Assembly (NCBI GenBank): GCA_031286165.1
Contig: JAITUU010000001.1
Coordinates: forward strand, 15,189-79,188
Source of the DNA: Bacteroidales bacterium
GTDB taxonomy: Bacteria > Bacteroidota > Bacteroidia > Bacteroidales > UBA1715
Length of the DNA stretch: 64,000 nucleotides
Direction: 5' to 3'
A model generated the notes under the pieces. The model had not been told where the DNA came from and did no database searches. It saw only the letters and a program-made list of their open reading frames with translations. Below are positions 1 to 64,000 of the stretch, piece by piece (position 1 is the first letter of the stretch; every line of letters starts with the position of its first letter). Made by a program: the position numbers and the translations under genes.

Positions 1-531
1 AAAATAGAGTTTTTCGATGAACAGGGCAATGGCTCAAAAAAGGCATTTTTGAAGGCTCCGCTCAAATTTTCGCGCATTTCTTCAGGATTTACATCGGCTC
101 GTAAGCATCCGGTGTTGCGCATTGTGCGTCCGCACTACGGCGTAGATTACGCTGCGCCGGCGGGCACTCCGGTAATGGCAATAGGGCATGGCGTAGTGGT
201 GAGTAAAGGATATTCGGGCGGTGCCGGAAATATGGTAAAAATCAAGCATTCCAATAATTATGTGAGTTCCTATATGCACCTTTCAAAATTTGGTAGCGGC
301 ATACAGCCCGGTTCGCGTGTTTCACAAGGGCAAGTGATTGGTTATGTGGGAAGTAGCGGACTTTCCACCGGTCCGCATTTGGATTTCCGCATTTATCAAA
401 ACGGGCAACCTATCAATCCGCTCAAAGTGGTATCGCCACCGAGTGAACCTGTTGCAAAAAGTAAAATGCCGCAATTTGTAGCCCTGCGCGATAGTTTGGT
501 GCACGTGTTGGCGGCTATTCCGAATAAATAA
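1..531 (+). CDS. M23/LytM-family metallopeptidase, C-terminal part (5' end upstream of window)
   Basis: Frame 1 is open from base 1. The translation carries the M23 signatures HYGVDYAAPAGTPV and GSSGLSTGPHLDFRIY. Confidence 0.85.
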   Translation, partial: KIEFFDEQGNGSKKAFLKAPLKFSRISSGFTSARKHPVLRIVRPHYGVDYAAPAGTPVMAIGHGVVVSKGYSGGAGNMVKIKHSNNYVSSYMHLSKFGSGIQPGSRVSQGQVIGYVGSSGLSTGPHLDFRIYQNGQPINPLKVVSPPSEPVAKSKMPQFVALRDSLVHVLAAIPNK

Positions 532-539
532 CAACAATT

Positions 540-1265
540 ATGCGCTACTGCATTCATTTGGCATATAACGGAAGGCGATTTTTCGGCTGGCAAATTCAGC
601 CGCATCAAGTGTCGGTGCAGGAATGTATTACGCAAGCGTTGGAAAAAATTGTGCCGCTTGCAGGGGCAATAGTGGGAGTGGGGCGCACCGATACGGGAGT
701 GCACGCACATTCGTTTTTTGCACATTTCGACACTGAAAAAGAGATTGATACGCTGCAAATTACGCAAAAATTGAATAGAATGTTGCCCTTCGATATTGTG
801 GTATTTTCGCTAACAGAAGTTGCTCCCGATTTTCATGCGCGATTTTCGGCAAAAATGCGGAAATACCGCTACACCATTACGCAAACGAAAAATCCGTTTT
901 TGCAGGAAACAGCCTATTTTTTCCCTTTCGCGCTCAATGTGAAGCACATGAACGAAGCCTGTACCTTACTTATTGGCACTCACGATTTTACGAGTTTTAG
1001 CAAATTGCATACCGATGTGAGCAATAATATATGTACGGTGTTTACTGCCGAATGGCTCTACAATGGCGATGTATTGGAATTTTATATTTCGGCAAATAGA
1101 TTTTTGCGCAACATGGTGCGTGCCATTACCGGCACCTTGCTCGATGTAGGGCAGGGAAAAATTTCCGTAGCGCAATTTCAGCACATTATAGATGCAAAAA
1201 ACCGCCAGTGCGCAGGGCAGTCTATTCCCGCTTGCGGATTGAGTTTGATAGAAATAGAATATTAG
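540..1265 (+). CDS. truA: tRNA pseudouridine(38-40) synthase
   Basis: 241-aa ORF. IHLAYNGRRFFGWQIQP, GVGRTDTGVHA (catalytic Asp loop) and FLRNMVRAITGTL are typical of TruA. Confidence 0.9.
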   Translation: MRYCIHLAYNGRRFFGWQIQPHQVSVQECITQALEKIVPLAGAIVGVGRTDTGVHAHSFFAHFDTEKEIDTLQITQKLNRMLPFDIVVFSLTEVAPDFHARFSAKMRKYRYTITQTKNPFLQETAYFFPFALNVKHMNEACTLLIGTHDFTSFSKLHTDVSNNICTVFTAEWLYNGDVLEFYISANRFLRNMVRAITGTLLDVGQGKISVAQFQHIIDAKNRQCAGQSIPACGLSLIEIEY

Positions 1266-1282
1266 ATTGTAAGACACAAAAT

Positions 1283-2074
1283 ATGCGATTGTTACAAAAT
1301 CTTTTCGGACGCGAGCCGTCAAGCCTTGCGGTGTATAAAAAACTTGGCTATCGAAACGACCAAGAGGGTATTTTGCGCCGTTTTTTGCGCGAAGAGGAGG
1401 GGTGGCGTGCGCATTTGGAACATTCCAAACAGTCGATTCGCGAGTTTTATGCCGGAAAAAACTACAAAAGTATTGCAATTTTGGGTAGCGGCTGGCTTTT
1501 AGATGTACCCATAGACGACCTTTTGCGCGATTTTGAACATATTTATTTGGTGGATATTTCGCATCCGCGCCAAATTACGCACAAATATCGCCATGCGCAC
1601 AATCTTCATTTTGTGGAGTGCGACCTCACCGGCGGTTGGGCGCGGCACATATATCGCTGTGTGTATGAAAAAAAATTCTACACAAGTGCCGATGTTTTTG
1701 ATTGTACGCCGCAAAAACTTTCGTTGCCGCAGTTCGATTGCGTGGTGTCGCTCAATTTACTCAATCAGTTAGATGGTTTGCTTTTAGACGCTATGGAAGA
1801 TTGTATGGTATTGACTGATAGTGAAATAGAGCGATTTAAAACTCTTGTACAAACGCAGCATATTCAATTCCTTTCCAATTACAAATATTGCCTCATAAGC
1901 GATTGTGAGCAAATTTCTATCTCGAAAATTGACAATTCACGCGAAGAAAAATCATTGGTATTTACCCCGGCAACACTGCCGCCGTTGCGCCACGAATGGC
2001 TGTGGAATTTCGATTCACAAGGACATTACCAAAGCGATACCATAGTGCAATTCCGCGTGAAAGCATTTTTTTGA
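1283..2074 (+). CDS. hypothetical protein, Rossmann/SAM-methyltransferase-like
   Basis: The ORF-track start at 1208 overlaps truA; the first ATG (1283) follows the truA stop. ILGSGW, YLVDIS, ECDLTG and VVSLNLLNQL resemble a class I methyltransferase fold. No family recognised. Confidence 0.55.
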   Translation: MRLLQNLFGREPSSLAVYKKLGYRNDQEGILRRFLREEEGWRAHLEHSKQSIREFYAGKNYKSIAILGSGWLLDVPIDDLLRDFEHIYLVDISHPRQITHKYRHAHNLHFVECDLTGGWARHIYRCVYEKKFYTSADVFDCTPQKLSLPQFDCVVSLNLLNQLDGLLLDAMEDCMVLTDSEIERFKTLVQTQHIQFLSNYKYCLISDCEQISISKIDNSREEKSLVFTPATLPPLRHEWLWNFDSQGHYQSDTIVQFRVKAFF

Positions 2075-2237
2075 AGCAAAAACGAGCGAATTTTTTTGCA
2101 AAAAATGACCGCAAACATATTTGTAACTGAGATACCTGCGAATAAGCGAAAAACCTATATTCAACCGATTGTTGGTATAAACCTTTTATTATTTTTGAGG
2201 CAAGAAAACGATTTTTAATCTAAAAACAAGTATAATT

Positions 2238-2861
2238 ATGAAAGTGTTACACACCATTCAGAACGCAAGCCTTCGTTTTGCACCGGTAATTTTTGCCCTT
2301 ACCATAATAGCCTGCGGTAAAGATAATTTGAAAGTAGATGACGTGAAATTGAATCAAACCCAATCAACCGTAATGGCAGATGCCGGATTTCAGTTAGTTC
2401 CACTCATTTCGCCCGACAATGCCAAAGATAAAGCCGTAACATGGAAATCGAGCGATACTACAATTGCAAAAGTTTCATCGAGCGGCTATGTTTCGGGAAT
2501 TTCGGTAGGAAATGCCATTATAGTAGTTACTACTCACGATGGCGGCAAGCAGGCAACGTGCGATGTTACCGTAACTCCCTGTGTGGGTTTTACTCGCGCA
2601 CAAGTGCAAGCCGCCTACGAAGCACAAGGTTACACCACCACTATTACCCAAGATATAGCAAGTGCCGGAATGCCTGCTTATTTGTTTGAAAACGGTGATG
2701 ATGTGGTGCAATTTATTTTCTTTACCAACGAAACCATTGCCGCTACACTGAAACCGCAATTCGATAATCTTGCACAAACGAACGGATTTACCTGCAAGCA
2801 AGACGGAAGAATACTCTACTACGGCACCGCCACCGCCGAAGCAATTTACGAAGGAATGTAA
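2238..2861 (+). CDS. lipoprotein with bacterial Ig-like (Big_2) domain
   Basis: Lipobox-like signal (LTIIAC/GKD), then AVTWKSSDTTIAKVSSSGYVSGISVGNAIIVVTTHDGGKQATCDVTV, a Big_2-type repeat. Confidence 0.7.
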   Translation: MKVLHTIQNASLRFAPVIFALTIIACGKDNLKVDDVKLNQTQSTVMADAGFQLVPLISPDNAKDKAVTWKSSDTTIAKVSSSGYVSGISVGNAIIVVTTHDGGKQATCDVTVTPCVGFTRAQVQAAYEAQGYTTTITQDIASAGMPAYLFENGDDVVQFIFFTNETIAATLKPQFDNLAQTNGFTCKQDGRILYYGTATAEAIYEGM

Positions 2862-3003
2862 TTTTAGAAACTTTCATTCGCATTTTTTTCTTGCTCTCAC
2901 TGTAAAAAAACAGTGGAGTTGGGGATACTTTTTCTAAATTTTAGCAGTATTTACGCTACCACAATAAAAAAAATAGTATATTCGTGGCAAATTTTTATAG
3001 GAA

Positions 3004-3510
3004 ATGAAAGCACAAGTAAGTATCATTATGGGGAGCACCTCCGATTTGCCGGTAATGGAAAAAGCGGCAAAAGTGCTCAATGATTTTAAAATACCATTTG
3101 AAATTCACGCACTTTCGGCGCATCGCACACCCGAAGCGGTGGAGCAATTTGCTAAAAATGCCGAAGCACGAGGTATAGGAGTAATTATAGCAGCAGCAGG
3201 CATGGCGGCGCATTTGCCCGGTGTAATTGCTTCTATGACAGCACTTCCCGTAATTGGTGTGCCCATTAAAGCCAGCCTCGATGGATTGGACGCTTTGCTC
3301 GCCATTGTGCAAATGCCTCCGGGTATTCCGGTTGCCACGGTGGGAATTAATGCCGCCGAAAATGCGGGAATACTTGCTGCACAGTGCTTGGCTGCCGGCG
3401 ACCAACGCATAGCCGATGAACTAAAACGCTACAAAGAAGCCTTGAAAGAAAAAATTGAGAAGGCAAATGCCGAATTGAAAACCGTTACTTTTGAATATAA
3501 AACTAATTAA
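3004..3510 (+). CDS. purE: N5-carboxyaminoimidazole ribonucleotide mutase
   Basis: VSIIMGSTSDLPVM, ALSAHRTPE and AAAGMAAHLPGVIASMTALPVIGVP are canonical PurE motifs. Confidence 0.92.
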   Translation: MKAQVSIIMGSTSDLPVMEKAAKVLNDFKIPFEIHALSAHRTPEAVEQFAKNAEARGIGVIIAAAGMAAHLPGVIASMTALPVIGVPIKASLDGLDALLAIVQMPPGIPVATVGINAAENAGILAAQCLAAGDQRIADELKRYKEALKEKIEKANAELKTVTFEYKTN

Positions 3511-3525
3511 AATACAAAAATCTCT

Positions 3526-4242
3526 ATGTCCGTTTTAGAAAAAACACATTCTACCACCACCACATTATTTATTACTCTGTGTACATTCGCTTGCATATCG
3601 TTTTTTGCGTGTCAAAGTTCAGGAAATCAATCGCAAGAAGAAGAACAGCAACAAAGCGATACAAGTGCTACAACTTTGGCGAAGAATGAAAATGCACTAC
3701 CCATAGTGCCTATGGAAGAACCCGAAGAAGATGAAGCGATTGAAACTGATGATTTTACAGAAACAGTAGAATTGCAAGTGGTGGAGCAAATAGTGGTAAC
3801 ACCTACAAAAACAGTAACGAAAGAAGACCTGAAAGTAGATGTGAAAATAGTGGAACAAACCACACAAACCACACAAATACCTGAAGCAAAACAACCTACT
3901 CAACCGACACAAACACAAGCAACAACGCCTGCACGAGCGGGGAATGTTCGCGCAGGCGCAGCACAGCGCAGCACGCCGCAAACACGAGTAACCGCTCCCG
4001 GATTACTGCCAACTCCTATGTGGGTGGTAATTATAGACGTTACCAACACCGAAGCAGAAGCAATTCGCCTGAGCAGTCAATATTGGTCGCTGGGCTATCG
4101 CTCCAATTATTTTTGGGGACCCGACTATGGCGTGAGCGAACAAGTATTTAAAGTATTCTTGGGACCTTTTCCCAACCGCCAATTAGCCGAACTGTTTGTT
4201 CAAGAAAAATATCCGAATGCGCAAGTTTTGTACTTAAATTAA
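3526..4242 (+). CDS. secreted/lipoprotein with low-complexity Q/T/E-rich linker and SPOR-like C-terminal domain
   Basis: N-terminal hydrophobic signal ending in FFAC/QSS, then a T/Q/E/P-rich linker. The C-terminus (WVVIIDVTNTEAEAIRLSSQYWSLGY ... FKVFLGPFPNRQLAELF) resembles SPOR domains. Confidence 0.6.
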   Translation: MSVLEKTHSTTTTLFITLCTFACISFFACQSSGNQSQEEEQQQSDTSATTLAKNENALPIVPMEEPEEDEAIETDDFTETVELQVVEQIVVTPTKTVTKEDLKVDVKIVEQTTQTTQIPEAKQPTQPTQTQATTPARAGNVRAGAAQRSTPQTRVTAPGLLPTPMWVVIIDVTNTEAEAIRLSSQYWSLGYRSNYFWGPDYGVSEQVFKVFLGPFPNRQLAELFVQEKYPNAQVLYLN

Positions 4243-4273
4243 TCGTAATATATCACTTAAAAACACACACCAC

Positions 4274-6124
4274 ATGACACTCATTTACACCATTTTAGCC
4301 ATACTTGCAGCACTTGCGTTTGTTGGCTTTTTTTATTCTTCCATTAAAGGCAGAAAACCTTCGGCGATAGTATCAATTTCGCAAATGAAAACCAAACTGC
4401 AAGCCGAACGCGATTGGATAAACGTAGTAGCGGTATTTATACTGCCTTGCTTGATAGTGTATAATTTTTTCGCATGGATAGCCGCAGGAATTACTGCCGT
4501 AGCCGAATTTTTTGTATATATAGCCACTAAAATCCGTTGGGTAATTGTGTGGCTGTGGAACGAAGTTGTTATTGCGATTTTTTATTCGCTGCTCAAACTC
4601 GCCGCACATTATATAGTTGTAACCGCGTGGAAATTATTTGCCTTTGCCTGCGTTTCGGTGAAAAATGCGTATAACAAACAATTTATAAGAACTGCACTCA
4701 AATATGCCGCAATTGTAACCGGCGTATTGCTGCTTTCGTATTTTACCTACATACTGTTTCCTTACCCCATTGTGTGTGCCGTTGCATTTTTTGTAAATGT
4801 ACTTGTAGCGCAGTTTGTGGTGTTCAAAGCCACTGCCGCATTTCGCGAAGTACAGAGTAATAATGCTGCTGTGAGTTTCAAAACTTTCGTAATGTGGCTC
4901 GTGGGTGCTGCGTGTTTTGCTATTGTAGCCTTTGTGTTACAGCAATTTGCGGCGAACGCCATAGTGCAAAGTATTTCTATCACGCTGGCGCAAATTATCA
5001 CGCCCTTCCTTATTCTATTTGCAGTGGCACTTGTGGGCGCATCAGCATTTTTGCCCGCATTTATTGCCGAACACGGCGAAGATTTTTCTATCGTAGATTT
5101 TACCAAAGCATTTATAGTGCGTGCGCCAAAATACATTGTTTCACTGCCATTCGCAGGATTTGGAATTTTTGTTGCCACTATTCTTCCGGCTATTGCCACC
5201 GGTATTTTGTACTGCGGTATTGTGAGTATTTCGCAATTGGGAGTGCACGAATACAAAGCGCAAACATTTGAAATTTTTGCAAAAAGCAGCGAAAAAGTGC
5301 AACAAGCGCAAGCACTGAAACAACTTGTGTTTCAGCGCGATTCGGTAGCACAAGCATACGAACAAACCATAAACGTGGCACAAGCGAATTTAAAAACTGC
5401 CGAAACTGCAAAAAGTACTATCAAACCAAACGAAATACATACTTTTACAGGAAATGTGTATGTGAGTGATACTCAATTTTTTACCGTTCCACTCATGAAT
5501 GGTGTGAATGCTTACTCATGGCAAATAAGCAATGTGGACAACGACCAAGTGATATTGAGTACGCAAACCAATCGCTTGGGAAATACGCAATCTACCGGAT
5601 TTTCCACCATTTGGAAACAAAGCGGAACCTTTGTGATAACGCTCTATGCTTCGGACGGTTCGGAGTTACAAAAAGTAGTAACCGTACTTCCGCAGTCCGA
5701 CAGACCGAAAAATGAAAGTCGTCCGCTGTATTTTGCCACCATAGACGAGGCTAATCAAGCAATAGCAAACCTTAGCACCGAAATTGAAATTGCAAAAGCA
5801 CTTGCAAAAAGTGCGAGTGAGAATTTTAACACGCGCATTAGTAGCATGAAAACCACATCGAGCGTGGCTATTTCAGAACTCATTCCATGGATTTTGGCAA
5901 GTATTGGCTACGCGCTTTTGTTTGTGTTAGTATTGGTTATGGCACTTATTTATTATGTTATTTTCTTCTTCGATTTGTATAATTACAATCAAGAGCCGCA
6001 GTATTATTTCCAAACGCTCTATACGGAATTGAAAGAGAAAAATGCCAAACAACCGCTTTTGGGAATTTTTGTGATACTCGCAGTAGTATGTGTGTGTTGC
6101 TTGCATTGCCACTGCTGTAAGTAA
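4274..6124 (+). CDS. multi-pass membrane protein, function unknown
   Basis: 616-aa ORF with many hydrophobic helices and a soluble beta-rich middle segment. A C-terminal TM is followed by the Cys-rich tail CVCCLHCHCCK. No family recognised. Confidence 0.6.
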   Translation: MTLIYTILAILAALAFVGFFYSSIKGRKPSAIVSISQMKTKLQAERDWINVVAVFILPCLIVYNFFAWIAAGITAVAEFFVYIATKIRWVIVWLWNEVVIAIFYSLLKLAAHYIVVTAWKLFAFACVSVKNAYNKQFIRTALKYAAIVTGVLLLSYFTYILFPYPIVCAVAFFVNVLVAQFVVFKATAAFREVQSNNAAVSFKTFVMWLVGAACFAIVAFVLQQFAANAIVQSISITLAQIITPFLILFAVALVGASAFLPAFIAEHGEDFSIVDFTKAFIVRAPKYIVSLPFAGFGIFVATILPAIATGILYCGIVSISQLGVHEYKAQTFEIFAKSSEKVQQAQALKQLVFQRDSVAQAYEQTINVAQANLKTAETAKSTIKPNEIHTFTGNVYVSDTQFFTVPLMNGVNAYSWQISNVDNDQVILSTQTNRLGNTQSTGFSTIWKQSGTFVITLYASDGSELQKVVTVLPQSDRPKNESRPLYFATIDEANQAIANLSTEIEIAKALAKSASENFNTRISSMKTTSSVAISELIPWILASIGYALLFVLVLVMALIYYVIFFFDLYNYNQEPQYYFQTLYTELKEKNAKQPLLGIFVILAVVCVCCLHCHCCK

Positions 6125-6130
6125 TGTATA

Positions 6131-6161
6131 AAAAAGGCTGCCCAACGGACAGCCTTTTTTT
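6131..6161. terminator. bidirectional intrinsic terminator between convergent genes
   Basis: AAAAA-GGCTGCCC-AAC-GGACAGCC-TTTTTTT. An imperfect GC stem is flanked by an A-run and a T-run, between the membrane-protein stop and the prfB stop. Confidence 0.65.
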
Positions 6162-7267
6162 ATGCTTGTTCTTCACTTTGCTTTCGCACAAAAAGCATGA
6201 GCCATTCTTTGATAAATTCGTTGAGGTCGCCATCGAGCACCGCTTGCGTGTTCGAGGTTTCGTAGCCGGTGCGCACGTCTTTTACCAATTTATAGGGGTG
6301 GAGCACATAGTTGCGAATTTGTGAACCCCATTCTATTTTCATTTTTTCGCCATTGCGAGCCGCCTGTTCTTCTTCGCGTTTGCGCAATTCCAACTCATAT
6401 AATTGCGATTTCAAAAGATACATTGCTTTTTCGCGGTTTTGCAGTTGCGAACGTGTTTCGGAATTTTCTATCACAATTCCACTCGGTTTGTGGCGCAAGC
6501 GCACAGCAGTTTCCACCTTATTCACATTTTGCCCGCCGGCACCGCTCGAACGGTAGGTGTCCCACTCCAAATCCGCAGGATTGATAATAATTTCAATGCT
6601 ATCGTCTATCATGGGGGCTACATCCACGCTGGCAAACGATGTGTGGCGGCGTGCGCCCGAATCGAAGGGCGAAATACGCACCAAACGATGCACGCCGCTT
6701 TCGCCTTTTAAGTACCCATAGGCATAATCGCCCACAAATTCAATGGTGGCAGCCGAAATTCCGGCAACATCGCCGTCTTGAATGTCGATTTCTTTTACCT
6801 GATAGCCATTTGCTTCTCCCCAGCGAATGTACATTCGCAGCAGCATAGATGCCCAATCCTGACTTTCGGTTCCACCGGCTCCGCAGTTGATTTTCACTAT
6901 CGCGCCAAATTGGTCTTCCTCTTTTTGAAGCATATTTTTAAACTCCAAATTCTCAATTTTTTGCAAGGCAAGATTGTAGTGTTCGTCCAATTCTTCCATA
7001 GTAGCCTCGTTTTCTTTGTAAAAATCGGCTATCAGTTCGGTGTCGTCCACCAATTGCGCTACTTCGGCATAGGCATCTGTCCATTTTTTTACGGACGTAA
7101 TTTTTTTTAGTTGTTTTTCGGCTTCTTTGGGATTGTCCCAAAACGTAGGGTCTTGCGTTTTTTGTTCTTCTTCTTCCACGCGCAGCAATTTAGCATCTAC
7201 GTCAAAGATGCCTCCTCAACGCATTTTTTCGCTCCACCAAAGCATTCACTTGGTCTATAGTAGTCAT
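6160..7267 (-). CDS. prfB: peptide chain release factor 2 (requires programmed +1 frameshift at 7204)
   Basis: The 342-aa track ORF has the RF2 motifs SPF ([18 protein letters not shown]) and GGQ ([10 protein letters not shown]). An upstream 21-codon ORF (ATG 7267, [21 protein letters not shown]) ends at the in-frame TGA, and the +1 frame joins exactly. Confidence 0.93.
7201..7216 (-). promoter_or_regulatory. prfB: RF2 autoregulatory +1 frameshift site
   Basis: The minus strand reads AGGAGG CAT CTT TGA C. This is an SD-like element 3 nt upstream of the canonical CUU UGA C slippery stop. Confidence 0.9.
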
Positions 7268-7280
7268 ACGTATTTAAAAT

Positions 7281-7308
7281 TTAGTAGTTAGTAATTAGTA
7301 CAGAGTAC
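7281..7308. repeat. tandem heptamer array (TTAGTAN)x3-4
   Basis: ttagtag ttagtaa ttagtac agagtac read directly. It lies in the prfB upstream region. Confidence 0.8.
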
Positions 7309-7315
7309 AAAAATA
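7308..7315 (-). promoter_or_regulatory. putative Bacteroidota -7 promoter box for prfB
   Basis: The minus strand reads TATTTTTG (TAnnTTTG consensus), about 41 nt upstream of the prfB ATG. Confidence 0.4.
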
Positions 7316-7323
7316 CAACTTAA

Positions 7324-7351
7324 TTGAAAGTTGAAAGTTGAAAGTTGAAAA
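7324..7351. repeat. tandem heptamer array (TTGAAAG)x3 + TTGAAAA
   Basis: ttgaaag ttgaaag ttgaaag ttgaaaa read directly. The same unit recurs at 40895-40915. Confidence 0.9.
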
Positions 7352-7388
7352 TTATTTTAAAGAAATTCTTAGTTCTCAATTTTCAGTT

Positions 7389-8237
7389 TCACAGCGTAGA
7401 TTCCTGAAAATAGCGTTGCAGTCCGTCTATGGGTTTTTGAATAATGCCATGAATAGAAACGCCAATAGAAAGCAGTGCCGGAGCCAAAAATTCCTCGAAA
7501 TGATAGGCAATGGAACCCACAAAGCGTATGGAACGGCATCCGGTGTGTTGTACCATGCGCTGCACGTGCCGCTGCGCAAATTCTTGAAAGGCGCGATTGA
7601 GCAAATGTTGCACGGCTTTTTCGTGTTTGTGTTTACTGCAAAATCGGGTAAAATCGCCCAAATACAAATTTGGCAGTGGTTCTTTATATATATTGTGCAA
7701 TACATCGGCAAGATTGGTATTGTAGCTTGCCAAAAAATCGTTTACGCAGTGTTTTGGCAAGTGATTTTCAAATACTGCTTTTATCAGCATTTTTCCAATA
7801 TACGCGCCACTGCCTTCATCGCCCAGAATATAGCCCAGCGAAGGGAGTGTGTAGGAAAGTTCGGTGCCGTTCCAAAACCCAATGCTCATACCGGTTCCCA
7901 AAATGCAAACAATGCCTTGTTCTGCGCCAAAACTTGCCCGCGCCGCACCGCAAAGGTCGCTTTCTACGTGCACGGAGGCGTGAGTAAAAAATTGTTGCAA
8001 ACCTTTTTGTACCACATACTGCGATTCCACACTTTTGCAGCCGGCACCAAAAAAGTAGCACTGCGCAATATCGAATTGCGATATGTGTTTAGGAAATTGC
8101 TCGCGCATAATATTTGTAATTGTTTCGCTATCAACAAAATATGGATTCAATCCGAGTGTTTGAAACGAATGTGCCGTGTGAGTATCTATCACGCGCCAAT
8201 CTGTTTTTGTGGAACCGCTGTCGGCTATTACTATCAT
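7389..8237 (-). CDS. BadF/BadG/BcrA/BcrD-type ATPase (N-acetylglucosamine kinase-like)
   Basis: The N-terminal MIVIADSGSTKTDW phosphate-1 loop, YFFGAGC and ILGTG are typical of the ASKHA BadF/GlcNAc-kinase family. Confidence 0.8.
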   Translation of the reverse strand: MIVIADSGSTKTDWRVIDTHTAHSFQTLGLNPYFVDSETITNIMREQFPKHISQFDIAQCYFFGAGCKSVESQYVVQKGLQQFFTHASVHVESDLCGAARASFGAEQGIVCILGTGMSIGFWNGTELSYTLPSLGYILGDEGSGAYIGKMLIKAVFENHLPKHCVNDFLASYNTNLADVLHNIYKEPLPNLYLGDFTRFCSKHKHEKAVQHLLNRAFQEFAQRHVQRMVQHTGCRSIRFVGSIAYHFEEFLAPALLSIGVSIHGIIQKPIDGLQRYFQESTL

Positions 8238-8316
8238 GGTGTTTTGTTTTTACAAAGGTATAAAAAAATGTGAGTATAAAATTTTTGCAAAGTGTTTGCA
8301 TTTTGCATTTATTGCG

Positions 8317-8324
8317 CTATATTT
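8317..8324 (+). promoter_or_regulatory. putative -7 promoter box
   Basis: TATATTTG, 31 nt upstream of the ATG at 8355. Confidence 0.45.
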
Positions 8325-8354
8325 GCAATCTTATTGTACTGAAAAATATTGACT

Positions 8355-9371
8355 ATGCCGGCATCAAAATCAAAAAACTATCGTTTTCGCATTATTGACA
8401 CTTGTTTGCGCAATACTTCGCGTGAGTGGACTTTGGAGGATTTGATTGAGGCGGTGTCGCAGCAGTTGGCAAGTGAATTTAATGTGGAAAAAGTGAGCAA
8501 ACGCTCCATTCAGTACGATATTGCACTCATGCGCGAGCAACCTCCAGTAGGGTACAATGCGCCCATAGTGTGCATTGACGGCAAATACAAGTATTCCGAT
8601 GAGAATTTTTCGTTGCAGCACTGCCAACTGAGCCAGCCCGATGTGGAAAATTTGACCGAAGTGGTGAATACGCTCAAACAATTCAAGGACTACACCCATT
8701 TGGGCGATATTTTGAAAATTATTGAGAAAATCGAAACTATTATAGCCCTCAATCCGCTGCCCGACAATCCTTTTGTGCAGTTTGAAACATCGGAAACCTT
8801 GCAGAAAGGCATTGCGTGGCTGCGCCAAATTTTCGATGCTACGGTGCAAAAGCGCGTGGTGGAACTCACGCTGAAACAGTATGACGAAAGCATTACGCAA
8901 CAGGTAGTGCATCCGTATTTTTTGCGCGAATTTTGCGGCGAGTGGTATTTGTATGCTCTTAGCGAACGCTCACATACGTTGGTGGCAGTGCCGGTGCAAC
9001 AAATTGTGGCACTTTCGCCGCAAATTGTTACCTTTATAGAAAATACGACCTACACACCGGCGTATTTTCGTGCACTATTCGGTATAGAACCGAGCGAAAG
9101 CACCAAAATTGTGGAAGTGAAATTGAAAATAGATGCTCACCTTGCCGCGCGCTGTGCCGAAGAACCCGTGCATGAATCGCAAACGCTTAGTCCGGTGAAC
9201 GAAAATGGTGCAGTGCTCACGCTCAATATTATTCCCACCGAAGATTTTATGCAATTTGTACTCCAATACGGTGTCCGCATAAAAGTAGAATCGCCCGAAA
9301 AACTGCGCAAAACCATTATTCAAGAATTGAAAACCGCCTACGATGCGTATTTTCAGTTGAGTTTGTTTTAG
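8355..9371 (+). CDS. HTH + WYL domain transcriptional regulator
   Basis: N-terminal wHTH-like region (YRFRIIDTCL ... KRSIQYDIALM). Central WYL-like segment (QQVVHPYFLREFCGEWYLYAL). First ATG used; the track start at 8349 is TTG. Confidence 0.7.
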   Translation: MPASKSKNYRFRIIDTCLRNTSREWTLEDLIEAVSQQLASEFNVEKVSKRSIQYDIALMREQPPVGYNAPIVCIDGKYKYSDENFSLQHCQLSQPDVENLTEVVNTLKQFKDYTHLGDILKIIEKIETIIALNPLPDNPFVQFETSETLQKGIAWLRQIFDATVQKRVVELTLKQYDESITQQVVHPYFLREFCGEWYLYALSERSHTLVAVPVQQIVALSPQIVTFIENTTYTPAYFRALFGIEPSESTKIVEVKLKIDAHLAARCAEEPVHESQTLSPVNENGAVLTLNIIPTEDFMQFVLQYGVRIKVESPEKLRKTIIQELKTAYDAYFQLSLF

Positions 9372-9378
9372 TCCTTTC

Positions 9379-10491
9379 ATGAACCGCTACAAAAATCAAC
9401 TACAAGACCTGAAAGAACAGGGAAATTATCGCGCTTTGCGGAGTGCTGTTCCTCAAAATTGTGTAAATTTGAGTTCCAATGATTATTTGGATTTGTGCGC
9501 CAATACGGAATTGTATAGTAGATTTATGGCGGAATATTCTCAAAAAATGCTGCCCTTTTCGGCGGCATCTTCGCGATTGCTCACGGGCAATAGTGCGCAA
9601 TACGCAGAATTGGAAACGCTTTTGTGTCATATTTTCAGACGTGAAGCGGCATTGGTATTCAATAGCGGTTATCACGCGAATTGCGGTATTTTACCGGTAT
9701 TTGCCGGAAAGCGCGATTTGATAATAGCCGATAAATTGGTGCACGCCAGCATAATAGACGGTATTCGCCTTGCGCAGGCAGATTTTGAACGCTTTCGCCA
9801 TGCTGATTATGCGCATTTGGAGCGGATTTTGGCGGAAAAGCGCGAGCACTACGACAATGTATTTATTGTAACCGAAAGCATTTTCAGTATGGACGGCGAT
9901 TGCGCTGACTTGCGCCGACTTGTGGCATTGAAACAACGCTATGAGTGCTTGCTCTATGTTGATGAGGCTCATGCCTTTGGCGTGTGCGGTGCGCAGGGAT
10001 TGGGCGTGTGCGAAGAACAGGGGTGTATTGCCGATATTGACTTTTTGGTGGCAACGTTTGGTAAAGCAATTGCTTCGCTGGGCGCGTTTGTGCTGTGCTG
10101 CGGCGAATTTCGCGATTATCTCATCAATTTTTCGCGAACGTTGATTTTTACTACTGCGCTTCCGCCTATTAATTTGGCATGGGCTTCGTTTGTAATCAAT
10201 CAATTAGCGAATTTTGGCGAACGCCGCGAAAACTTACGCGCAGTGAGTAACCGATGCGCCGAATTACTCGAAATTCCCTATCAATCGCATATAATTCCTT
10301 ATATTATTGGTAGTAACGAAGGTGCTATTGCGCAGGCGGAAAATTTGCAATCGAAAGGATTTTTTGTGCTGCCCATTCGCTATCCTACCGTGCCAAAAAA
10401 TACGGCGCGTTTGCGTTTTTCACTTCATGCCGGTTTGCGCATGAGCGATGTGGAACGATTGGTACACGAATTAAAAATGACGAAATTATGA
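9379..10491 (+). CDS. bioF: 8-amino-7-oxononanoate synthase (alpha-oxoamine synthase family)
   Basis: NLSSNDYLDL, HASIIDG, SIFSMDGD, YVDEAHAFG and the PLP-lysine motif ATFGKA are present. Assigning BioF rather than another AOS family member is an inference. Confidence 0.7.
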   Translation: MNRYKNQLQDLKEQGNYRALRSAVPQNCVNLSSNDYLDLCANTELYSRFMAEYSQKMLPFSAASSRLLTGNSAQYAELETLLCHIFRREAALVFNSGYHANCGILPVFAGKRDLIIADKLVHASIIDGIRLAQADFERFRHADYAHLERILAEKREHYDNVFIVTESIFSMDGDCADLRRLVALKQRYECLLYVDEAHAFGVCGAQGLGVCEEQGCIADIDFLVATFGKAIASLGAFVLCCGEFRDYLINFSRTLIFTTALPPINLAWASFVINQLANFGERRENLRAVSNRCAELLEIPYQSHIIPYIIGSNEGAIAQAENLQSKGFFVLPIRYPTVPKNTARLRFSLHAGLRMSDVERLVHELKMTKL

Positions 10492-10548
10492 TACTTTTTT
10501 TACCTCATTGCAAACGCAGTGAAACAATCTACAAGAAAGGCGGAGCCT

Positions 10549-11193
10549 TCAGATTTCAAAAAGTCCGTTTCTGATAGCGAAAATTACCAATCCTGCGGTG
10601 TTGTGCGCATGAGTTTTGAGGAGTAAATTCTCGCGATGTTTATCTACCGTGCGCTTGCTGATAAATAGTTTTTCGGCAATTTCGGCATTGGAAAATCCCT
10701 TGCAAATATTGTATAGAATTTCAATTTCGCGCTCGGTGAGTTCACTTTGTTGCATTTTTTCGGCTTGTCGGCGATTCATGTTGCCAATAATAGCCTTTAA
10801 AATAGTGGGCGAAAAGTAATTTTTCCCTTCCAAAACTTCGGAAATAGCGCGTTGCACATCATCAAAATTGGAATTTTTGAGTAAAAAACCGCAGGCTCCG
10901 GCATCTATCATGCGTGTGTAGTAGTGCTCGTAGCCATACATAGAAAGTGCAATAATTTTTACATCGGGTTTTTGTGCAAGAATTGTTTTTGTGGCAGTAA
11001 CACCATCCATCTGCGGCATTTCTATGTCCATCAGTACCACATCAACATTGTTTTGTTTCATAAATGCGAGAAATTCCACACCATTTTCTGATTCGCTGAT
11101 GTGTGCCACAAAGGAGCAGCGAGCAAGTAAAAACTTCAATCCTTCGCGAAAAAGCGAGTGGTCATCTACTATGTGTATGTGAATTTGTTTCAT
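10549..11193 (-). CDS. response regulator, NarL/LuxR family
   Basis: Receiver domain (IVDDH ... VVLMDIEMPQMDG ... KIIALS) plus a C-terminal LuxR HTH (LTEREIEILYNICKGFSNAEIAEKLFISKRTVDKH). Confidence 0.9.
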   Translation of the reverse strand: MKQIHIHIVDDHSLFREGLKFLLARCSFVAHISESENGVEFLAFMKQNNVDVVLMDIEMPQMDGVTATKTILAQKPDVKIIALSMYGYEHYYTRMIDAGACGFLLKNSNFDDVQRAISEVLEGKNYFSPTILKAIIGNMNRRQAEKMQQSELTEREIEILYNICKGFSNAEIAEKLFISKRTVDKHRENLLLKTHAHNTAGLVIFAIRNGLFEI

Positions 11194-12137
11194 ATTGAGA
11201 GTGTATCTACGCTTATGTGAGTTTTAAAACCTTTGTTCTTTTGTGTTTCAAAAATGATGCTGCCGTGAATGGATTTTATGCGCGATTGCATATTCAACAT
11301 TCCCATACCGGTAAGTTCTCCGCTATTGTCTTGAAACCCAATGCCATCGTCTGTATAGTCAATGTGTAATGTATTGTATGCCAATCGTATAGCAATGGTA
11401 ATGTGTTGTGCTTGCGCGTGGCGAATGGTGTTTGCAATGAGTTCGCACAATACGCGATATAACACCGTTTCTATGCTGCTATCAAAACGATTGTGCGTTA
11501 TATTCGATTGAATATCAATAGATAACAATTTGTTGTAGCGCAGAGTATCCACAAAATTACGCAGTGCTTTTTCCAACCCAAAATTGCTAAGAATGTGTGG
11601 GCTGAGTTTGTTGGAAATTTCTTTGAGGGTAATAATTGCTTCGTCTATCACGAAATTTGTTTTCTGTATAATTTCCTTATTTTCAGCATTTTCTGCTGAT
11701 TGATTGAGTGCGGAAAGTATCATTTTGATGGACGAAAGTACCGGACCAAGCCCATCGTGCAATTCTTTGGCAAATCGCTGGCGTTCGTTTTCTTCGGTGC
11801 GAATGATGGCGGAAAAAATCGCGGCTTCATTTTTTTTGCGAATATCGTCTATTCGCCGTTGCAAGTCAAAAATTTTACGAATGTAAAACGAACCTATGCA
11901 ACTTAAAAGTGCAATAAAAAGAGAAAGAATGATAGAAATAATTGATTGTTTATCAATTATTTCCATTGTTATAGTGTATATCAAATCGAAAATATTTCGC
12001 AGCGCAAGCAGCAAAAATGCAATTGAAATGAGAATCCACGATACGTTGAATTTAGTGCGCTTGATTAAACTGAACGCAAAAAATGCCGCAACACATTGCA
12101 GAAGAATAGATACGCTGAGGATAAGGATATAAATCAT
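11190..12137 (-). CDS. sensor histidine kinase (HisKA_3 type)
   Basis: N-terminal TM helices, the H-box FAKELHDGLGP and an ATPase G-box (DDGIGF ... GMGMLNM). Its stop overlaps the regulator start (ATGA). Start is the ATG at 12137; TTG at 12170 is the alternative. Confidence 0.85.
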   Translation of the reverse strand: MIYILILSVSILLQCVAAFFAFSLIKRTKFNVSWILISIAFLLLALRNIFDLIYTITMEIIDKQSIISIILSLFIALLSCIGSFYIRKIFDLQRRIDDIRKKNEAAIFSAIIRTEENERQRFAKELHDGLGPVLSSIKMILSALNQSAENAENKEIIQKTNFVIDEAIITLKEISNKLSPHILSNFGLEKALRNFVDTLRYNKLLSIDIQSNITHNRFDSSIETVLYRVLCELIANTIRHAQAQHITIAIRLAYNTLHIDYTDDGIGFQDNSGELTGMGMLNMQSRIKSIHGSIIFETQKNKGFKTHISVDTLSI

Positions 12138-12257
12138 GAGGCAAAAATACGCCTTAATTGTAAACTGCAATGTCCTCGACGAAGTTAATTGGAAATTATT
12201 TACAATGAAGTTTTTTAATATTTTTGCTCTGTTTCCTATTTCTTAATTCCTAATACA

Positions 12258-12962
12258 TTGAAAAAACCGATTTGCATAGTAGATTCTCGTGCGCCGCAAG
12301 CAGCATTGGCGCGACTTGCTCAGGAATTTGAGGTATTGCCTTTTCGCACCCAGAATATTACTTACGAAGCGGTTTCTTGCCACCCCGATGTGTTTTTGTT
12401 TCAATATTCTGATACTGTGATACTTGCACCGAATATTCCGCACAAATATAAGGAGTTTTTACACAAACGAGGAGTTTCGTTTACAGAAGGAAGTACGGTA
12501 ATTGACGAAACATTTTCTACCTCAGTGGCATATAATTGCGCGGCAACGAAGGAATATTTTTTTCACAAACGAGGATTGACCGAAGAAAAAATTTTGCAAT
12601 GCTTTAAAAATCATGATTTTATACAACTTCCGCAGGCATATACGCGCTGTTCTATGCTTGCGATTGAAAATTGTGCGTTTATAACTTCCGATAACGGAAT
12701 TGAAAAAGTGTTACAATCTCGGAATTTCGATGTGTGTTACATTCGTCCGCAGGAAATTTCCTTACCGCCGTATTCTCATGGATTTATAGGTGGTTGTATG
12801 GGAATTTTCGAGAGGAAAATCTACCTTTTGGGAGCACTCGATTTTTTGCCTGATGGCGAAATGCTGCGAACATTTGCACGGGCTTATGACTATGAAATTG
12901 TGGAACTCTACGAAGGGAAATTGTATGATGGCGGCGGATTGTTTTTTTTGAAAAGCGAGTAG
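12258..12962 (+). CDS. conserved hypothetical protein (possibly pentein/GME-fold, DUF6873-like)
   Basis: 234-aa ORF with coding-like composition and a TTG start. Family assignment is weak, from memory of similar Bacteroidota proteins. Confidence 0.5.
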   Translation: MKKPICIVDSRAPQAALARLAQEFEVLPFRTQNITYEAVSCHPDVFLFQYSDTVILAPNIPHKYKEFLHKRGVSFTEGSTVIDETFSTSVAYNCAATKEYFFHKRGLTEEKILQCFKNHDFIQLPQAYTRCSMLAIENCAFITSDNGIEKVLQSRNFDVCYIRPQEISLPPYSHGFIGGCMGIFERKIYLLGALDFLPDGEMLRTFARAYDYEIVELYEGKLYDGGGLFFLKSE

Positions 12963-13068
12963 GAGAGAGAGAAGATACACCTAACGAAGTACTTACGTGT
13001 AATACGTAAATTAATGCGATTTTAACAATTTATTAACCGCATTTTTTTTGGCGGTATATAATTTTTCG

Positions 13069-13076
13069 TACATTTG
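13069..13076 (+). promoter_or_regulatory. putative -7 promoter box for korAB
   Basis: TACATTTG, 46 nt upstream of the korA ATG. Confidence 0.45.
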
Positions 13077-13121
13077 CCGTTCTATTTTCAGAAGATGTGT
13101 TCATAACAAAAAGCGATAACA

Positions 13122-14963
13122 ATGGGTAAACCACAAGACATAGAATTAGAACAAGCAGTTGTTCGTTTTTCGGGCGATTCCGGCGATGGAATGCAATTAA
13201 CAGGAAGTTTGTTTTCCAATATTTCAGCAGTATTGGGTAACGAAATTTCTACCTATCCCGATTTTCCTTCGGAAATACGTGCGCCACAAGGTGAACTTGG
13301 CGGAGTTTCGAGTTTTCAGGTACATGTGGGCGGAAAAATTCACACGCCCGGTGACCAAGCCGATATTTTAGTTGCCATGAATCCCGCAGCACTCAAAATC
13401 AATGTGAATGCGGTGAAAAAGCATGGTGCCATTATATATGACGTGGATTTGTTTGAGAAAAAAGATTTGGAAAAAGCGGCATTTTCCACCGATAATCCTT
13501 TCTCGGAACTCAATATTTCCGATACTATTCAGTTGATTCCCTTGCAATTAACTACGCTTACTAAGGAATCACTCAAAGATTCGGGTTTGGATAATAAAAC
13601 AATTTTGCGTAGCAAAAATATGTTTGCACTCGGTTTGGTGTGCTGGCTTTTCAACCGCCCTATGGAGCAGGCAATTCACTTTTTGGAAACAAAATTTAAG
13701 AAAAAACAATCGGCATTGGCTATCAACATCAAGGTTTTGACCGATGGATATAATTATGGAAACAACTTGCATTTAACGCTTTCTCGATTTATTATAGAAA
13801 AATCGCACGATGTGCAAAAAGGGCGTTACACCAGCATTAGCGGCAATACCGCTGCGGCATACGGACTGATAGCCGCTGCCGAAAAAGCAGGATTACCGTT
13901 ATTTTTGGGTTCCTATCCTATTACGCCGGCAACCGATATTATGCAGGAATTGGCGGCTCGCAAAGATGTGGGTGCAAAAGTGGTGCAAGCCGAAGATGAA
14001 ATTGCCGGTATTACTACTGCCATAGGCGCGGCATTTGCCGGGAGTTTGGCTGCCACCAACACTTCGGGACCGGGTTTGGCACTCAAATCTGAAGCAATCG
14101 GATTGGCGGTAATGGCAGAATTACCACTTGTAATTATAGATGTACAGCGTAGCGGACCCTCTACGGGTATGCCTACAAAAACAGAACAAACCGACCTTTT
14201 GCAAGCACTCTACGGTAGAAACGGTGAAAGTCCGGTGGTGGTAATAGCGGCGAGTACGCCCGCAAATTGCTTCCACTATGTGTATATGGCAAGTAAAATA
14301 GCGTTGGAACACTCCACGCCGGTAATTGTGCTCACCGATGCTTTTATTGGCAATGGAAATTCACTATGGAAATTGCCGAAATTAGCAGAATTACCCGAAA
14401 TACAACCGAATTTTGTGAAACCCGAAATGCAAGCTTGCAAAGTAACCGCTCGCAATGAAGTTACCAAGGCACGCTATTGGAGTTTTCCCGGTATGGAAGG
14501 ATTTGTGCACAGAAATGGCGGTTTGGAAAAAGATTACGACAAAGGCGCAATTTCTACCGAAGCACGGAATCATGAAAAAATGGTGAAAGTGCGTGCCGAA
14601 AAAGTGCAATATGTGAGCAATAGCATTCCCGATGTGAACATAGTGGGTGATAAAAATGCCGATTTACTTGTAATAGGCTGGGGAAGTACCGAAGGGCATT
14701 TAACAAGTGCGGTGGAAGAATTGAATAAACAAGGTAAAAAAACTGCGTTGGCGCAATTTACCTACATTAGCCCCTTGCCAAAAAATGCAGCAGAACTTAT
14801 TCGCTCTTATAAAAAAGTGGTGGTGTGCGAATTAAATACCGGTCAATTTGCTACCTATTTGCGCTCGCAAGTGCAGGGAGTGGAATTTTTGCAATACAAT
14901 AAAATTCAAGGACAACCCTTTACCGTTGCCGAATTAGTTGAAAATGTAAGCACATTGTGCTAA
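13122..14963 (+). CDS. korA: 2-oxoglutarate/2-oxoacid:ferredoxin oxidoreductase subunit alpha
   Basis: 613 aa. VRFSGDSGDGMQLTG, GSYPITPATDIM and GAAFAGSLAATNTSGPGLALK are typical of the KorA/OorA type. Confidence 0.85.
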   Translation: MGKPQDIELEQAVVRFSGDSGDGMQLTGSLFSNISAVLGNEISTYPDFPSEIRAPQGELGGVSSFQVHVGGKIHTPGDQADILVAMNPAALKINVNAVKKHGAIIYDVDLFEKKDLEKAAFSTDNPFSELNISDTIQLIPLQLTTLTKESLKDSGLDNKTILRSKNMFALGLVCWLFNRPMEQAIHFLETKFKKKQSALAINIKVLTDGYNYGNNLHLTLSRFIIEKSHDVQKGRYTSISGNTAAAYGLIAAAEKAGLPLFLGSYPITPATDIMQELAARKDVGAKVVQAEDEIAGITTAIGAAFAGSLAATNTSGPGLALKSEAIGLAVMAELPLVIIDVQRSGPSTGMPTKTEQTDLLQALYGRNGESPVVVIAASTPANCFHYVYMASKIALEHSTPVIVLTDAFIGNGNSLWKLPKLAELPEIQPNFVKPEMQACKVTARNEVTKARYWSFPGMEGFVHRNGGLEKDYDKGAISTEARNHEKMVKVRAEKVQYVSNSIPDVNIVGDKNADLLVIGWGSTEGHLTSAVEELNKQGKKTALAQFTYISPLPKNAAELIRSYKKVVVCELNTGQFATYLRSQVQGVEFLQYNKIQGQPFTVAELVENVSTLC

Positions 14964-15081
14964 TATGCAAATACACAATAATTTAAAATAATGAAATAAT
15001 ACGCCAAAAGATAATAGAAATACGCCGAATTAAAAATAATTAGCATATTGACATATTGGGAATTGGCACATTTTACAGATT

Positions 15082-16095
15082 ATGGAAGAAATAAAACAAT
15101 ATAGCGCAAAAGATTTTAAAAGCGACCAATACGTGCGTTGGTGTCCCGGTTGCGGCGACCACGCGCTGGTGAATGTATTACAAAAATCTATGGCAGAAAT
15201 TGGCATTGCGCCACATGAAACTGCTGTAATTTCGGGCATCGGCTGTTCTTCGCGCTTGCCGTATTATATGAATACCTACGGATTTCACACCATTCACGGA
15301 CGTGGAGCAGCGGTGGCTACGGGCGTAAAAGTTGCCAATCCTAATCTTACCGTGTGGCAAATTACCGGCGATGGCGACTGCTTGGCAATTGGAGGAAATC
15401 ATTTCATTCACAGCGTTCGCCGTAATGTGGATTTGAATGTATTGTTGTTCAACAATCAAATTTATGGTTTAACCAAAGGACAATATTCGCCAACCTCGAA
15501 AAAAGGACTCGTAACAAAATCTTCGCCTTTCGGCACAGTGGAACGCCCATTTCGTCCGGCAGAATTAACATTTGGTGCTCGCGGAACTTTCTTTGCCCGC
15601 ACTCTCGATGTTGATTTACAAACGGCGCAAACGGTGCTTACTGCTGCCGCGCAACACAAAGGTACTTCGGTGGTGGAATGTTTGGTAAATTGTGTGATTT
15701 TCAACGATGGAGCGCATGGCTGGTTAGCCGATAAAGCAAATCGCGCAGATAGAAGTATAGTGCTCGAACACGGGAAACCTATGATTTTTGGTTCTAATAA
15801 AGATAAAGGTTTGGTGCTCGAAGGTTTCAATTTGAAAGTAGTAAGCATAGGAGAGCATGGCGTGAAAGAAAGTGATATTTTAATTCACGATGCCACCTGC
15901 GAAGATGCTACGCTCCACCAAAAACTTGCCATGATGGAAGGTCCCGATATGCCGATTGCTATGGGTGTTATTCGTCAAGTTGCTGCCGAAACCTACGATG
16001 CTGCGGTGGAAAATCAAATTAAAGAAATTCAAGCACAAACAAGTATTAAAAATTTCGATGACTTGGTAGATAGCCTCGAACAGTGGGAAATATAA
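15082..16095 (+). CDS. korB: 2-oxoglutarate/2-oxoacid:ferredoxin oxidoreductase subunit beta
   Basis: WCPGCGDH cysteine motif and the TPP-binding motif ITGDGDCLAIGGNH. Confidence 0.85.
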   Translation: MEEIKQYSAKDFKSDQYVRWCPGCGDHALVNVLQKSMAEIGIAPHETAVISGIGCSSRLPYYMNTYGFHTIHGRGAAVATGVKVANPNLTVWQITGDGDCLAIGGNHFIHSVRRNVDLNVLLFNNQIYGLTKGQYSPTSKKGLVTKSSPFGTVERPFRPAELTFGARGTFFARTLDVDLQTAQTVLTAAAQHKGTSVVECLVNCVIFNDGAHGWLADKANRADRSIVLEHGKPMIFGSNKDKGLVLEGFNLKVVSIGEHGVKESDILIHDATCEDATLHQKLAMMEGPDMPIAMGVIRQVAAETYDAAVENQIKEIQAQTSIKNFDDLVDSLEQWEI

Positions 16096-16174
16096 TTGTG
16101 CGCGAATTGCGTAATTACCTTCGCTGAGGGCTATGCCGTTGCGAGAACGAAGTAATCTAATACAATAAAAAAAA

Positions 16175-16207
16175 AGAGCGAGAAAATTACTTTTCTCGCT
16201 CTTTTTC
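16175..16207. terminator. bidirectional intrinsic terminator (korB / rplT)
   Basis: Perfect 12-bp stem AGAGCGAGAAAA-TTAC-TTTTCTCGCTCT, with an A-run upstream and a T-run downstream. Confidence 0.85.
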
Positions 16208-16227
16208 TGTATAGAATATTGTTGATG

Positions 16228-16575
16228 TTATTTTTTTACAGCCTGCACTATCGCTTTGAATGTGTCTTGGTGATTCATTGCTAAGTCGGCAAGAACTTTT
16301 CTGTTCAATTTGATGTCGGCTTTGATTATTGCACCCATAAATTGAGAATAATTCATTCCATATTTGCGAACTTCGGCGTTGATACGTTGAATCCAAAGTG
16401 CACGGAAATTACGTTTTTTGTTTTTACGGTCGCGATATGCGTACAATAACCCTTTTTCTAAGGCATTTTTCGCAACGGTATATACATTTTTTCTGTCTCC
16501 AAAGTAGCCTTTGGTTTGTTTTAAGATTTTTTTACGGCGTGCTCTCGACGCCACATGATTTACTGCTCTTGGCAT
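16228..16575 (-). CDS. rplT: 50S ribosomal protein bL20
   Basis: [26 protein letters not shown] is the canonical L20 N-terminus. Confidence 0.95.
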
Positions 16576-16682
16576 AACTTTAACTGTTTTTAATGATGAG
16601 CGATTAACATCGTGTTAATTCTTAACTGGCTCGTTCATTGTTGTTTATAACTTTTTTTACTGATTTTTTTGTAATTTCACAA

Positions 16683-16877
16683 TTACATTACAAGCATGTG
16701 TTTCACATTTTTTACGTCTGCTTTATCAACAATCGAATCGTGTCCAAGATTACGTTTTTGCTTGGTCTCTTTCTTTGTTAAAATGTGACGTTTAAACGCT
16801 TTTTTTCGCTTGATTTTTCCAGAGCCGGTTATTGTAAACCTTTTTTTCGCGCTGGAATTAGTTTTCATTTTGGGCAT
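16683..16877 (-). CDS. rpmI: 50S ribosomal protein bL35
   Basis: 64 aa and basic. [14 protein letters not shown] is typical of L35, and the gene sits in the infC-rpmI-rplT order. Confidence 0.93.
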
Positions 16878-16916
16878 TTTAATTCACTTTTTATAGTTAA
16901 ACAATTATTTAAAATT

Positions 16917-17444
16917 CTATTTTTTCTTTGGCAGCGGGCTGAGCATAATTATCATGCGCTTTCCTTCCAATCGTGGTTCTTGGTCCACTTTCGCCACATC
17001 TTCCAAATCGGAAATGAAACGTTTGAGCACCTCTTCACCTTGTTCTTTATACAAAATCGAACGTCCTTTGAAAAACACGTATGCTTTTATTTTTGAACCT
17101 TCTTCAATAAATTTTTGAGCGTGTTTGAGTTTGAATAAATAGTCGTGTTCATCGGTATTTGGTCCAAAACGAACTTCTTTTACCACTACTTTCACTGCTT
17201 TTGCCTTTATTTCTTTTTGTTTCTTTTTTTGTTCGTACAGAAATTTCTGAAAATCAACTATTCGGCACACTGGCGGCTCTGCATTGGGAGAAACTTCTAC
17301 AAGGTCTAATTCACGTTCATCGGCTAAGCGCAATGCTTCGGTTATAGAGAATACTCCTTGCGGCGCGTTCTCGCCCACCAATCGCACTTCGCGAGCACGA
17401 ATACCCTGATTAATTCTAAATTTTGCTGCTAATTCATCTGCCAT
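16917..17444 (-). CDS. infC: translation initiation factor IF-3
   Basis: [34 protein letters not shown] and the C-domain [13 protein letters not shown]. Confidence 0.93.
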
Positions 17445-17471
17445 AGATTGACTTTTTGGTTATATTTTGTG

Positions 17472-19412
17472 TTAGTTAATGTTCATCATTTGTTGTATTT
17501 CGTGCGAAAATTGCGCTATAAAATCTTCAATTTTCATAATGCCTTTGTCGCCCTCGCCTTGTTTTCTCACCGAAATTGTACCATCATTTGCTTCGTTTTC
17601 ACCCACAATGATAAGGTAAGGAATACGTTTCAACTCATTGTCGCGTATTTTTTTTCCCACTTTTTCGTTTCGTTCATCTACGAGGCTGCGAATATCGGAA
17701 TTATTTAGCAAATTCAAAACTTTTTTTGCATATTCGTTATATTTCTCACTCACCGGTATTACCACAGCCTGCTCAGGAGTGAGCCACAGCGGGAATTTTC
17801 CGCCGGTGTGTTCTATCAATACCGCCACAAATCGTTCCATAGAACCAAAGGGTGCGCGGTGTATCATTACCGGACGGTGGCGTTGGTCATCGGATCCAAT
17901 ATACTCTAAATCAAATCGTTCGGGCAAATTATAATCTACTTGAATAGTACCCAACTGCCAGCGGCGACCTATGGCATCTTTTATCATGAAGTCCAATTTT
18001 GGTCCGTAAAATGCCGCTTCGCCGTATTCTACTATGGTTTCCAATCCTTTTTCTGCGGCGGCTTCTATAATTGCTCGCTCGGCTTTTTCCCAATTTTCAT
18101 CGCTACCTATATATTTTTCGGTATTGTTTTTGTCGCGCAGCGATACTTGTGCTTCAAATTCTTTGAAATCCAATGCTTTGAATATGTGGAAAATAATGTC
18201 GATTACTTTGCAAAATTCTTCCTTCAACTGTTCCGGCGTGCAGAAAATATGTGCATCGTCTTGCGTAAATCCGCGCACACGAGTTAATCCGTGCAATTCG
18301 CCGCTTTGTTCGTAGCGATACACCGTTCCAAATTCTGCCAAACGCAGAGGTAAATCTTTGTATGAACGTGGTTTGAATTTATAAATTTCGCAGTGATGCG
18401 GGCAGTTCATGGGTTTGAGCAAAAATTCTTCGCCTTCGGCAGGTGTGTGAATCGGCTGAAAGGAATCTTTGCCGTATTTGGCGTAATGCCCCGAAGTTAC
18501 ATAGAGTTCTTTTTGCCCTATGTGCGGTGTCATTACTTGACTGTATCCGTGTTTGCGTTGCACGTTTTTCAAAAATTGTTCCAATCGCTCGCGCAAAAGT
18601 GTGCCTTTGGGTAACCACATGGGTAAGCCCTGACCAACTCGCTGCGAAAACATGAACAATTCCATTTCTTTGCCTATTTTGCGATGGTCGCGCAATTTTG
18701 CTTGTTCCAGTAATTCCAAATATTCATCGAGTAGTTTCTTTTTTGGGAAAGAAATACCGTAAATACGGGTTAATTGTTTGCGTTTTTCATCGCCGCGCCA
18801 GTATGCACCGGCTACGTTGAGCAATTTTACGGCTTTTATCACTTCGCTATTTGCAAGGTGAGGACCTTTACATAAATCGGTGAAATTTCCTTGCGTGTAG
18901 TACGTAATACTGCCGTCTTCCAAATCGTTGATAAGTTCCACTTTATACGTTTCGCCACGATTGGAAAAATATTCCAAAGCATCTTTTTTACTCACATCTT
19001 TGCGGGTAAAATCGAGTTTTTTGCGAGCGATTTCGAGCATTTTATTTTCTATCGTTGCCAAATCTTTTTCGACAATCACGCGGTCGCCGGCATCTACATC
19101 GTAGTAAAATCCATTTTCTATAGCCGGACCAATGCCGAATTGTATGCCCGGATACAATTCCATTAAGGCTTCTGCCATAAGGTGCGCCGAAGAGTGCCAA
19201 AATGCGTGTTTCCCTTCTTTGCTGTCGAATTTATGAAGTTCTATGTGAGCATTTTCGGTAATGGGGCGAGTAATGTCCCACGCTTGGGAATTAACGGTTG
19301 CTGCCACTATATCGCGGGCTAATTGCGGACTAATAGCCTCAGCAATTTGCAGCGGAGTACTTCCTTTGGCAAATTCTCGTGTGCTATTGTCGGGAAACGT
19401 TATCTGTATCAT
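17472..19412 (-). CDS. thrS: threonine--tRNA ligase
   Basis: TGS N-terminus ([14 protein letters not shown]), editing motif HSSAHLM and class II motifs ([26 protein letters not shown]). First ATG at 19412; the track start at 19445 is TTG. Confidence 0.93.
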
Positions 19413-19514
19413 ACTTTCGGTATTCTGAATAAAATTGGAGTGCAAAGATATGAATAATTGTAAATTAGAAAAGATAAATTATAAATTATTTGCGCCACGA
19501 TTGAATATTTTGAC

Positions 19515-19522
19515 TACTTTTG
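19515..19522 (+). promoter_or_regulatory. putative -7 promoter box
   Basis: TACTTTTG, 22 nt upstream of the ATG at 19544. Confidence 0.4.
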
Positions 19523-19543
19523 TGGCAATAAAAACATGTGTGC

Positions 19544-19966
19544 ATGACACCAAATCCTATGTATGAACATTTACGGAACAATCCGCACCTTTCGTGTGTG
19601 ATACAAAATGGCACGGAAATTCGCGAATTTTGCAGACGAGGCGTGGTTGATTTGTTTGATTTGACACAGAATGAACCGGAATTTTTGCATGGAGCAACGG
19701 TTGCCGACAAAATTGTGGGAAAAGGTGCTGCGGCTTGTATGGTTCTTGGCGGAATTAGTGAATTATATACAAATAGCATAAGCCGCGCGGCACTGAAATT
19801 GTTGCAAACGGCGAATATTCCGGTTTTTTACGAACAGTGCGTAGATACCATACAAAATCGCACGCGCACCGATATATGTCCGGTGGAAAAATTGTGTTCC
19901 ACTACCGACAATGTTCCTGAAATGATAGAATTAATACGGAATTTTTTGAATACAACATCAAAATAA
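19544..19966 (+). CDS. DUF1893 (TM1506-like) domain protein
   Basis: VADKIVGKGAAACMVLGGISELYTNSISRAALKLL ... IQNRTRTDICPVEKL resembles the DUF1893 family. This is recognised from memory. Confidence 0.55.
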   Translation: MTPNPMYEHLRNNPHLSCVIQNGTEIREFCRRGVVDLFDLTQNEPEFLHGATVADKIVGKGAAACMVLGGISELYTNSISRAALKLLQTANIPVFYEQCVDTIQNRTRTDICPVEKLCSTTDNVPEMIELIRNFLNTTSK

Positions 19967-19972
19967 AAACCT

Positions 19973-20488
19973 ATGAAATCAATAGCACTCACGTACCCTG
20001 TTTCGGTGTCGCTGCGCAATGCGAAAACATATTTGTTTGCGCTTTTGTTTACCGCCGGCAATGTTTTGTTTCCCCTGCTTTTTCACGCTATTCCGCAGGG
20101 TGGACACATTTTCTTACCCATTTTCTTTTTTACCCTTATCGGTGCTTTTCAATATGGACTGTGGGTGGGAGTATTCACCGCACTATGTTCGCCGCTGCTG
20201 AGCCACGCGCTTATGGGAATGCCCGCAGGTATTATGCTCCCCATAGTGATGGCAAAATCCATAATTCTTGTACTCTGCGCACGTGCGGCGGTGCGATATT
20301 TTCAAAAAATTTCATTACCTGTCATTGTCTTGGCGGTGGCAGCAAGTCAAGTGCTTGGTTTTGTAGCGGAGTGGATTATCGCAGGCAATATTTCGCAGGC
20401 AATTCACGATGTATATATGGGTATTCCGGGAATGTTGCTGCAAATCGCAGGAGCGTATTTGATACTTTCGGTTTTGAATAAAAAATAA
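19973..20488 (+). CDS. integral membrane protein, ECF-transporter S-component-like
   Basis: 171 aa with about 5-6 hydrophobic helices, 6 nt after the DUF1893 gene. The S-component assignment is tentative. Confidence 0.5.
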   Translation: MKSIALTYPVSVSLRNAKTYLFALLFTAGNVLFPLLFHAIPQGGHIFLPIFFFTLIGAFQYGLWVGVFTALCSPLLSHALMGMPAGIMLPIVMAKSIILVLCARAAVRYFQKISLPVIVLAVAASQVLGFVAEWIIAGNISQAIHDVYMGIPGMLLQIAGAYLILSVLNKK

Positions 20489-20523
20489 ACGCACACAAAA
20501 AGAGAACATACAAACGATTTTTT

Positions 20524-21606
20524 ATGCTGAAAATAATAGACCTCTACATAATCAAAAAAATTCTGGGCACATTTTTCTTTACCTTGCTCATTATTATGTG
20601 CATTGCCGTGATTTTCGATATTCAGGAAAAATATGAGGATTTTGTATCAAATCAAGCCCCGCTCAAAGAAATTATTGTAGATTATTATTTGAATTTTATA
20701 CCCTATTACGCCAATTTATTTACCAATTTATTTGTATTTATTACTGCTATTTTTGTAACATCGAAAATGGCAAGTAACACCGAAATTATAGCCATTCACG
20801 CCAGCGGCATTAGTTTCAATCGTTTTTTACGCCCGTATTTTGTAGCCACCACCGTGATTGCAATTCTTTCATGGGTGCTCATTATGTATATTATTCCACT
20901 TTCCAATACTATTAAAATAGGATTTGAAGATAGATATGTGTACAATAAAGTGGTGAGTTGGGAACGCAATATTCACCGTCAGGTGCGTCCGGGCGAATTT
21001 GTGTATATAGAAAGTTACAATGTGGATAGCGATAATGCCTTTCGTTTGGCAATGGAAAAATTCGATGAAAATGGCGTATTGCAATCGAAACTCACGAGTG
21101 ATTATGCGCGTTGGAATCCCGAAACGGAGCGATGGGACGTGTATAATTACGTAATTCGTGATATGCGAGCCGATGGGCAAATTTTGCGTAAAGGGCAACT
21201 GCTCGATACGGTATTTTATCTTACGCCGGCGGATTTTAAAATGCGTAATAAGTACGTGGAGCGTATGAATATTGACGAACTGAACGAATATATAGAAACG
21301 CAACGCCTGCAAGGAACTGATAATATTAACCTGCTTTTGGTAGAAAAACACAAACGTTGGTCTTTCCCGTTTTCCAATTTTATACTCATGCTGCTGGGTG
21401 TGTGCCTCTCGAATAAGAAAAAACGCGGTGGCACGGTGGTGAATATTGTGATAGGATTTGCCCTCGCATTTATGTACATTATGCTCTTTCAAGTAACCAC
21501 TACTTTTACCATTTACGCCAATTTAGACCCATTTTTGGCTGTGTGGTTGCCCAATATTCTCTACGCCGTAGTGTGCTTTTTCTTGTATCGCAACGCTAAA
21601 ATTTAA
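20524..21606 (+). CDS. LptF/LptG-family (YjgP/YjgQ) permease
   Basis: 360 aa. N-terminus MLKIIDLYIIKKILGTFFFTL, with three TM helices, a periplasmic beta-rich region and three more TM helices. Confidence 0.8.
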   Translation: MLKIIDLYIIKKILGTFFFTLLIIMCIAVIFDIQEKYEDFVSNQAPLKEIIVDYYLNFIPYYANLFTNLFVFITAIFVTSKMASNTEIIAIHASGISFNRFLRPYFVATTVIAILSWVLIMYIIPLSNTIKIGFEDRYVYNKVVSWERNIHRQVRPGEFVYIESYNVDSDNAFRLAMEKFDENGVLQSKLTSDYARWNPETERWDVYNYVIRDMRADGQILRKGQLLDTVFYLTPADFKMRNKYVERMNIDELNEYIETQRLQGTDNINLLLVEKHKRWSFPFSNFILMLLGVCLSNKKKRGGTVVNIVIGFALAFMYIMLFQVTTTFTIYANLDPFLAVWLPNILYAVVCFFLYRNAKI

Positions 21607-21610
21607 CATC

Positions 21611-22204
21611 ATGCAGGTCGGTTTGTTCTTCGGTTCTTTCAATCCAATTCATATAGGGCATTTGGCTATTGCCAACTATATGGTGGAATTTACCGAAATT
21701 GAGCAACTATGGTTTGTAATTTCTCCGCACAATCCGCTCAAAGAAAAGAAATCGCTGCTTGATAACTACCAACGCTATGAAATGGTGTGCCGCGCCATAG
21801 AACATTTCCCAAACATGCAGGCAAGCACCATAGAATTTTCATTGCCGCAGCCGTCATATACCATTCACGCGCTGGCACATTTGGAAGAAAAATATCCGCA
21901 ACACACATTTTCGCTCATCATGGGTGCCGACAATGTGGTGCATTTACACGCATGGAAACATTCCGAACACATACTCGAAAATTACCACATTTATGTATAT
22001 AATCGTCCGGAGATTTCACAGACGCACATTCCGGAAACGTATAAAAATCACACACATATACACTTTGTAGATGCGCCGCTTATGGAAATTTCTTCGAGTT
22101 TTATTCGCCGTGGTATAGCCGAAAAAAAGAACATTCGCGCTTTTATGCCCGATGCTGCATGGCAGTATTTAGACGAAATGAATTTTTATAAAAACTTGCA
22201 ATAA
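21611..22204 (+). CDS. nadD: nicotinate-nucleotide adenylyltransferase
   Basis: GLFFGSFNPIHIGH (HxGH motif), ISPHNPLK and ISSSFIRR. Confidence 0.9.
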   Translation: MQVGLFFGSFNPIHIGHLAIANYMVEFTEIEQLWFVISPHNPLKEKKSLLDNYQRYEMVCRAIEHFPNMQASTIEFSLPQPSYTIHALAHLEEKYPQHTFSLIMGADNVVHLHAWKHSEHILENYHIYVYNRPEISQTHIPETYKNHTHIHFVDAPLMEISSSFIRRGIAEKKNIRAFMPDAAWQYLDEMNFYKNLQ

Positions 22205-22229
22205 TCTCGCGATTTCTGCTTTTTTAAGT

Positions 22230-22814
22230 TTATTTATACTGCGCTTTTACTGCTTTTATATTGCTTTTCAATGCACTTTCTTGATGGCGCAATACTTCTT
22301 GTTTATTGCGCAAGTCGTTAATTTGACTTTGGAGGGCATCGTTTTGCTGTTGTAAGATTTTTATCTGATTATTTATATCAGTAATCTTGGTATTCATTTC
22401 CGCTTTTTTTCGTGCAGCCTCCGTCTTGTCGATTTTTTGATATTTACTTGTCCAATCAATTTGGTCTTTTGCTTGAAGTGCACTCACTTGGTCGGCAGTG
22501 AGTGATTGTTGCAGCACCGTATCGCGGTCGTGTTTCAGAGCAGCCACTTTTGCTTTTTTTTCGTCTGCCGAAAGCGTGCCATCGGCAACTACTGCATCAA
22601 CTTTTTTTGCAGTTTCTTTATTCAGTTTGTTCACTTGTTGCGATTGTGTTTTACTCAAAGCGGCAGGCGCGGCAGGATTGACAGGTTCACTCACTACCGA
22701 TACCGATGTGGTGGTGGAAGGAGGGGTAGCAGGTGCTACCAAAGTTGCCGGAGTTGATTGGCAAAATGCTGAGCCGGTTAGGAGCGTAAGTCCTACAAAA
22801 ATAAGTTTTTTCAT
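22230..22814 (-). CDS. secreted coiled-coil protein, function unknown
   Basis: Signal peptide MKKLIFVGLTLLTGSAFCQ. The remainder is K/Q/A-rich with heptad-like periodicity. Confidence 0.6.
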   Translation of the reverse strand: MKKLIFVGLTLLTGSAFCQSTPATLVAPATPPSTTTSVSVVSEPVNPAAPAALSKTQSQQVNKLNKETAKKVDAVVADGTLSADEKKAKVAALKHDRDTVLQQSLTADQVSALQAKDQIDWTSKYQKIDKTEAARKKAEMNTKITDINNQIKILQQQNDALQSQINDLRNKQEVLRHQESALKSNIKAVKAQYK

Positions 22815-22995
22815 GGCAGTATAATTTTGTTGGTTTGTGAGTGCAATGTAGCAAAAAAATCAAATGACGATGTTGTTACAGTCTGTATGTTCAGCATATA
22901 TTTTATTGAATTGCGGCATATTTTCTAATCCCTTCCTAATCCCTCTCTAACGGCATATTCAAACCCAAGCCGCTACTTTGTTGCTATTTTCTTTA

Positions 22996-23022
22996 TTAGT
23001 TAGGGTAAACTAATTATATTTG
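22996..23022 (+). promoter_or_regulatory. inverted-repeat operator fused to -7 box (marR promoter)
   Basis: TTAGTTAGGGTAAACTAA (half-sites TTAGTT/AACTAA), then 1 nt, then TATATTTG. The arrangement is the same as at 23503-23530. Confidence 0.55.
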
Positions 23023-23043
23023 CGCCGAAAAAAACAATATGTG

Positions 23044-23457
23044 ATGAAAGATAATTTGAAAGATAATATAGTAAAATTTACGCGACTTATTTCTACTGCG
23101 GAAGAGGACGCAATGAAATTATATGAAATGCAGGATTTAACTGCCACGCAATTCCATTATTTGGAAATTATTGGCGAATTGGAAAATCCAACCCTCACGG
23201 AATTGGCTACCGTTATGAAATTAACGAAACCGTCTGTAACAGCAACCATCGACCGTTTGATTATCAAAGGACTTGTTCGTAAGGTACATTCGGATATTGA
23301 CAAAAGAAGTTCGCACTTACACTTGACAGAAATTGGCGAACAAATCAACAAACGACACGATTTTGCTCACGACTTTGTGATTGGTTTAATCGCAAAGAGA
23401 CTTTCGCAAGAGGAAATAAAATCATTTACCGCATTCTTGGATAAAATCACCGAATAA
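23044..23457 (+). CDS. MarR-family transcriptional regulator
   Basis: Winged-helix pattern LTATQFHYLEIIGELENPTLTELATVMKLTKPSVTATIDRLIIKGLVRKVHSDIDKRS. First ATG at 23044. Confidence 0.85.
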   Translation: MKDNLKDNIVKFTRLISTAEEDAMKLYEMQDLTATQFHYLEIIGELENPTLTELATVMKLTKPSVTATIDRLIIKGLVRKVHSDIDKRSSHLHLTEIGEQINKRHDFAHDFVIGLIAKRLSQEEIKSFTAFLDKITE

Positions 23458-23502
23458 TTATCGGTGATAAAAAAAACAGAAAAATATTCTGCATTTTATT
23501 TT

Positions 23503-23530
23503 GTTAGTTAGCGCTAACTAACTATATTTG
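23503..23530 (+). promoter_or_regulatory. perfect 20-bp palindromic operator fused to -7 box (mgtA promoter)
   Basis: GTTAGTTAGC|GCTAACTAAC is a perfect palindrome, immediately followed by TATATTTG. Confidence 0.6.
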
Positions 23531-23589
23531 CAGCGTTAAAAAAATAACAAGAGAAAAGAACATAGTGTATCACTAAAAAAGTATGTAGT

Positions 23590-23720
23590 ATGAACGATGA
23601 CCCGTATCCGAGTTGCAGAAAAAGCAACACAAGTAAACGTAAAACAAAAGTAGTAACACTTCTGTAAGGAGAGGGTTTTGTCAATCTCCTTACAGAGCAA
23701 AACAGTAAGGAGATTACATC
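23590..23720 (+). promoter_or_regulatory. mgtA leader: short uORF (23590-23667, MNDDPYPSCRKSNTSKRKTKVVTLL) plus alternative hairpin / RBS-sequestering structure
   Basis: 11-bp perfect stem CTGTAAGGAGA (23662-23672) / TCTCCTTACAG (23685-23695). The uORF stop TAA (23665-23667) lies in the 5' arm. The 5'-arm sequence recurs as CAGTAAGGAGA (23703-23713) and contains the mgtA SD. Confidence 0.45.
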
Positions 23721-26549
23721 ATGGTTAAAAAAAAAATCAGAGAAAACGCTGAAACGGCGTTTCGTGGTGCTGCGCAATCGGCACAAAAAAGTAACACAAA
23801 ATCGGTAAACAAACCGAAATCAAAGAAAGAATTTGAAGAAACGCTTCGCAGAGCGGGCGTGCTGCAACGAATGGGGTTTGCAGCGACTGCAAAACTCGAA
23901 GACTTGCTTGCCGAACTTGGTACGAGTTACGAAGGCTTGACCGAAGAGTGTGTGGAAAATGCCCGCCGCGTATTCGGCGGTAACGACATTACCCACAAAA
24001 AGAAGGAATCGTTGCTCAAACGCTTGGCACGGGCATTTATCAATCCATTTACCATTATTCTTATTGCGCTGGCGGTAATTTCTGCGTTTACCGACATTAT
24101 TCTTGTCGAATCGGGAGAAGAAGACTTTATGGCGGTACTGATTATTACTACGATGGTACTGATTTCGGGAATTTTGCGTTTTGTGCAGGAAACAAGGAGT
24201 GGACGCGCGGCGGAAAATCTGTTGAAGTTGATAAAAACCACGACCAATATTGAACGCAAAGGCTTTGGAAGACAAGAAATTCCGATTAGCGATGTGGTGG
24301 TGGGCGATATTGTGCATTTGTCGGCAGGCGATATGATTCCGGCTGATATACGCATTATTCGGGCAAAAGATTTGTTTGTGAGCCAGTCGGCACTCACCGG
24401 CGAGAGTGTGGCAGTGGAAAAAACCGCCGATATTGACACGCAAAAGCACGGCAATTTGACGGAAACAGCCAATCTTGCATTTATGGGTTCAAACGTTATC
24501 AGTGGCAGTGCCACAGGCGTGGTGGTGGTAACGGGAAATGGCACCATGTTTGGTGAAATGGCACGAAGCGTAAACGAAAAACCTGCAAAAACTTCTTTTG
24601 AAAAAGGGCTAAATTCTGTGTCGTGGGTTTTGATTCGGTTTATGTTGGTAATGGTTCCTATTGTGCTGTTTATCAACGGATTTACCAAAGGAGATTGGAT
24701 GGAAGCCCTCTTGTTTGCCTTAGCCGTGGCGGTGGGTTTAACGCCCGAAATGCTGCCGATGATTGTTACCGCCTGCCTTGCCAAAGGTGCGGTGAGAATG
24801 TCGAAAGAAAAGACGATTATCAAAAACCTGAACTCCATTCAAAATCTGGGTTCAATCAACGTGCTTTGCACCGATAAAACCGGAACGCTTACCCAAGATA
24901 AGGTAGTGTTGCTCTATCATCTCAATATTCACGGACAGGAAGATGCGCGTGTGTTACGACACGCTTTTCTCAACAGTTACTATCAAACAGGCTTGAAAAA
25001 CCTGATGGATATTGCCATTATAGAGCGCACGCAAGACGAGCAAAATTCCATAAACGAACTGCGTGGATTGACCGATAAATTTGTAAAAGTGGACGAAATT
25101 CCCTTTGATTTTGAACGCCGCCGTATGAGTGTGGTGGTAGAGGCTTTCGGAAAATCGCAAATGATTACCAAAGGTGCGGTGGAAGAAATGCTCGCCATTT
25201 GCAGCCATGCCGAGTACGAAGGCAGTGTGGTGCCGCTTAGCGAAGAGGTGAAAAAGTACATTCTCAAAAAAGTGGAGGATTTGAACGAAGACGGTATGCG
25301 TGTGATTGCGGTAGCGCAGAAAACAAATCCTTCGCCGGTGGGCACCTTCTCCGTTGCCGATGAGTCGGATATGGTACTGATGGGCTACCTTGCCTTTCTC
25401 GACCCTCCCAAAGAATCTACGCCGAAAGCAATCGCAGCGTTGCAGGAAAATGGCGTGAGCGTGAAAATCCTCACCGGCGACAACGATAAAGTTACTCGTT
25501 GCGTGTGCCGCCAAGTGGGTATTCCGGTAGATAGAATTGTGCTGGGCACCGAAGTGGAAAAAATGGACGAAGAAACGCTCCGAACTACTGCCGAAGCGGT
25601 GTCGGTGTTTGCCAAACTTTCGCCGCAGCAAAAGGCGCGTGTGATTACGGCTTTGCGCAGCAACGGACACAGCGTGGGCTACATGGGCGATGGCATCAAC
25701 GATGCCGCCGGAATGAAAGCCTCCGATGTGGGAATTTCGGTAGATACGGCGGTGGACATTGCCAAAGAATCGGCAGATGTGATTTTGCTGGAAAAAGATT
25801 TGATGGTGCTCGAAAAAGGAATTGTGGAAGGGCGCAAAACCTACGGGAATATGATTAAATATATCAAAATGACGGCAAGTTCCAATTTTGGAAATATGTT
25901 CAGCGTGCTGGCGGCAAGTGCATTTTTGCCCTTTTTGCCCATGCTCTCCATTCACATTATTTTGCTCAACCTCATTTACGATATGTCGTGCACTGCCATT
26001 CCGTGGGACAATGTGGACAAGGAATTTCTACGAGTTCCCCGCAAATGGAACGCTTCGCTGGTAGGTAAATTTATGTTGTGGATAGGACCCACAAGTTCGG
26101 TGTTCGACATTACCACCTATTTATTGATGTATTTTGTGATTTGTCCGCAATTTGTGTCAAACGGACTGCTCTTCAACCAAATTGCCGAAGGCACGCTCAT
26201 TCAGTCGGGCATATTTGCCGGATTAAATATGAGAACGGTGTATATTGCTATGTTTCAGGCAGGTTGGTTTGTAGAATCCATGTGGTCGCAAACGCTGGTA
26301 ATTCACATGATACGCACGCCGAAAATACCGTTTATACAAAGCCGCGCCTCGTTGCCGCTCACGCTGATTACCTTTACGGGAATTGCCTTTTTGACCACCA
26401 TTCCATTTACCGCTTTCGGAAAATCCATCGGCTTGGCACCCCTTCCATCGGTGTACTTTGCGTGGTTGCTACTCACCATTATCCTATATATGTTGCTGGC
26501 GCAGGCAATGAAAAAAATCTTTATCAAACGATACGGCGAATTGTTGTAA
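23721..26549 (+). CDS. mgtA: magnesium-translocating P-type ATPase
   Basis: 942 aa. CTDKTGTLT phosphorylation site, [20 protein letters not shown] and ten TM segments. The overall pattern is MgtA/MgtB type. Confidence 0.88.
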
Positions 26550-26570
26550 TGCACTGAATTAGAGACAACA

Positions 26571-26699
26571 ATGAACACAGAACCCTATCCGAGTACTGCG
26601 AACAACTCTCGCACAATGATAAAATTAACACAAGTAAAAACTTTTCGGTAGGGAAATTTTGTTATATTTCCCTGCACGAAGTATGTAAGGAAATTAACA
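26571..26699 (+). promoter_or_regulatory. paralogous leader: uORF (26571-26651, MNTEPYPSTANNSRTMIKLTQVKTFR) plus hairpin
   Basis: Shares ATGAAC..GA.CC.TATCCGAGT, AACACAAGTAAA and GTAAGGARATTA with the mgtA leader. Stem AGGGAAAT (26650-26657) / ATTTCCCT (26666-26673). The uORF stop TAG (26649-26651) touches the 5' arm. AAGGAAAT is repeated at 26687-26694 before the ATG. Confidence 0.4.
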
Positions 26700-27758
26700 A
26701 TGAAAAAAATATGGATTTTTTCGCTCTTTGTGGCGAATTATGCGTGGCTGTGCGCACAAAACGACAGCACACAACTGCGCTTCGGCGTGGACTACACCTC
26801 CGAACTGCAAAGCAATTTCGGGCGGAAATATAATTGGGTCAATTTGCTCACGCTTTGGGGCGAAGTGCCCACCGAAAAACTGTGCAAAGGCTGGCGTGGC
26901 GGCGCGTTTCAGGCAGGTACCTTCGGCAGTTACAAACTTTTTGACGAACAAATTGTGCCCGATTTGCAAACCTATTCCAACATTGAGGAAGACAACCGTT
27001 GGCTGAATTTTTCGCTGCTGGGCTACGAGCAACGCTGGCACAAAGTAACGCTCTACGCCGGCGTGCGCAGTGCGAATTACGACTATTTTATTTCGCCCTA
27101 CACCTCACTTTTTACCGGCAGTTCGGCGGGTATTTTCCCCACGCTTTCTGTGAATTACGATATGGCAAACTATCCGCTTTCGGGCTTGGGGCTGCACGCG
27201 GAGTATGCTTTTGCCGAAGATTGGATATTTAAAACAAGCCTCTACAACGGCATTGCCCACGACCCGCAGGCAAGCGGACGCACGGATTTATCGCAACTTT
27301 TTGTAGTGCGCCCGCGCCGCGATGGACTTTTCAGTATGTCGCAACTGAGTTTTCGCAATTACGCCATTGGCGCAGCAGTGCAAACGGCAGGAGAGGAACA
27401 CACCACTACCGCCTCCTTTTGGGCTGCCGTTGAGCAAGCACTTGTAAAAAACGACCAACGCGAAATCGGGCTGTTGCTGCACGGTGGATTTGCTCCTTCG
27501 CACAAGTTGGAATGTCGCTATTACGCGGCAGTGGGTGCTTATTGGGCAGGAATTTTAGCCCCTGAAAAAGGCGACCAAATCGGCGTGTATTTCAACGCTA
27601 CGGAGGTTTCCGGCGAAAAAGAGCAATCGCTCGAACTCACGTGGCACTATCCGCTGTGCGAATGGCTGTGCGTGCAACCTGCCGTGCACTACATAGTTAC
27701 CGGCGGACGGCAAAGCGTGGTGGGATTGCTGCGCGTGTATGTGAGTGTGGGGGATTGA
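26700..27758 (+). CDS. outer-membrane beta-barrel porin-like protein (OprB-like, tentative)
   Basis: Signal peptide (MKKIWIFSLFVANYAWLCAQ), alternating aromatic/hydrophilic beta-strand pattern and Y/W/G-rich composition. The family call is tentative. Confidence 0.5.
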   Translation: MKKIWIFSLFVANYAWLCAQNDSTQLRFGVDYTSELQSNFGRKYNWVNLLTLWGEVPTEKLCKGWRGGAFQAGTFGSYKLFDEQIVPDLQTYSNIEEDNRWLNFSLLGYEQRWHKVTLYAGVRSANYDYFISPYTSLFTGSSAGIFPTLSVNYDMANYPLSGLGLHAEYAFAEDWIFKTSLYNGIAHDPQASGRTDLSQLFVVRPRRDGLFSMSQLSFRNYAIGAAVQTAGEEHTTTASFWAAVEQALVKNDQREIGLLLHGGFAPSHKLECRYYAAVGAYWAGILAPEKGDQIGVYFNATEVSGEKEQSLELTWHYPLCEWLCVQPAVHYIVTGGRQSVVGLLRVYVSVGD

Positions 27759-27771
27759 GAGAAAGTACGCA

Positions 27772-27803
27772 ACAAGGGGTTGAAACCCCTTGTTACCGTT
27801 TTA
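27772..27803. terminator. intrinsic terminator between convergent genes
   Basis: Perfect 9-bp stem AACAAGGGG-TTGAAA-CCCCTTGTT, followed by ACCGTTTT. Confidence 0.75.
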
Positions 27804-27812
27804 CAAAACTCA

Positions 27813-28199
27813 TTATTTTACCGCTATCCCTCTTTCGGCAAATACTTTTTTGGCTACATTGACCGCATTCAGCACTTTGGGAAAGCCGGTGTACGGAATA
27901 CACTGAATAAATACTTCGATGATTTTTTCGGCTGAAACGCCTACGTTTAACGACCCGTTTATGTGTACTTCCAATTGAGGTTCGCAGCCGCCTTGGGTGA
28001 GCAAACTTGTAATGGTGATTATTTCTCGCTCCTGCAATGAGAGACCTTCGCGCGAATAGACATCGCCAAAGGCAAATTCAATAATGTATCGCCCTAAATC
28101 CGGCGCAACGGATTGCAGCGATTCTATCACTTTTTCTCCCGAATGTCCGTCTATTTCCTGCAACTTGTTCTTTCCTGTAATAAAACGTTCTGATTCCAT
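27813..28199 (-). CDS. carboxymuconolactone decarboxylase (AhpD-like) family protein
   Basis: DLGRYIIEFAFGDVYSREGLSLQEREIITITSLLTQGGCEPQLEVHINGSLNVG is typical of the CMD family. The ATG at 28199 is chosen because the track start at 28298 overlaps the upstream gene. Confidence 0.75.
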   Translation of the reverse strand: MESERFITGKNKLQEIDGHSGEKVIESLQSVAPDLGRYIIEFAFGDVYSREGLSLQEREIITITSLLTQGGCEPQLEVHINGSLNVGVSAEKIIEVFIQCIPYTGFPKVLNAVNVAKKVFAERGIAVK

Positions 28200-28225
28200 T
28201 TTTCTTGCTTTAATGTGTAGTACAA

Positions 28226-28720
28226 TTATGATAATGCTGTAAAGATACTCTTTTTTTGTTTGCCCGAAAAATCTTCCACTGTCATTGTAAATACACAAAC
28301 TTTTTTTAATTCATGCTCCGTAAAATCATATTTTGTGTCATTTCCGGTTTGTTGTTTCATCAAATAATTCAATCCGGTTATTTTTTCGTCCGAAGTTTCC
28401 GCTATGCTGATTTTTCCGAAGCCAATGATGCTTTTAAATTCATAACCATAACTACACGTTTTTTCGCCGGTAATTAATTGAGTATCACAATCTATTTCAA
28501 AGCACGCCCGATTGTTTTTCTTGATTAGTTCCATTTTTTTACCTTCCGTAGCACCGTGAAAATAGAGTGTCAAAGTACCGTTATGATACGAAAAACCATA
28601 ATTTAAGGGCACAATATACGGATAATCATTCCCGAACAAAGCAAGCCGGCAAATGGTATTTTGCGCTATGATGTTCAATTTTTCGTCTATATCTGTTATC
28701 TCCTTGTCTTTTCTTCTCAT
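28226..28720 (-). CDS. pyridoxamine 5'-phosphate oxidase-family (Pyridox_ox_2 / NimA-like) protein
   Basis: Internal ATG gives MRRKDKEITDIDEKLNIIAQNTICRLALFGNDYPYIVPLNYGF, a typical N-terminus for this split-barrel family. The 80 aa upstream in the track ORF look non-coding. Confidence 0.75.
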   Translation of the reverse strand: MRRKDKEITDIDEKLNIIAQNTICRLALFGNDYPYIVPLNYGFSYHNGTLTLYFHGATEGKKMELIKKNNRACFEIDCDTQLITGEKTCSYGYEFKSIIGFGKISIAETSDEKITGLNYLMKQQTGNDTKYDFTEHELKKVCVFTMTVEDFSGKQKKSIFTALS

Positions 28721-28934
28721 TGTTTTTTGATTTGTAAATTTGAACGCAAAGATACCACCTGTTTTCCTGTTTTTATTGTACGAAATTGCTGTTTTATGAT
28801 TTTTATGAAAGGATTTGATGCGATGGTTTTTATAAGGCAAAAGTTTCCGCTTCCGAAATGCCTTGTTTGAGGGACTTTTACTACCTTTGCACCACACAAA
28901 GAGATACGTTATTGCAATACTAACAATCAATACT

Positions 28935-29591
28935 ATGACAAAATTCAATTTGAACGACAAAGCAAAAAATACGCAATTATTTGAATATGTGAATATTGCA
29001 ATGCTGAATGACCACTCGTTGAACCTTGTGGCGGTGGAAAATCGCAGCCTTGATTTTCATATTCATGCCGATTCCGATGAAATGTTTCTGGTGGTGGAGG
29101 GCGAAATGGAGATGGAATTTCGCGACCGTTTGGAGCATTTGTCGGTGGGCGATTGTATTATTGTTCCTCGCGGAACGGAGCACCGCCCTGTTTGCACTGC
29201 GCTTGTAAAATGTCTGTTGATTGAAAAAGAGGGTACGCTCACCAACGAAAACACGGGTGGAACCTATCAAAAATGCAATAGTTTGGAAGACGTTCGCACA
29301 CAGATTGACAGGATTGATACCGAGATAGTGCGCTTGATTGCCGAGCGAGGCAGTTTTGTGAAACAAGCCGCCACATTCAAGAAAGATAACAACGCAGTGC
29401 AGGCTCCGCAGCGCGTGGAGGCGGTCATTCAAAAAGTGCGTTCGCAATCCGAAACACTGGGCGCAAACGCCGATGTGGTGGAAAAACTCTATCGCGAAAT
29501 GATTGCCGGTTTTGTGAAAATGGAGTTGAATGAGTTTGAAAAGCGCAAAAAATACGAAATCGAACAAGCCGATAAAGAAGATTTGGAATAA
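28935..29591 (+). CDS. cupin domain fused to AroQ-type chorismate mutase domain
   Basis: Cupin motifs FHIHADSDEMFLVVEGEMEMEF and PRGTEHRP. The C-terminal helical CM-like region is LEDVRTQIDRIDTEIVRLIAERGSFVKQAATFK ... VEKLYREMI. Confidence 0.7.
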   Translation: MTKFNLNDKAKNTQLFEYVNIAMLNDHSLNLVAVENRSLDFHIHADSDEMFLVVEGEMEMEFRDRLEHLSVGDCIIVPRGTEHRPVCTALVKCLLIEKEGTLTNENTGGTYQKCNSLEDVRTQIDRIDTEIVRLIAERGSFVKQAATFKKDNNAVQAPQRVEAVIQKVRSQSETLGANADVVEKLYREMIAGFVKMELNEFEKRKKYEIEQADKEDLE

Positions 29592-29689
29592 TTGAAACAC
29601 AGAGAAAACAAACTGAAAAAACGCAGATTTTTCACCGAAAACAGTGAAAAATCTGCGTTAATCCGAATGTATGTATATTGAAAAAAATC

Positions 29690-31087
29690 TTACATCAAAT
29701 CGCGAGGGTCGGTGAGTTTGCCGGTAATGGCGGCAGCGGCGGCTACGAGCGGGCTGGCGAGAATGGTGCGTGCGCCCGGTCCTTGTCGTCCTTCAAAATT
29801 GCGGTTCGAGGTAGAAACGGCATATTTTCCGGCAGGCACTTTGTCTTCGTTCATGGCAAGGCACGCTGAGCAACCGGGTTGGCGAATTTCCATACCGGCA
29901 TCTGCCAAAATTTTGTCGATGCCCTCTTCGCGAATTTGCTTATCCACCAACCACGAACCCGGAACTACCCACACTACCACGTTGTCGGCTTTCTTTTTGC
30001 CTTTCACAAAGTTGGCAAATTGGCGGAAATCCTCGATACGTCCGTTGGTGCAACTGCCTATGAACACATAGTCTATCGCTTTGCCCACGATTTTTTCGCC
30101 GGCTTTGAAGCCCATATATTCGAGCGATTTTTCGTAAGACGAGCGACCTGCTTCGTCCACCGTGTCGAGTGCCGGAATGGTGTCGTTAATTCCCATACCC
30201 ATACCCGGATTGGTGCCATACGTTACCATTGGTTCTATATCTTTGGCGTAAAAAGTGAGTTCTTTGTCGAATTTCGCGCCTTCGTCCGTTTTGAGCGTTT
30301 TCCAATAGGCGAGTTTTTTCTCCCACTCTTCGCCTTTGGGAGCAAATTCGCGTCCTTTAATATAGGTAAAGGTGGTTTCGTCCGGCGCAATCATACCGCC
30401 GCGTGCACCCATTTCTATGGAAAGGTTGCACAAAGTTAAACGTTCTTCCATAGTCATGGCACGTACCACCTCGCCGGCATATTCCACAAAATAACCGGTA
30501 GCACCGCCGGTGGTAAGTTGGGCAATCATATACAGAGCCACGTCTTTGGCAGTAACGCCTTTGGAGAGTTTTCCCTCAAAATTGATGCGCATGGTTTTTG
30601 GTCGCGATTGAAACACGCACTGCGTAGCAAGCACCATTTCCACTTCCGAAGTACCGATACCGAAAGCAATAGCCCCCATAGCACCGTGCGTAGAAGTATG
30701 TGAATCGCCGCACACCATAGTCATACCCGGCAGCGAAAGTCCGTTTTCGGGACCCACAATGTGAATCACGCCGTTTTTCGGGTGTCCGATAGGGTAGTAG
30801 TTCACGCCAAACTCTTTGGCATTGCGGTCGAGTGTATCCACTTGATGGCGCGACACCGGGTCGGCAATCGCTTTGTCTTGGTTTAGGGTAGGAATGTTGT
30901 GGTCGGGCATACAAGTAATCTGCTGCGGACGAAACACTTTCAAACCGCGCTGGCGCAACCCCTCAAATGCTTGCGGGCTGGTAACTTCGTGGCAATACAT
31001 ACGGTCGATGTAGAGTTGTGTGGGTCCGTCCGTAACTTCGGTTACAATGTGTGCGTCCCAAATTTTGTCGAATAATGTTTTTGACAT
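29690..31087 (-). CDS. leuC: 3-isopropylmalate dehydratase large subunit (aconitase family)
   Basis: 465 aa. Fe-S ligand motifs [24 protein letters not shown] and [12 protein letters not shown]. Confidence 0.88.
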
Positions 31088-31253
31088 ATTTGTAGTTTTT
31101 TGAGTCAGAATAGTATGTTATAATTTGCTCGCAAAGGTAGAAATTTTTATGCAAAAGCAAACGTTTCGAGCATAAAACAAGTACGAAAAGTGCTGCGAAT
31201 ACTAAAAAAAAGTATTTTTACTCTCATTATTGCCCATATAAAATACTGTGCGT

Positions 31254-31805
31254 ATGGAAAAAGAAACAGTTATAATCAAGAAATTAAAGGTTGAAAATGC
31301 CGAAGAAGTTGTCTTTGTGAAAAAAGTATATACCGAAGCCTTTCCGGAGGGCGAGCGGCGCGACATGGAAGATATGTTGCGCTTATATACATTGAATGAG
31401 GGATTTACAATTCTTGTGATTATTTCCGACAATGGGCAGTTGGTAGGTTTTTTAACATATTGGGATTTGGGTGATTTTGTGTATGCCGAGCATTTTGCAA
31501 TTTCTTCGGAATTTCGTAATGGCGGATACGGGAAACGGGTAATGGAAGGGTTTCTTGCGCAGATTTCGCACCCAATAGTGATAGAAGTGGAGCCGCCAAC
31601 TACAGAAATCGCCATGCGGCGGATTCAGTTTTATACTCGCTTGGGATTTATTTTATGGGAAAATTTAGGATATTGTCAGCCGCCTTATCGTATTGGAGAA
31701 CAAGCACTTGCAATGGATTTGATGACGTGGGGAGAAATAGATATTGCAAAAAACTTTCAAAAAATTACAGAAAATATATACCAAAACGTGTATAAGGTGC
31801 GTTAA
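31254..31805 (+). CDS. GNAT-family N-acetyltransferase
   Basis: Acetyl-CoA binding motif FAISSEFRNGGYGKRVMEGF. First ATG at 31254. Confidence 0.75.
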   Translation: MEKETVIIKKLKVENAEEVVFVKKVYTEAFPEGERRDMEDMLRLYTLNEGFTILVIISDNGQLVGFLTYWDLGDFVYAEHFAISSEFRNGGYGKRVMEGFLAQISHPIVIEVEPPTTEIAMRRIQFYTRLGFILWENLGYCQPPYRIGEQALAMDLMTWGEIDIAKNFQKITENIYQNVYKVR

Positions 31806-31941
31806 TGAAACATATACGAACAATAAAAAAAATATCATTTCAAGATGTTGTTAATCATAGATTTAGGTGATAGTGAGCGAAAAAATGCTGAAATTTTCGC
31901 AAAAACTTTGCATTTGGGTATTTTTTATGAAAAATAGTTGT

Positions 31942-31949
31942 TATATTTG
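31942..31949 (+). promoter_or_regulatory. putative -7 promoter box
   Basis: TATATTTG, 82 nt upstream of the porP/sprF-like ATG. Confidence 0.4.
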
Positions 31950-32030
31950 CAGTTATTGTAGAGATAGAAAGAAAAGAATAAAAATTCGCCACAGATAAAA
32001 ATAGTAGATGTTTCTTTAACATTAGAGAGT

Positions 32031-33197
32031 ATGAAAAAAATATACAAACTTACACTTCTCATAATTTCCGTACATTGCTTTGCAACTGTTTTTGCGCAAG
32101 ACCCTAACTTTTCGCAATTTTATTTGAAAGAAATGTATTACAATCCGGGTTTTATAGGTATCAATCCGGGTTTGCGAGGAACAGTAACCGACCGCCATTT
32201 GTGGACAAACGTGCCGGGCGAGTGGGGAACTCAGAGTATTTCGGTTGATTTCTTCGACCAAAAATTTGCGCAGGGCGGTATTGGTGCCATTGTTACTCGT
32301 AATTCACAGGGAAATGGCAATATCAATACATTCACCGGCGGAATTGGTTATGCAAAGCAACTTCGATTTACTCCCGACTTTTTAATGCAATTAGGAGGTA
32401 TAGTAAATTATGTTCAAAAATCGGTGGATTGGAGTACGTTTTCATTTGTTGATGAATTTGACCCTCGTTTCGGTAGAATTTACGAAACAGAATTTGTGCC
32501 TCCTTTTGGCGGCGAGGGCAGAGACCGCGTAGGAGCCTTCGATTTCAGCGCAGGTTTGGTGGCTCGTTTCAATATTCGTAAAAATCCGGTGCGCTACATT
32601 GCTGCCAATACGGTGGGTATTGCTTTTCACCACTTATCGCAACCCGATATTTCGTGGCTCGATGATGAAACAGCCCGCTTGCCTATGAAAGTGAACATTC
32701 ATGCAACGTCTTCACTTCGTTTCGATAGAAAAGGTTTTTATAACAAATTCTTTTTGATAACTCCCGGCGTGTTGTACGAAAATCAAACGCCAACTCACTT
32801 GTGGTTCAAAGGAACAGAGGCAGGAGCGCAAACACTTTCGTTCGGTTTGAATGCCGTAATTCCTTCGCAGTTATCGTTTATGAGTTCATTGCAAGCAGGT
32901 TTGTGGGTGCGTAAAATGTACTACAAACGCGAATCACTTGCCGATGTAGCAAATTCGCTTCGCAACAAAACCTTCGATTCTATGATATTTACGCTGGGAT
33001 ATATGAAGGCTTCGCGCGATAACAAACGAACATATCAAATTGTGTATAGTTACGATATGACAATTTCACAAGCAGGATTGGGTACAGGCGGTTCGCACGA
33101 AATTACCTTGAATTTTGAAATTCACGATTTGGCGTTGCCAAGTTCTAAACAGCACATTGGTGCGGTACCTCACCCGAACGACAGATTTATGCGATAG
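32031..33197 (+). CDS. type IX secretion system membrane protein, PorP/SprF family
   Basis: Signal peptide, then QDPNFSQFYLKEMYYNPGFIGINPG, the hallmark PorP/SprF N-terminus. Confidence 0.85.
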   Translation: MKKIYKLTLLIISVHCFATVFAQDPNFSQFYLKEMYYNPGFIGINPGLRGTVTDRHLWTNVPGEWGTQSISVDFFDQKFAQGGIGAIVTRNSQGNGNINTFTGGIGYAKQLRFTPDFLMQLGGIVNYVQKSVDWSTFSFVDEFDPRFGRIYETEFVPPFGGEGRDRVGAFDFSAGLVARFNIRKNPVRYIAANTVGIAFHHLSQPDISWLDDETARLPMKVNIHATSSLRFDRKGFYNKFFLITPGVLYENQTPTHLWFKGTEAGAQTLSFGLNAVIPSQLSFMSSLQAGLWVRKMYYKRESLADVANSLRNKTFDSMIFTLGYMKASRDNKRTYQIVYSYDMTISQAGLGTGGSHEITLNFEIHDLALPSSKQHIGAVPHPNDRFMR

Positions 33198-33226
33198 TAT
33201 TCATTGTTCACTAAATGATAAGGAAG

Positions 33227-33248
33227 GAGACGCAAGTCTCTTTTTTTT
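33227..33248 (+). terminator. weak intrinsic terminator
   Basis: GAGAC-GCAA-GTCTC followed by eight T. Confidence 0.45.
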
Positions 33249-33268
33249 ATGGCATATACAATATATAT

Positions 33269-33919
33269 ATGTATAGAAAAATAATTTTCATATTCGGATT
33301 GTTTGTTTCCTTCGCGCTTTGTGCGCAGCAAACTACGTTTCGCATAGCCGTAGTAAAATACGGCGGTGGCGGCGATTGGTATGCCAATCCTACATCGCTA
33401 CCCAATTTGGCGAAATTTTGCAATAAAGAATTGCGCACAAATATTCAAACTTCTACGGTGGAAGTGGGTAGCCCCGATATATGTAATTATGCCATGCTGC
33501 ACCTTACGGGTCATGGCAATGTGCTGTTTTCCAATACCGAAGTGCAGAATTTACGCGCGTATTTGATAAGCGGCGGTTTTTTGCATATAGACGATAATTA
33601 CGGACTAGACCCGGCAATTCGCCGCGAAATGAAAAAAGTATTTCCGGAATTGGATTTTGTGGAACTTCCCGCTTCGCACGAAATCTATCAAAAACCATTT
33701 AGTTTTCCCAAAGGATTACCAAAAATTCACGAACACGATAATAAACCGGCTCAGGGATTTGCGCTTGTGTGGCAGGGGCGCGTGGTGTGTTTTTACAGTT
33801 ACGAAAGTGATTTGGGCGATGGCTGGGAAGATACTGCCGTACACAGCGATAGCGAAGATACTCGCTTAAAAGCACACCGCATGGGTGCCAATATTGTGAG
33901 TTTTATGAGTACGAATTAA
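33269..33919 (+). CDS. DUF4159 domain protein
   Basis: Signal peptide MYRKIIFIFGLFVSFALCAQQ, then FRIAVVKYGGGGDWYANPTSLPNL and LHLTGHGNVLFS ... GGFLHIDDNYGLD, typical of DUF4159. Confidence 0.75.
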   Translation: MYRKIIFIFGLFVSFALCAQQTTFRIAVVKYGGGGDWYANPTSLPNLAKFCNKELRTNIQTSTVEVGSPDICNYAMLHLTGHGNVLFSNTEVQNLRAYLISGGFLHIDDNYGLDPAIRREMKKVFPELDFVELPASHEIYQKPFSFPKGLPKIHEHDNKPAQGFALVWQGRVVCFYSYESDLGDGWEDTAVHSDSEDTRLKAHRMGANIVSFMSTN

Positions 33920-35149
33920 TTATTTCATGCTCGCAATGCGAGTGCCAGCCATAATTACCTTGCTTTGATTGGCAAAGGAACTGAGGCGCACAAATCCTCG
34001 TCCGTGAGGACCGAAACGCTCACCCGGAGAGGATAGTATGTAGCAATCGTTGAGCAATTTATCGAAGAGTTTCCATGAAGAATCGTAGGGCGATTCTACC
34101 CAAATATACGGAGAATTGACCCCTCCCCAGAATTTCAAACCGGCATCGGTAAGTGCTTGACGCAAAATTGCGGCGTTCGACATATAATAATCCACATTTT
34201 CGCGTACCCATTTCAGTCCCGCTTGGCTAAATAGTGCTTCGGCTCCACGCTGAATAATGTAAGGCGGTGTGTAGTTTTTTATCATCAACCGTCTGCGCCA
34301 CAGTGCGTTGAGGTTTGCGCCCTTATCGGCTATGTAGGAATATCCCGAAAGTGTTTTGGGAATAATGGCGTAGCCGCAATTCAAACCCGTAAATCCTGCA
34401 TTTTTCGAGAAACTGCGAAATTCTATGGCTACTTTTTTCGCATCTTTTATTTCATAAATCGTTTGTGGAATTTCGGGATTGGTAACAAACGATTTGTAGG
34501 TGGCATCGAAGAGAATTAAAATATCGTTTTTCAAGGCATATTGCACCCATTTTTCGAGAATTTCGCGGGTCATTACGCAGCCGGTGGGGTTGTTGGGGTA
34601 ACTCATGTAAATTATGTCGGGGCGCAATTTGGGAAATTCCGGCATAAAATCGTTTTCTTTTTTACATTCCAAATACACAATATGGCTCCACTGTAAATTT
34701 TCGTTCAAATCACCGGCGCGATTACCTATCACATTCGATTCTATGTATTCCTGCGATACAGGGTCTATAACGGCTATGCGATTGTCGCGGCACAAAATAT
34801 CGCCAAATCCTGCAAGATTTTCTTTCGTGCCATGATTGATAAATACTTCATCGGGCGCAATTTTTATTTTGTAATTTTTGAAATTGTATTTCAAAATAGC
34901 ATCTATCAAAAACGGATAGCCTTCCACCGGTCCGCGACCTTGAAAGGTAGTTTCATCGCCCATTTCGGCTATTGCTTTGTGCATAGCCTCCATTACACAA
35001 GGTGCAAGCGGACGAATAACATCGCCGCTACTGAGGTTTATCAATTTTTTATCGCGGTTGATAGCCTGAAATTGATTGACCTTTTTGTCGATTTTGTTTT
35101 GAATTTCGTCATTCACGACTTTCAAAAACGGGGTATTGATGAGTGCCAT
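33920..35149 (-). CDS. dapL: LL-diaminopimelate aminotransferase
   Basis: 409-aa class I aminotransferase with PLP-lysine motif RSFSKNAGFTG. The N-terminal region and length match DapL as found in Bacteroidota and Chlamydiae. Confidence 0.75.
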   Translation of the reverse strand: MALINTPFLKVVNDEIQNKIDKKVNQFQAINRDKKLINLSSGDVIRPLAPCVMEAMHKAIAEMGDETTFQGRGPVEGYPFLIDAILKYNFKNYKIKIAPDEVFINHGTKENLAGFGDILCRDNRIAVIDPVSQEYIESNVIGNRAGDLNENLQWSHIVYLECKKENDFMPEFPKLRPDIIYMSYPNNPTGCVMTREILEKWVQYALKNDILILFDATYKSFVTNPEIPQTIYEIKDAKKVAIEFRSFSKNAGFTGLNCGYAIIPKTLSGYSYIADKGANLNALWRRRLMIKNYTPPYIIQRGAEALFSQAGLKWVRENVDYYMSNAAILRQALTDAGLKFWGGVNSPYIWVESPYDSSWKLFDKLLNDCYILSSPGERFGPHGRGFVRLSSFANQSKVIMAGTRIASMK

Positions 35150-35262
35150 ACTGTTCGTGTGTTACTATTGGTGGTTCAAAGATAGTAGAAACAATACAAT
35201 ATAAACGGTGTTTGTACTATTCATGTTTTGTACCATACTACAATTACGCAATTCACGTAAGG

Positions 35263-36792
35263 TTATTCCCATTCTACGGTTGCCGGCGGTTTGCTGGTAA
35301 TGTCATATACTATGCGGCTCACGTTTGCCAATTCACCGGTAATGCGTGAAGATATTTTACTCAATACTTTGTGAGAAATCGGTGTGTATTCGCAGGTCAT
35401 AAAATCGCTGGTGGTTACGGCACGCACAGCCACTACGTAGTCGTAGGTACGGTGGTCGCCTTTCACACCCACCGAACGAGTGTCGGTAAGTACGGCGAAA
35501 TATTGTTGCGGTTTTTTTCGTAATTTTCCGATTTCTTCGCACACTATGTGGTCGGCTCGTTGGAGCAGGTCGAGTTTTGCTTGGGTAATATCGCCCATAA
35601 TGCGAATAGCCAATCCGGGACCCGGAAAGGGCTGGCGATAGACAAGCGAATCGGGCAAGCCGAGCATTTTTCCTATAATGCGCACTTCGTCTTTGAATAA
35701 ACCCGAAAGAGGTTCTACAATTCCTTCAAATTTGTGATTATCGGGCAATCCGCCCACATTGTGGTGGCTTTTTATGGTGTCGCCAAATTCGCCGCCCGAT
35801 TCTATAATATCGGGATAAATAGTGCCTTGCGCCAAAAACTCTATGTCGCCGAGTTTACTTGATTCGTCTTCAAACACGCGCACAAATTCCGCGCCTATAA
35901 TTTTGCGTTTTTCTTCGGGGCTGCTAATTCCTTTCAGTTTTTTCAAAAAGCGGTCGGCAGCATTTACGCGAATAAAATGCAGTTTCTTTTTCGAGAAAAT
36001 TGCCTCAATTGCATCGCCTTCTTTGTAACGCATAAGTCCGTGGTCCACAAAAATGCAGGTGAGTTGCTCGCCAATGGCTTTGGAAAGCAGCGCGGCGCAC
36101 ACCGAAGAATCTACGCCGCCCGAAAGTCCGAGTAGCACTCGTTTGGTTCCCACCGCTTGGCGAATTGCTTTTACGCGAGTTTCTATATAATCGTCCAACC
36201 GATAACTACCAGCGGCTTTACATACGTTGAATAAAAAATTGTGCATTACTTTTTCGCCGTCATCGCTCAATTCCACTTCGGGGTGAAATTGCACGGCGTA
36301 TAGATTGCGCGACACGTTTTCGCAGGCGGCGTTTTGGCAATGTGCCGTAGATGCCGTGCGCACAAATCCTTGCGGAAGTTGTGTAACTTGGTCGGTGTGG
36401 CTCATAAGCATTCGCGCAGGCGATTTCACACCTTGCATTAACACCGAATTGTGAGCCACTGTATTTGTTTCTATTCGTCCGTATTCGCCCACGTTGGGCG
36501 TTTCTACACGTCCGCCAAGTGAGAAGCACATGGTTTGCATACCGTAGCAAATTCCTAAAATAGGAATACCGAGTTCAAAAATGGCAGGGTCGCACTTGGG
36601 CGAAGTTTCCAAATATGCACTATTTGGTCCGCCGGTGAGAATAATTCCTATGGGATTGAATTTTTTTACTTCCTCAGCCGAAATTTTTCCTGATTTTATT
36701 TCAGAATATACATTCAATCGGCGTGTCATGCGCGAAATCAATTCTTTGTATTGACCGCCGAAATCTAAAATGAGAACAAGTTCATTTTTCAT
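35263..36792 (-). CDS. guaA: GMP synthase (glutamine-hydrolysing)
   Basis: GATase motif LGICYGMQ, ATP-PPase P-loop LSGGVDSS and the C-terminus PPATVEWE. ATG at 36792. Confidence 0.93.
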   Translation of the reverse strand: MKNELVLILDFGGQYKELISRMTRRLNVYSEIKSGKISAEEVKKFNPIGIILTGGPNSAYLETSPKCDPAIFELGIPILGICYGMQTMCFSLGGRVETPNVGEYGRIETNTVAHNSVLMQGVKSPARMLMSHTDQVTQLPQGFVRTASTAHCQNAACENVSRNLYAVQFHPEVELSDDGEKVMHNFLFNVCKAAGSYRLDDYIETRVKAIRQAVGTKRVLLGLSGGVDSSVCAALLSKAIGEQLTCIFVDHGLMRYKEGDAIEAIFSKKKLHFIRVNAADRFLKKLKGISSPEEKRKIIGAEFVRVFEDESSKLGDIEFLAQGTIYPDIIESGGEFGDTIKSHHNVGGLPDNHKFEGIVEPLSGLFKDEVRIIGKMLGLPDSLVYRQPFPGPGLAIRIMGDITQAKLDLLQRADHIVCEEIGKLRKKPQQYFAVLTDTRSVGVKGDHRTYDYVVAVRAVTTSDFMTCEYTPISHKVLSKISSRITGELANVSRIVYDITSKPPATVEWE

Positions 36793-36864
36793 TGTTTGTT
36801 GTTTTTGAATACGGCACAAATGTACAACTTTTTACCGTGATTGCAGCACTACAATGAATACATT

Positions 36865-37258
36865 TTACTTCACAACTTTCTCCACCTGTCCATTAGCATA
36901 TTTCACAAGAAACATTCCTCGTTCGGGCGCGTTCACAAGTTTTTGACCGAGCAGATTGTAGTAGCCGACAATGGTTTTTTTCGTTTGCCGAAATTGTTTT
37001 TACGCCCACTGTTGCTTGGACAATAAGAAACCAGCGGTTGAGCCGAAACGAAATGCGGAGATTACCGAAGGGTTTTTCCTTGTGAATTTTTTGAAGAAGA
37101 AGGGCGCACAGAGCAGTCAAGAGCATATAGAACGCCCCAAAAATCATATAGGAAATTTTCTGCACATCGCGTATGCCAAGCAAAATAGCCACGCCTGCCG
37201 CTGCCCAACTCAGCAAGCAGGTCAAAACAATCCATTGCATTGCTCTTTTCATGTTCAA
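36865..37258 (-). pseudogene. decayed gene remnants: CPBP-protease-like N-terminal fragment joined out of frame to a T9SS C-terminal sorting-domain fragment
   Basis: Frame A (37258 down to about 37000) gives MNMKRAMQWIVLTCLLSWAAAGVAILLG ... FGNLRISFRLNRWFLI, a CPBP-like N-terminus. Frame B (37002-36865) gives KKTIVGYYNLLGQKLVNAPERGMFLVKYANGQVEKVVK*, a T9SS CTD-like end. Confidence 0.55.
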
Positions 37259-37376
37259 AAAAATGAGGTTTATCTTGATTTATTCAAACGCAAAGGTAAA
37301 TAATATCCGCCACTAATTACGCGGATTTACACAAAAATGTCTGCTGTCGAGTTAATTCTAATTCTCAAAGAATATT

Positions 37377-37473
37377 TAGTGCACTTTAAAAACAAAAAAA
37401 CAATAAAAGTAGTGCAGTTTATGAACAAAAAATAATAAAAATAGCGCAGTTTGGAAATTGAAAACAAAGAAAT
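37377..37473. repeat. three tandem 32-33-bp direct repeats
   Basis: TAGTGCACTTTAAAAACAAAAAAACAATAAAAG / TAGTGCAGTTTATGAACAAAAAATAATAAAAA / TAGCGCAGTTTGGAAATTGAAAACAAAGAAAT. The units start at 37377, 37410 and 37442. Confidence 0.8.
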
Positions 37474-37572
37474 GCTCCGGAGAAAAATTCTGATATAAAA
37501 GTTTTTACACCTATACCGAAAAAAGTTGTATTTACTATTTGAATTTGCCTTGATTATCGGTAAAACCGCTCG

Positions 37573-40536
37573 TTACATATCGAACAAGGTTCTGTCATAC
37601 ACCCCGCCATTGAATTTTCCTATCAATTCCCGTATAAATTCGTAATGTTTCACATAGTGATTCGGAATGGTAATCATACGAATATTCTTTTTGTGCAGCA
37701 ATTCCATTTTAATTCTATCAGAATCTATTCGTTTTTTGTTGCTGTAATGTTCTTTTCCGTTTATTTCAAACACAATTTTAGGAATCCCATTTTCATACAA
37801 TACCCCGTCAAATTCTTTTTTATTTATCAAATCGTTATCTCTTTCTTCGGGAAATACGGTCATAATTTTTACATTCCTATCAAATCTTCCGCCTTTTACG
37901 GTACAATAATAATTCATTGTGGTATAAAATTCGTTTTCAAATTTGGAGTCGTTGGAGAAACCTATTGTGAATTTATTGACAGCACTTTGAGAAATTTCTG
38001 TTGAACCGTGTTTGCTCACATAATCAATCAACGCATATAAATCATCGTCTTTTTTCGATAAAATATCTATTGCTTTTCTGTCGGCAACAACGATTAAATT
38101 CTCTTTTGCCCTTGTTACTCCCACATTTATCAACTCACTGTTGTTTTTAATCCAATCGTAGGTGTGCGAGGTTGTTTTTGTTGAAATTGCTGTAGATATT
38201 ATTATCGTTTTATTTTCCTGACCTTGCACTTTGTGTATGGTGCCGCAACTGATTGATGAATCTATTTCTTCTTTTTGCTTTGCTTCTTTCAGGTAATGAT
38301 TTATAACTTCTTCTTGATTTCGGAATGGTGTTATGATAAAAACATCGGATAATTTATTCTGTTTTATGTAGTTTACAATTTCTCTCGCTTCTTCTATTTG
38401 AGAATTTTTGTTTTTAGTATTCACATTGTTTACTTCCAGCAATGAAACATTTCCGATATGCTTAGTTGCCGAAAAATTCAACTTACTGTCATAAAATCTC
38501 ATATTGGAATAGTTGATAATTTTCTTTCCGCAACGATAATGATAACTCAACAGAATATCTCTCGAAATGTTATCTATTCGTTTATACACAGAAAGAATAG
38601 AATTGTTGCAGTAGTCATACTGTTCATCAATTTCAAACTGTTTCAATAACCGTTTATTCCGAGTTTCTTCAAAAATCACAATTGGTTTTAATTGATTTGT
38701 ATCGCCAATCAACACCATATTTTTGCATTTTGAAATGGGAATTAAACTTGTGGAAATATCGCATTGTCCGGCTTCATCGATGGTTAGTAAATCAAATTTG
38801 AATTTTTTTCCAAGTTTTCTGCTCGAAAGATTGGTGGTAAGAATAATCGGAAAAACTTTGGTGAATTTTTCCAAATTTTCATCGTTTGCTATCCATGTAT
38901 TAAATTCCTTTACTCGTTCATCTTCTTTGGTGTATAATATCTTGATCAACTCACTATATTCTTTTGATTTCAAGCGTTTTATGTATTTTAAGCACTCAAA
39001 ATAAAATAATTGTATCAGTGAATAATTATTTTGTATAATCTCAAAAATTCCTTTAATGTCGTCATCTGTGGTGTGAGGTATCTGCTGTAAACGAGTTTCA
39101 AGCACATTCTTTTCTTGTTCAAGATTCCAACAACGATTTTTTGACAGTAATCCGCTAACAAAATCCAAATTTTGCTCCAAATCAATTCTATCTTCGTAGT
39201 TTTTTAGTTTTTCGAGCAATTTCCAGTTATTCTCTTTCGATTTTTCTTTCAAATTGAGCAAAAGATTTTCTTTGGGAATATCTTTTGTTTCAAATTCATA
39301 CAATGCTCTTATTTTTTGCAGTGCTTCGAGTGTATATGTTTCATTTCCAAGCCGTATAAATGGAAACAGAATTTCTTTGTTTTTGTAAGTTCCCAGAAAC
39401 AATTTATCTGTTATTCCGTCAATGGGAGTGTTGTTGTTGGAGGAAATGAGTAATGTTTTGTTGTTCAGCAAACAGTTTACCACTATGTTTAGAATTGTTT
39501 GCGTTTTCCCCGTTCCGGGAGGTCCTTGAACGTATGTAATGGGATATTTAAGAGAATTATAAATGGTACGAAGTTGGTCTATATTCACATTGGCATCGTA
39601 GAGAACAATGTACGGTTCTTTGCGATTTTTTCTATCGAGCAACGATAAATTTTGGAAAAATGCCTTTAACGGAACTTGCATTTCTTGCTTTGTATGTTCC
39701 AAATTTATTTCGTCATAAATTTTCGATATATCTATTTGCTCATAACCCAAAACAACAATTTCCGGTCTTGTGTTCGGCAATTCGCCCTGTTTAAAACCAC
39801 TTTTTACCAATTCTATGGAGCCCAGCATATCTTTTTGAAATAAGATATCAAAATCAGATGATCGCAAATCGGTATAATACGACAATGAATATTTGCTGCC
39901 GTTAATATAAAATTTGGGATTAAAACGCAACTCTCCGATTTTTAGGGTCTTTTTTACGGGGTCAAAGGTAACAAGTCGGTATGCAACCACAAATTTCCCT
40001 TTTGATTCTAAATCTATTGAAAATATAGATACGGCAAGGTTGTAATCATGATAGGTTTTGTAATCGTTATGATATATTTCTTTTATAAAATGTTGGAGTT
40101 CTTCGTTTGTGAGCAAAAGTGAATCTTGCGAGAAGTCTAATCCCGAAATTAAATGCTGTTTGTGTAAAAATGGGTCTATGTTCGATTTGTAACATTCCAA
40201 GTAATAATTCAACACATTGTTGTCATAGCCATCAAAATTGTATTCCTGTAAACTTGTGTCATTATCAATCTTTTGTATCAGTTTTTCCGGCACCTCATAG
40301 TGTGAAAATCGTAGAATCTCAATAGTTTGAATACTCGAAATAAAAATTTTTGCATCGAATACGGGTTCGTCTTTTGTAACATTGAACATATTAACTCGCA
40401 GCGTTGCCTTTGCATCAACATCTAAAATACTTATCCAAAACGGCGTAATTTTTCCTTCTTTGTTTTTGTAGGTAATACTAAGATATTTCCCTTCTCTGAT
40501 TGCCTTCCCTATAAGTGCAGTTGTTTTATCTATCAT
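37573..40536 (-). CDS. three-module protein: N-terminal beta-rich (WYL/SH3-like?) region + SF1 Upf1/DNA2-like helicase + C-terminal Vsr-like (DUF559/DUF2726-type) PD-(D/E)xK nuclease
   Basis: 987-aa ORF in an AT-rich block. Walker A GPPGTGKT (nt 39502-39525), LLTIDEAGQ, VLIGDTNQLKP, GTIHKVQGQE and NVGVTRAKENLIVV. C-terminus EFDGVLYENGIPKIVFEINGKEH ... DRIKMELLHKKNIRMITIP. Confidence 0.8.
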   Translation of the reverse strand: MIDKTTALIGKAIREGKYLSITYKNKEGKITPFWISILDVDAKATLRVNMFNVTKDEPVFDAKIFISSIQTIEILRFSHYEVPEKLIQKIDNDTSLQEYNFDGYDNNVLNYYLECYKSNIDPFLHKQHLISGLDFSQDSLLLTNEELQHFIKEIYHNDYKTYHDYNLAVSIFSIDLESKGKFVVAYRLVTFDPVKKTLKIGELRFNPKFYINGSKYSLSYYTDLRSSDFDILFQKDMLGSIELVKSGFKQGELPNTRPEIVVLGYEQIDISKIYDEINLEHTKQEMQVPLKAFFQNLSLLDRKNRKEPYIVLYDANVNIDQLRTIYNSLKYPITYVQGPPGTGKTQTILNIVVNCLLNNKTLLISSNNNTPIDGITDKLFLGTYKNKEILFPFIRLGNETYTLEALQKIRALYEFETKDIPKENLLLNLKEKSKENNWKLLEKLKNYEDRIDLEQNLDFVSGLLSKNRCWNLEQEKNVLETRLQQIPHTTDDDIKGIFEIIQNNYSLIQLFYFECLKYIKRLKSKEYSELIKILYTKEDERVKEFNTWIANDENLEKFTKVFPIILTTNLSSRKLGKKFKFDLLTIDEAGQCDISTSLIPISKCKNMVLIGDTNQLKPIVIFEETRNKRLLKQFEIDEQYDYCNNSILSVYKRIDNISRDILLSYHYRCGKKIINYSNMRFYDSKLNFSATKHIGNVSLLEVNNVNTKNKNSQIEEAREIVNYIKQNKLSDVFIITPFRNQEEVINHYLKEAKQKEEIDSSISCGTIHKVQGQENKTIIISTAISTKTTSHTYDWIKNNSELINVGVTRAKENLIVVADRKAIDILSKKDDDLYALIDYVSKHGSTEISQSAVNKFTIGFSNDSKFENEFYTTMNYYCTVKGGRFDRNVKIMTVFPEERDNDLINKKEFDGVLYENGIPKIVFEINGKEHYSNKKRIDSDRIKMELLHKKNIRMITIPNHYVKHYEFIRELIGKFNGGVYDRTLFDM

Positions 40537-40830
40537 TCTCCGTTTTTTGTGATTGCCGATTTGTGCCTCATTTTGTGGTTACAAAACTTTGCTAAAAGTA
40601 TAAACTAACATACAACACAATTTATTGTTCTAATACCACAAAATATAAAGGTACGGAAAAATGAGAAAAATCGTGTGTTTTTTGCAAAAACCATAGCATA
40701 CTTTCCTTCGAGCGCATCTTTGAGTGTAAATTTTACTTTCGTTTTGACCATTATGCCGAGTTTTGATAAAGATGCTTCTTTTTTGTAATAGAACACTATA
40801 TATCCTTCATTGCTCGTACTCTCCCCTAAA

Positions 40831-40845
40831 TTCCCCGAAGGGGAA
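40831..40845. repeat. GC-rich mini-hairpin TTCCCC-GAA-GGGGAA
   Basis: Read directly. It has the same CCCCGAAGGGG core as the element inside carB at 42477-42493. Confidence 0.7.
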
Positions 40846-40848
40846 CGT

Positions 40849-40889
40849 AAAAAAAAACACCTCCCGCAAATCGAAGTTTGCAGGAGGTG
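40849..40889 (-). terminator. intrinsic terminator of carB
   Basis: On the minus strand, a 13-bp stem (CACCTCCTGCAAA / TTTGCGGGAGGTG, one G-U pair) with loop CTTCGA, followed by nine U. Confidence 0.85.
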
Positions 40890-40894
40890 TTTCA

Positions 40895-40915
40895 TTTTCA
40901 ACTTTCAACTTTCAA
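40895..40915. repeat. tandem heptamer array, (TTGAAAG)x2 + TTGAAAA on the minus strand
   Basis: The plus strand reads ttttcaa ctttcaa ctttcaa directly after the carB stop (40917-40919). The unit is identical to 7324-7351. Confidence 0.85.
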
Positions 40916-40916
40916 T

Positions 40917-43900
40917 TTATCGGTATTCTTCCCAACTTTTAATGCTAATCTCGTCCCTACCAATCGCGCAAAACGCTTCGATAAAGGCGCGGGCAAGGCG
41001 AGCGTTGGTAATGAGCGGAATGTTGAAGTCGATTGCCGAACGGCGTATGGTGTAGTCGTTCGAGAGTTCGCTTTTCGAGAGGTTTTTCGGTATGTTTACC
41101 ACCAAATCTATTTCGCGCTCTTTGATGTAGTCGAGCGTGTTGGGTTTTTCTGCCGAATCGGGCCAATGAAGCACCGTTGCTTTTACGCCGTTTTCTGCCA
41201 AGAAGTTGGCAGTGCCGGGTGTGGCAAAGAGTTCGTAACCTTTTTGTTGCAGAATTTTGGCGGCAGGCAGCATATCCGTTTTCGAGCGGCTGTCGCCGGT
41301 GGAGAGCAATACGCGCTTTTTCGGAATGGTGTAGCCCACCGAAAGCATAGATTTGAGTATCGCCTCGTTGAAATCTTCGCCTATGCAACCCACTTCGCCG
41401 GTCGATGCCATTTCCACACCCAAAATTGGGTCGGCTTTTTGCAAGCGCGAGAAGGAGAATTGCGGTGCTTTGATGCCCACATAGTCGAGTTCAAACGCCG
41501 ATTTGTGTGGAATATTCGGTTCCAAATCGAGCATTACTTTGGTGGCAATTTCTATGAAATTCACTTTGAGCACTTTCGACACAAAAGGGAAACTTCGCGA
41601 GGCGCGGAGGTTACATTCGATTACTTTGATGTCGTTGTTTTTTGCCATCAACTGCATGTTGAACGGACCGGTAATATTCAGTCCCTTAGCCACTTGTCGT
41701 GCAATTTTTTTGATGCGGCGCATGGTTTCTACATAGAGTTTTTGCGCAGGGAATACCATAGTGGCATCGCCGGAGTGCACACCGGCAAATTCTACGTGTT
41801 CTGAAATGGCGTAAATAAGCACTTCGCCGTTTTTCGCCACAGCGTCTATTTCTATTTCTTTGGCATTTTCTATAAATTCGGTAACAACCACCGGATGCTG
41901 TTTGCTCACGTTGGTTGCGAGAGTCAAAAATCCTTCCAACTCATCGCGGTTGCTCACCACGTTCATTGCCGCGCCCGAAAGCACGTATGAAGGGCGAATC
42001 AACAGCGGAAATCCTACTTTATCGGCAAAGGCGTAAATATCTTCGAGCGAGGTCATTTCCTTCCATTGCGGTTGGTCTATGCCCAAGTCATCGCACATTT
42101 GCGAAAAGCGGTGGCGGTCTTCGGCTTTGTCTATATTTTCGGCGGAAGTGCCGAGTATGTGCACGTTATTATTGTTCAAACGCACGGCAAGGTTGTTCGG
42201 AATTTGTCCGCCCACACTCACAATTACGCCGCGCGGCTGCTCCAAATCGGTAATATCGAGCACGCGCTCCAACGTGAGTTCGTCAAAATAGAGGCGGTCG
42301 CACATATCGTAGTCGGTAGAAACCGTTTCGGGATTGTAGTTTATCATAATTGCCTTCAAACCGCTTTGGCGAATGGTGTTCACAGCGTTCACCGAGCACC
42401 AATCGAACTCCACCGAACTACCAATTCGGTAGGCTCCCGAACCAAGAACAATCACAGCATCAGAAGCCCCCTCTAACTCCCCCGAAGGGGGAGGACAAGA
42501 AATCCCCGAAGTTTGATTTGGGTTTATATACCCCCCTTTGGGGGGCTGGGGGGCTTTGAATTCCACATCGTGCGCCACACCGTTATACGTAAGGTACAAA
42601 TAGTTGGTTTGCGCCGGATATTCTGCCGCGAGGGTGTCTATTTGTTTCACCACCGGCGTAATGCCTTGCTGCTTGCGGTGATTGCGCACCACACCCATTT
42701 TTTCTTCTACGTTGATATTTTCGCCGAAAATAATGCGGGCAATTTGGAAGTCGGAAAATCCTTTTTGTTTCAGTTCCAAGAGTAAATCGTTCGGAACATC
42801 GTCTATTTTTTTGAATTGCCCCAATTCGCGTTCGAGGTCGAAAATTCCTTGCAGTTTGTGCAAAAACCAGCGGTCTATTTTGGTGAGCGCGTGAATTTTT
42901 TCCACATCGTATCCTTTTTTGAGTGCTTGCGCAATCACAAAAATTCGTTTGTCGGTAGGGTGGCTCAGCGATTCGTCAATGTTTTCAACGGCAAGTTCTT
43001 TGTTTGCCACAAATCCGTGCATACCTTGCCCTATCATACGCAAGCCTTTTTGCACCGCCTCCTCGAAATTGCGTCCGATCGCCATTACCTCGCCTACGGA
43101 TTTCATGGACGAACCCAATTCGCGCGATACGCCTTTGAATTTACCCAAGTCCCAACGCGGAATTTTGCACACCACATAGTCGAGTGCCGGCTCAAAGCAG
43201 GCGGTGGTGGATTTCGTAACGGCATTTTTCAATTCGTGCAGTCCGTAGCCAAGTCCCAATTTGGCGGCTACAAAGGCGAGCGGATAGCCGGTAGCCTTTG
43301 ATGCGAGTGCCGAAGAGCGGCTCAATCGAGCGTTTACTTCGATTACGCGGTAATCTTCGGAGTTCGGGTCGAGCGCGTACTGCACGTTACATTCGCCCAC
43401 AATTCCTATGTGGCGAATAATTTTTATGGCAATGCGGCGCAGTTTGTGATATTCGGAGTTGGTGAGCGTTTGCGAAGGGGCAACCACAATACTTTCGCCG
43501 GTGTGAATACCGAGCGGGTCGAAATTTTCCATATTACACACGGTAATACAGTTGTCGTATTTATCGCGAACTACCTCATACTCAACCTCTTTCCAGCCTT
43601 TGAGCGATTTTTCCACCAAAATTTGCGGAGAGTAGGTGAAGGCTTTTGCCGCCAACACGTCTAATTCCGATTCGTTGTCGCAAAAACCGCTGCCCAGCCC
43701 ACCCAGCGTGTAGGCTGCGCGAATAATGATAGGATAGCCCAATTCGGCGGCTACTCGTTTTGCTTCGGAAACGGTGGTAACTGCCTCGCTTTTAATGGTT
43801 TTAACGTTTATTTCGTCTAATTTTTTGACAAATTCTTTGCGGTCTTCGGTGTCAATGATTGCTTGCACGGGGGTACCGAGCACGCGCACGTTGTATTTTT

Positions 43901-44228
43901 CGAGCACACCGCTTTGATAGAGTTTCACCCCGCAGTTGAGCGCGGTTTGTCCGCCGAAGGCAAGTAAAATTCCTTCCGGACGCTCTTTTTCAATCACTTG
44001 CTCCACAAAATCGGGCGTAACGGGCAGGAAATAGACCCTGTCGGCAATGTTTTCCGAAGTTTGAATAGTAGCAATGTTAGGATTGATGAGAACGGTAAAA
44101 ATACCCTCTTCTTTCAAGGCTTTGAGAGCCTGTGAACCTGAATAGTCGAACTCGCCGGCTTCGCCGATTTTCAACGCGCCCGAACCGAGCAAAAGAACTT
44201 TGGTTGGATTTTTCTTTATTTCTTGCAT
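40917..44228 (-). CDS. carB: carbamoyl-phosphate synthase large subunit
   Basis: 1103 aa. Two ATP-grasp halves (KVLLLGSGALKIGEAGEFDYSGSQ ... and VIVLGSGAYRIGSSVEFDWC ...) and a C-terminal MGS-like domain. Confidence 0.95.
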   Translation of the reverse strand: MQEIKKNPTKVLLLGSGALKIGEAGEFDYSGSQALKALKEEGIFTVLINPNIATIQTSENIADRVYFLPVTPDFVEQVIEKERPEGILLAFGGQTALNCGVKLYQSGVLEKYNVRVLGTPVQAIIDTEDRKEFVKKLDEINVKTIKSEAVTTVSEAKRVAAELGYPIIIRAAYTLGGLGSGFCDNESELDVLAAKAFTYSPQILVEKSLKGWKEVEYEVVRDKYDNCITVCNMENFDPLGIHTGESIVVAPSQTLTNSEYHKLRRIAIKIIRHIGIVGECNVQYALDPNSEDYRVIEVNARLSRSSALASKATGYPLAFVAAKLGLGYGLHELKNAVTKSTTACFEPALDYVVCKIPRWDLGKFKGVSRELGSSMKSVGEVMAIGRNFEEAVQKGLRMIGQGMHGFVANKELAVENIDESLSHPTDKRIFVIAQALKKGYDVEKIHALTKIDRWFLHKLQGIFDLERELGQFKKIDDVPNDLLLELKQKGFSDFQIARIIFGENINVEEKMGVVRNHRKQQGITPVVKQIDTLAAEYPAQTNYLYLTYNGVAHDVEFKAPQPPKGGYINPNQTSGISCPPPSGELEGASDAVIVLGSGAYRIGSSVEFDWCSVNAVNTIRQSGLKAIMINYNPETVSTDYDMCDRLYFDELTLERVLDITDLEQPRGVIVSVGGQIPNNLAVRLNNNNVHILGTSAENIDKAEDRHRFSQMCDDLGIDQPQWKEMTSLEDIYAFADKVGFPLLIRPSYVLSGAAMNVVSNRDELEGFLTLATNVSKQHPVVVTEFIENAKEIEIDAVAKNGEVLIYAISEHVEFAGVHSGDATMVFPAQKLYVETMRRIKKIARQVAKGLNITGPFNMQLMAKNNDIKVIECNLRASRSFPFVSKVLKVNFIEIATKVMLDLEPNIPHKSAFELDYVGIKAPQFSFSRLQKADPILGVEMASTGEVGCIGEDFNEAILKSMLSVGYTIPKKRVLLSTGDSRSKTDMLPAAKILQQKGYELFATPGTANFLAENGVKATVLHWPDSAEKPNTLDYIKEREIDLVVNIPKNLSKSELSNDYTIRRSAIDFNIPLITNARLARAFIEAFCAIGRDEISIKSWEEYR
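42465..42557. repeat. GC-rich double-hairpin element inserted in frame in the carB linker
   Basis: CTCCCCC-GAA-GGGGGAG (42477-42493) and CCCCCC-TTT-GGGGGG (42531-42545). Translated as KAPQPPKGGYINPNQTSGISCPPPSGELEGAS between the two synthetase halves. Confidence 0.7.
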
Positions 44229-45316
44229 AGTGCTAAAAATGTATCAAATAAATATTCTGTATCGTTTGGTCCGCTGGCGGCTTCGGGGTGAAATTGCACG
44301 GAGAAAAATGGTTTCGATTTGTGGCGTATTCCCTCGCAGGTGCCGTCATTCAAATTCACATAGTAGGGTTCCCAATCGCTGCCGAGCGTGGTGGTATCTA
44401 CCGCGTATCCGTGATTTTGCGAGGTAATTACAGCGTGGTTGGTGCCCACTTCGAGCGCGGGTTGATTGTGGCTGCGGTGTCCGTATTTCATTTTATAAGT
44501 AGTGCCGCCGGCTGCCATAGAAAGCAACTGATTGCCCATGCAAATACCGAAAATCGGTTTGCCTTTGGCGATTGCTTTTTTTATGTTTTCTACCGTAATG
44601 CCGCACATGGCAGGGTTTCCGGGACCATTGCTGAGCATCACACCATCGTATTCCAATTGCGTGAAATCGTAATCCCACGGCACGCGCGTAACGGTTGCGC
44701 CGCGTTTTGCCAAGCAGCGAATAATGTTGTATTTGCAACCGCAGTCCACCAGCACAATGTTGAGCGGCGTTTCGGGTGCATTTTTCGTAGGTTCGTATTT
44801 CTCCAAACCGCAGCAACTCACTTTTGCTACCAAATTTTCTACGTTCGGGTCTTCAAATTTTTGATGTTCGAGTGTCAAATCGCCGCCTTCCATTACAATG
44901 GTGGCGAGCATTACACCGCGTTCGCGAATGATTTTGGTAAGTTGGCGCGTGTCCACCCCGTAAATACCCGGCACGTTTTGCTCTTTCAACCATTGGTCGA
45001 GGCTTTTATTGGCATTCCAATGGCTGTGTTCCACCGAATAATCGGAAATAACCAACGCTTGTACATGGATTTTGCTCGATTCCATAAAAATGGAAAGCCC
45101 GTTATCCACTTCGGGCGGCACGCCGTAATTTCCTATCAAAGGAAAGGTTGGTACTAAAATTTGACCGCTGTACGAAGGGTCGGTAAGACTTTCGGGATAG
45201 CCGGTCATGGCAGTATTGAACACCACTTCGCCCGAAGTAGGACGCTCTGCACCAAAAGAAAATCCTTGAAACGTGGTGCCGTCTTCAAGGATTAAATATG
45301 CTTTTTTCTTATTCAT
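44216..45316 (-). CDS. carA: carbamoyl-phosphate synthase small subunit
   Basis: 366 aa. GATase motifs GICMGNQLL and FSVQFHPEA. Overlaps the carB start by 13 nt. Confidence 0.93.
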   Translation of the reverse strand: MNKKKAYLILEDGTTFQGFSFGAERPTSGEVVFNTAMTGYPESLTDPSYSGQILVPTFPLIGNYGVPPEVDNGLSIFMESSKIHVQALVISDYSVEHSHWNANKSLDQWLKEQNVPGIYGVDTRQLTKIIRERGVMLATIVMEGGDLTLEHQKFEDPNVENLVAKVSCCGLEKYEPTKNAPETPLNIVLVDCGCKYNIIRCLAKRGATVTRVPWDYDFTQLEYDGVMLSNGPGNPAMCGITVENIKKAIAKGKPIFGICMGNQLLSMAAGGTTYKMKYGHRSHNQPALEVGTNHAVITSQNHGYAVDTTTLGSDWEPYYVNLNDGTCEGIRHKSKPFFSVQFHPEAASGPNDTEYLFDTFLALCKK

Positions 45317-45333
45317 TGATGAAAAAATTTATG

Positions 45334-45341
45334 CAAAGATA
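45334..45341 (-). promoter_or_regulatory. putative -7 promoter box for carAB
   Basis: The minus strand reads TATCTTTG, 17 nt upstream of the carA ATG. Confidence 0.35.
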
Positions 45342-45567
45342 CTATTTTTTTGTTTACTGAAATAGGGGGGTAATTATTTTATTGTATATTTTATACCGTT
45401 TATAATGTTGTACTAATTTCACGTCTTTCGTAAAAAATTTGCCAAAAATACGTGTTTTTTATTAAAAATTCATATTTTCGTAAAAAAATAATGTTTGTGA
45501 AGTATAAACGCACCTCAAAATCTTCTGTTGTGAAGTAGTTTTGCGGCACTATTTATTCGTATAAGTT

Positions 45568-46023
45568 ATGGAAGATGTATTGGACGAATTGGATTATAAA
45601 ATCCTCAGATTGATTTCAAATGATGCGCGGGTGTCGTTTTTGGAAGTTTCGCGAATATGCAACGTGTCGGGAGCGGCGGTGCATCAGCGCGTGCAAAAAA
45701 TGATGGCAAACGGCATTATTACCGGTTCGGAATTTTGGCTCGATTTGCAAAAAATAGGCTACCAAACGTGCACGTTTTTGCTGCTCCGCTTTGGCGGTAC
45801 CGAAAATTTAGACGTGGTGGTGGAAAAATTGAAGGAAATTCGCGAAATTGTGGAATGTCATGCCATTGTGGGCGAATACGATATTTTGATTAAAATTTTT
45901 GCGAAAAACAATAATCATTTGTACGAAATTATTCAGAGCCAAATAAAACCACTCGGCGTGGTGCGTACCGAAACGGTAATTTCCTATCAGGAATCCTTCC
46001 ACCGCCAATTTGTGTTTGAATAA
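45568..46023 (+). CDS. Lrp/AsnC-family transcriptional regulator
   Basis: HTH_AsnC N-terminus (LDELDYKILRLISNDARVSFLEVSRICNVSGAAVHQRVQKM) and a RAM-like C-domain. Confidence 0.88.
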   Translation: MEDVLDELDYKILRLISNDARVSFLEVSRICNVSGAAVHQRVQKMMANGIITGSEFWLDLQKIGYQTCTFLLLRFGGTENLDVVVEKLKEIREIVECHAIVGEYDILIKIFAKNNNHLYEIIQSQIKPLGVVRTETVISYQESFHRQFVFE

Positions 46024-46056
46024 AAAAAAGGCTGCTCATTTCGAGTAGCCTTTTTT
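46022..46056. terminator. bidirectional intrinsic terminator (asnC-like / folD)
   Basis: A8-GGCTGCTC-ATTTC-GAGTAGCC-T6. The stem is 8 bp with one G-U pair. Confidence 0.75.
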
Positions 46057-46063
46057 ATTATCG

Positions 46064-46093
46064 CATTATCATATTGTCATATTATCATATTGC
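46064..46093. repeat. tandem octamer-like array (CATATTRT)x3-4
   Basis: cattat catattgt catattat catattgc read directly. It overlaps the folD stop codon. Confidence 0.7.
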
Positions 46094-46966
46094 ACGTTTC
46101 CCTTCGGCAGCAATGAGGGTATTGGAAATGAGCGAGCAAATGGTCATAGGACCCACACCGCCCGGCACAGGGGTAATGTAACTGCATTTTGGCGCAACTT
46201 CATCAAATTTTACATCACCTTTCAGTTTCCAACCGCTTTTGGTTTCGGTACTTGGCACGCGGGTGGTTCCCACGTCTATTACCACCGCGCCGTCTTTTAT
46301 CATGTCGGCGGTTACAAATTCGGGCGAACCTATGGCGGCTATTACAATATCACCGCGCTTGCACTCTTCGGCAAGGTTGGTGGTGCGGCTGTGGCACACC
46401 GTTACGGTGCAATCGCCCGGATAACCTTTTTGCGCAAGCATAACGCTGAGCGGACGACCTACAATATTACTTCTGCCCACTATTACGCAGTGTTTGCCGG
46501 CAGTGGGTATGTTGTAATATTTCAAAAGTTCCAAAATTCCCGCCGGTGTAGCCGATTTGAAAGCAGGCAAACCTATCATCATTTTTCCCACATTTATGGG
46601 GTGAAATCCGTCCACATCTTTTTCGGGGGCTATTGCCTCTATCACTTTTTGCTCATCTATGTGTTTTGGAAGCGGAAGTTGCACTATAAATCCGTCAATA
46701 TCAGCATCTTGATTAAATTCTTCTATTTTGTCGAGCAATTCTTGTTCGCTCACCGTGTCTTCAAACGTTTGCAGCGTAGAGCGAAAACCCACTTGTTCGC
46801 AGGCTTTCACTTTGTGATTTACGTAGGTAATGCTGCCACCATCATTGCCCACCAAAATTGCTGCCAAATGAGGCGTTTTGTAGCCTTCTTCGCGTAGTTT
46901 TGTAACTTTTTCGGCTATTTGTAATTTTATAGCCTCGCTCACGTGTTTTCCGTCTATCAGTTGCAT
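46085..46966 (-). CDS. folD: bifunctional methylenetetrahydrofolate dehydrogenase/cyclohydrolase
   Basis: [25 protein letters not shown] and [14 protein letters not shown] at 46966. Confidence 0.92.
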
Positions 46967-47000
46967 AGTTTTTTGTTTTTTTTTGCAAAAATACACTTTA

Positions 47001-47035
47001 ATTATTAATTGTAAATTGTAAATTACAAATTATTT
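47001..47035. repeat. tandem heptamer array (ATTNTAA)x5
   Basis: attatta attgtaa attgtaa attacaa attattt read directly, upstream of folD. Confidence 0.75.
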
Positions 47036-47553
47036 TGGAATCATTCCTCTATACCCCCGATTTGAAACAAAAGTTTTTTTGCAAAAAATAGTAGCGTATG
47101 TTTGAATGAAATGTCATAGCAAAATTAAAACAATGGATGGTAAATAAAAATACTAAGCAATTGATATTGAGTACTTAACGATAAGTTTAAAAAACTACGC
47201 TTGTAGATAGTTTTGCGCAGAACGAGGAGAATAAAAATCGCAAAATGGTTATTCAATTCTACTTTGTGCGGATTGTGCGCCATGACCGGGAAAATAGGAG
47301 AAATGCTTTGTTTTATAGTAAAGCCATCGTTCAAAATGCGTTGCTTTAAATATTGCACATTGCACCACAATTTTTGTAAATACCATGCCGTTTTATACCT
47401 CTATATCTTTTTATCTATGGTTACCATGCTTTATATTTTGTGTCTTGTGTCTGAAATCTCAACACTCGCTACTCATTTTCTGGCACAACTATTGCACGTA
47501 TATAAAACTCTTTTAAAAAAATAGTATTTACTGACAAATTGACTGATTACATT

Positions 47554-49974
47554 ATGGCTGATATACAGTTTTCCATTCTACCCGAAGATATGCTCGATGA
47601 CATGCAAGATGCTAATGTTGAGATGATTGCAATTCCTCTCGATGATAATGACGACACAAAAAATCCGATAGAGATTCAAAAAACTCTGCCAATACTGCCA
47701 CTCAAAAATGCCATTCTTTTTCCCGGCAATGTAATGCCTATTACCGTGAGCCGCGAAAAATCTATGCAACTGATACGTGAATTTAATAAAAGTACCAAAC
47801 AAATAGCCACTGCCACGCAGAAAAATCAAAGCGATGATAATCCGCAAATGGCTGATTTATATGAAATTGGAACGGTTGCGCAAATTATGCGCATACTCGA
47901 AATGCCCGATGGAAATATTACGGTAATTTTGCAGGGTGTTACTCGTATTCGGCTTGTGGAGCAGTTGGCAAATGAGCCGTTTTTGCTCTGCCGCGTGGAG
48001 GAATTACCCGACATAAAACCCGAATCGAATGAAGAATATGACATTTTGCTGAGTTCCATAAAAGATATGGCTCTCAAAATTATAGAACTGTCGTCGAATT
48101 TGCCAAAAGAGGCTGCTTTTGCGGTAAAAAACATTAATTCGCCTACGTTTTTAATCAATTTTATATCTGCCAATGCCGATATTTCGGTGGAACATAAGGT
48201 AGAATTGCTTTCTGCCGATAATTTGCAGGAACGCGCACAGTTGCTTGTGAAATATTTGACAGAACATATTCAGTTGCTCGAAATTAAAAATAATATTCTT
48301 TTGAAAACGCGCAGAGATATAGACCAGCAGCAGCGCGATTATTTTTTACAGCAGCAAATAAAACAAATTCGCAACGAGTTGGGCGAAAATTCCAAAGAGC
48401 AGGATATAAACGAACTGCGCCAAAAAGCGCAAGATAAAAAATGGAGTGAGGCGGTGGCAAAGCATTTCAATAAGGAATTGGACAAACTTGCCCGCATGAG
48501 TAGCCACGATGCGGAACATTCTACTACCATGAATTACCTGCAAACCATGATAGAATTGCCGTGGGGCGAATATAGCAGCGATAATTTTGATTTACAGCGA
48601 GCCAAAGAAATTTTAGATGCTGACCATTTTGGCTTGGAAAACGTGAAAGAACGTATTATAGAACACTTGGCGGTGCTCAAATTGAAGGGTGATTTTAAAT
48701 CGCCGATTTTGTGCTTATACGGACCTCCGGGAGTGGGAAAAACTTCGCTCGGAAAATCAATAGCACACGCTTTGAACCGTAAATATTGCCGTATTTCGCT
48801 CGGTGGTTTGCACGATGAAGCCGAAATTCGTGGGCATCGCAAAACCTACATAGGTGCCATGCCGGGTAGAATTATTCAGAGTTTGCGCAAAGCGCAATCA
48901 TCAAATCCGGTGTTTGTGCTCGATGAAATAGATAAAGTGGGGAAAGATTTTCGCGGCGACCCCGAAGCGGCATTGCTTGAAGTGCTCGACCCTGAGCAAA
49001 ACAACAGTTTTTACGATAATTATTTGGAATTGGATTATGACCTCTCGAAAGTACTGTTTATAGCCACTGCCAATGATGTGGCAAACATTAGCCCCGCGCT
49101 GCGTGACAGAATGGAAATGATAGATGTGTCGAGTTACATAGTGGAAGAAAAAATTGAAATTGCCAAACGGCATTTAATTCCGCAGCAGATAGAAAATCAC
49201 GGATTTCAACCCTCTGATTTGCACTTTGAAAAAGCAGTGATTCAGGAAATTATAACAAGTTACACCAAAGAAGCGGGTGTGCGAGGATTGGATAAAAAAA
49301 TTGCACGTATAGTGCGCCGTTATGCAAAAAAAATAGCCATGAACGAAAGTTATACTGCGGAGGTAACGGTGAGCGATGTGCACGAAATTTTGGGACCACC
49401 GGCGTTTTCCAACGATTTGTACGAAAGTAACGAAGTTTCCGGCGTAGTTACCGGCTTGGCGTGGACGGCTGTGGGTGGCGATATTTTGTTCATAGAAAGC
49501 AGTTTGAGCAAAGGAAAAGGAGTGCTTACGCTTACCGGAAATTTGGGAAATGTGATGAAAGAATCGGCTACGCTCGCGCTGGAATTTGTGAAGGCGCATG
49601 CCGAAGATTTTTACATTAATCCCGATGTGTTTGAAACTACGAATGTGCACATACACGTGCCCGAAGGAGCAATTCCCAAAGACGGACCTTCGGCGGGAGT
49701 AACTATGCTTACGTCTATAGTGAGTGCGTTTACCAAGCGAAAAGTGAAATCGCAACTTGCCATGACCGGCGAAATTACCCTGCGCGGAAAAGTGCTGCCG
49801 GTGGGGGGGATTAAAGAAAAAATTATTGCTGCCAAACGCGCCGGCATTACCACCATTATACTCTGCGAACAGAATAAAAAAGATGTGGAAGACATTGAAA
49901 CACAATATATTGAAGGATTGATATTTCAGTATGTACGTAGTATGAGCGAAGTGATAGAGTTGGCGTTGGTATAG
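47554..49974 (+). CDS. lon: ATP-dependent Lon protease
   Basis: LON N-domain, Walker [10 protein letters not shown] and the catalytic Ser motif [11 protein letters not shown] at 47554. Confidence 0.93.
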
Positions 49975-50002
49975 TTGAGAGTTGAGAGTTGAGAGGTGAA
50001 AA
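49975..50002. repeat. tandem heptamer array (TTGAGAG)x3 + GTGAAAA
   Basis: Starts on the base after the lon stop codon. It is a one-substitution variant of the TTGAAAG unit. Confidence 0.85.
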
Positions 50003-50057
50003 CTTTTTAATAAACTAACTTTTTCTCTTTTTCGTTTTGCCATTACATAAAAAAAAT

Positions 50058-50065
50058 TACCTTTG
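50058..50065 (+). promoter_or_regulatory. putative -7 promoter box for the nuo operon
   Basis: TACCTTTG, 38 nt upstream of the nuoA ATG. Confidence 0.45.
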
Positions 50066-50102
50066 CGCTCAAATTGGTTTTAACTAAAAAAACGTATCAC
50101 AA

Positions 50103-50450
50103 ATGAGCGAAGGTTTAATTCTCATGTTTTTATTAGGCGTAACCTTAGTGGGTTTAGCCGTGTTGTTTTCGAGTTTAGTTCCGCACAAAACGCACAATAT
50201 TCAAAAATCCGAAACCTACGAATCGGGAGTACCCACTATTGGGCGCACGTGGATTCAGTTCAATGTAGGCTACTATTTATTTGCCATAGTATTTTTGGTG
50301 TTCGATGTAGAGGCTATTTTCCTCTTTCCATGGGCAGTAGTAATGAAAGAAATTGGCATGGTGGCATATTTTGAAGTCATTATATTTTGTATTATACTTG
50401 GTTTGGGACTTTTATACGCATGGAAAAAACAAGCACTAAAATGGGAGTAG
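50103..50450 (+). CDS. nuoA: NADH-quinone oxidoreductase subunit A
   Basis: 115 aa, three TM helices, YESG and FDVE motifs. First gene of the nuo cluster. Confidence 0.88.
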
Positions 50451-50998
50451 CAGAAAAAGAATATTCTTCACTCGAAGAATTGCAGTTAGACCTCAACCGC
50501 ACAAAAGCGGGTCAAGGAGGATTTATTCTTACAACATTAGACGATTTGGTAAATTGGGGACGTAAAAATTCGCTCTGGCCCCTTACCTTTGCCACAAGTT
50601 GTTGTGGGATAGAAATGATGGCAGCCGGTGCGCCGCGCCACGACTTTTCGCGTTTTGGTATGGAAGTATATCGCGCCTCGCCTCGTCAGGCAGACGTAAT
50701 AGTGGTGGCAGGTACTATTGTGCAAAAAATGGCACCGGTGCTCAAACGCTTATACGACCAAATGGCAGAGCCGAAATATGTGGTGGCAATGGGTTCATGC
50801 GCTATTTCGGGCGGACCGTTTTTCTACAATTCATATAGTGTGGTGCGCGGTGCCGACCAAGTAATACCGGTAGATGTGTATATTCCGGGCTGTCCGCCTC
50901 GACCCGAAGCATTTTTTCAAGGAATGCTCGAATTGCACGAAAAAATCAAAAAACAAAGCATGGCAGACCCTATTGACCACGATAAAAATTTTATGTAA
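50441..50998 (+). CDS. nuoB: NADH-quinone oxidoreductase subunit B
   Basis: N2-cluster motifs [16 protein letters not shown] and GCPPRPE. Start uncertain between the ATGs at 50441 and 50420. Confidence 0.9.
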
Positions 50999-51007
50999 TA
51001 CAAGCGT

Positions 51008-51472
51008 ATGACGAACGAAGAATTAAAACAACGAATAGCGCAACTCTGCGCCGATGCGGTATGCACCGATACTTTGGATTATGTGCTTGCCGAAATTCCT
51101 GCACAGAATTTGGTGGCAGTAGCCACACAACTCAAAGAACAAAAAGACACACAGTTCGATTACTTGTACAGCCTTACCGGAGTAGATTATAACCCCGAAT
51201 TGGGCGTGGTATATCACTTAGAATCTACTACTTTGCGCCACAAAATTACGCTGGTAGCAAAAACCGGCGACCGAGAAAATCCGCGCTTGGACACCGTGTG
51301 CGGAATATGGAAGGCAGCAGAATTGCAAGAGCGCGAAGTATTCGACCTTTTTGGCATTACATTCAATAACCACCCCGATATGCGCCGCATTCTTTTAGAC
51401 GAAGAATGGACAGGCTACCCCCTCCGCAAAGATTACAGCAATCCACAAATGATAGTTGATTTGATAAAATAA
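51008..51472 (+). CDS. nuoC: NADH-quinone oxidoreductase subunit C
   Basis: 154 aa. ANWQERE-like motif AELQEREVFDLFGITFNNHPDMRRIL. Confidence 0.88.
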   Translation: MTNEELKQRIAQLCADAVCTDTLDYVLAEIPAQNLVAVATQLKEQKDTQFDYLYSLTGVDYNPELGVVYHLESTTLRHKITLVAKTGDRENPRLDTVCGIWKAAELQEREVFDLFGITFNNHPDMRRILLDEEWTGYPLRKDYSNPQMIVDLIK

Positions 51473-51508
51473 TCAACGTGGTTGAGGGTTAATTTTTTTG
51501 CTGATTCC

Positions 51509-51934
51509 ATGAAAATATTAAAAATCATACTATTTATTGTTGGAGTGTTTTTTCTTTTTACAAAAGGAATAGCATAAGAACAAACAACATGGGATTATCC
51601 AATAAAGCCCGGAATGAAGGAATGGGTAACATTTGAAACAAGTGAGCAAATGGTTAAGGCATGCCAAATTCCTTTTGACGTTTTAAAGACAGTAGGTACA
51701 AAAGAATTGGTAGAGATATGTTTGAATTATCCATTATTCAATAATTATGTTGCATTTAATGACGAGCGCAATGGAATAAAAACTACCATTGAACAATTCA
51801 ATGGATTGCAGGAATTGAGTCTGAGGAAAGATGGAATCACAGAACTTGTAAAAATATATGAAGATTATCCTGTCCTTTCTAAAATCCAGAAAGATATTAA
51901 TTCTAAACTATTACTACCAATACTACGGTTATGA
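51509..51934 (+). pseudogene. secreted-protein gene interrupted by an in-frame TAA after the signal peptide and truncated at its 3' end
   Basis: ATG 51509 gives MKILKIILFIVGVFFLFTKGIA, then TAA (51575-51577). The same frame continues as EQTTWDYPIKPGMKEWVTFE ... to 51934. Confidence 0.55.
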
Positions 51935-52065
51935 GTTGTGATAATCTTAACGTTCAAAACGTAGAAGTAAAAAACGGCGCGACACTAATTCTCGATGCAG
52001 GTCAATCGGTCAAAATTCCAAATGGATTTAAAGTAGAATTGGGGGCAGGATTGAAGATACAATAA
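51931..52065 (+). pseudogene. 44-codon fragment resembling the C-terminal end of a Bacteroidota '3-coathanger stack'-type surface protein
   Basis: MSCDNLNVQNVEVKNGATLILDAGQSVKIPNGFKVELGAGLKIQ*. The NGAxLxLxAGxSxxIPxGF pattern is recognised from memory, with low certainty. Confidence 0.35.
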
Positions 52066-52108
52066 AAAACAAATTATTTAGGTGCAGGGTTGAAGTTACA
52101 ATTAAAAA
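52042..52108. repeat. imperfect ~28-bp direct repeat pair
   Basis: GGGGCAGGATTGAAGATACAATAAAAAA (52042-52069) versus GGTGCAGGGTTGAAGTTACAATTAAAAA (52081-52108), with 4 mismatches. Both encode GAGLK(I/L)Q. Confidence 0.7.
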
Positions 52109-52115
52109 AAATACA

Positions 52116-52123
52116 TATATTTG
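52116..52123 (+). promoter_or_regulatory. putative internal -7 promoter box ahead of nuoD
   Basis: TATATTTG, 26 nt upstream of the nuoD ATG, at the right edge of the insertion. Confidence 0.4.
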
Positions 52124-52148
52124 GCGAAAATTTTTTAAAAATCTACAA

Positions 52149-53273
52149 ATGGCAGATGCAATAGCGAATATAGATTTAGATAAAGAAGAAGATTATCTAC
52201 TCAATTTGGGTCCACAGCACCCATCAACACACGGGGTTCTTCGTTTGTTGGTCAATCTTCGAGGCGAGGTAGTAAAAGACCTCAAACCATACTGCGGCTA
52301 CATTCATCGCGGTATTGAAAAAATGTGCGAACGCAATACCTATCCGCAAATAGTGCACTTAACCGACCGATTGGATTATCTTTCGGCACATCAAAACAAT
52401 GAAGCGGTGTGTTTGTTGGTAGAAAAAGCACTCGGCGTGGAAGTGAGCGATAGAGTGAAATACGTGCGTACCATTATGTCGGAACTTTCGCGTATAGCAT
52501 CGCATTTACTGTGGTGGTCGGCGTTTGGTATGGACTTGGGTGCACTCACCACGTTTTTCTACGGATTGCGCGACCGCGAATTGATTCTCGATATTTTTGA
52601 AGAAACTACCGGCGGGCGTTTGTTGCAAAGTTACAACTGTCCCGGAGGGTTGATGTACGATATTCACCCGAATTTTCAAAAACGGGTAAAAGAGTGTTTG
52701 GTGCATTTGAAAAAGAAATTGCCGGAATACGATAAATTGCTTTCGGGCAACGTAATTTTTATGAATAGAGCGCAAGGAGTGGGTATATTGAGCAAAGAAG
52801 ACGCAATTTCCTTCGGCGTAACCGGACCTTCGGGTCGTGGTTCGGGTTGGGCGTGCGACATTCGCAAAATGGAACCATACAGTGCCTACGATAAAGTACA
52901 GTTCAAAGAAATTGTGCGCAGCGAGTGCGATTCATACGCTCGTTATATGAACCGTATGGACGAATTGTGGGAATCAATTTCGATTATCGAACAGTTGATA
53001 GATGCAATTCCCGAAGGCGAATATCAAACCAAAATGAAACCGGTAATAAAACTACCCGAAGGACAATACTACCAACGAGTAGAATCGAGTAGGGGAGAAT
53101 TTGGGGTGTTTGTAGAAAGCAGAGGTGAAAAAAATCCGTACCGCATAAAATTCCGTTCGCCAAATTTTGCCAATCTTTCAGCCTTAGACCACATGACACG
53201 CGGACAAAAAATTGCCGACCTGATAGCAATTATGGGTTCGCTCGACTTAGTAATTCCAGATATAGACCGTTAA
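52149..53273 (+). CDS. nuoD: NADH-quinone oxidoreductase subunit D
   Basis: [16 protein letters not shown] near the N-terminus and the C-terminus [11 protein letters not shown]. Confidence 0.92.
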
Positions 53274-53286
53274 AATACACTCAAAT

Positions 53287-54372
53287 ATGTTTCTATACGA
53301 TTTTACAGAATTAACATCAACAATTCACGCCGGACTTGAAACTACGTTTGGCGAAGGGTTACTGACAACCACCATAGAGTTTGTCATTGCAGGTATTGTG
53401 TATCTTTTGTTCTTTGCCGTATTCGGTTTGTTTGCCGTGTATTTGGAACGAAAAGTGTGTGCAATTATTCAAAATCGCGTGGGACCGAACCGTGTGGGTC
53501 CTTACGGACTTGTGCAAACCATAGCCGACTTTGTGAAACTTTTGATGAAAGAGTTGATACCCATCAATAATTCCGATAGATTTTTGTTCAATCTCGCGCC
53601 GTTTATTGTAATCACGGCTACGTTTTTGGCAATCGGTGCTATTCCTTTTGCTCCGGGTTTGCAAATGCTTGATTTTGACATAGGTATATTGTATGTTACG
53701 GCAGTTTCTTCACTCGGTGTATTGGGTATTTTGCTTGCCGGTTGGTCGAGCAACAATAAATATTCGCTCATAGGTGCCATGCGTAGCGGTGCGCAAATAG
53801 TGAGTTACGAACTTTCGGCAGGGCTTTCGCTCATGACTATTATAGTACTCGCCGGTACCATGCAATTTTCGCAAGTGGTGGCAGGGCAAGCCGATTTATG
53901 GTTTATTTTCAAAGGACACATTCCGGCAATTATTGCTTTCATTATATTTATGATAGCCGGTACTGCCGAAACCAATCGCGGTCCTTTTGACTTAGCCGAA
54001 GCGGAATCGGAACTTACCGCAGGTTTTCACACCGAATATTCGGGTATTAAATTCGCACTCTTCTATTTGTCGGAATATATCAATATGTTTATAATAGCGG
54101 CAATAGGAACTACGGTATTTTTGGGCGGTTGGCAGCCCTTCCAAATTCCGGGATTGGAAACATTTAACCACATTATGTGGTATTGTCCGCCGGTGCTGTG
54201 GTTTTTCTTGAAAGCATTTGCACTTATCATCATTATGATGTGGTTTAAATGGACATTTCCGCGCTTGCGAATAGACCAATTGCTGAAACTTGAATGGAAA
54301 TATTTACTGCCCATCAATTTAATTAACCTTATACTTATGGCAACCTGCGTATTACTTGGGTGGCACTTTTAA
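53287..54372 (+). CDS. nuoH: NADH-quinone oxidoreductase subunit H
   Basis: 361 aa, polytopic. [24 protein letters not shown] and [17 protein letters not shown] are typical of NuoH/ND1. Confidence 0.92.
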
Positions 54373-54395
54373 TTGATTACTATAATAAAAACTCT

Positions 54396-54863
54396 ATGAA
54401 CGCAATAGTTGAATATATAAAAGACGTGTTTGGCGGCATGAAATCCCTCTTGACGGGCATGACTGTTACCGTGAAATATTTTTTTAGTCCGGGTGAAATT
54501 GTAACTCAGCAATATCCCGAAAATCGCGATACACTCAAAATGTTTGACCGATTTAAAGGCAATGTATATATGATACACAACGACCAAAACCAACATGGCT
54601 GCACCGCGTGCGGAATTTGCGAAATGAATTGCCCCAACGGTTCGATAGAAGTAATAGCCAAACAAGTGGTGGTGGACGAGAAAAAGAAAAAAGTACTCGA
54701 TAAACACATTTATCGCATGGGAATGTGCACATTTTGCGGATTGTGCGTAAAAGCATGCCCTACCAAAACACTTGCTTTCGGGCAAGAATACGAAAATTCG
54801 GTGTATAAACGCTCGAATTTAACTCGCATATTGAATAAACCAAATTCTACATTAGCAAACTAA
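54396..54863 (+). CDS. nuoI: NADH-quinone oxidoreductase subunit I
   Basis: Two 4Fe-4S motifs, CTACGICEMNCP and CTFCGLCVKACP. ATG at 54396. Confidence 0.9.
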   Translation: MNAIVEYIKDVFGGMKSLLTGMTVTVKYFFSPGEIVTQQYPENRDTLKMFDRFKGNVYMIHNDQNQHGCTACGICEMNCPNGSIEVIAKQVVVDEKKKKVLDKHIYRMGMCTFCGLCVKACPTKTLAFGQEYENSVYKRSNLTRILNKPNSTLAN

Positions 54864-54874
54864 AAAACACTGAT

Positions 54875-55381
54875 ATGAACGTAATTATGTTTTACATTTT
54901 AGCCGCAGTTATTCTTGTTTGTTCGGTGCTCACCGTTACAAGCCGAAAAATTTTGCGTGCGGCAACTTATTTAATGTTTGTGCTTATAGCCACAGCAGGA
55001 TTGTACTTTTTGTTGCAAGTGAATTTTTTGGCAGCGGTGCAATTAATGGTATATGCCGGTGGTATTGTGGTACTCATTATTTTCTCGGTACTTTTAACCA
55101 GCCATATAGAACATCAATTTGAATTGGCAGCACCAAGCAAATCAATTCCTGCGGCACTTGCGGCAATAGCCGGCGCGGCAATTTGTATAGCAAGTATTCT
55201 GCAATTCGATTTTACATCGCGCTTGGCAGAGCAAACTACTTCACCCGATATTCGTCAGTTCGGACACGCATTTTTGAACTACGGCGATGGCGGCTACGTA
55301 TTGCCCTTTGAGGTTATCAGTATTTTACTTTTGGCAGCCATGGTTGCTGCTATTATGATTGCAAAAAAGAATAAACAATAA
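54875..55381 (+). CDS. nuoJ: NADH-quinone oxidoreductase subunit J
   Basis: 168-aa membrane protein in the conserved position. VQLMVYAGGIVVL is typical of NuoJ. Confidence 0.85.
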   Translation: MNVIMFYILAAVILVCSVLTVTSRKILRAATYLMFVLIATAGLYFLLQVNFLAAVQLMVYAGGIVVLIIFSVLLTSHIEHQFELAAPSKSIPAALAAIAGAAICIASILQFDFTSRLAEQTTSPDIRQFGHAFLNYGDGGYVLPFEVISILLLAAMVAAIMIAKKNKQ

Positions 55382-55385
55382 TATT

Positions 55386-55703
55386 ATGATACAAGGAATA
55401 GAATTACAGCACATTCTCATTATCACAACCCTCATGTTTTTTGTGGGTGTGTATGGATTTTTGGTGCGCCGAAATCTTATTACAATTCTCATGGCATCGG
55501 AATTGATTTTAAATTCAGTGGGTATCAATTTTGTGGTATTCAATAAATATTTATATCCTACTGCCATGCAGGGATATATGTTTACCATATTTATTATAGC
55601 CATTGCCGCCGCCGAAGCAGCTGTTGCCATTGCTATTATTATCAATGTTTACAGACGTTATAAAACAATTAACGTTGAGAACGTGAGCGAAATGAAGTAT
55701 TAA
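55386..55703 (+). CDS. nuoK: NADH-quinone oxidoreductase subunit K
   Basis: 105 aa, three TM helices. LMASELILNSVGINFV and AAAEAAVAIAII are typical of NuoK. Confidence 0.88.
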   Translation: MIQGIELQHILIITTLMFFVGVYGFLVRRNLITILMASELILNSVGINFVVFNKYLYPTAMQGYMFTIFIIAIAAAEAAVAIAIIINVYRRYKTINVENVSEMKY

Positions 55704-55720
55704 CCGGAAAATAACACATT

Positions 55721-57646
55721 ATGGATTGGACATACACACTTGCCATTATTTTACTGCCCTTAGCCACTTTTTTGACTATCGGCTTACTCGATAAATCAAT
55801 GCCTAATAAACTTGCCGGCGTTCTTGGAACGGCAAGTATAGGCACAGCGTTTTTACTTTCGTGCTACACCGCCTATCAATATTTCTTTGTACATGGCATG
55901 GTAGATGGCGCGTATCAAAAAATTGTAGCCTTCAATATGGAATGGTTGCGTTTTACCGACACACTGCACATCGACTTAGGTGTTATTTTAGACCCTATTT
56001 CAGTAATGATGCTTATGGTTGTAACTACCGTATCGCTCATGGTGCACATTTATAGCAACGGCTATATGCACGGCGAGAGAGGATTTAATAAATTTTTCTC
56101 CTTTCTTTCACTGTTTTCATTCTCTATGTTGGGATTGGTAGTTGCCACCAACTTGTTCCAAATGTATATTTTCTGGGAACTTGTGGGCGTGTCGTCATTT
56201 TTGTTGATTGGGTACTACTACGAAAAACCATCGGCAGTGGCAGCCTCGAAAAAAGCATTTATTACCACGCGCTTTGCCGACTTAGGTTTCTTAATCGGTA
56301 TTTTACTTCTTTCGTGGTACACCGGTACCTTCGATTTCACAGAACTTACGCAAACTACCGCTATTGGCGGACTTGCAATGGCTATGCCTATGGGAACTTC
56401 CTTCTTGGGACTTTCAATCGTAAGTTGGGCGTTGATTTTAATATTTATGGGTGGTGCCGGAAAATCGGCAATGTTTCCGCTGCATATATGGCTGCCCGAT
56501 GCTATGGAAGGTCCTACGCCCGTGTCGGCATTGATTCATGCGGCTACTATGGTGGTAGCAGGTGTGTATTTGGTGGCGCGATTGTTCCCAATTTACGCCA
56601 TAGCCGCACCGGACGCACTTACGGTAGTAATGTGGGTAGGAGCAATTTCTTCACTTTTTGCAGCAATTATAGCCTGTACGCAGTACGATATTAAGCGAGT
56701 GCTTGCTTTTTCTACCATGTCGCAAATCGGCTACATGATGTTGGCACTCGGCGTGTCGCAATACAGCGAAGGAAGCAATCTTGGTTTCACGGCATCAATG
56801 TTCCATTTAACCACACACGCCATGTTCAAAGCACTCTTGTTCTTGGGCGCGGGTTCTATTATTCACGCCGTACACAGCAATAGTATGCTCGATATGGGCG
56901 GATTGCGTAAATATATGCCTATTACCTTTGTAACCTTTGGTATAGCATGGTTGGCTATTTGCGGATTTCCCGGACTTTCGGGATTTTTCTCGAAAGACGA
57001 AATTTTAGTTGCCGCCATGCAGCACAATACACCGGTATTTATTATTGCGGTAATTGTGGCAGGTTTAACAGCCTTCTATATGTCGCGATTGTTTTTTAGT
57101 GTGTTCTTCGGAAAAAATACGCACTATCACCACACACCGCACGAATCGCCAAAAACAATGACGATTCCGCTTATGATTTTAGCATTCTTCGCAGTATTTG
57201 CAGGATACATTCCGTTCAACGAATTTGTAACCTCTACCGGAGAACCTTTTCACTCGCATTTTCATTGGAATGTGGCAATTCCGGTAACGTTGATAGCATT
57301 CATAGGCATGGGAATAGCCTTTGTGCTTTATTACAAAGAAAGTGAAATTCCTACCAAAGTTACCAAAGCACTTTCGTGGGTTTATACCACTATTTTCCAT
57401 AAATTTTATATTGACGAAATTTACTTGTTTGTAACCAAAAAAATTCTTTTTGGCATAGTGGCGCGTTTCATAGCATGGTTCGACCGTCATGTGATAGATG
57501 CCACCATGAATGGTTTTGCCATAGTTACCAACTATGTATCGGTTTCTATAAAAGGTTTGCAATCGGGGCAAATTCAGAAATACGGATTAATCTTCCTTTC
57601 GGGAGCCATATTCTTTGCCTTAGTGTTCATTTATTTATTTGTGTAG
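55721..57646 (+). CDS. nuoL: NADH-quinone oxidoreductase subunit L
   Basis: 641-aa antiporter-like subunit. FWELVGVSSFLLIGYYY and HIWLPDAMEGPTPVSALIHAATMV. Confidence 0.92.
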   Translation: MDWTYTLAIILLPLATFLTIGLLDKSMPNKLAGVLGTASIGTAFLLSCYTAYQYFFVHGMVDGAYQKIVAFNMEWLRFTDTLHIDLGVILDPISVMMLMVVTTVSLMVHIYSNGYMHGERGFNKFFSFLSLFSFSMLGLVVATNLFQMYIFWELVGVSSFLLIGYYYEKPSAVAASKKAFITTRFADLGFLIGILLLSWYTGTFDFTELTQTTAIGGLAMAMPMGTSFLGLSIVSWALILIFMGGAGKSAMFPLHIWLPDAMEGPTPVSALIHAATMVVAGVYLVARLFPIYAIAAPDALTVVMWVGAISSLFAAIIACTQYDIKRVLAFSTMSQIGYMMLALGVSQYSEGSNLGFTASMFHLTTHAMFKALLFLGAGSIIHAVHSNSMLDMGGLRKYMPITFVTFGIAWLAICGFPGLSGFFSKDEILVAAMQHNTPVFIIAVIVAGLTAFYMSRLFFSVFFGKNTHYHHTPHESPKTMTIPLMILAFFAVFAGYIPFNEFVTSTGEPFHSHFHWNVAIPVTLIAFIGMGIAFVLYYKESEIPTKVTKALSWVYTTIFHKFYIDEIYLFVTKKILFGIVARFIAWFDRHVIDATMNGFAIVTNYVSVSIKGLQSGQIQKYGLIFLSGAIFFALVFIYLFV

Positions 57647-57665
57647 TACGAAATAATCAGTTATT

Positions 57666-59171
57666 ATGGATATATTAAGTTTATTTGTTGTAGTTCCAAT
57701 TCTTACCATAGTTGGAATATTATTTACAAAAGGATTGAAAGGCACGCGCGTAGTTGCTGCTGTGGGTATGGGAGTGCAGTTGCTAATGGCGTTCAATTTA
57801 TTGTTCCGTTATTTTGCCGAACGCCGTGCGGGAAACACTGCCGAAATGGTGTTTCAAAAAGCCTACACATGGTTTCCAAGTTTCAATATTCAGTATGCAA
57901 TAGGGGTGGACGGTATTGCCGTTGCCATGATTTTGCTTACGTCTATTGTGGTATTTGCAGGAATTTTCTCTTCGTGGAAAACCGAAGACTTACCCCGTGA
58001 ATTTTTCATTTCACTCATTTTGTTGGCATCGGGAGTATTCGGATTTTTTATTTCCATAGATTTATTTACCATGTTCCTATTCTACGAACTTGCGGTAATT
58101 CCTATGTATTTGCTCATAGGACTATGGGGGAGCGGCAATAAAGAATATTCTGCCATGAAACTTACGCTGATGCTTATGGGCGGTTCGGCACTTTTGATTT
58201 TAGGACTTTTGGGCTTGTATTTCAATTCTGCTCCCAATGGCGGCGAACTCACATTCAATATTTTGGAAATTGCAAAAGTTTCAATTCCGCACAATGTGCA
58301 AATGTTCTTCTTCCCTTTCTTATTCGTAGGTTTTGGGGTGTTGGGTGCATTATTTCCTTTCCACACATGGTCGCCCGATGGTCATGCTTCGGCACCTACT
58401 GCGGTTTCTATGCTCCATGCCGGCGTACTCATGAAATTGGGCGGTTACGGCTGTTTCCGCGTGGCAATGTATTTATTGCCCGATGCCGCACAGCAAATGG
58501 GCTGGATTTTCTTAATTCTCACCACTATTAGTATAGTATATGGAGCCTTTGGTGCTATTGCACAAAAAGATTTGAAATACATCAATGCCTATTCTTCGGT
58601 TTCTCATTGCGGTATGGTAATTTTTGCCTTACTTATGATGAATAAAACCGCTATGGACGGAGCAATTTTACAAATGATTTCTCACGGTTTGATGACAGCC
58701 CTTTTCTTTGCCTTGATAGGTATGATTTATGGACGTACACACACACGAAATATTTACGAAATGGGTGGTTTAATGCGTATTATGCCATTTATAGCCGTTG
58801 CTTACGTTATTGCCGGTTTGGCATCTCTCGGACTTCCGGGTTTGAGCGGTTTCGTAGCCGAAATGACTATTTTTGTGGGTTCCTTCCAACATCAAGATGT
58901 GTTTCACCGCGTGTGTACCATTTTGGCGTGTTCGGCTATTGTGGTAACGGCGGTATATATTCTCCGCGTGGTGGGAATTTTACTTTTCGGACCGGTGCGC
59001 AATAAAGAATTTGAAACACTGCCCGATGCCCGCTGGTACGAAAAAATTTCTATGGTAACACTGATTCTTGCAATCGTGGCAATAGGGGTGGCTCCACTCT
59101 GGTTATCGGATATGATACGCGAAAGTCTTACGCCAATAGTTACAAAATTAACTGCGGCAGCAATAAACTAA
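57666..59171 (+). CDS. nuoM: NADH-quinone oxidoreductase subunit M
   Basis: 501-aa antiporter-like subunit. FPFHTWSPDGHASAPTAVSMLHAGVLMKLGGYG. Confidence 0.9.
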   Translation: MDILSLFVVVPILTIVGILFTKGLKGTRVVAAVGMGVQLLMAFNLLFRYFAERRAGNTAEMVFQKAYTWFPSFNIQYAIGVDGIAVAMILLTSIVVFAGIFSSWKTEDLPREFFISLILLASGVFGFFISIDLFTMFLFYELAVIPMYLLIGLWGSGNKEYSAMKLTLMLMGGSALLILGLLGLYFNSAPNGGELTFNILEIAKVSIPHNVQMFFFPFLFVGFGVLGALFPFHTWSPDGHASAPTAVSMLHAGVLMKLGGYGCFRVAMYLLPDAAQQMGWIFLILTTISIVYGAFGAIAQKDLKYINAYSSVSHCGMVIFALLMMNKTAMDGAILQMISHGLMTALFFALIGMIYGRTHTRNIYEMGGLMRIMPFIAVAYVIAGLASLGLPGLSGFVAEMTIFVGSFQHQDVFHRVCTILACSAIVVTAVYILRVVGILLFGPVRNKEFETLPDARWYEKISMVTLILAIVAIGVAPLWLSDMIRESLTPIVTKLTAAAIN

Positions 59172-59200
59172 TATAAACTGACAGTAAAAAATCTACGTAT

Positions 59201-60643
59201 ATGAATCTACAATCTTTTTTATTAATGCGACACGAATTGGTGCTTATAGCAATCACGCTTATAGTGCTTATTGCCGAACTTGCAACCTCCGATTCTCGAA
59301 AATCAATCATTGCACCGCTTGCACTCTGTCTTTTTGCAGTACACACCATTATAGGATTTCTTCCTATGGAATATGGTTCGCTCTTTGGCGGAATGTTCAA
59401 TTCCACACCTATCAATGGTATGGTGAAAAATATTCTCAACATTGGTGTTTTGATAGTGCTTTTGCAAGCGCAAAAAATGTTCGATTCAGAAATCAATCGC
59501 GGCAAAGTGAGTGAATATTTTATCGTGTTATTTTCAACCCTTATAGGAATGTTCTACATGGTGTCTGCCGGCGATTTCCTGATGTTCTACATAGGGCTTG
59601 AAATTGCAACAATTCCTTTGGCGGCTCTTGCAGCCTTCAATCGTGGTGAAAATAAATCGGCAGAGGCGGGGATTAAATTATTGCTTTCTTCGGCACTTTC
59701 TTCGGGTGTATTGCTCTATGGCTTATCTATGCTTTATGCGGCAAACGGTTCGCTCTTTTTCGATGCTCTCATTCATGGAAACTACGAAATTACCCACTTA
59801 CACACTCTCGCGCTCATTTTCTTCTTTGCGGGTATGGCATTCAAACTTTCACTTGTGCCTTTCCATTTGTGGGCTGCCGATGTGTATGAGGGTGCGCCGG
59901 TGAACGTAACATCGTATTTATCGGTAATTTCAAAAGGTGCTGCGGCATTTATTTTTACCGTAGTGCTTTATACCGTGTTCCACAATTACGCCGATAAATG
60001 GCAACCAATGATGTACATTATTGCTATTCTCACTATGATTGTGGGCAATTTATTTGCACTTCGTCAAAACAATTTGAAACGATTTTTGGCATTTTCGTCT
60101 ATAGCACAAGCCGGATTTTTACTCTTGGGTATTATTTCGGGAACGGCTATGGGTATGGCTACGGTGGTGTATTACATTTTGGTATATGTATTTTCTAATT
60201 TGGCAGCCTTCGGCGTGATTTCAATTATAGAAATGCACACAGGAAAAACTACCATTAGCGATTTGAATGGAATGTATCGTACCAATCCAAAATTGAGTTT
60301 AGCACTTATGCTTGCACTCTTTTCACTTGCAGGTATTCCGCCGGTGGCAGGCTTCTTCGGTAAATTCTTCTTATTTACCGCTGCGGCAAGCGTGGGTACT
60401 ACGGCAAATTATATTTTGGTATTAATAGCATTGCTCAACACTATTATTTCACTCTATTACTATTTAATGCCGGTGAAAGCAATGTTTATCAATAAAAACG
60501 ACAGCCCTATTGCTTATTTCAAAAGTGATGTGTATGCAAAAATCGGCTTGGCAATCAGCCTTACCGGTATGGTGGTAGTGGGTTTTGCATCGCCAATTTT
60601 CGAGAATATTTTAGCGGCTTGTTTCGGAATAGTAGGATTATAA
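59201..60643 (+). CDS. nuoN: NADH-quinone oxidoreductase subunit N
   Basis: 480-aa antiporter-like subunit. VPFHLWAADVYEGAPVNVTSYLSVISK. Last canonical nuo gene. Confidence 0.9.
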   Translation: MNLQSFLLMRHELVLIAITLIVLIAELATSDSRKSIIAPLALCLFAVHTIIGFLPMEYGSLFGGMFNSTPINGMVKNILNIGVLIVLLQAQKMFDSEINRGKVSEYFIVLFSTLIGMFYMVSAGDFLMFYIGLEIATIPLAALAAFNRGENKSAEAGIKLLLSSALSSGVLLYGLSMLYAANGSLFFDALIHGNYEITHLHTLALIFFFAGMAFKLSLVPFHLWAADVYEGAPVNVTSYLSVISKGAAAFIFTVVLYTVFHNYADKWQPMMYIIAILTMIVGNLFALRQNNLKRFLAFSSIAQAGFLLLGIISGTAMGMATVVYYILVYVFSNLAAFGVISIIEMHTGKTTISDLNGMYRTNPKLSLALMLALFSLAGIPPVAGFFGKFFLFTAAASVGTTANYILVLIALLNTIISLYYYLMPVKAMFINKNDSPIAYFKSDVYAKIGLAISLTGMVVVGFASPIFENILAACFGIVGL

Positions 60644-60655
60644 TAAGGAGGAATT

Positions 60656-60994
60656 ATGGCTATAACAAACGGAAAACATATAGTAAAAGAATTTGACGGT
60701 GTAAATTGCACTGTGGTAGAAGAAGGCGTGGCGCAAGCACGAGTGGATTTTTTAAAATCATTATTGGAATTTAACAAATTCACGGTAAAAGTGCAGGCAG
60801 ATGAAACTGGAAACTTTGCTGTGGGAGTAACCGATGTAACGTTTAACCCCACCATTGCAGTATATGACAAAAGTTTATATACCCGCACGGGGCACATTGT
60901 AACACCCAATATTTGGAATCAAAAAACCAGAAACCTTCACATTCCCTATTGGACAGAAGGATTTTCGGTGGCGCACTATTATGAGAAAAAATAA
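60656..60994 (+). CDS. hypothetical protein co-oriented with and 12 nt after nuoN
   Basis: 112-aa ORF preceded by a strong SD-like AAGGAGG (60645-60651) and followed by a terminator. No family recognised. Confidence 0.55.
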   Translation: MAITNGKHIVKEFDGVNCTVVEEGVAQARVDFLKSLLEFNKFTVKVQADETGNFAVGVTDVTFNPTIAVYDKSLYTRTGHIVTPNIWNQKTRNLHIPYWTEGFSVAHYYEKK

Positions 60995-61003
60995 GTACAA
61001 AAA

Positions 61004-61028
61004 AGCCCACTTTTTGGTGGGCTTTTTT
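61004..61028. terminator. bidirectional intrinsic terminator (nuo operon / nadC)
   Basis: AGCCCAC-TTTTTG-GTGGGCT followed by a T-run, with an A-run upstream. Confidence 0.8.
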
Positions 61029-61030
61029 GT

Positions 61031-61876
61031 TTAGTATGCTTTCAAACTCAAATCCAAACTGCGGATTTGGTGCGTAAGTGCACCGATTGAAATAAAATCA
61101 ACGCCCGATTCGGCGTAGGCACGAATGCTTTCTTTGGTAATGCCGCCCGAAGATTCGGTTTGCACTTTGCCGTTTATTAACGCAATAGCCTCTTTGGTTT
61201 CTTCGGGAGTAAAGTTATCTATCAAAATGCGCAGAATACCATCGAATTGCAGAATTTCGCGAATATCACCAAGCGTGCGAGCCTCCACCACAATTTCCAA
61301 ATTCTTATTGTTCTGTTTTAAATAGTCTTTTGTTTTGGTAATGGCAGCCGTTACGCCGCCGGCAAAATCTATGTGATTATCTTTTATCAAAATCATATCG
61401 TATAGCCCTATGCGGTGATTCAATCCGCCGCCCATACGCACTGCGTATTTTTCGAGCAAACGCATGCCGGGCGTGGTTTTGCGCGTATCTAAAATGCGCG
61501 TATTGGTGCCTTCAAGTAGTTTTACGTATTCATTGGTTTGTGTGGCTATGCCGCTCAATCGCTGCATAAAATTGAGTAACAACCGCTCGGTTTGCAGTAT
61601 GGAAATAGATTTCCCGCTCACGGTAAACACCACATCGCCTTTGTGAATGGGAGTGCCATCGGCTATAAGAACTTCCATGTGCAACGTAGGGTCGAATTTT
61701 TGAAACACTTTTCGTGCTACTTCCACACCGCATAGTATGCCGTCTTCTTTCACAAGCAATCGTGCACGCCCTTGTAAATTGTGAGGAATGCACGAAAGAG
61801 TAGTGTGATCGCCATCGCCTATATCTTCGCGAAGGGCTATGTTGATTAACTCATCAACTAAGGGATTATCAATCAT
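61031..61876 (-). CDS. nadC: nicotinate-nucleotide pyrophosphorylase (carboxylating)
   Basis: 281 aa. ILDTRKTTPGMRLLEKYAVRMGGGLNHRIGLYDMILIKDNHI is typical of QPRTase. Confidence 0.9.
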   Translation of the reverse strand: MIDNPLVDELINIALREDIGDGDHTTLSCIPHNLQGRARLLVKEDGILCGVEVARKVFQKFDPTLHMEVLIADGTPIHKGDVVFTVSGKSISILQTERLLLNFMQRLSGIATQTNEYVKLLEGTNTRILDTRKTTPGMRLLEKYAVRMGGGLNHRIGLYDMILIKDNHIDFAGGVTAAITKTKDYLKQNNKNLEIVVEARTLGDIREILQFDGILRILIDNFTPEETKEAIALINGKVQTESSGGITKESIRAYAESGVDFISIGALTHQIRSLDLSLKAY

Positions 61877-62243
61877 TTTCTATTCGTATTTTTTGTATTA
61901 TTGGTTTTGAATTGATTTGTTTCATAAGAAAATACACGCGATACGATTTTGATGCGCTTTGCATCTGTGCAATCAAATTTTTGGCACTTTCGTTGCCGGT
62001 AGCGTGTACAATTTTAAACTCTTTTACCGCATTGTCGTTGATAAATTTTTGCAAAATCACTTTTGCTTGCGCTTTACTATACACGCCTTCGGTGTTGCCC
62101 ACCGTTAAGTCCACATTGTCGCCCAAATATGCCGACAAACATTCTGCATTGTTTGTTTTAAAACAGTTGATAATTTCTTGCTGTTGTGCCATTGCGCCGA
62201 TGCTGCTTAGCGCGAAAGTGATGGCAATAAGTAGTGTTTTCAT
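61869..62243 (-). CDS. DUF4783 domain protein
   Basis: Signal peptide plus a small alpha+beta domain, overlapping the nadC start by 8 nt. The pairing with nadC is common in Bacteroidota, as I recall it. Confidence 0.6.
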   Translation of the reverse strand: MKTLLIAITFALSSIGAMAQQQEIINCFKTNNAECLSAYLGDNVDLTVGNTEGVYSKAQAKVILQKFINDNAVKEFKIVHATGNESAKNLIAQMQSASKSYRVYFLMKQINSKPIIQKIRIEND

Positions 62244-62339
62244 AATTTCTTGGTTTTACGTTTTGTTTATAACTCGTAAATATACACATAAAGTATGAAA
62301 TAGCGCATAAATTACGGTATATTTTTTCTATGGCAATTT

Positions 62340-63029
62340 TTATGCCAAACGTATAAACTGCTCGCGAACTCTTTCGCTGAGTGCTTGTGTATCACTTTCT
62401 TGCAAGTTGTTTGTTTCTATTGGTGGGCAAAAATACACCGTAACCGTAGTGGGGCGAAAGGTTATATTGTTACGTGCCCATGCTTTGGCAGAATTTTCAA
62501 TAATTACGGGCACTATGGGCGTTTGCGATTGAATCGCCATTTTAAAACCACCTTTTTTGAAGGCACCGAGTTTGCCGGTTTTTGTGCGCGTACCTTCGGG
62601 AAAAATTGCAATATCTTTACCCGATTGTATGGTTTCTATGGCTTTGCGCATACTTGCTGCCGAGCGTTGCGCATTTGAGCGGTCTATAAATATAATTTGC
62701 AATTTGCGCAACATATAGCCGGTGAAAAATTGTTTCCCAAGTTCTTGTTTTGCAATAAAATGCAGGCGGCGTTTGGTGGCATAAAACAGGCAGGCAATGT
62801 CGAAATACGAAGAATGATTTGCCATGAACACATAGTGCTGTTTTGGGTCAAGGTTTTCCAAACCTTCGATTTTGATTTTCGAGAATAAAATTCGCGCACA
62901 ACCGCCAGCCCACCAATGCGTGGTAATATACCATGCGCCATTGTAATTCAAAAACGGAGCGCAGATATATACAATAAAAATTGTCCACAGTGCAAGAAAA
63001 ATAAGTTGAATTATGTTGAGAATTATCAT
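62340..63029 (-). CDS. plsC: 1-acyl-sn-glycerol-3-phosphate acyltransferase
   Basis: HxxxxD motif (ANHSSYFD) and FPEGTRT, with an N-terminal TM helix. Confidence 0.8.
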   Translation of the reverse strand: MIILNIIQLIFLALWTIFIVYICAPFLNYNGAWYITTHWWAGGCARILFSKIKIEGLENLDPKQHYVFMANHSSYFDIACLFYATKRRLHFIAKQELGKQFFTGYMLRKLQIIFIDRSNAQRSAASMRKAIETIQSGKDIAIFPEGTRTKTGKLGAFKKGGFKMAIQSQTPIVPVIIENSAKAWARNNITFRPTTVTVYFCPPIETNNLQESDTQALSERVREQFIRLA

Positions 63030-63072
63030 AAAGCGTTCGATTTTTTATACTTTTGGCAAAAATACACAAATA

Positions 63073-63786
63073 ATGGCTCTGTCAAAAAAATACGGAAAAA
63101 TTTATCTTCTTCCCTGCGAAATGGGTGAACAAGATTCTTCGCGCTTATTTCCGGCGTTCAATGCCGAAATAGCAGCTTCGGTAACGTATTTTATAGTAGA
63201 ACAAATTCGTTCGGCGCGGCGGAGTTTAAAAAAAATCAATCCTGCCATTGTGATTGATAATGTGCACTTTGCGGAATTGAATAAACACGCCGAAACGATA
63301 GATATAGATACCTTACTGCAACCGGTACTTTCCGGACACAATATGGCAATTATGAGCGAAGCCGGAATGCCCTGCATAGCCGACCCCGGTGCTGTGGTGG
63401 TAAATCGTGCACACGAATTGGGCGTGCACGTGGTGCCGCTGGTGGGTCCGAGTTCTATTCTTATGGCTCTTGTGGCATCGGGCGGAAATGGGCAAAATTT
63501 TGCCTTTCACGGCTATGTGCCCATGAAAGATGAACGTAAGCAGTTTTTACAACGCATAGAACAACGCGCAAAACGCGAAGGACAATCGCAGATTTTTATG
63601 GAAACACCCTATCGCAACGCGCAGTTATTTTCGGAAATACTACAACTATTGCAACCTTCCACCAAACTATGTGTAGCCTGCAATATTTCCTGCGAAGATG
63701 AATATATAGCCACCAAAACCATAGCCGAATGGCGAAAAACTATCATTGATATTGCTAAAAAACCTACTATGTTTGTGGTGATATAA
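63073..63786 (+). CDS. SAM-dependent methyltransferase, tetrapyrrole-methylase fold (RsmI/YraL-like)
   Basis: MSEAGMPCIADPGAVVV, VPLVGPSSILMAL and FMETPYR are typical of the RsmI-like family. ATG at 63073. Confidence 0.7.
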   Translation: MALSKKYGKIYLLPCEMGEQDSSRLFPAFNAEIAASVTYFIVEQIRSARRSLKKINPAIVIDNVHFAELNKHAETIDIDTLLQPVLSGHNMAIMSEAGMPCIADPGAVVVNRAHELGVHVVPLVGPSSILMALVASGGNGQNFAFHGYVPMKDERKQFLQRIEQRAKREGQSQIFMETPYRNAQLFSEILQLLQPSTKLCVACNISCEDEYIATKTIAEWRKTIIDIAKKPTMFVVI

Positions 63787-63816
63787 CAAAAAAAGTACAG
63801 ATTTTTCAATCCATAC

Positions 63817-63847
63817 TTTTTCAACTTTTCAATTTTTCGATTCTCGA
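63817..63847. repeat. degenerate tandem 7-8-mer array (TTTTCRA-like; complement TYGAAAA)
   Basis: tttttcaa cttttcaa tttttcga ttctcga read directly between convergent genes. Confidence 0.6.
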
Positions 63848-63854
63848 TTAATTA

Positions 63855-64000
63855 CTATGCACCAAGATTTTTGTCGATTTCTGCAAGAATTTCGTCAAAG
63901 TCTATCGGTTTTTGTATGTATGATTTTACGCCCAATGCGTGAGCCTCTTCTATCAATTTTGTTTCTCTATTTGCCGATACCATAATAATAGGAATTTTCA
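63855..64000 (-). CDS. response-regulator receiver domain, C-terminal end (5' part outside window)
   Basis: Minus-strand translation is KIPIIMVSANRETKLIEEAHALGVKSYIQKPIDFDEILAEIDKNLGA*, the beta4-alpha4-beta5 region with the conserved K-P. Confidence 0.75.
   Translation of the reverse strand, partial: KIPIIMVSANRETKLIEEAHALGVKSYIQKPIDFDEILAEIDKNLGA

What the first reader, a model, noticed from the sequence alone, without database searches (positions are those of the whole stretch)
37573..40536. AT-rich single-gene island encoding a possible-sensor/helicase/nuclease fusion: candidate stand-alone defence enzyme
Seen in the sequence:
- One 987-aa minus-strand ORF fills an AT-rich block between guaA and carB.
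- By hand count there are 17 G+C in the 60 nt at 38401-38460, against 30 in carB at 41401-41460.

The translation has three modules:
1. Residues ~1-330 carry no enzyme motifs. Two beta-rich segments (KYLSITYKNKEGKITPFWISILDV; KGKFVVAYRLVTFDPVKKTLKIGELRF) remind me of WYL/SH3-like ligand-binding barrels.
2. Residues ~335-825 are an SF1 Upf1/DNA2-like helicase. Motifs are Walker A GPPGTGKT (K344), LLTIDEAGQ, VLIGDTNQLKP, GTIHKVQGQE and NVGVTRAKENLIVV.
3. Residues ~865-965 read EFDGVLYENGIPKIVFEINGKEH...DRIKMELLHKKNIRMITIP. This is the D / ExxxK pattern (D910, E924, K928) of Vsr-like DUF559/DUF2726 PD-(D/E)xK nucleases.

Established knowledge: single proteins that combine a nuclease with an Upf1-like helicase (for example the Nhi family), and WYL-type sensor fusions, recur in anti-phage immunity.

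Inference: this is a horizontally acquired stand-alone defence gene. I cannot assign its domain order to a named system. The flanks fit an insertion:
- Decayed gene remnants and a 3x tandem repeat lie on its 3' side.
- The carB terminator and a GC mini-hairpin lie on its 5' side.
- A 48-codon hydrophobic-tailed ORF (40605-40751, minus strand) sits just upstream. It is unverified.
Basis: partly seen in the sequence, partly recalled or inferred. Interest (0 to 1): 0.75.

Follow-up and report, generated by a model that had tools for sequence, protein, structure and literature searches.

The report
Acquired WYL–helicase–nuclease candidate defence gene
A single AT-rich gene inserted between two housekeeping genes of a Bacteroidales bacterium encodes a fused nucleic-acid-binding domain, motor and DNA-cutting domain; it most likely protects the cell against phages, belongs to a large unnamed family, and has not been tested experimentally.

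Summary
A 987-aa minus-strand ORF (37573-40536) fills an AT-rich block between carB and guaA, with GC 0.32 against 0.40-0.52 for 19 other large ORFs.

In the nearest relative found, a termite-gut Bacteroidales MAG, carB and guaA overlap by 4 nt. The ~4.1 kb interval is therefore a lineage-specific insertion.

The protein has three conserved modules:
- an N-terminal WYL-like Sm-fold barrel plus an unassigned beta-rich module;
- a complete Upf1/DNA2-like SF1B helicase;
- a C-terminal Vsr/DUF559/DUF2726-type PD-(D/E)xK nuclease with conserved D910, E924, D/N926, G927, E929, H930, D940 and K943.

The N-terminal region defines a family of at least 351 clusters at 50% identity. Almost all full-length members are ~1000 aa with the same architecture. 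Named members are mostly Bacteroidota and carry only generic helicase or ATPase annotations.

Thirteen homologue contexts share no partner gene. Five lie among restriction or other defence genes. Several are single-gene insertions among core genes.

It is not Hhe, Mokosh, Nhi or CoCoNuT, because defining features of each are missing. It has the same design logic as those systems.

Best reading: a stand-alone helicase-nuclease immune gene, a new variant of a known kind. A defence function is inferred, not shown.

The parts
37573..40536 (-). 987-aa ORF: WYL-like domain, unassigned middle module, Upf1-like SF1B helicase and Vsr/DUF2726-like nuclease
   Evidence: ORF and motifs. (full-length homologues at 67-77% identity). 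(all three modules conserved).
40297..40536 (-). Residues 1-80: WYL-like Sm-fold beta-barrel, the putative nucleic-acid or ligand sensor
   Evidence: AF2 model: helix plus 5 strands, block pLDDT 76-92. Foldseek top hits are WYL proteins DriD, BrxR (prob 1.0), PafBC and CapW, then Sm/LSm. Pfam WYL matches 11 of 67 N-termini. PADLOC RTasWYL-YodC and WYL models match; the window protein scores E 0.0018. Conserved positions W/Y18, Y23, F/Y33, W34 and I69.
39589..40296 (-). Residues 81-316: family-specific helical linker plus beta-rich module of unknown fold class; it could be the counterpart of the Upf1/DNA2 1B barrel and stalk
   Evidence: Conserved across the family. No Pfam or PDB sequence match. 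Model secondary structure.
38062..39588 (-). Residues 317-825: SF1B Upf1/DNA2-like helicase core, motifs I-VI, with an insertion of about 165 aa (residues ~395-560) between motifs Ia and II
   Evidence: Pfam AAA_11 and AAA_12 above gathering score. PDB matches to Sen1, Upf1, DNA2 and IGHMBP2. K344, E588, D612, R668, Q771, G772 and R809 are invariant in 79 divergent sequences; D587 is 75 of 79.
37576..38061 (-). Residues 826-987: C-terminal Vsr/DUF559/DUF2726-type PD-(D/E)xK nuclease domain (core about 865-965)
   Evidence: DUF2726 E 4.3e-4 for the window protein, and 16 of 23 relatives match. PADLOC homing-endonuclease model E 3e-4. PDB profile hit 3r3p. Foldseek 3r3p, 3hrl, VRR_NUC and TnsA. 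hhalign against DUF559 E 7.8e-4. Conserved D910, E924, D/N926, G927, E929, H930, D940, K943 and N959.
36820..40916 (.). Whole carB-guaA interval (~4.1 kb), absent from the nearest relative, where carB and guaA overlap by 4 nt
   Evidence: L010: CarB 84%, GuaA 82% and CarA 76% identity, genes contiguous. No helicase homologue in any of the 80 guaA loci.
40854..40893 (-). Intrinsic terminator of carB, which isolates the inserted gene from carAB transcription
   Evidence: 17-bp stem with 7 GC pairs and a T-run. Inverted repeat I3.
40537..40853 (-). 5' intergenic region, presumed own promoter. It contains the mini-hairpin 40832-40844 and the unverified 48-codon ORF 40605-40751
   Evidence: Sequence. 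The ORF has no Pfam match and no tblastn match. Homologues likewise have about 50-800 nt of non-coding DNA upstream.
37377..37452 (+). AT-rich 32-33-nt tandem repeat, about 120 nt downstream of the stop codon; core TAGYGCASTTT occurs three times
   Evidence: TRF 2.3 copies, 84% match. The motif occurs 4 times in the window against 0.12 expected. It is not found downstream of homologues.
36893..37258 (-). 121-aa hydrophobic ORF with host-like GC, between the island and guaA; status unknown
   Evidence: No Pfam family passes threshold. The single homologue is an 87-aa ORF elsewhere.

Best explanation
The gene encodes a self-contained sensor-motor-effector immune enzyme acquired by horizontal transfer.

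Proposed mechanism (inferred):
1. The N-terminal WYL-like barrel binds a nucleic-acid cue. The most likely cue is single-stranded DNA exposed on phage or plasmid replication or recombination intermediates, as in the WYL proteins DriD and CapW.
2. Binding recruits or de-represses the Upf1/DNA2-like SF1B motor, which uses ATP to move 5'->3' along the strand.
3. The C-terminal Vsr/DUF559/DUF2726-type PD-(D/E)xK nuclease nicks or cuts the nucleic acid the motor feeds it. This destroys the invader directly, or the infected cell's DNA if the outcome is abortive.

Shown here: the domain identities, the conservation of the catalytic residues, the insertion at this locus, the lack of a conserved partner gene, and the frequent defence-gene neighbours.

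Inferred: the defence role, ssDNA as the cue, the substrate, and how the modules are coupled.
For: **Acquisition**
- GC is 0.32 against 0.40-0.52 for other large ORFs.
- In the nearest relative carB and guaA overlap with no insert.
- Homologues at 67-77% identity occur across different orders and classes of Bacteroidota. They are often more AT-rich than their own flanks, for example L008 0.27 against 0.45 and L009 0.26 against 0.39.

**Stand-alone gene**
- Thirteen contexts share no neighbouring gene.
- Several are single-gene insertions among core genes. Examples: rarA and a TonB-dependent receptor gene in L001; rpsI-rpsB-tsf-atpD in L090; next to smc in L092.

**Defence neighbourhood (5 of 13 contexts)**
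- L003: type I R-M, a PDDEXK gene and McrBC.
- L006: type I R-M, Abi_C and a PLD gene.
- L004: Vsr, a Schlafen-type helicase, DUF559 and a reverse transcriptase.
- L009: an SRA-HNH gene and Fic.
- L105: UvrD/GajB-like and GmrSD genes.
- A PADLOC scan of 51 neighbour proteins from eight homologue loci gave strong matches to PDC-S41, PDC-S26, PDC-S14, RTasHel, GajB and DrmC.

**Functional integrity**
- Helicase motifs and nuclease residues are invariant or nearly so in 79 sequences down to 28% identity.
- All three modules are conserved to a similar degree in close homologues: N-terminal 67%, helicase 77%, C-terminal 69% mean identity to the window protein.

**Similarity to defence proteins**
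- The best PADLOC matches are the helicase cores of Mokosh MkoC and MkoA (1e-45, 2e-40), then PDC-S37 and Hhe.
- NCBIfam matches ProA, PLuB and Hhe, all anti-phage helicase proteins, below their cut-offs.

**Precedent**
- Hhe is a single protein with a helicase and a Vsr-type nuclease, and it needs its nuclease glutamate for defence (bioRxiv 10.1101/2022.06.16.496414).
- Mokosh needs both its Upf1-like helicase and its nuclease (bioRxiv 10.1101/2022.05.11.491447).
- WYL domains with solved ssDNA complexes are the top fold matches.
Against: - There is no experimental evidence for any member, and no paper describing the family was found.
- Eight of 13 contexts show no recognisable defence neighbour.
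- No mobility gene and no target-site duplication flank the insert. How it moved is unknown.
- The WYL and nuclease assignments each rest on several weak signals that agree, not on one strong one. Foldseek E-values are 2e-3 to 0.5. Pfam WYL gives no match for the window protein. DUF2726 scores 20.5 bits against a cut-off of 24.7.
- In this subfamily the second acidic position of the ExD motif is Asn (N926).
- The helicase core alone cannot tell a DNA substrate from an RNA one. The best solved-structure match is Sen1, which acts on RNA and R-loops.
Confidence: 0.55

Rival explanations
1. It is an immune gene, but it targets RNA or RNA:DNA hybrids. The Upf1/Sen1-like motor would load on phage transcripts or R-loops, the WYL-like domain would bind ssRNA (as in the Cas13d accessory protein WYL1), and the nuclease would cut RNA or the hybrid. 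This is the mechanism proposed for Mokosh and CoCoNuT.
For: - The best PADLOC hits are Mokosh helicases.
- The best solved-structure hits are Sen1 and Upf1.
- In two related loci an RNase H gene lies 53 nt upstream on the same strand.
- The CoCoNuT authors argue that Vsr-like effectors fused to Upf1-like helicases may act on RNA (PMC11090510).
Against: - All characterised members of the Vsr/DUF559/I-Bth0305I group cut DNA (PMC3424549).
- The top WYL fold matches, DriD and CapW, are ssDNA complexes.
- The RNase H neighbour occurs in only 2 of 13 contexts and is absent here.
- Upf1-family members such as DNA2 and IGHMBP2 act on DNA.
Confidence: 0.2
2. It is not an immune gene. It is a horizontally mobile accessory DNA-repair or recombination helicase-nuclease, a DNA2-like end or flap processor, with the WYL-like domain acting as an ssDNA-binding accessory as in the Thermotoga elfii PIF1 helicase (recalled from memory, not checked here).
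For: - It combines a DNA2/Upf1-type helicase with a PD-(D/E)xK nuclease.
- Many contexts lie among housekeeping genes (L001, L008, L090, L092, L104).
- Sources name the proteins only as helicases or ATPases.
Against: - It is absent from the nearest relative at this locus.
- Its distribution is patchy, its locations are non-syntenic, and its composition is atypical for its hosts.
- Five of 13 contexts are defence islands.
- The domain order is opposite to DNA2.
- It reaches no NCBIfam repair-family cut-off.
Confidence: 0.12
3. It is a selfish or element-borne gene, either a remnant cargo of a degraded integrative element or a gene used in competition between mobile elements. It would then be maintained for the element's benefit, not the host's.
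For: - It forms an AT-rich island with repeat-rich flanks.
- One homologue lies near a phage-type integrase (L103), and Y1 transposases are nearby in L004 and L009.
Against: - There is no integrase, transposase, tRNA-gene attachment site or terminal repeat at this locus.
- No full-length family member was found on IMG/VR viral contigs, GenBank phages or PLSDB plasmids.
- The ORF is intact with all catalytic motifs.
Confidence: 0.08

Closest known systems
Hhe (Gao et al. 2020 single-gene system: DUF4011 + SF1 helicase + Vsr-like endonuclease)
   Same: One polypeptide with an N-terminal accessory region, an AAA_11/AAA_12 Upf1-like helicase and a C-terminal Vsr-type PD-(D/E)xK nuclease. Hhe's defence depends on its nuclease glutamate (bioRxiv 10.1101/2022.06.16.496414). 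The PADLOC and NCBIfam Hhe models match the helicase core here.
   Different: The window protein is about half the size (987 aa, against Hhe profiles of about 1800-1900 positions). It has no DUF4011. It scores 59 bits against the NCBIfam cut-off of 2000. Its N-terminus is WYL-like instead. The nuclease domain did not align to the Hhe models.
CoCoNuT type III-B CnuH (Upf1-like helicase fused to a Vsr-like nuclease; PMC11090510)
   Same: A Upf1-clade SF1 helicase with a large insertion after Walker A, an N-terminal nucleic-acid-binding domain, and a directly fused C-terminal Vsr-like nuclease.
   Different: CnuH works in an operon with NxD-type McrB/McrC homologues (CnuB, CnuC) and a coiled-coil protein (CnuA), and has an N-terminal wHTH. 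This gene stands alone. The one McrB found next to a homologue (L003) has the canonical NxxD motif MNTADRS. No direct sequence comparison was possible because the type III-B sequences are cut off in the stored supplement.
Mokosh type II (MkoC)
   Same: A single gene with a Upf1-like (COG1112) helicase plus a nuclease effector. It gives the best PADLOC score (1.2e-45). Automated tools may label family members as Mokosh.
   Different: The match covers the helicase core only. The defining PLD nuclease is absent: no PLD Pfam hit and no HxKxxxxD motif. A Vsr-type nuclease takes its place, and there is an extra WYL-like N-terminus.
Nhi (nuclease-helicase immunity, Staphylococcus)
   Same: A stand-alone nuclease plus SF1 helicase defence protein, reported to degrade phage replication intermediates (as summarised in PMC11232893).
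   Different: In Nhi the nuclease is N-terminal and HsdR-like, the helicase is of the DUF2075 type, and the protein is about 610 aa. No PADLOC Nhi match was found at E<=1.
WYL-domain proteins (DriD, CapW, BrxR, PafBC; PIF1-WYL helicase)
   Same: The N-terminal 80 residues adopt the same Sm-like barrel. WYL domains sense ssDNA or other ligands in defence regulation (PMC4012209).
   Different: Those proteins are mostly HTH transcription factors in which WYL controls DNA binding. Here the domain is fused in cis to an enzyme and has no HTH or recognisable WCX domain. The Pfam WYL model does not reach threshold.

Membership tests
SF1B Upf1/DNA2-like helicases (Pfam AAA_11 + AAA_12) | Both Pfam domains above gathering score, with motifs I, Ia, II, III, IV, V and VI intact | tested here: met
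   AAA_11 106 bits and AAA_12 70 bits against a cut-off of 27. Motif positions confirmed. Residues invariant or nearly so across 79 sequences. PDB matches to Sen1, Upf1, DNA2 and IGHMBP2.
Vsr/DUF559/DUF2726 group of PD-(D/E)xK nucleases | Pfam DUF2726 (or DUF559 or Vsr) at gathering score | tested here: not met
   The window protein scores 16.9-20.5 bits against a cut-off of 24.7. However, 16 of 23 close relatives match at E<=0.01, best 2.5e-6.
Vsr/DUF559/DUF2726 group of PD-(D/E)xK nucleases | Conserved catalytic pattern: D on one strand, then ExDGxxH on the next strand, then a downstream D | tested here: met
   In 79 sequences: D910 77, E924 76, position 926 D 34 / N 26, G927 75, H930 71; D940 and K943 are at least 90% conserved in A3. 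hhalign places FEINGKEH...D...IPN on IELDG...D...RFRN of a DUF559 protein. In the window protein position 926 is N.
Vsr/DUF559/DUF2726 group of PD-(D/E)xK nucleases | Restriction-endonuclease-like alpha-beta-beta-beta-alpha-beta fold closest to 1cw0, 3hrl and 3r3p | tested here: inconclusive
   The AF2 model has mean pLDDT 69, with core blocks at 85-94. The top Foldseek hits are 3r3p and 3hrl, then VRR_NUC and TnsA, but E-values are 0.1-0.5.
WYL domain (PF13280) | Pfam model at gathering score | tested here: not met
   No Pfam family at E<=10 for the window N-terminus. Among 67 divergent N-termini WYL is the commonest match (11 members) but the best E-value is 0.009.
WYL domain (PF13280) | Sm/SH3-like five-stranded barrel most similar to solved WYL domains | tested here: met
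   Model residues 1-75, block pLDDT 76-92. Foldseek top hits are DriD, BrxR (prob 1.0, 85 columns), PafBC and CapW, ahead of Sm/LSm proteins, though E-values are only 2e-3 to 3e-2. PADLOC WYL-type models match 18 member-model pairs, best 7.5e-5.
Hhe | NCBIfam equivalog NF042953 at cut-off, and presence of DUF4011 | tested here: not met
   59 bits against a cut-off of 2000, helicase core only. No DUF4011 in Pfam results.
Mokosh type II (MkoC) | C-terminal PLD-family nuclease | tested here: not met
   No PLD Pfam hit. No HxKxxxxD motif. The MkoC model matches residues 555-849 only.
Nhi | N-terminal nuclease followed by a DUF2075-type SF1 helicase | tested here: not met
   The domain order is reversed, the helicase is AAA_11/AAA_12, and there is no Nhi model among PADLOC hits at E<=1.
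CoCoNuT type III-B | Operon with NxD-motif McrB-like CnuB, CnuC and coiled-coil CnuA | tested here: not met
   No such genes flank the window gene or 12 of 13 homologues. The McrB next to the L003 homologue carries the NxxD motif (MNTADRS).
Anti-phage defence genes (operational definition) | Enrichment next to known defence genes, with variable accessory location | tested here: met
   Five of 13 contexts have R-M, McrBC, Abi, GmrSD, SRA-HNH or reverse-transcriptase genes within 8 kb. PADLOC matches in neighbours. No formal background rate was computed.
Anti-phage defence genes (operational definition) | Protection against phage or plasmid when expressed | not testable with these tools
   Requires an experiment.

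The most novel reading that the evidence does not exclude
This is the founding example of an unnamed, widespread single-gene immune system, mainly in Bacteroidota. In it a WYL sensor domain is fused in cis to a Upf1-like motor and a Vsr-like nuclease. A ligand such as ssDNA would then gate an effector enzyme directly, instead of acting through transcription as in all characterised WYL regulators. The family would be a compact, independently assembled counterpart of Hhe and of CnuH.
Probability: 0.45. Interest if true: 0.65.

Novelty: new variant of a known kind. Interest (0 to 1): 0.5.

Why it matters
- Single-protein helicase-nuclease defences (Hhe, Nhi, Hna, Mokosh II) are known, but how they sense infection is poorly understood. 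A family whose sensor candidate is a recognisable WYL-like barrel fused to the enzyme offers a tractable model for sensing-to-cutting coupling in one polypeptide.
- The family is large: at least 351 clusters at 50% identity. It is common in Flavobacteriia, Chitinophagia, Cytophagia and Bacteroidales, which are ecologically important and underexplored for immunity.
- Family members currently carry only generic helicase or ATPase names. They may be mislabelled as Mokosh by automated tools because only the helicase core matches.
- At this locus the insertion splits a translationally coupled carB-guaA pair. This shows how such genes land in core operons.

Tried and rejected
**Membership in named systems**
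- Hhe, Mokosh, Nhi and CoCoNuT were each rejected on a defining feature.

**Searches for the middle module (residues 100-310)**
- Per-member Pfam scan: no consistent family.
- Profile search against PDB sequences: no match.

**Profile searches against PDB sequences**
- N-terminal region: only chance-level hits.

**Search for partners or shared elements**
- tblastn of the 98/48-codon ORF and of ORF121 against homologue loci found nothing.
- The RNase H neighbour occurs only in L003 and L006.
- The tandem-repeat motif is not shared with homologue loci.
- Rfam finds nothing in the interval.

**Search for insertion boundaries**
- No target-site duplication or terminal inverted repeats were found.

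**Search for carriage on mobile elements**
- IMG/VR viral contigs, GenBank phages and PLSDB plasmids gave only distant matches limited mainly to the helicase core.

**Neighbours of L007, L103, L104 and L009**
- Ten unannotated neighbours were scanned with PADLOC with no hits. Those contexts stay unclassified.

**Limits met**
- The metagenome scan with the single protein returned only four family loci.
- The CoCoNuT type III-B sequences could not be retrieved for direct comparison.
- The word-index search with the N-terminus alone listed only fragments of the same family.

Full report
**1. The observation**

The 987-aa minus-strand ORF at 37573-40536 is present as described. The two hand counts of G+C (17 and 30 per 60 nt) are exact.

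GC in 500-nt windows falls to 0.29-0.36 between about 37250 and 40750. It is 0.45-0.51 in guaA and carB. The ORF has GC 0.323 and GC3 0.328. That is the lowest of 20 large ORFs in the window, whose other members have GC 0.40-0.52 and GC3 0.39-0.58.

The flanking features check out as follows:
- The carB terminator is a 17-bp stem followed by a T-run at 40893->40854.
- The GC mini-hairpin is at 40832-40844.
- The tandem repeat is a 32-33-nt unit at 37377-37452, scored as 2.3 copies. Its core TAGYGCASTTT occurs three times.
- The 48-codon ORF exists, but it has no family match and no counterpart at homologous loci.
- 'Decayed gene remnants' is not established. The 121-aa ORF 36893-37258 has host-like GC. 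Its single database homologue is an 87-aa ORF in an unrelated context.

**2. It is an insertion**

A scan of one genome per species with GuaA found only two Bacteroidales relatives. The closest is a termite-gut Bacteroidales MAG, L010, with GuaA 82%, CarB 84% and CarA 76% identity.

In L010 carA, carB and guaA are contiguous, and the carB stop overlaps the guaA start by 4 nt. In the window about 4.1 kb (36820-40916) lies exactly between the carB stop and the guaA start.

None of the 80 guaA loci contains a homologue of the helicase. No target-site duplication, terminal inverted repeat, integrase or transposase marks the insert. How it arrived is unknown.

**3. Anatomy of the protein**

*Helicase.* Pfam AAA_11 (residues 317-621, 3e-30) and AAA_12 (658-820, 2e-19) are both above gathering score. 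The closest solved proteins by sequence are Sen1, Upf1/Nam7, DNA2 and IGHMBP2. An insertion of about 165 residues lies between motifs Ia and II.

*C-terminal domain.* Several weak lines of evidence agree:
- DUF2726 scores 20.5 bits against a cut-off of 24.7 for the window protein, but it matches 16 of 23 close relatives, best 2.5e-6.
- A PADLOC homing-endonuclease model matches at 3e-4.
- A family profile finds I-Bth0305I (3r3p) in the PDB.
- An AF2 model (core pLDDT 85-94) has 3r3p and 3hrl as its best fold matches, followed by VRR_NUC and TnsA.
- The structures 3r3p, 3hrl and 1cw0 represent the 'VSR, DUF559, DUF2726' group in the PD-(D/E)xK classification (PMC3424549).
- A profile comparison with a DUF559 protein from locus L004 aligns FEINGKEH...D...IPN with IELDG...D...RFRN (E 7.8e-4).

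*N-terminal region.* The first 75 residues model as a helix plus a five-stranded barrel, with block pLDDT 76-92.
- The best fold matches among 350,542 PDB chains are the WYL proteins DriD, BrxR (probability 1.0 over 85 columns), PafBC and CapW, ahead of Sm/LSm proteins.
- Among 67 divergent N-termini, WYL is the most frequent Pfam match (11 members). PADLOC WYL-type models also match, best 7.5e-5, and the window protein scores 0.0018.

*Middle module.* Residues about 81-316 are conserved but match nothing. They may correspond to the 1B barrel and stalk of Upf1/DNA2 helicases. I could not test this.

**4. The family**

The window protein is a singleton at 90% identity. Its 119 best listed homologues are all 968-1059 aa and 67-77% identical. 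Nearly all align over 99-100% of the query, and three over 96%. Those with a named source come from Chitinophagaceae, Flavobacteriaceae, Cyclobacteriaceae and Bacteroidales. Their only names are generic, such as 'DEAD/DEAH box helicase' and 'AAA domain-containing protein'.

A profile of the N-terminal 320 residues was searched against 1.84 billion representatives. It finds 351 clusters at E<=1e-3. Nearly all full-length ones are about 1000 aa and begin with this region. The N-terminus is therefore specific to the family.

I aligned 78 divergent full-length members, 28-41% identical to the window protein.
- Helicase residues K344, E588, D612, R668, Q771, G772 and R809 are invariant, and D587 is present in 75 of 79.
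- Nuclease positions D910, E924, G927, E929, H930, D940, K943 and N959 are nearly invariant.
- Position 926 is D in 34 and N in 26 of 79.
- N-terminal positions W/Y18, Y23, F/Y33, W34 and I69 are conserved.

All three modules are conserved to a similar degree among close homologues, which argues that all are functional.

**5. Genomic contexts**

Thirteen homologue contexts share no neighbouring gene.

Five lie among defence genes:
- L003: type I R-M, a PDDEXK gene and RNase H upstream; McrBC downstream.
- L006: type I R-M, Abi_C, a PLD gene and RNase H.
- L004: Vsr, a Schlafen-type helicase, DUF559 and a reverse transcriptase.
- L009: an SRA-HNH gene and Fic.
- L105: a UvrD/GajB-like helicase, GmrSD and AAA_21.

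A PADLOC scan of 51 neighbour proteins from eight homologue loci gave strong matches to PDC-S41, PDC-S26, PDC-S14, RTasHel, GajB and DrmC.

Others are single-gene insertions among core genes:
- L001: between rarA and a TonB-dependent receptor gene.
- L090: after rpsI-rpsB-tsf-atpD.
- L092: between a two-component system and smc.
- L008 and L104.

One homologue lies near an integrase (L103). Ten unannotated neighbours in L007, L103, L104 and L009 gave no PADLOC hit.

Homologues are often more AT-rich than their own flanks. No full-length member was found on IMG/VR contigs, GenBank phages or PLSDB plasmids.

**6. Mechanism**

The best-supported reading is a stand-alone sensor-motor-effector immune enzyme.
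1. The WYL-like barrel binds a nucleic-acid cue.
2. The SF1B motor translocates 5'->3'.
3. The Vsr-type nuclease cuts.

I favour ssDNA on replication or recombination intermediates as the cue and DNA as the substrate. Two things point that way: the top WYL fold matches include ssDNA complexes of DriD and CapW, and characterised members of the Vsr/DUF559/I-Bth0305I group are DNA endonucleases (PMC3424549). This step is inference.

An RNA or R-loop target is the main rival. Supporting it are the similarity to Sen1, Upf1 and Mokosh, the RNase H neighbour in two loci, and the arguments made for CoCoNuT systems (PMC11090510).

A mobile repair helicase-nuclease and a selfish-element gene are less likely, given the distribution, the neighbours and the absence of element genes.

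**7. Comparison with known systems**

- *Hhe.* It has the same layout: accessory N-terminus, Upf1-like helicase, C-terminal Vsr nuclease. It is validated as a single-gene defence that depends on its nuclease (bioRxiv 10.1101/2022.06.16.496414). The window protein scores 59 bits against the equivalog cut-off of 2000 and lacks DUF4011.
- *Mokosh type II.* It gives the best PADLOC score, but only over the helicase. The defining PLD nuclease is absent (bioRxiv 10.1101/2022.05.11.491447).
- *Nhi.* It has the opposite domain order and a DUF2075 helicase (PMC11232893).
- *CoCoNuT type III-B CnuH.* This is the closest in architecture: an N-terminal binding domain, a Upf1-like helicase with an insertion after Walker A, and a fused Vsr-like nuclease. 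It is defined by an operon with NxD-type McrBC homologues. Those are absent here, and the one adjacent McrB (L003) has the canonical NxxD motif.

No paper describing this family was found.

**8. Verdict**

The gene is a horizontally acquired, intact, stand-alone WYL-like/Upf1-like helicase/Vsr-like nuclease fusion. It belongs to a large unnamed family. It is best classed as a new variant of the known helicase-nuclease kind of defence gene. The defence function and the substrate remain to be shown experimentally.

Noticed in passing
window 42474-42551 (within carB, minus strand); compare 40815-40848: CarB carries a 26-aa in-frame insertion (residues 560-585, PQPPKGGYINPNQTSGISCPPPSGEL) that is absent from the nearest relative's CarB. 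The DNA is GC-rich and palindromic (CCCCCGAAGGGGG, CCCCCCTTTGGGGGG). It resembles the mini-hairpin element just downstream of the carB terminator, which suggests a small REP/MITE-like element that can sit in frame in a linker.
   Followed up: partly
window 33920-45316; loci L010-L089: The carA-carB-guaA(-dapL) gene order is shared with many termite-gut Firmicutes and Treponema MAGs. The window's GuaA is 62-69% identical to theirs. Only two Bacteroidales hits appear (82% and 71%). The host appears to be a termite-gut Bacteroidales lineage without a close sequenced relative, and the operon may itself have a history of transfer.
   Followed up: partly
L003 7247-7948 and L006 7244-7948: An RNase H-domain gene (233-234 aa, 85% identical between the two loci, with a C-terminal Cys-rich tail) lies 53 nt upstream of the helicase homologue on the same strand in Polaribacter and Winogradskyella. 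It is not present at the other 11 loci or in the window. This may be a two-gene variant that points to RNA:DNA hybrids.
   Followed up: partly
window 37377-37452: The motif TAGYGCASTTT occurs three times at about 33-nt spacing just downstream of the gene. There are 4 copies in the window against 0.12 expected. It is not found downstream of homologues, matches no Rfam family, and its function is unknown.
   Followed up: yes
window 36893-37258 (-); L106 234-497: A 121-aa hydrophobic ORF with host-like GC lies between the island and guaA. Its only homologue (67% identity over the first 78 residues) is an 87-aa ORF on an unrelated 2-kb metagenome contig. Both end soon after the shared ...ISFRLNRWFL. 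It could be a small membrane protein or the same N-terminal gene fragment.
   Followed up: partly
L003 11028-15875: A 1201-aa McrB with an EVE domain and the canonical NxxD motif (MNTADRS), plus McrC, begins 37 nt after the helicase homologue. This is a conventional type IV restriction neighbour, not a CoCoNuT system.
   Followed up: yes
Neighbour genes pooled from L003, L004, L006, L007, L009, L103, L104 and L105: Several neighbours of family members match PADLOC candidate systems very strongly (PDC-S41 3e-285, PDC-S26 3e-147, PDC-S14 2e-109, RTasHel 8e-65). Ten neighbours from L007, L103, L104 and L009 gave no hit when scanned individually, so these matches probably come from the other loci. 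I did not map which gene carries which match.
   Followed up: partly
window 31000-32250, 45250-45750, 46750-47750: Other low-GC patches (0.32-0.36) occur in the window. I did not examine them.
   Followed up: no
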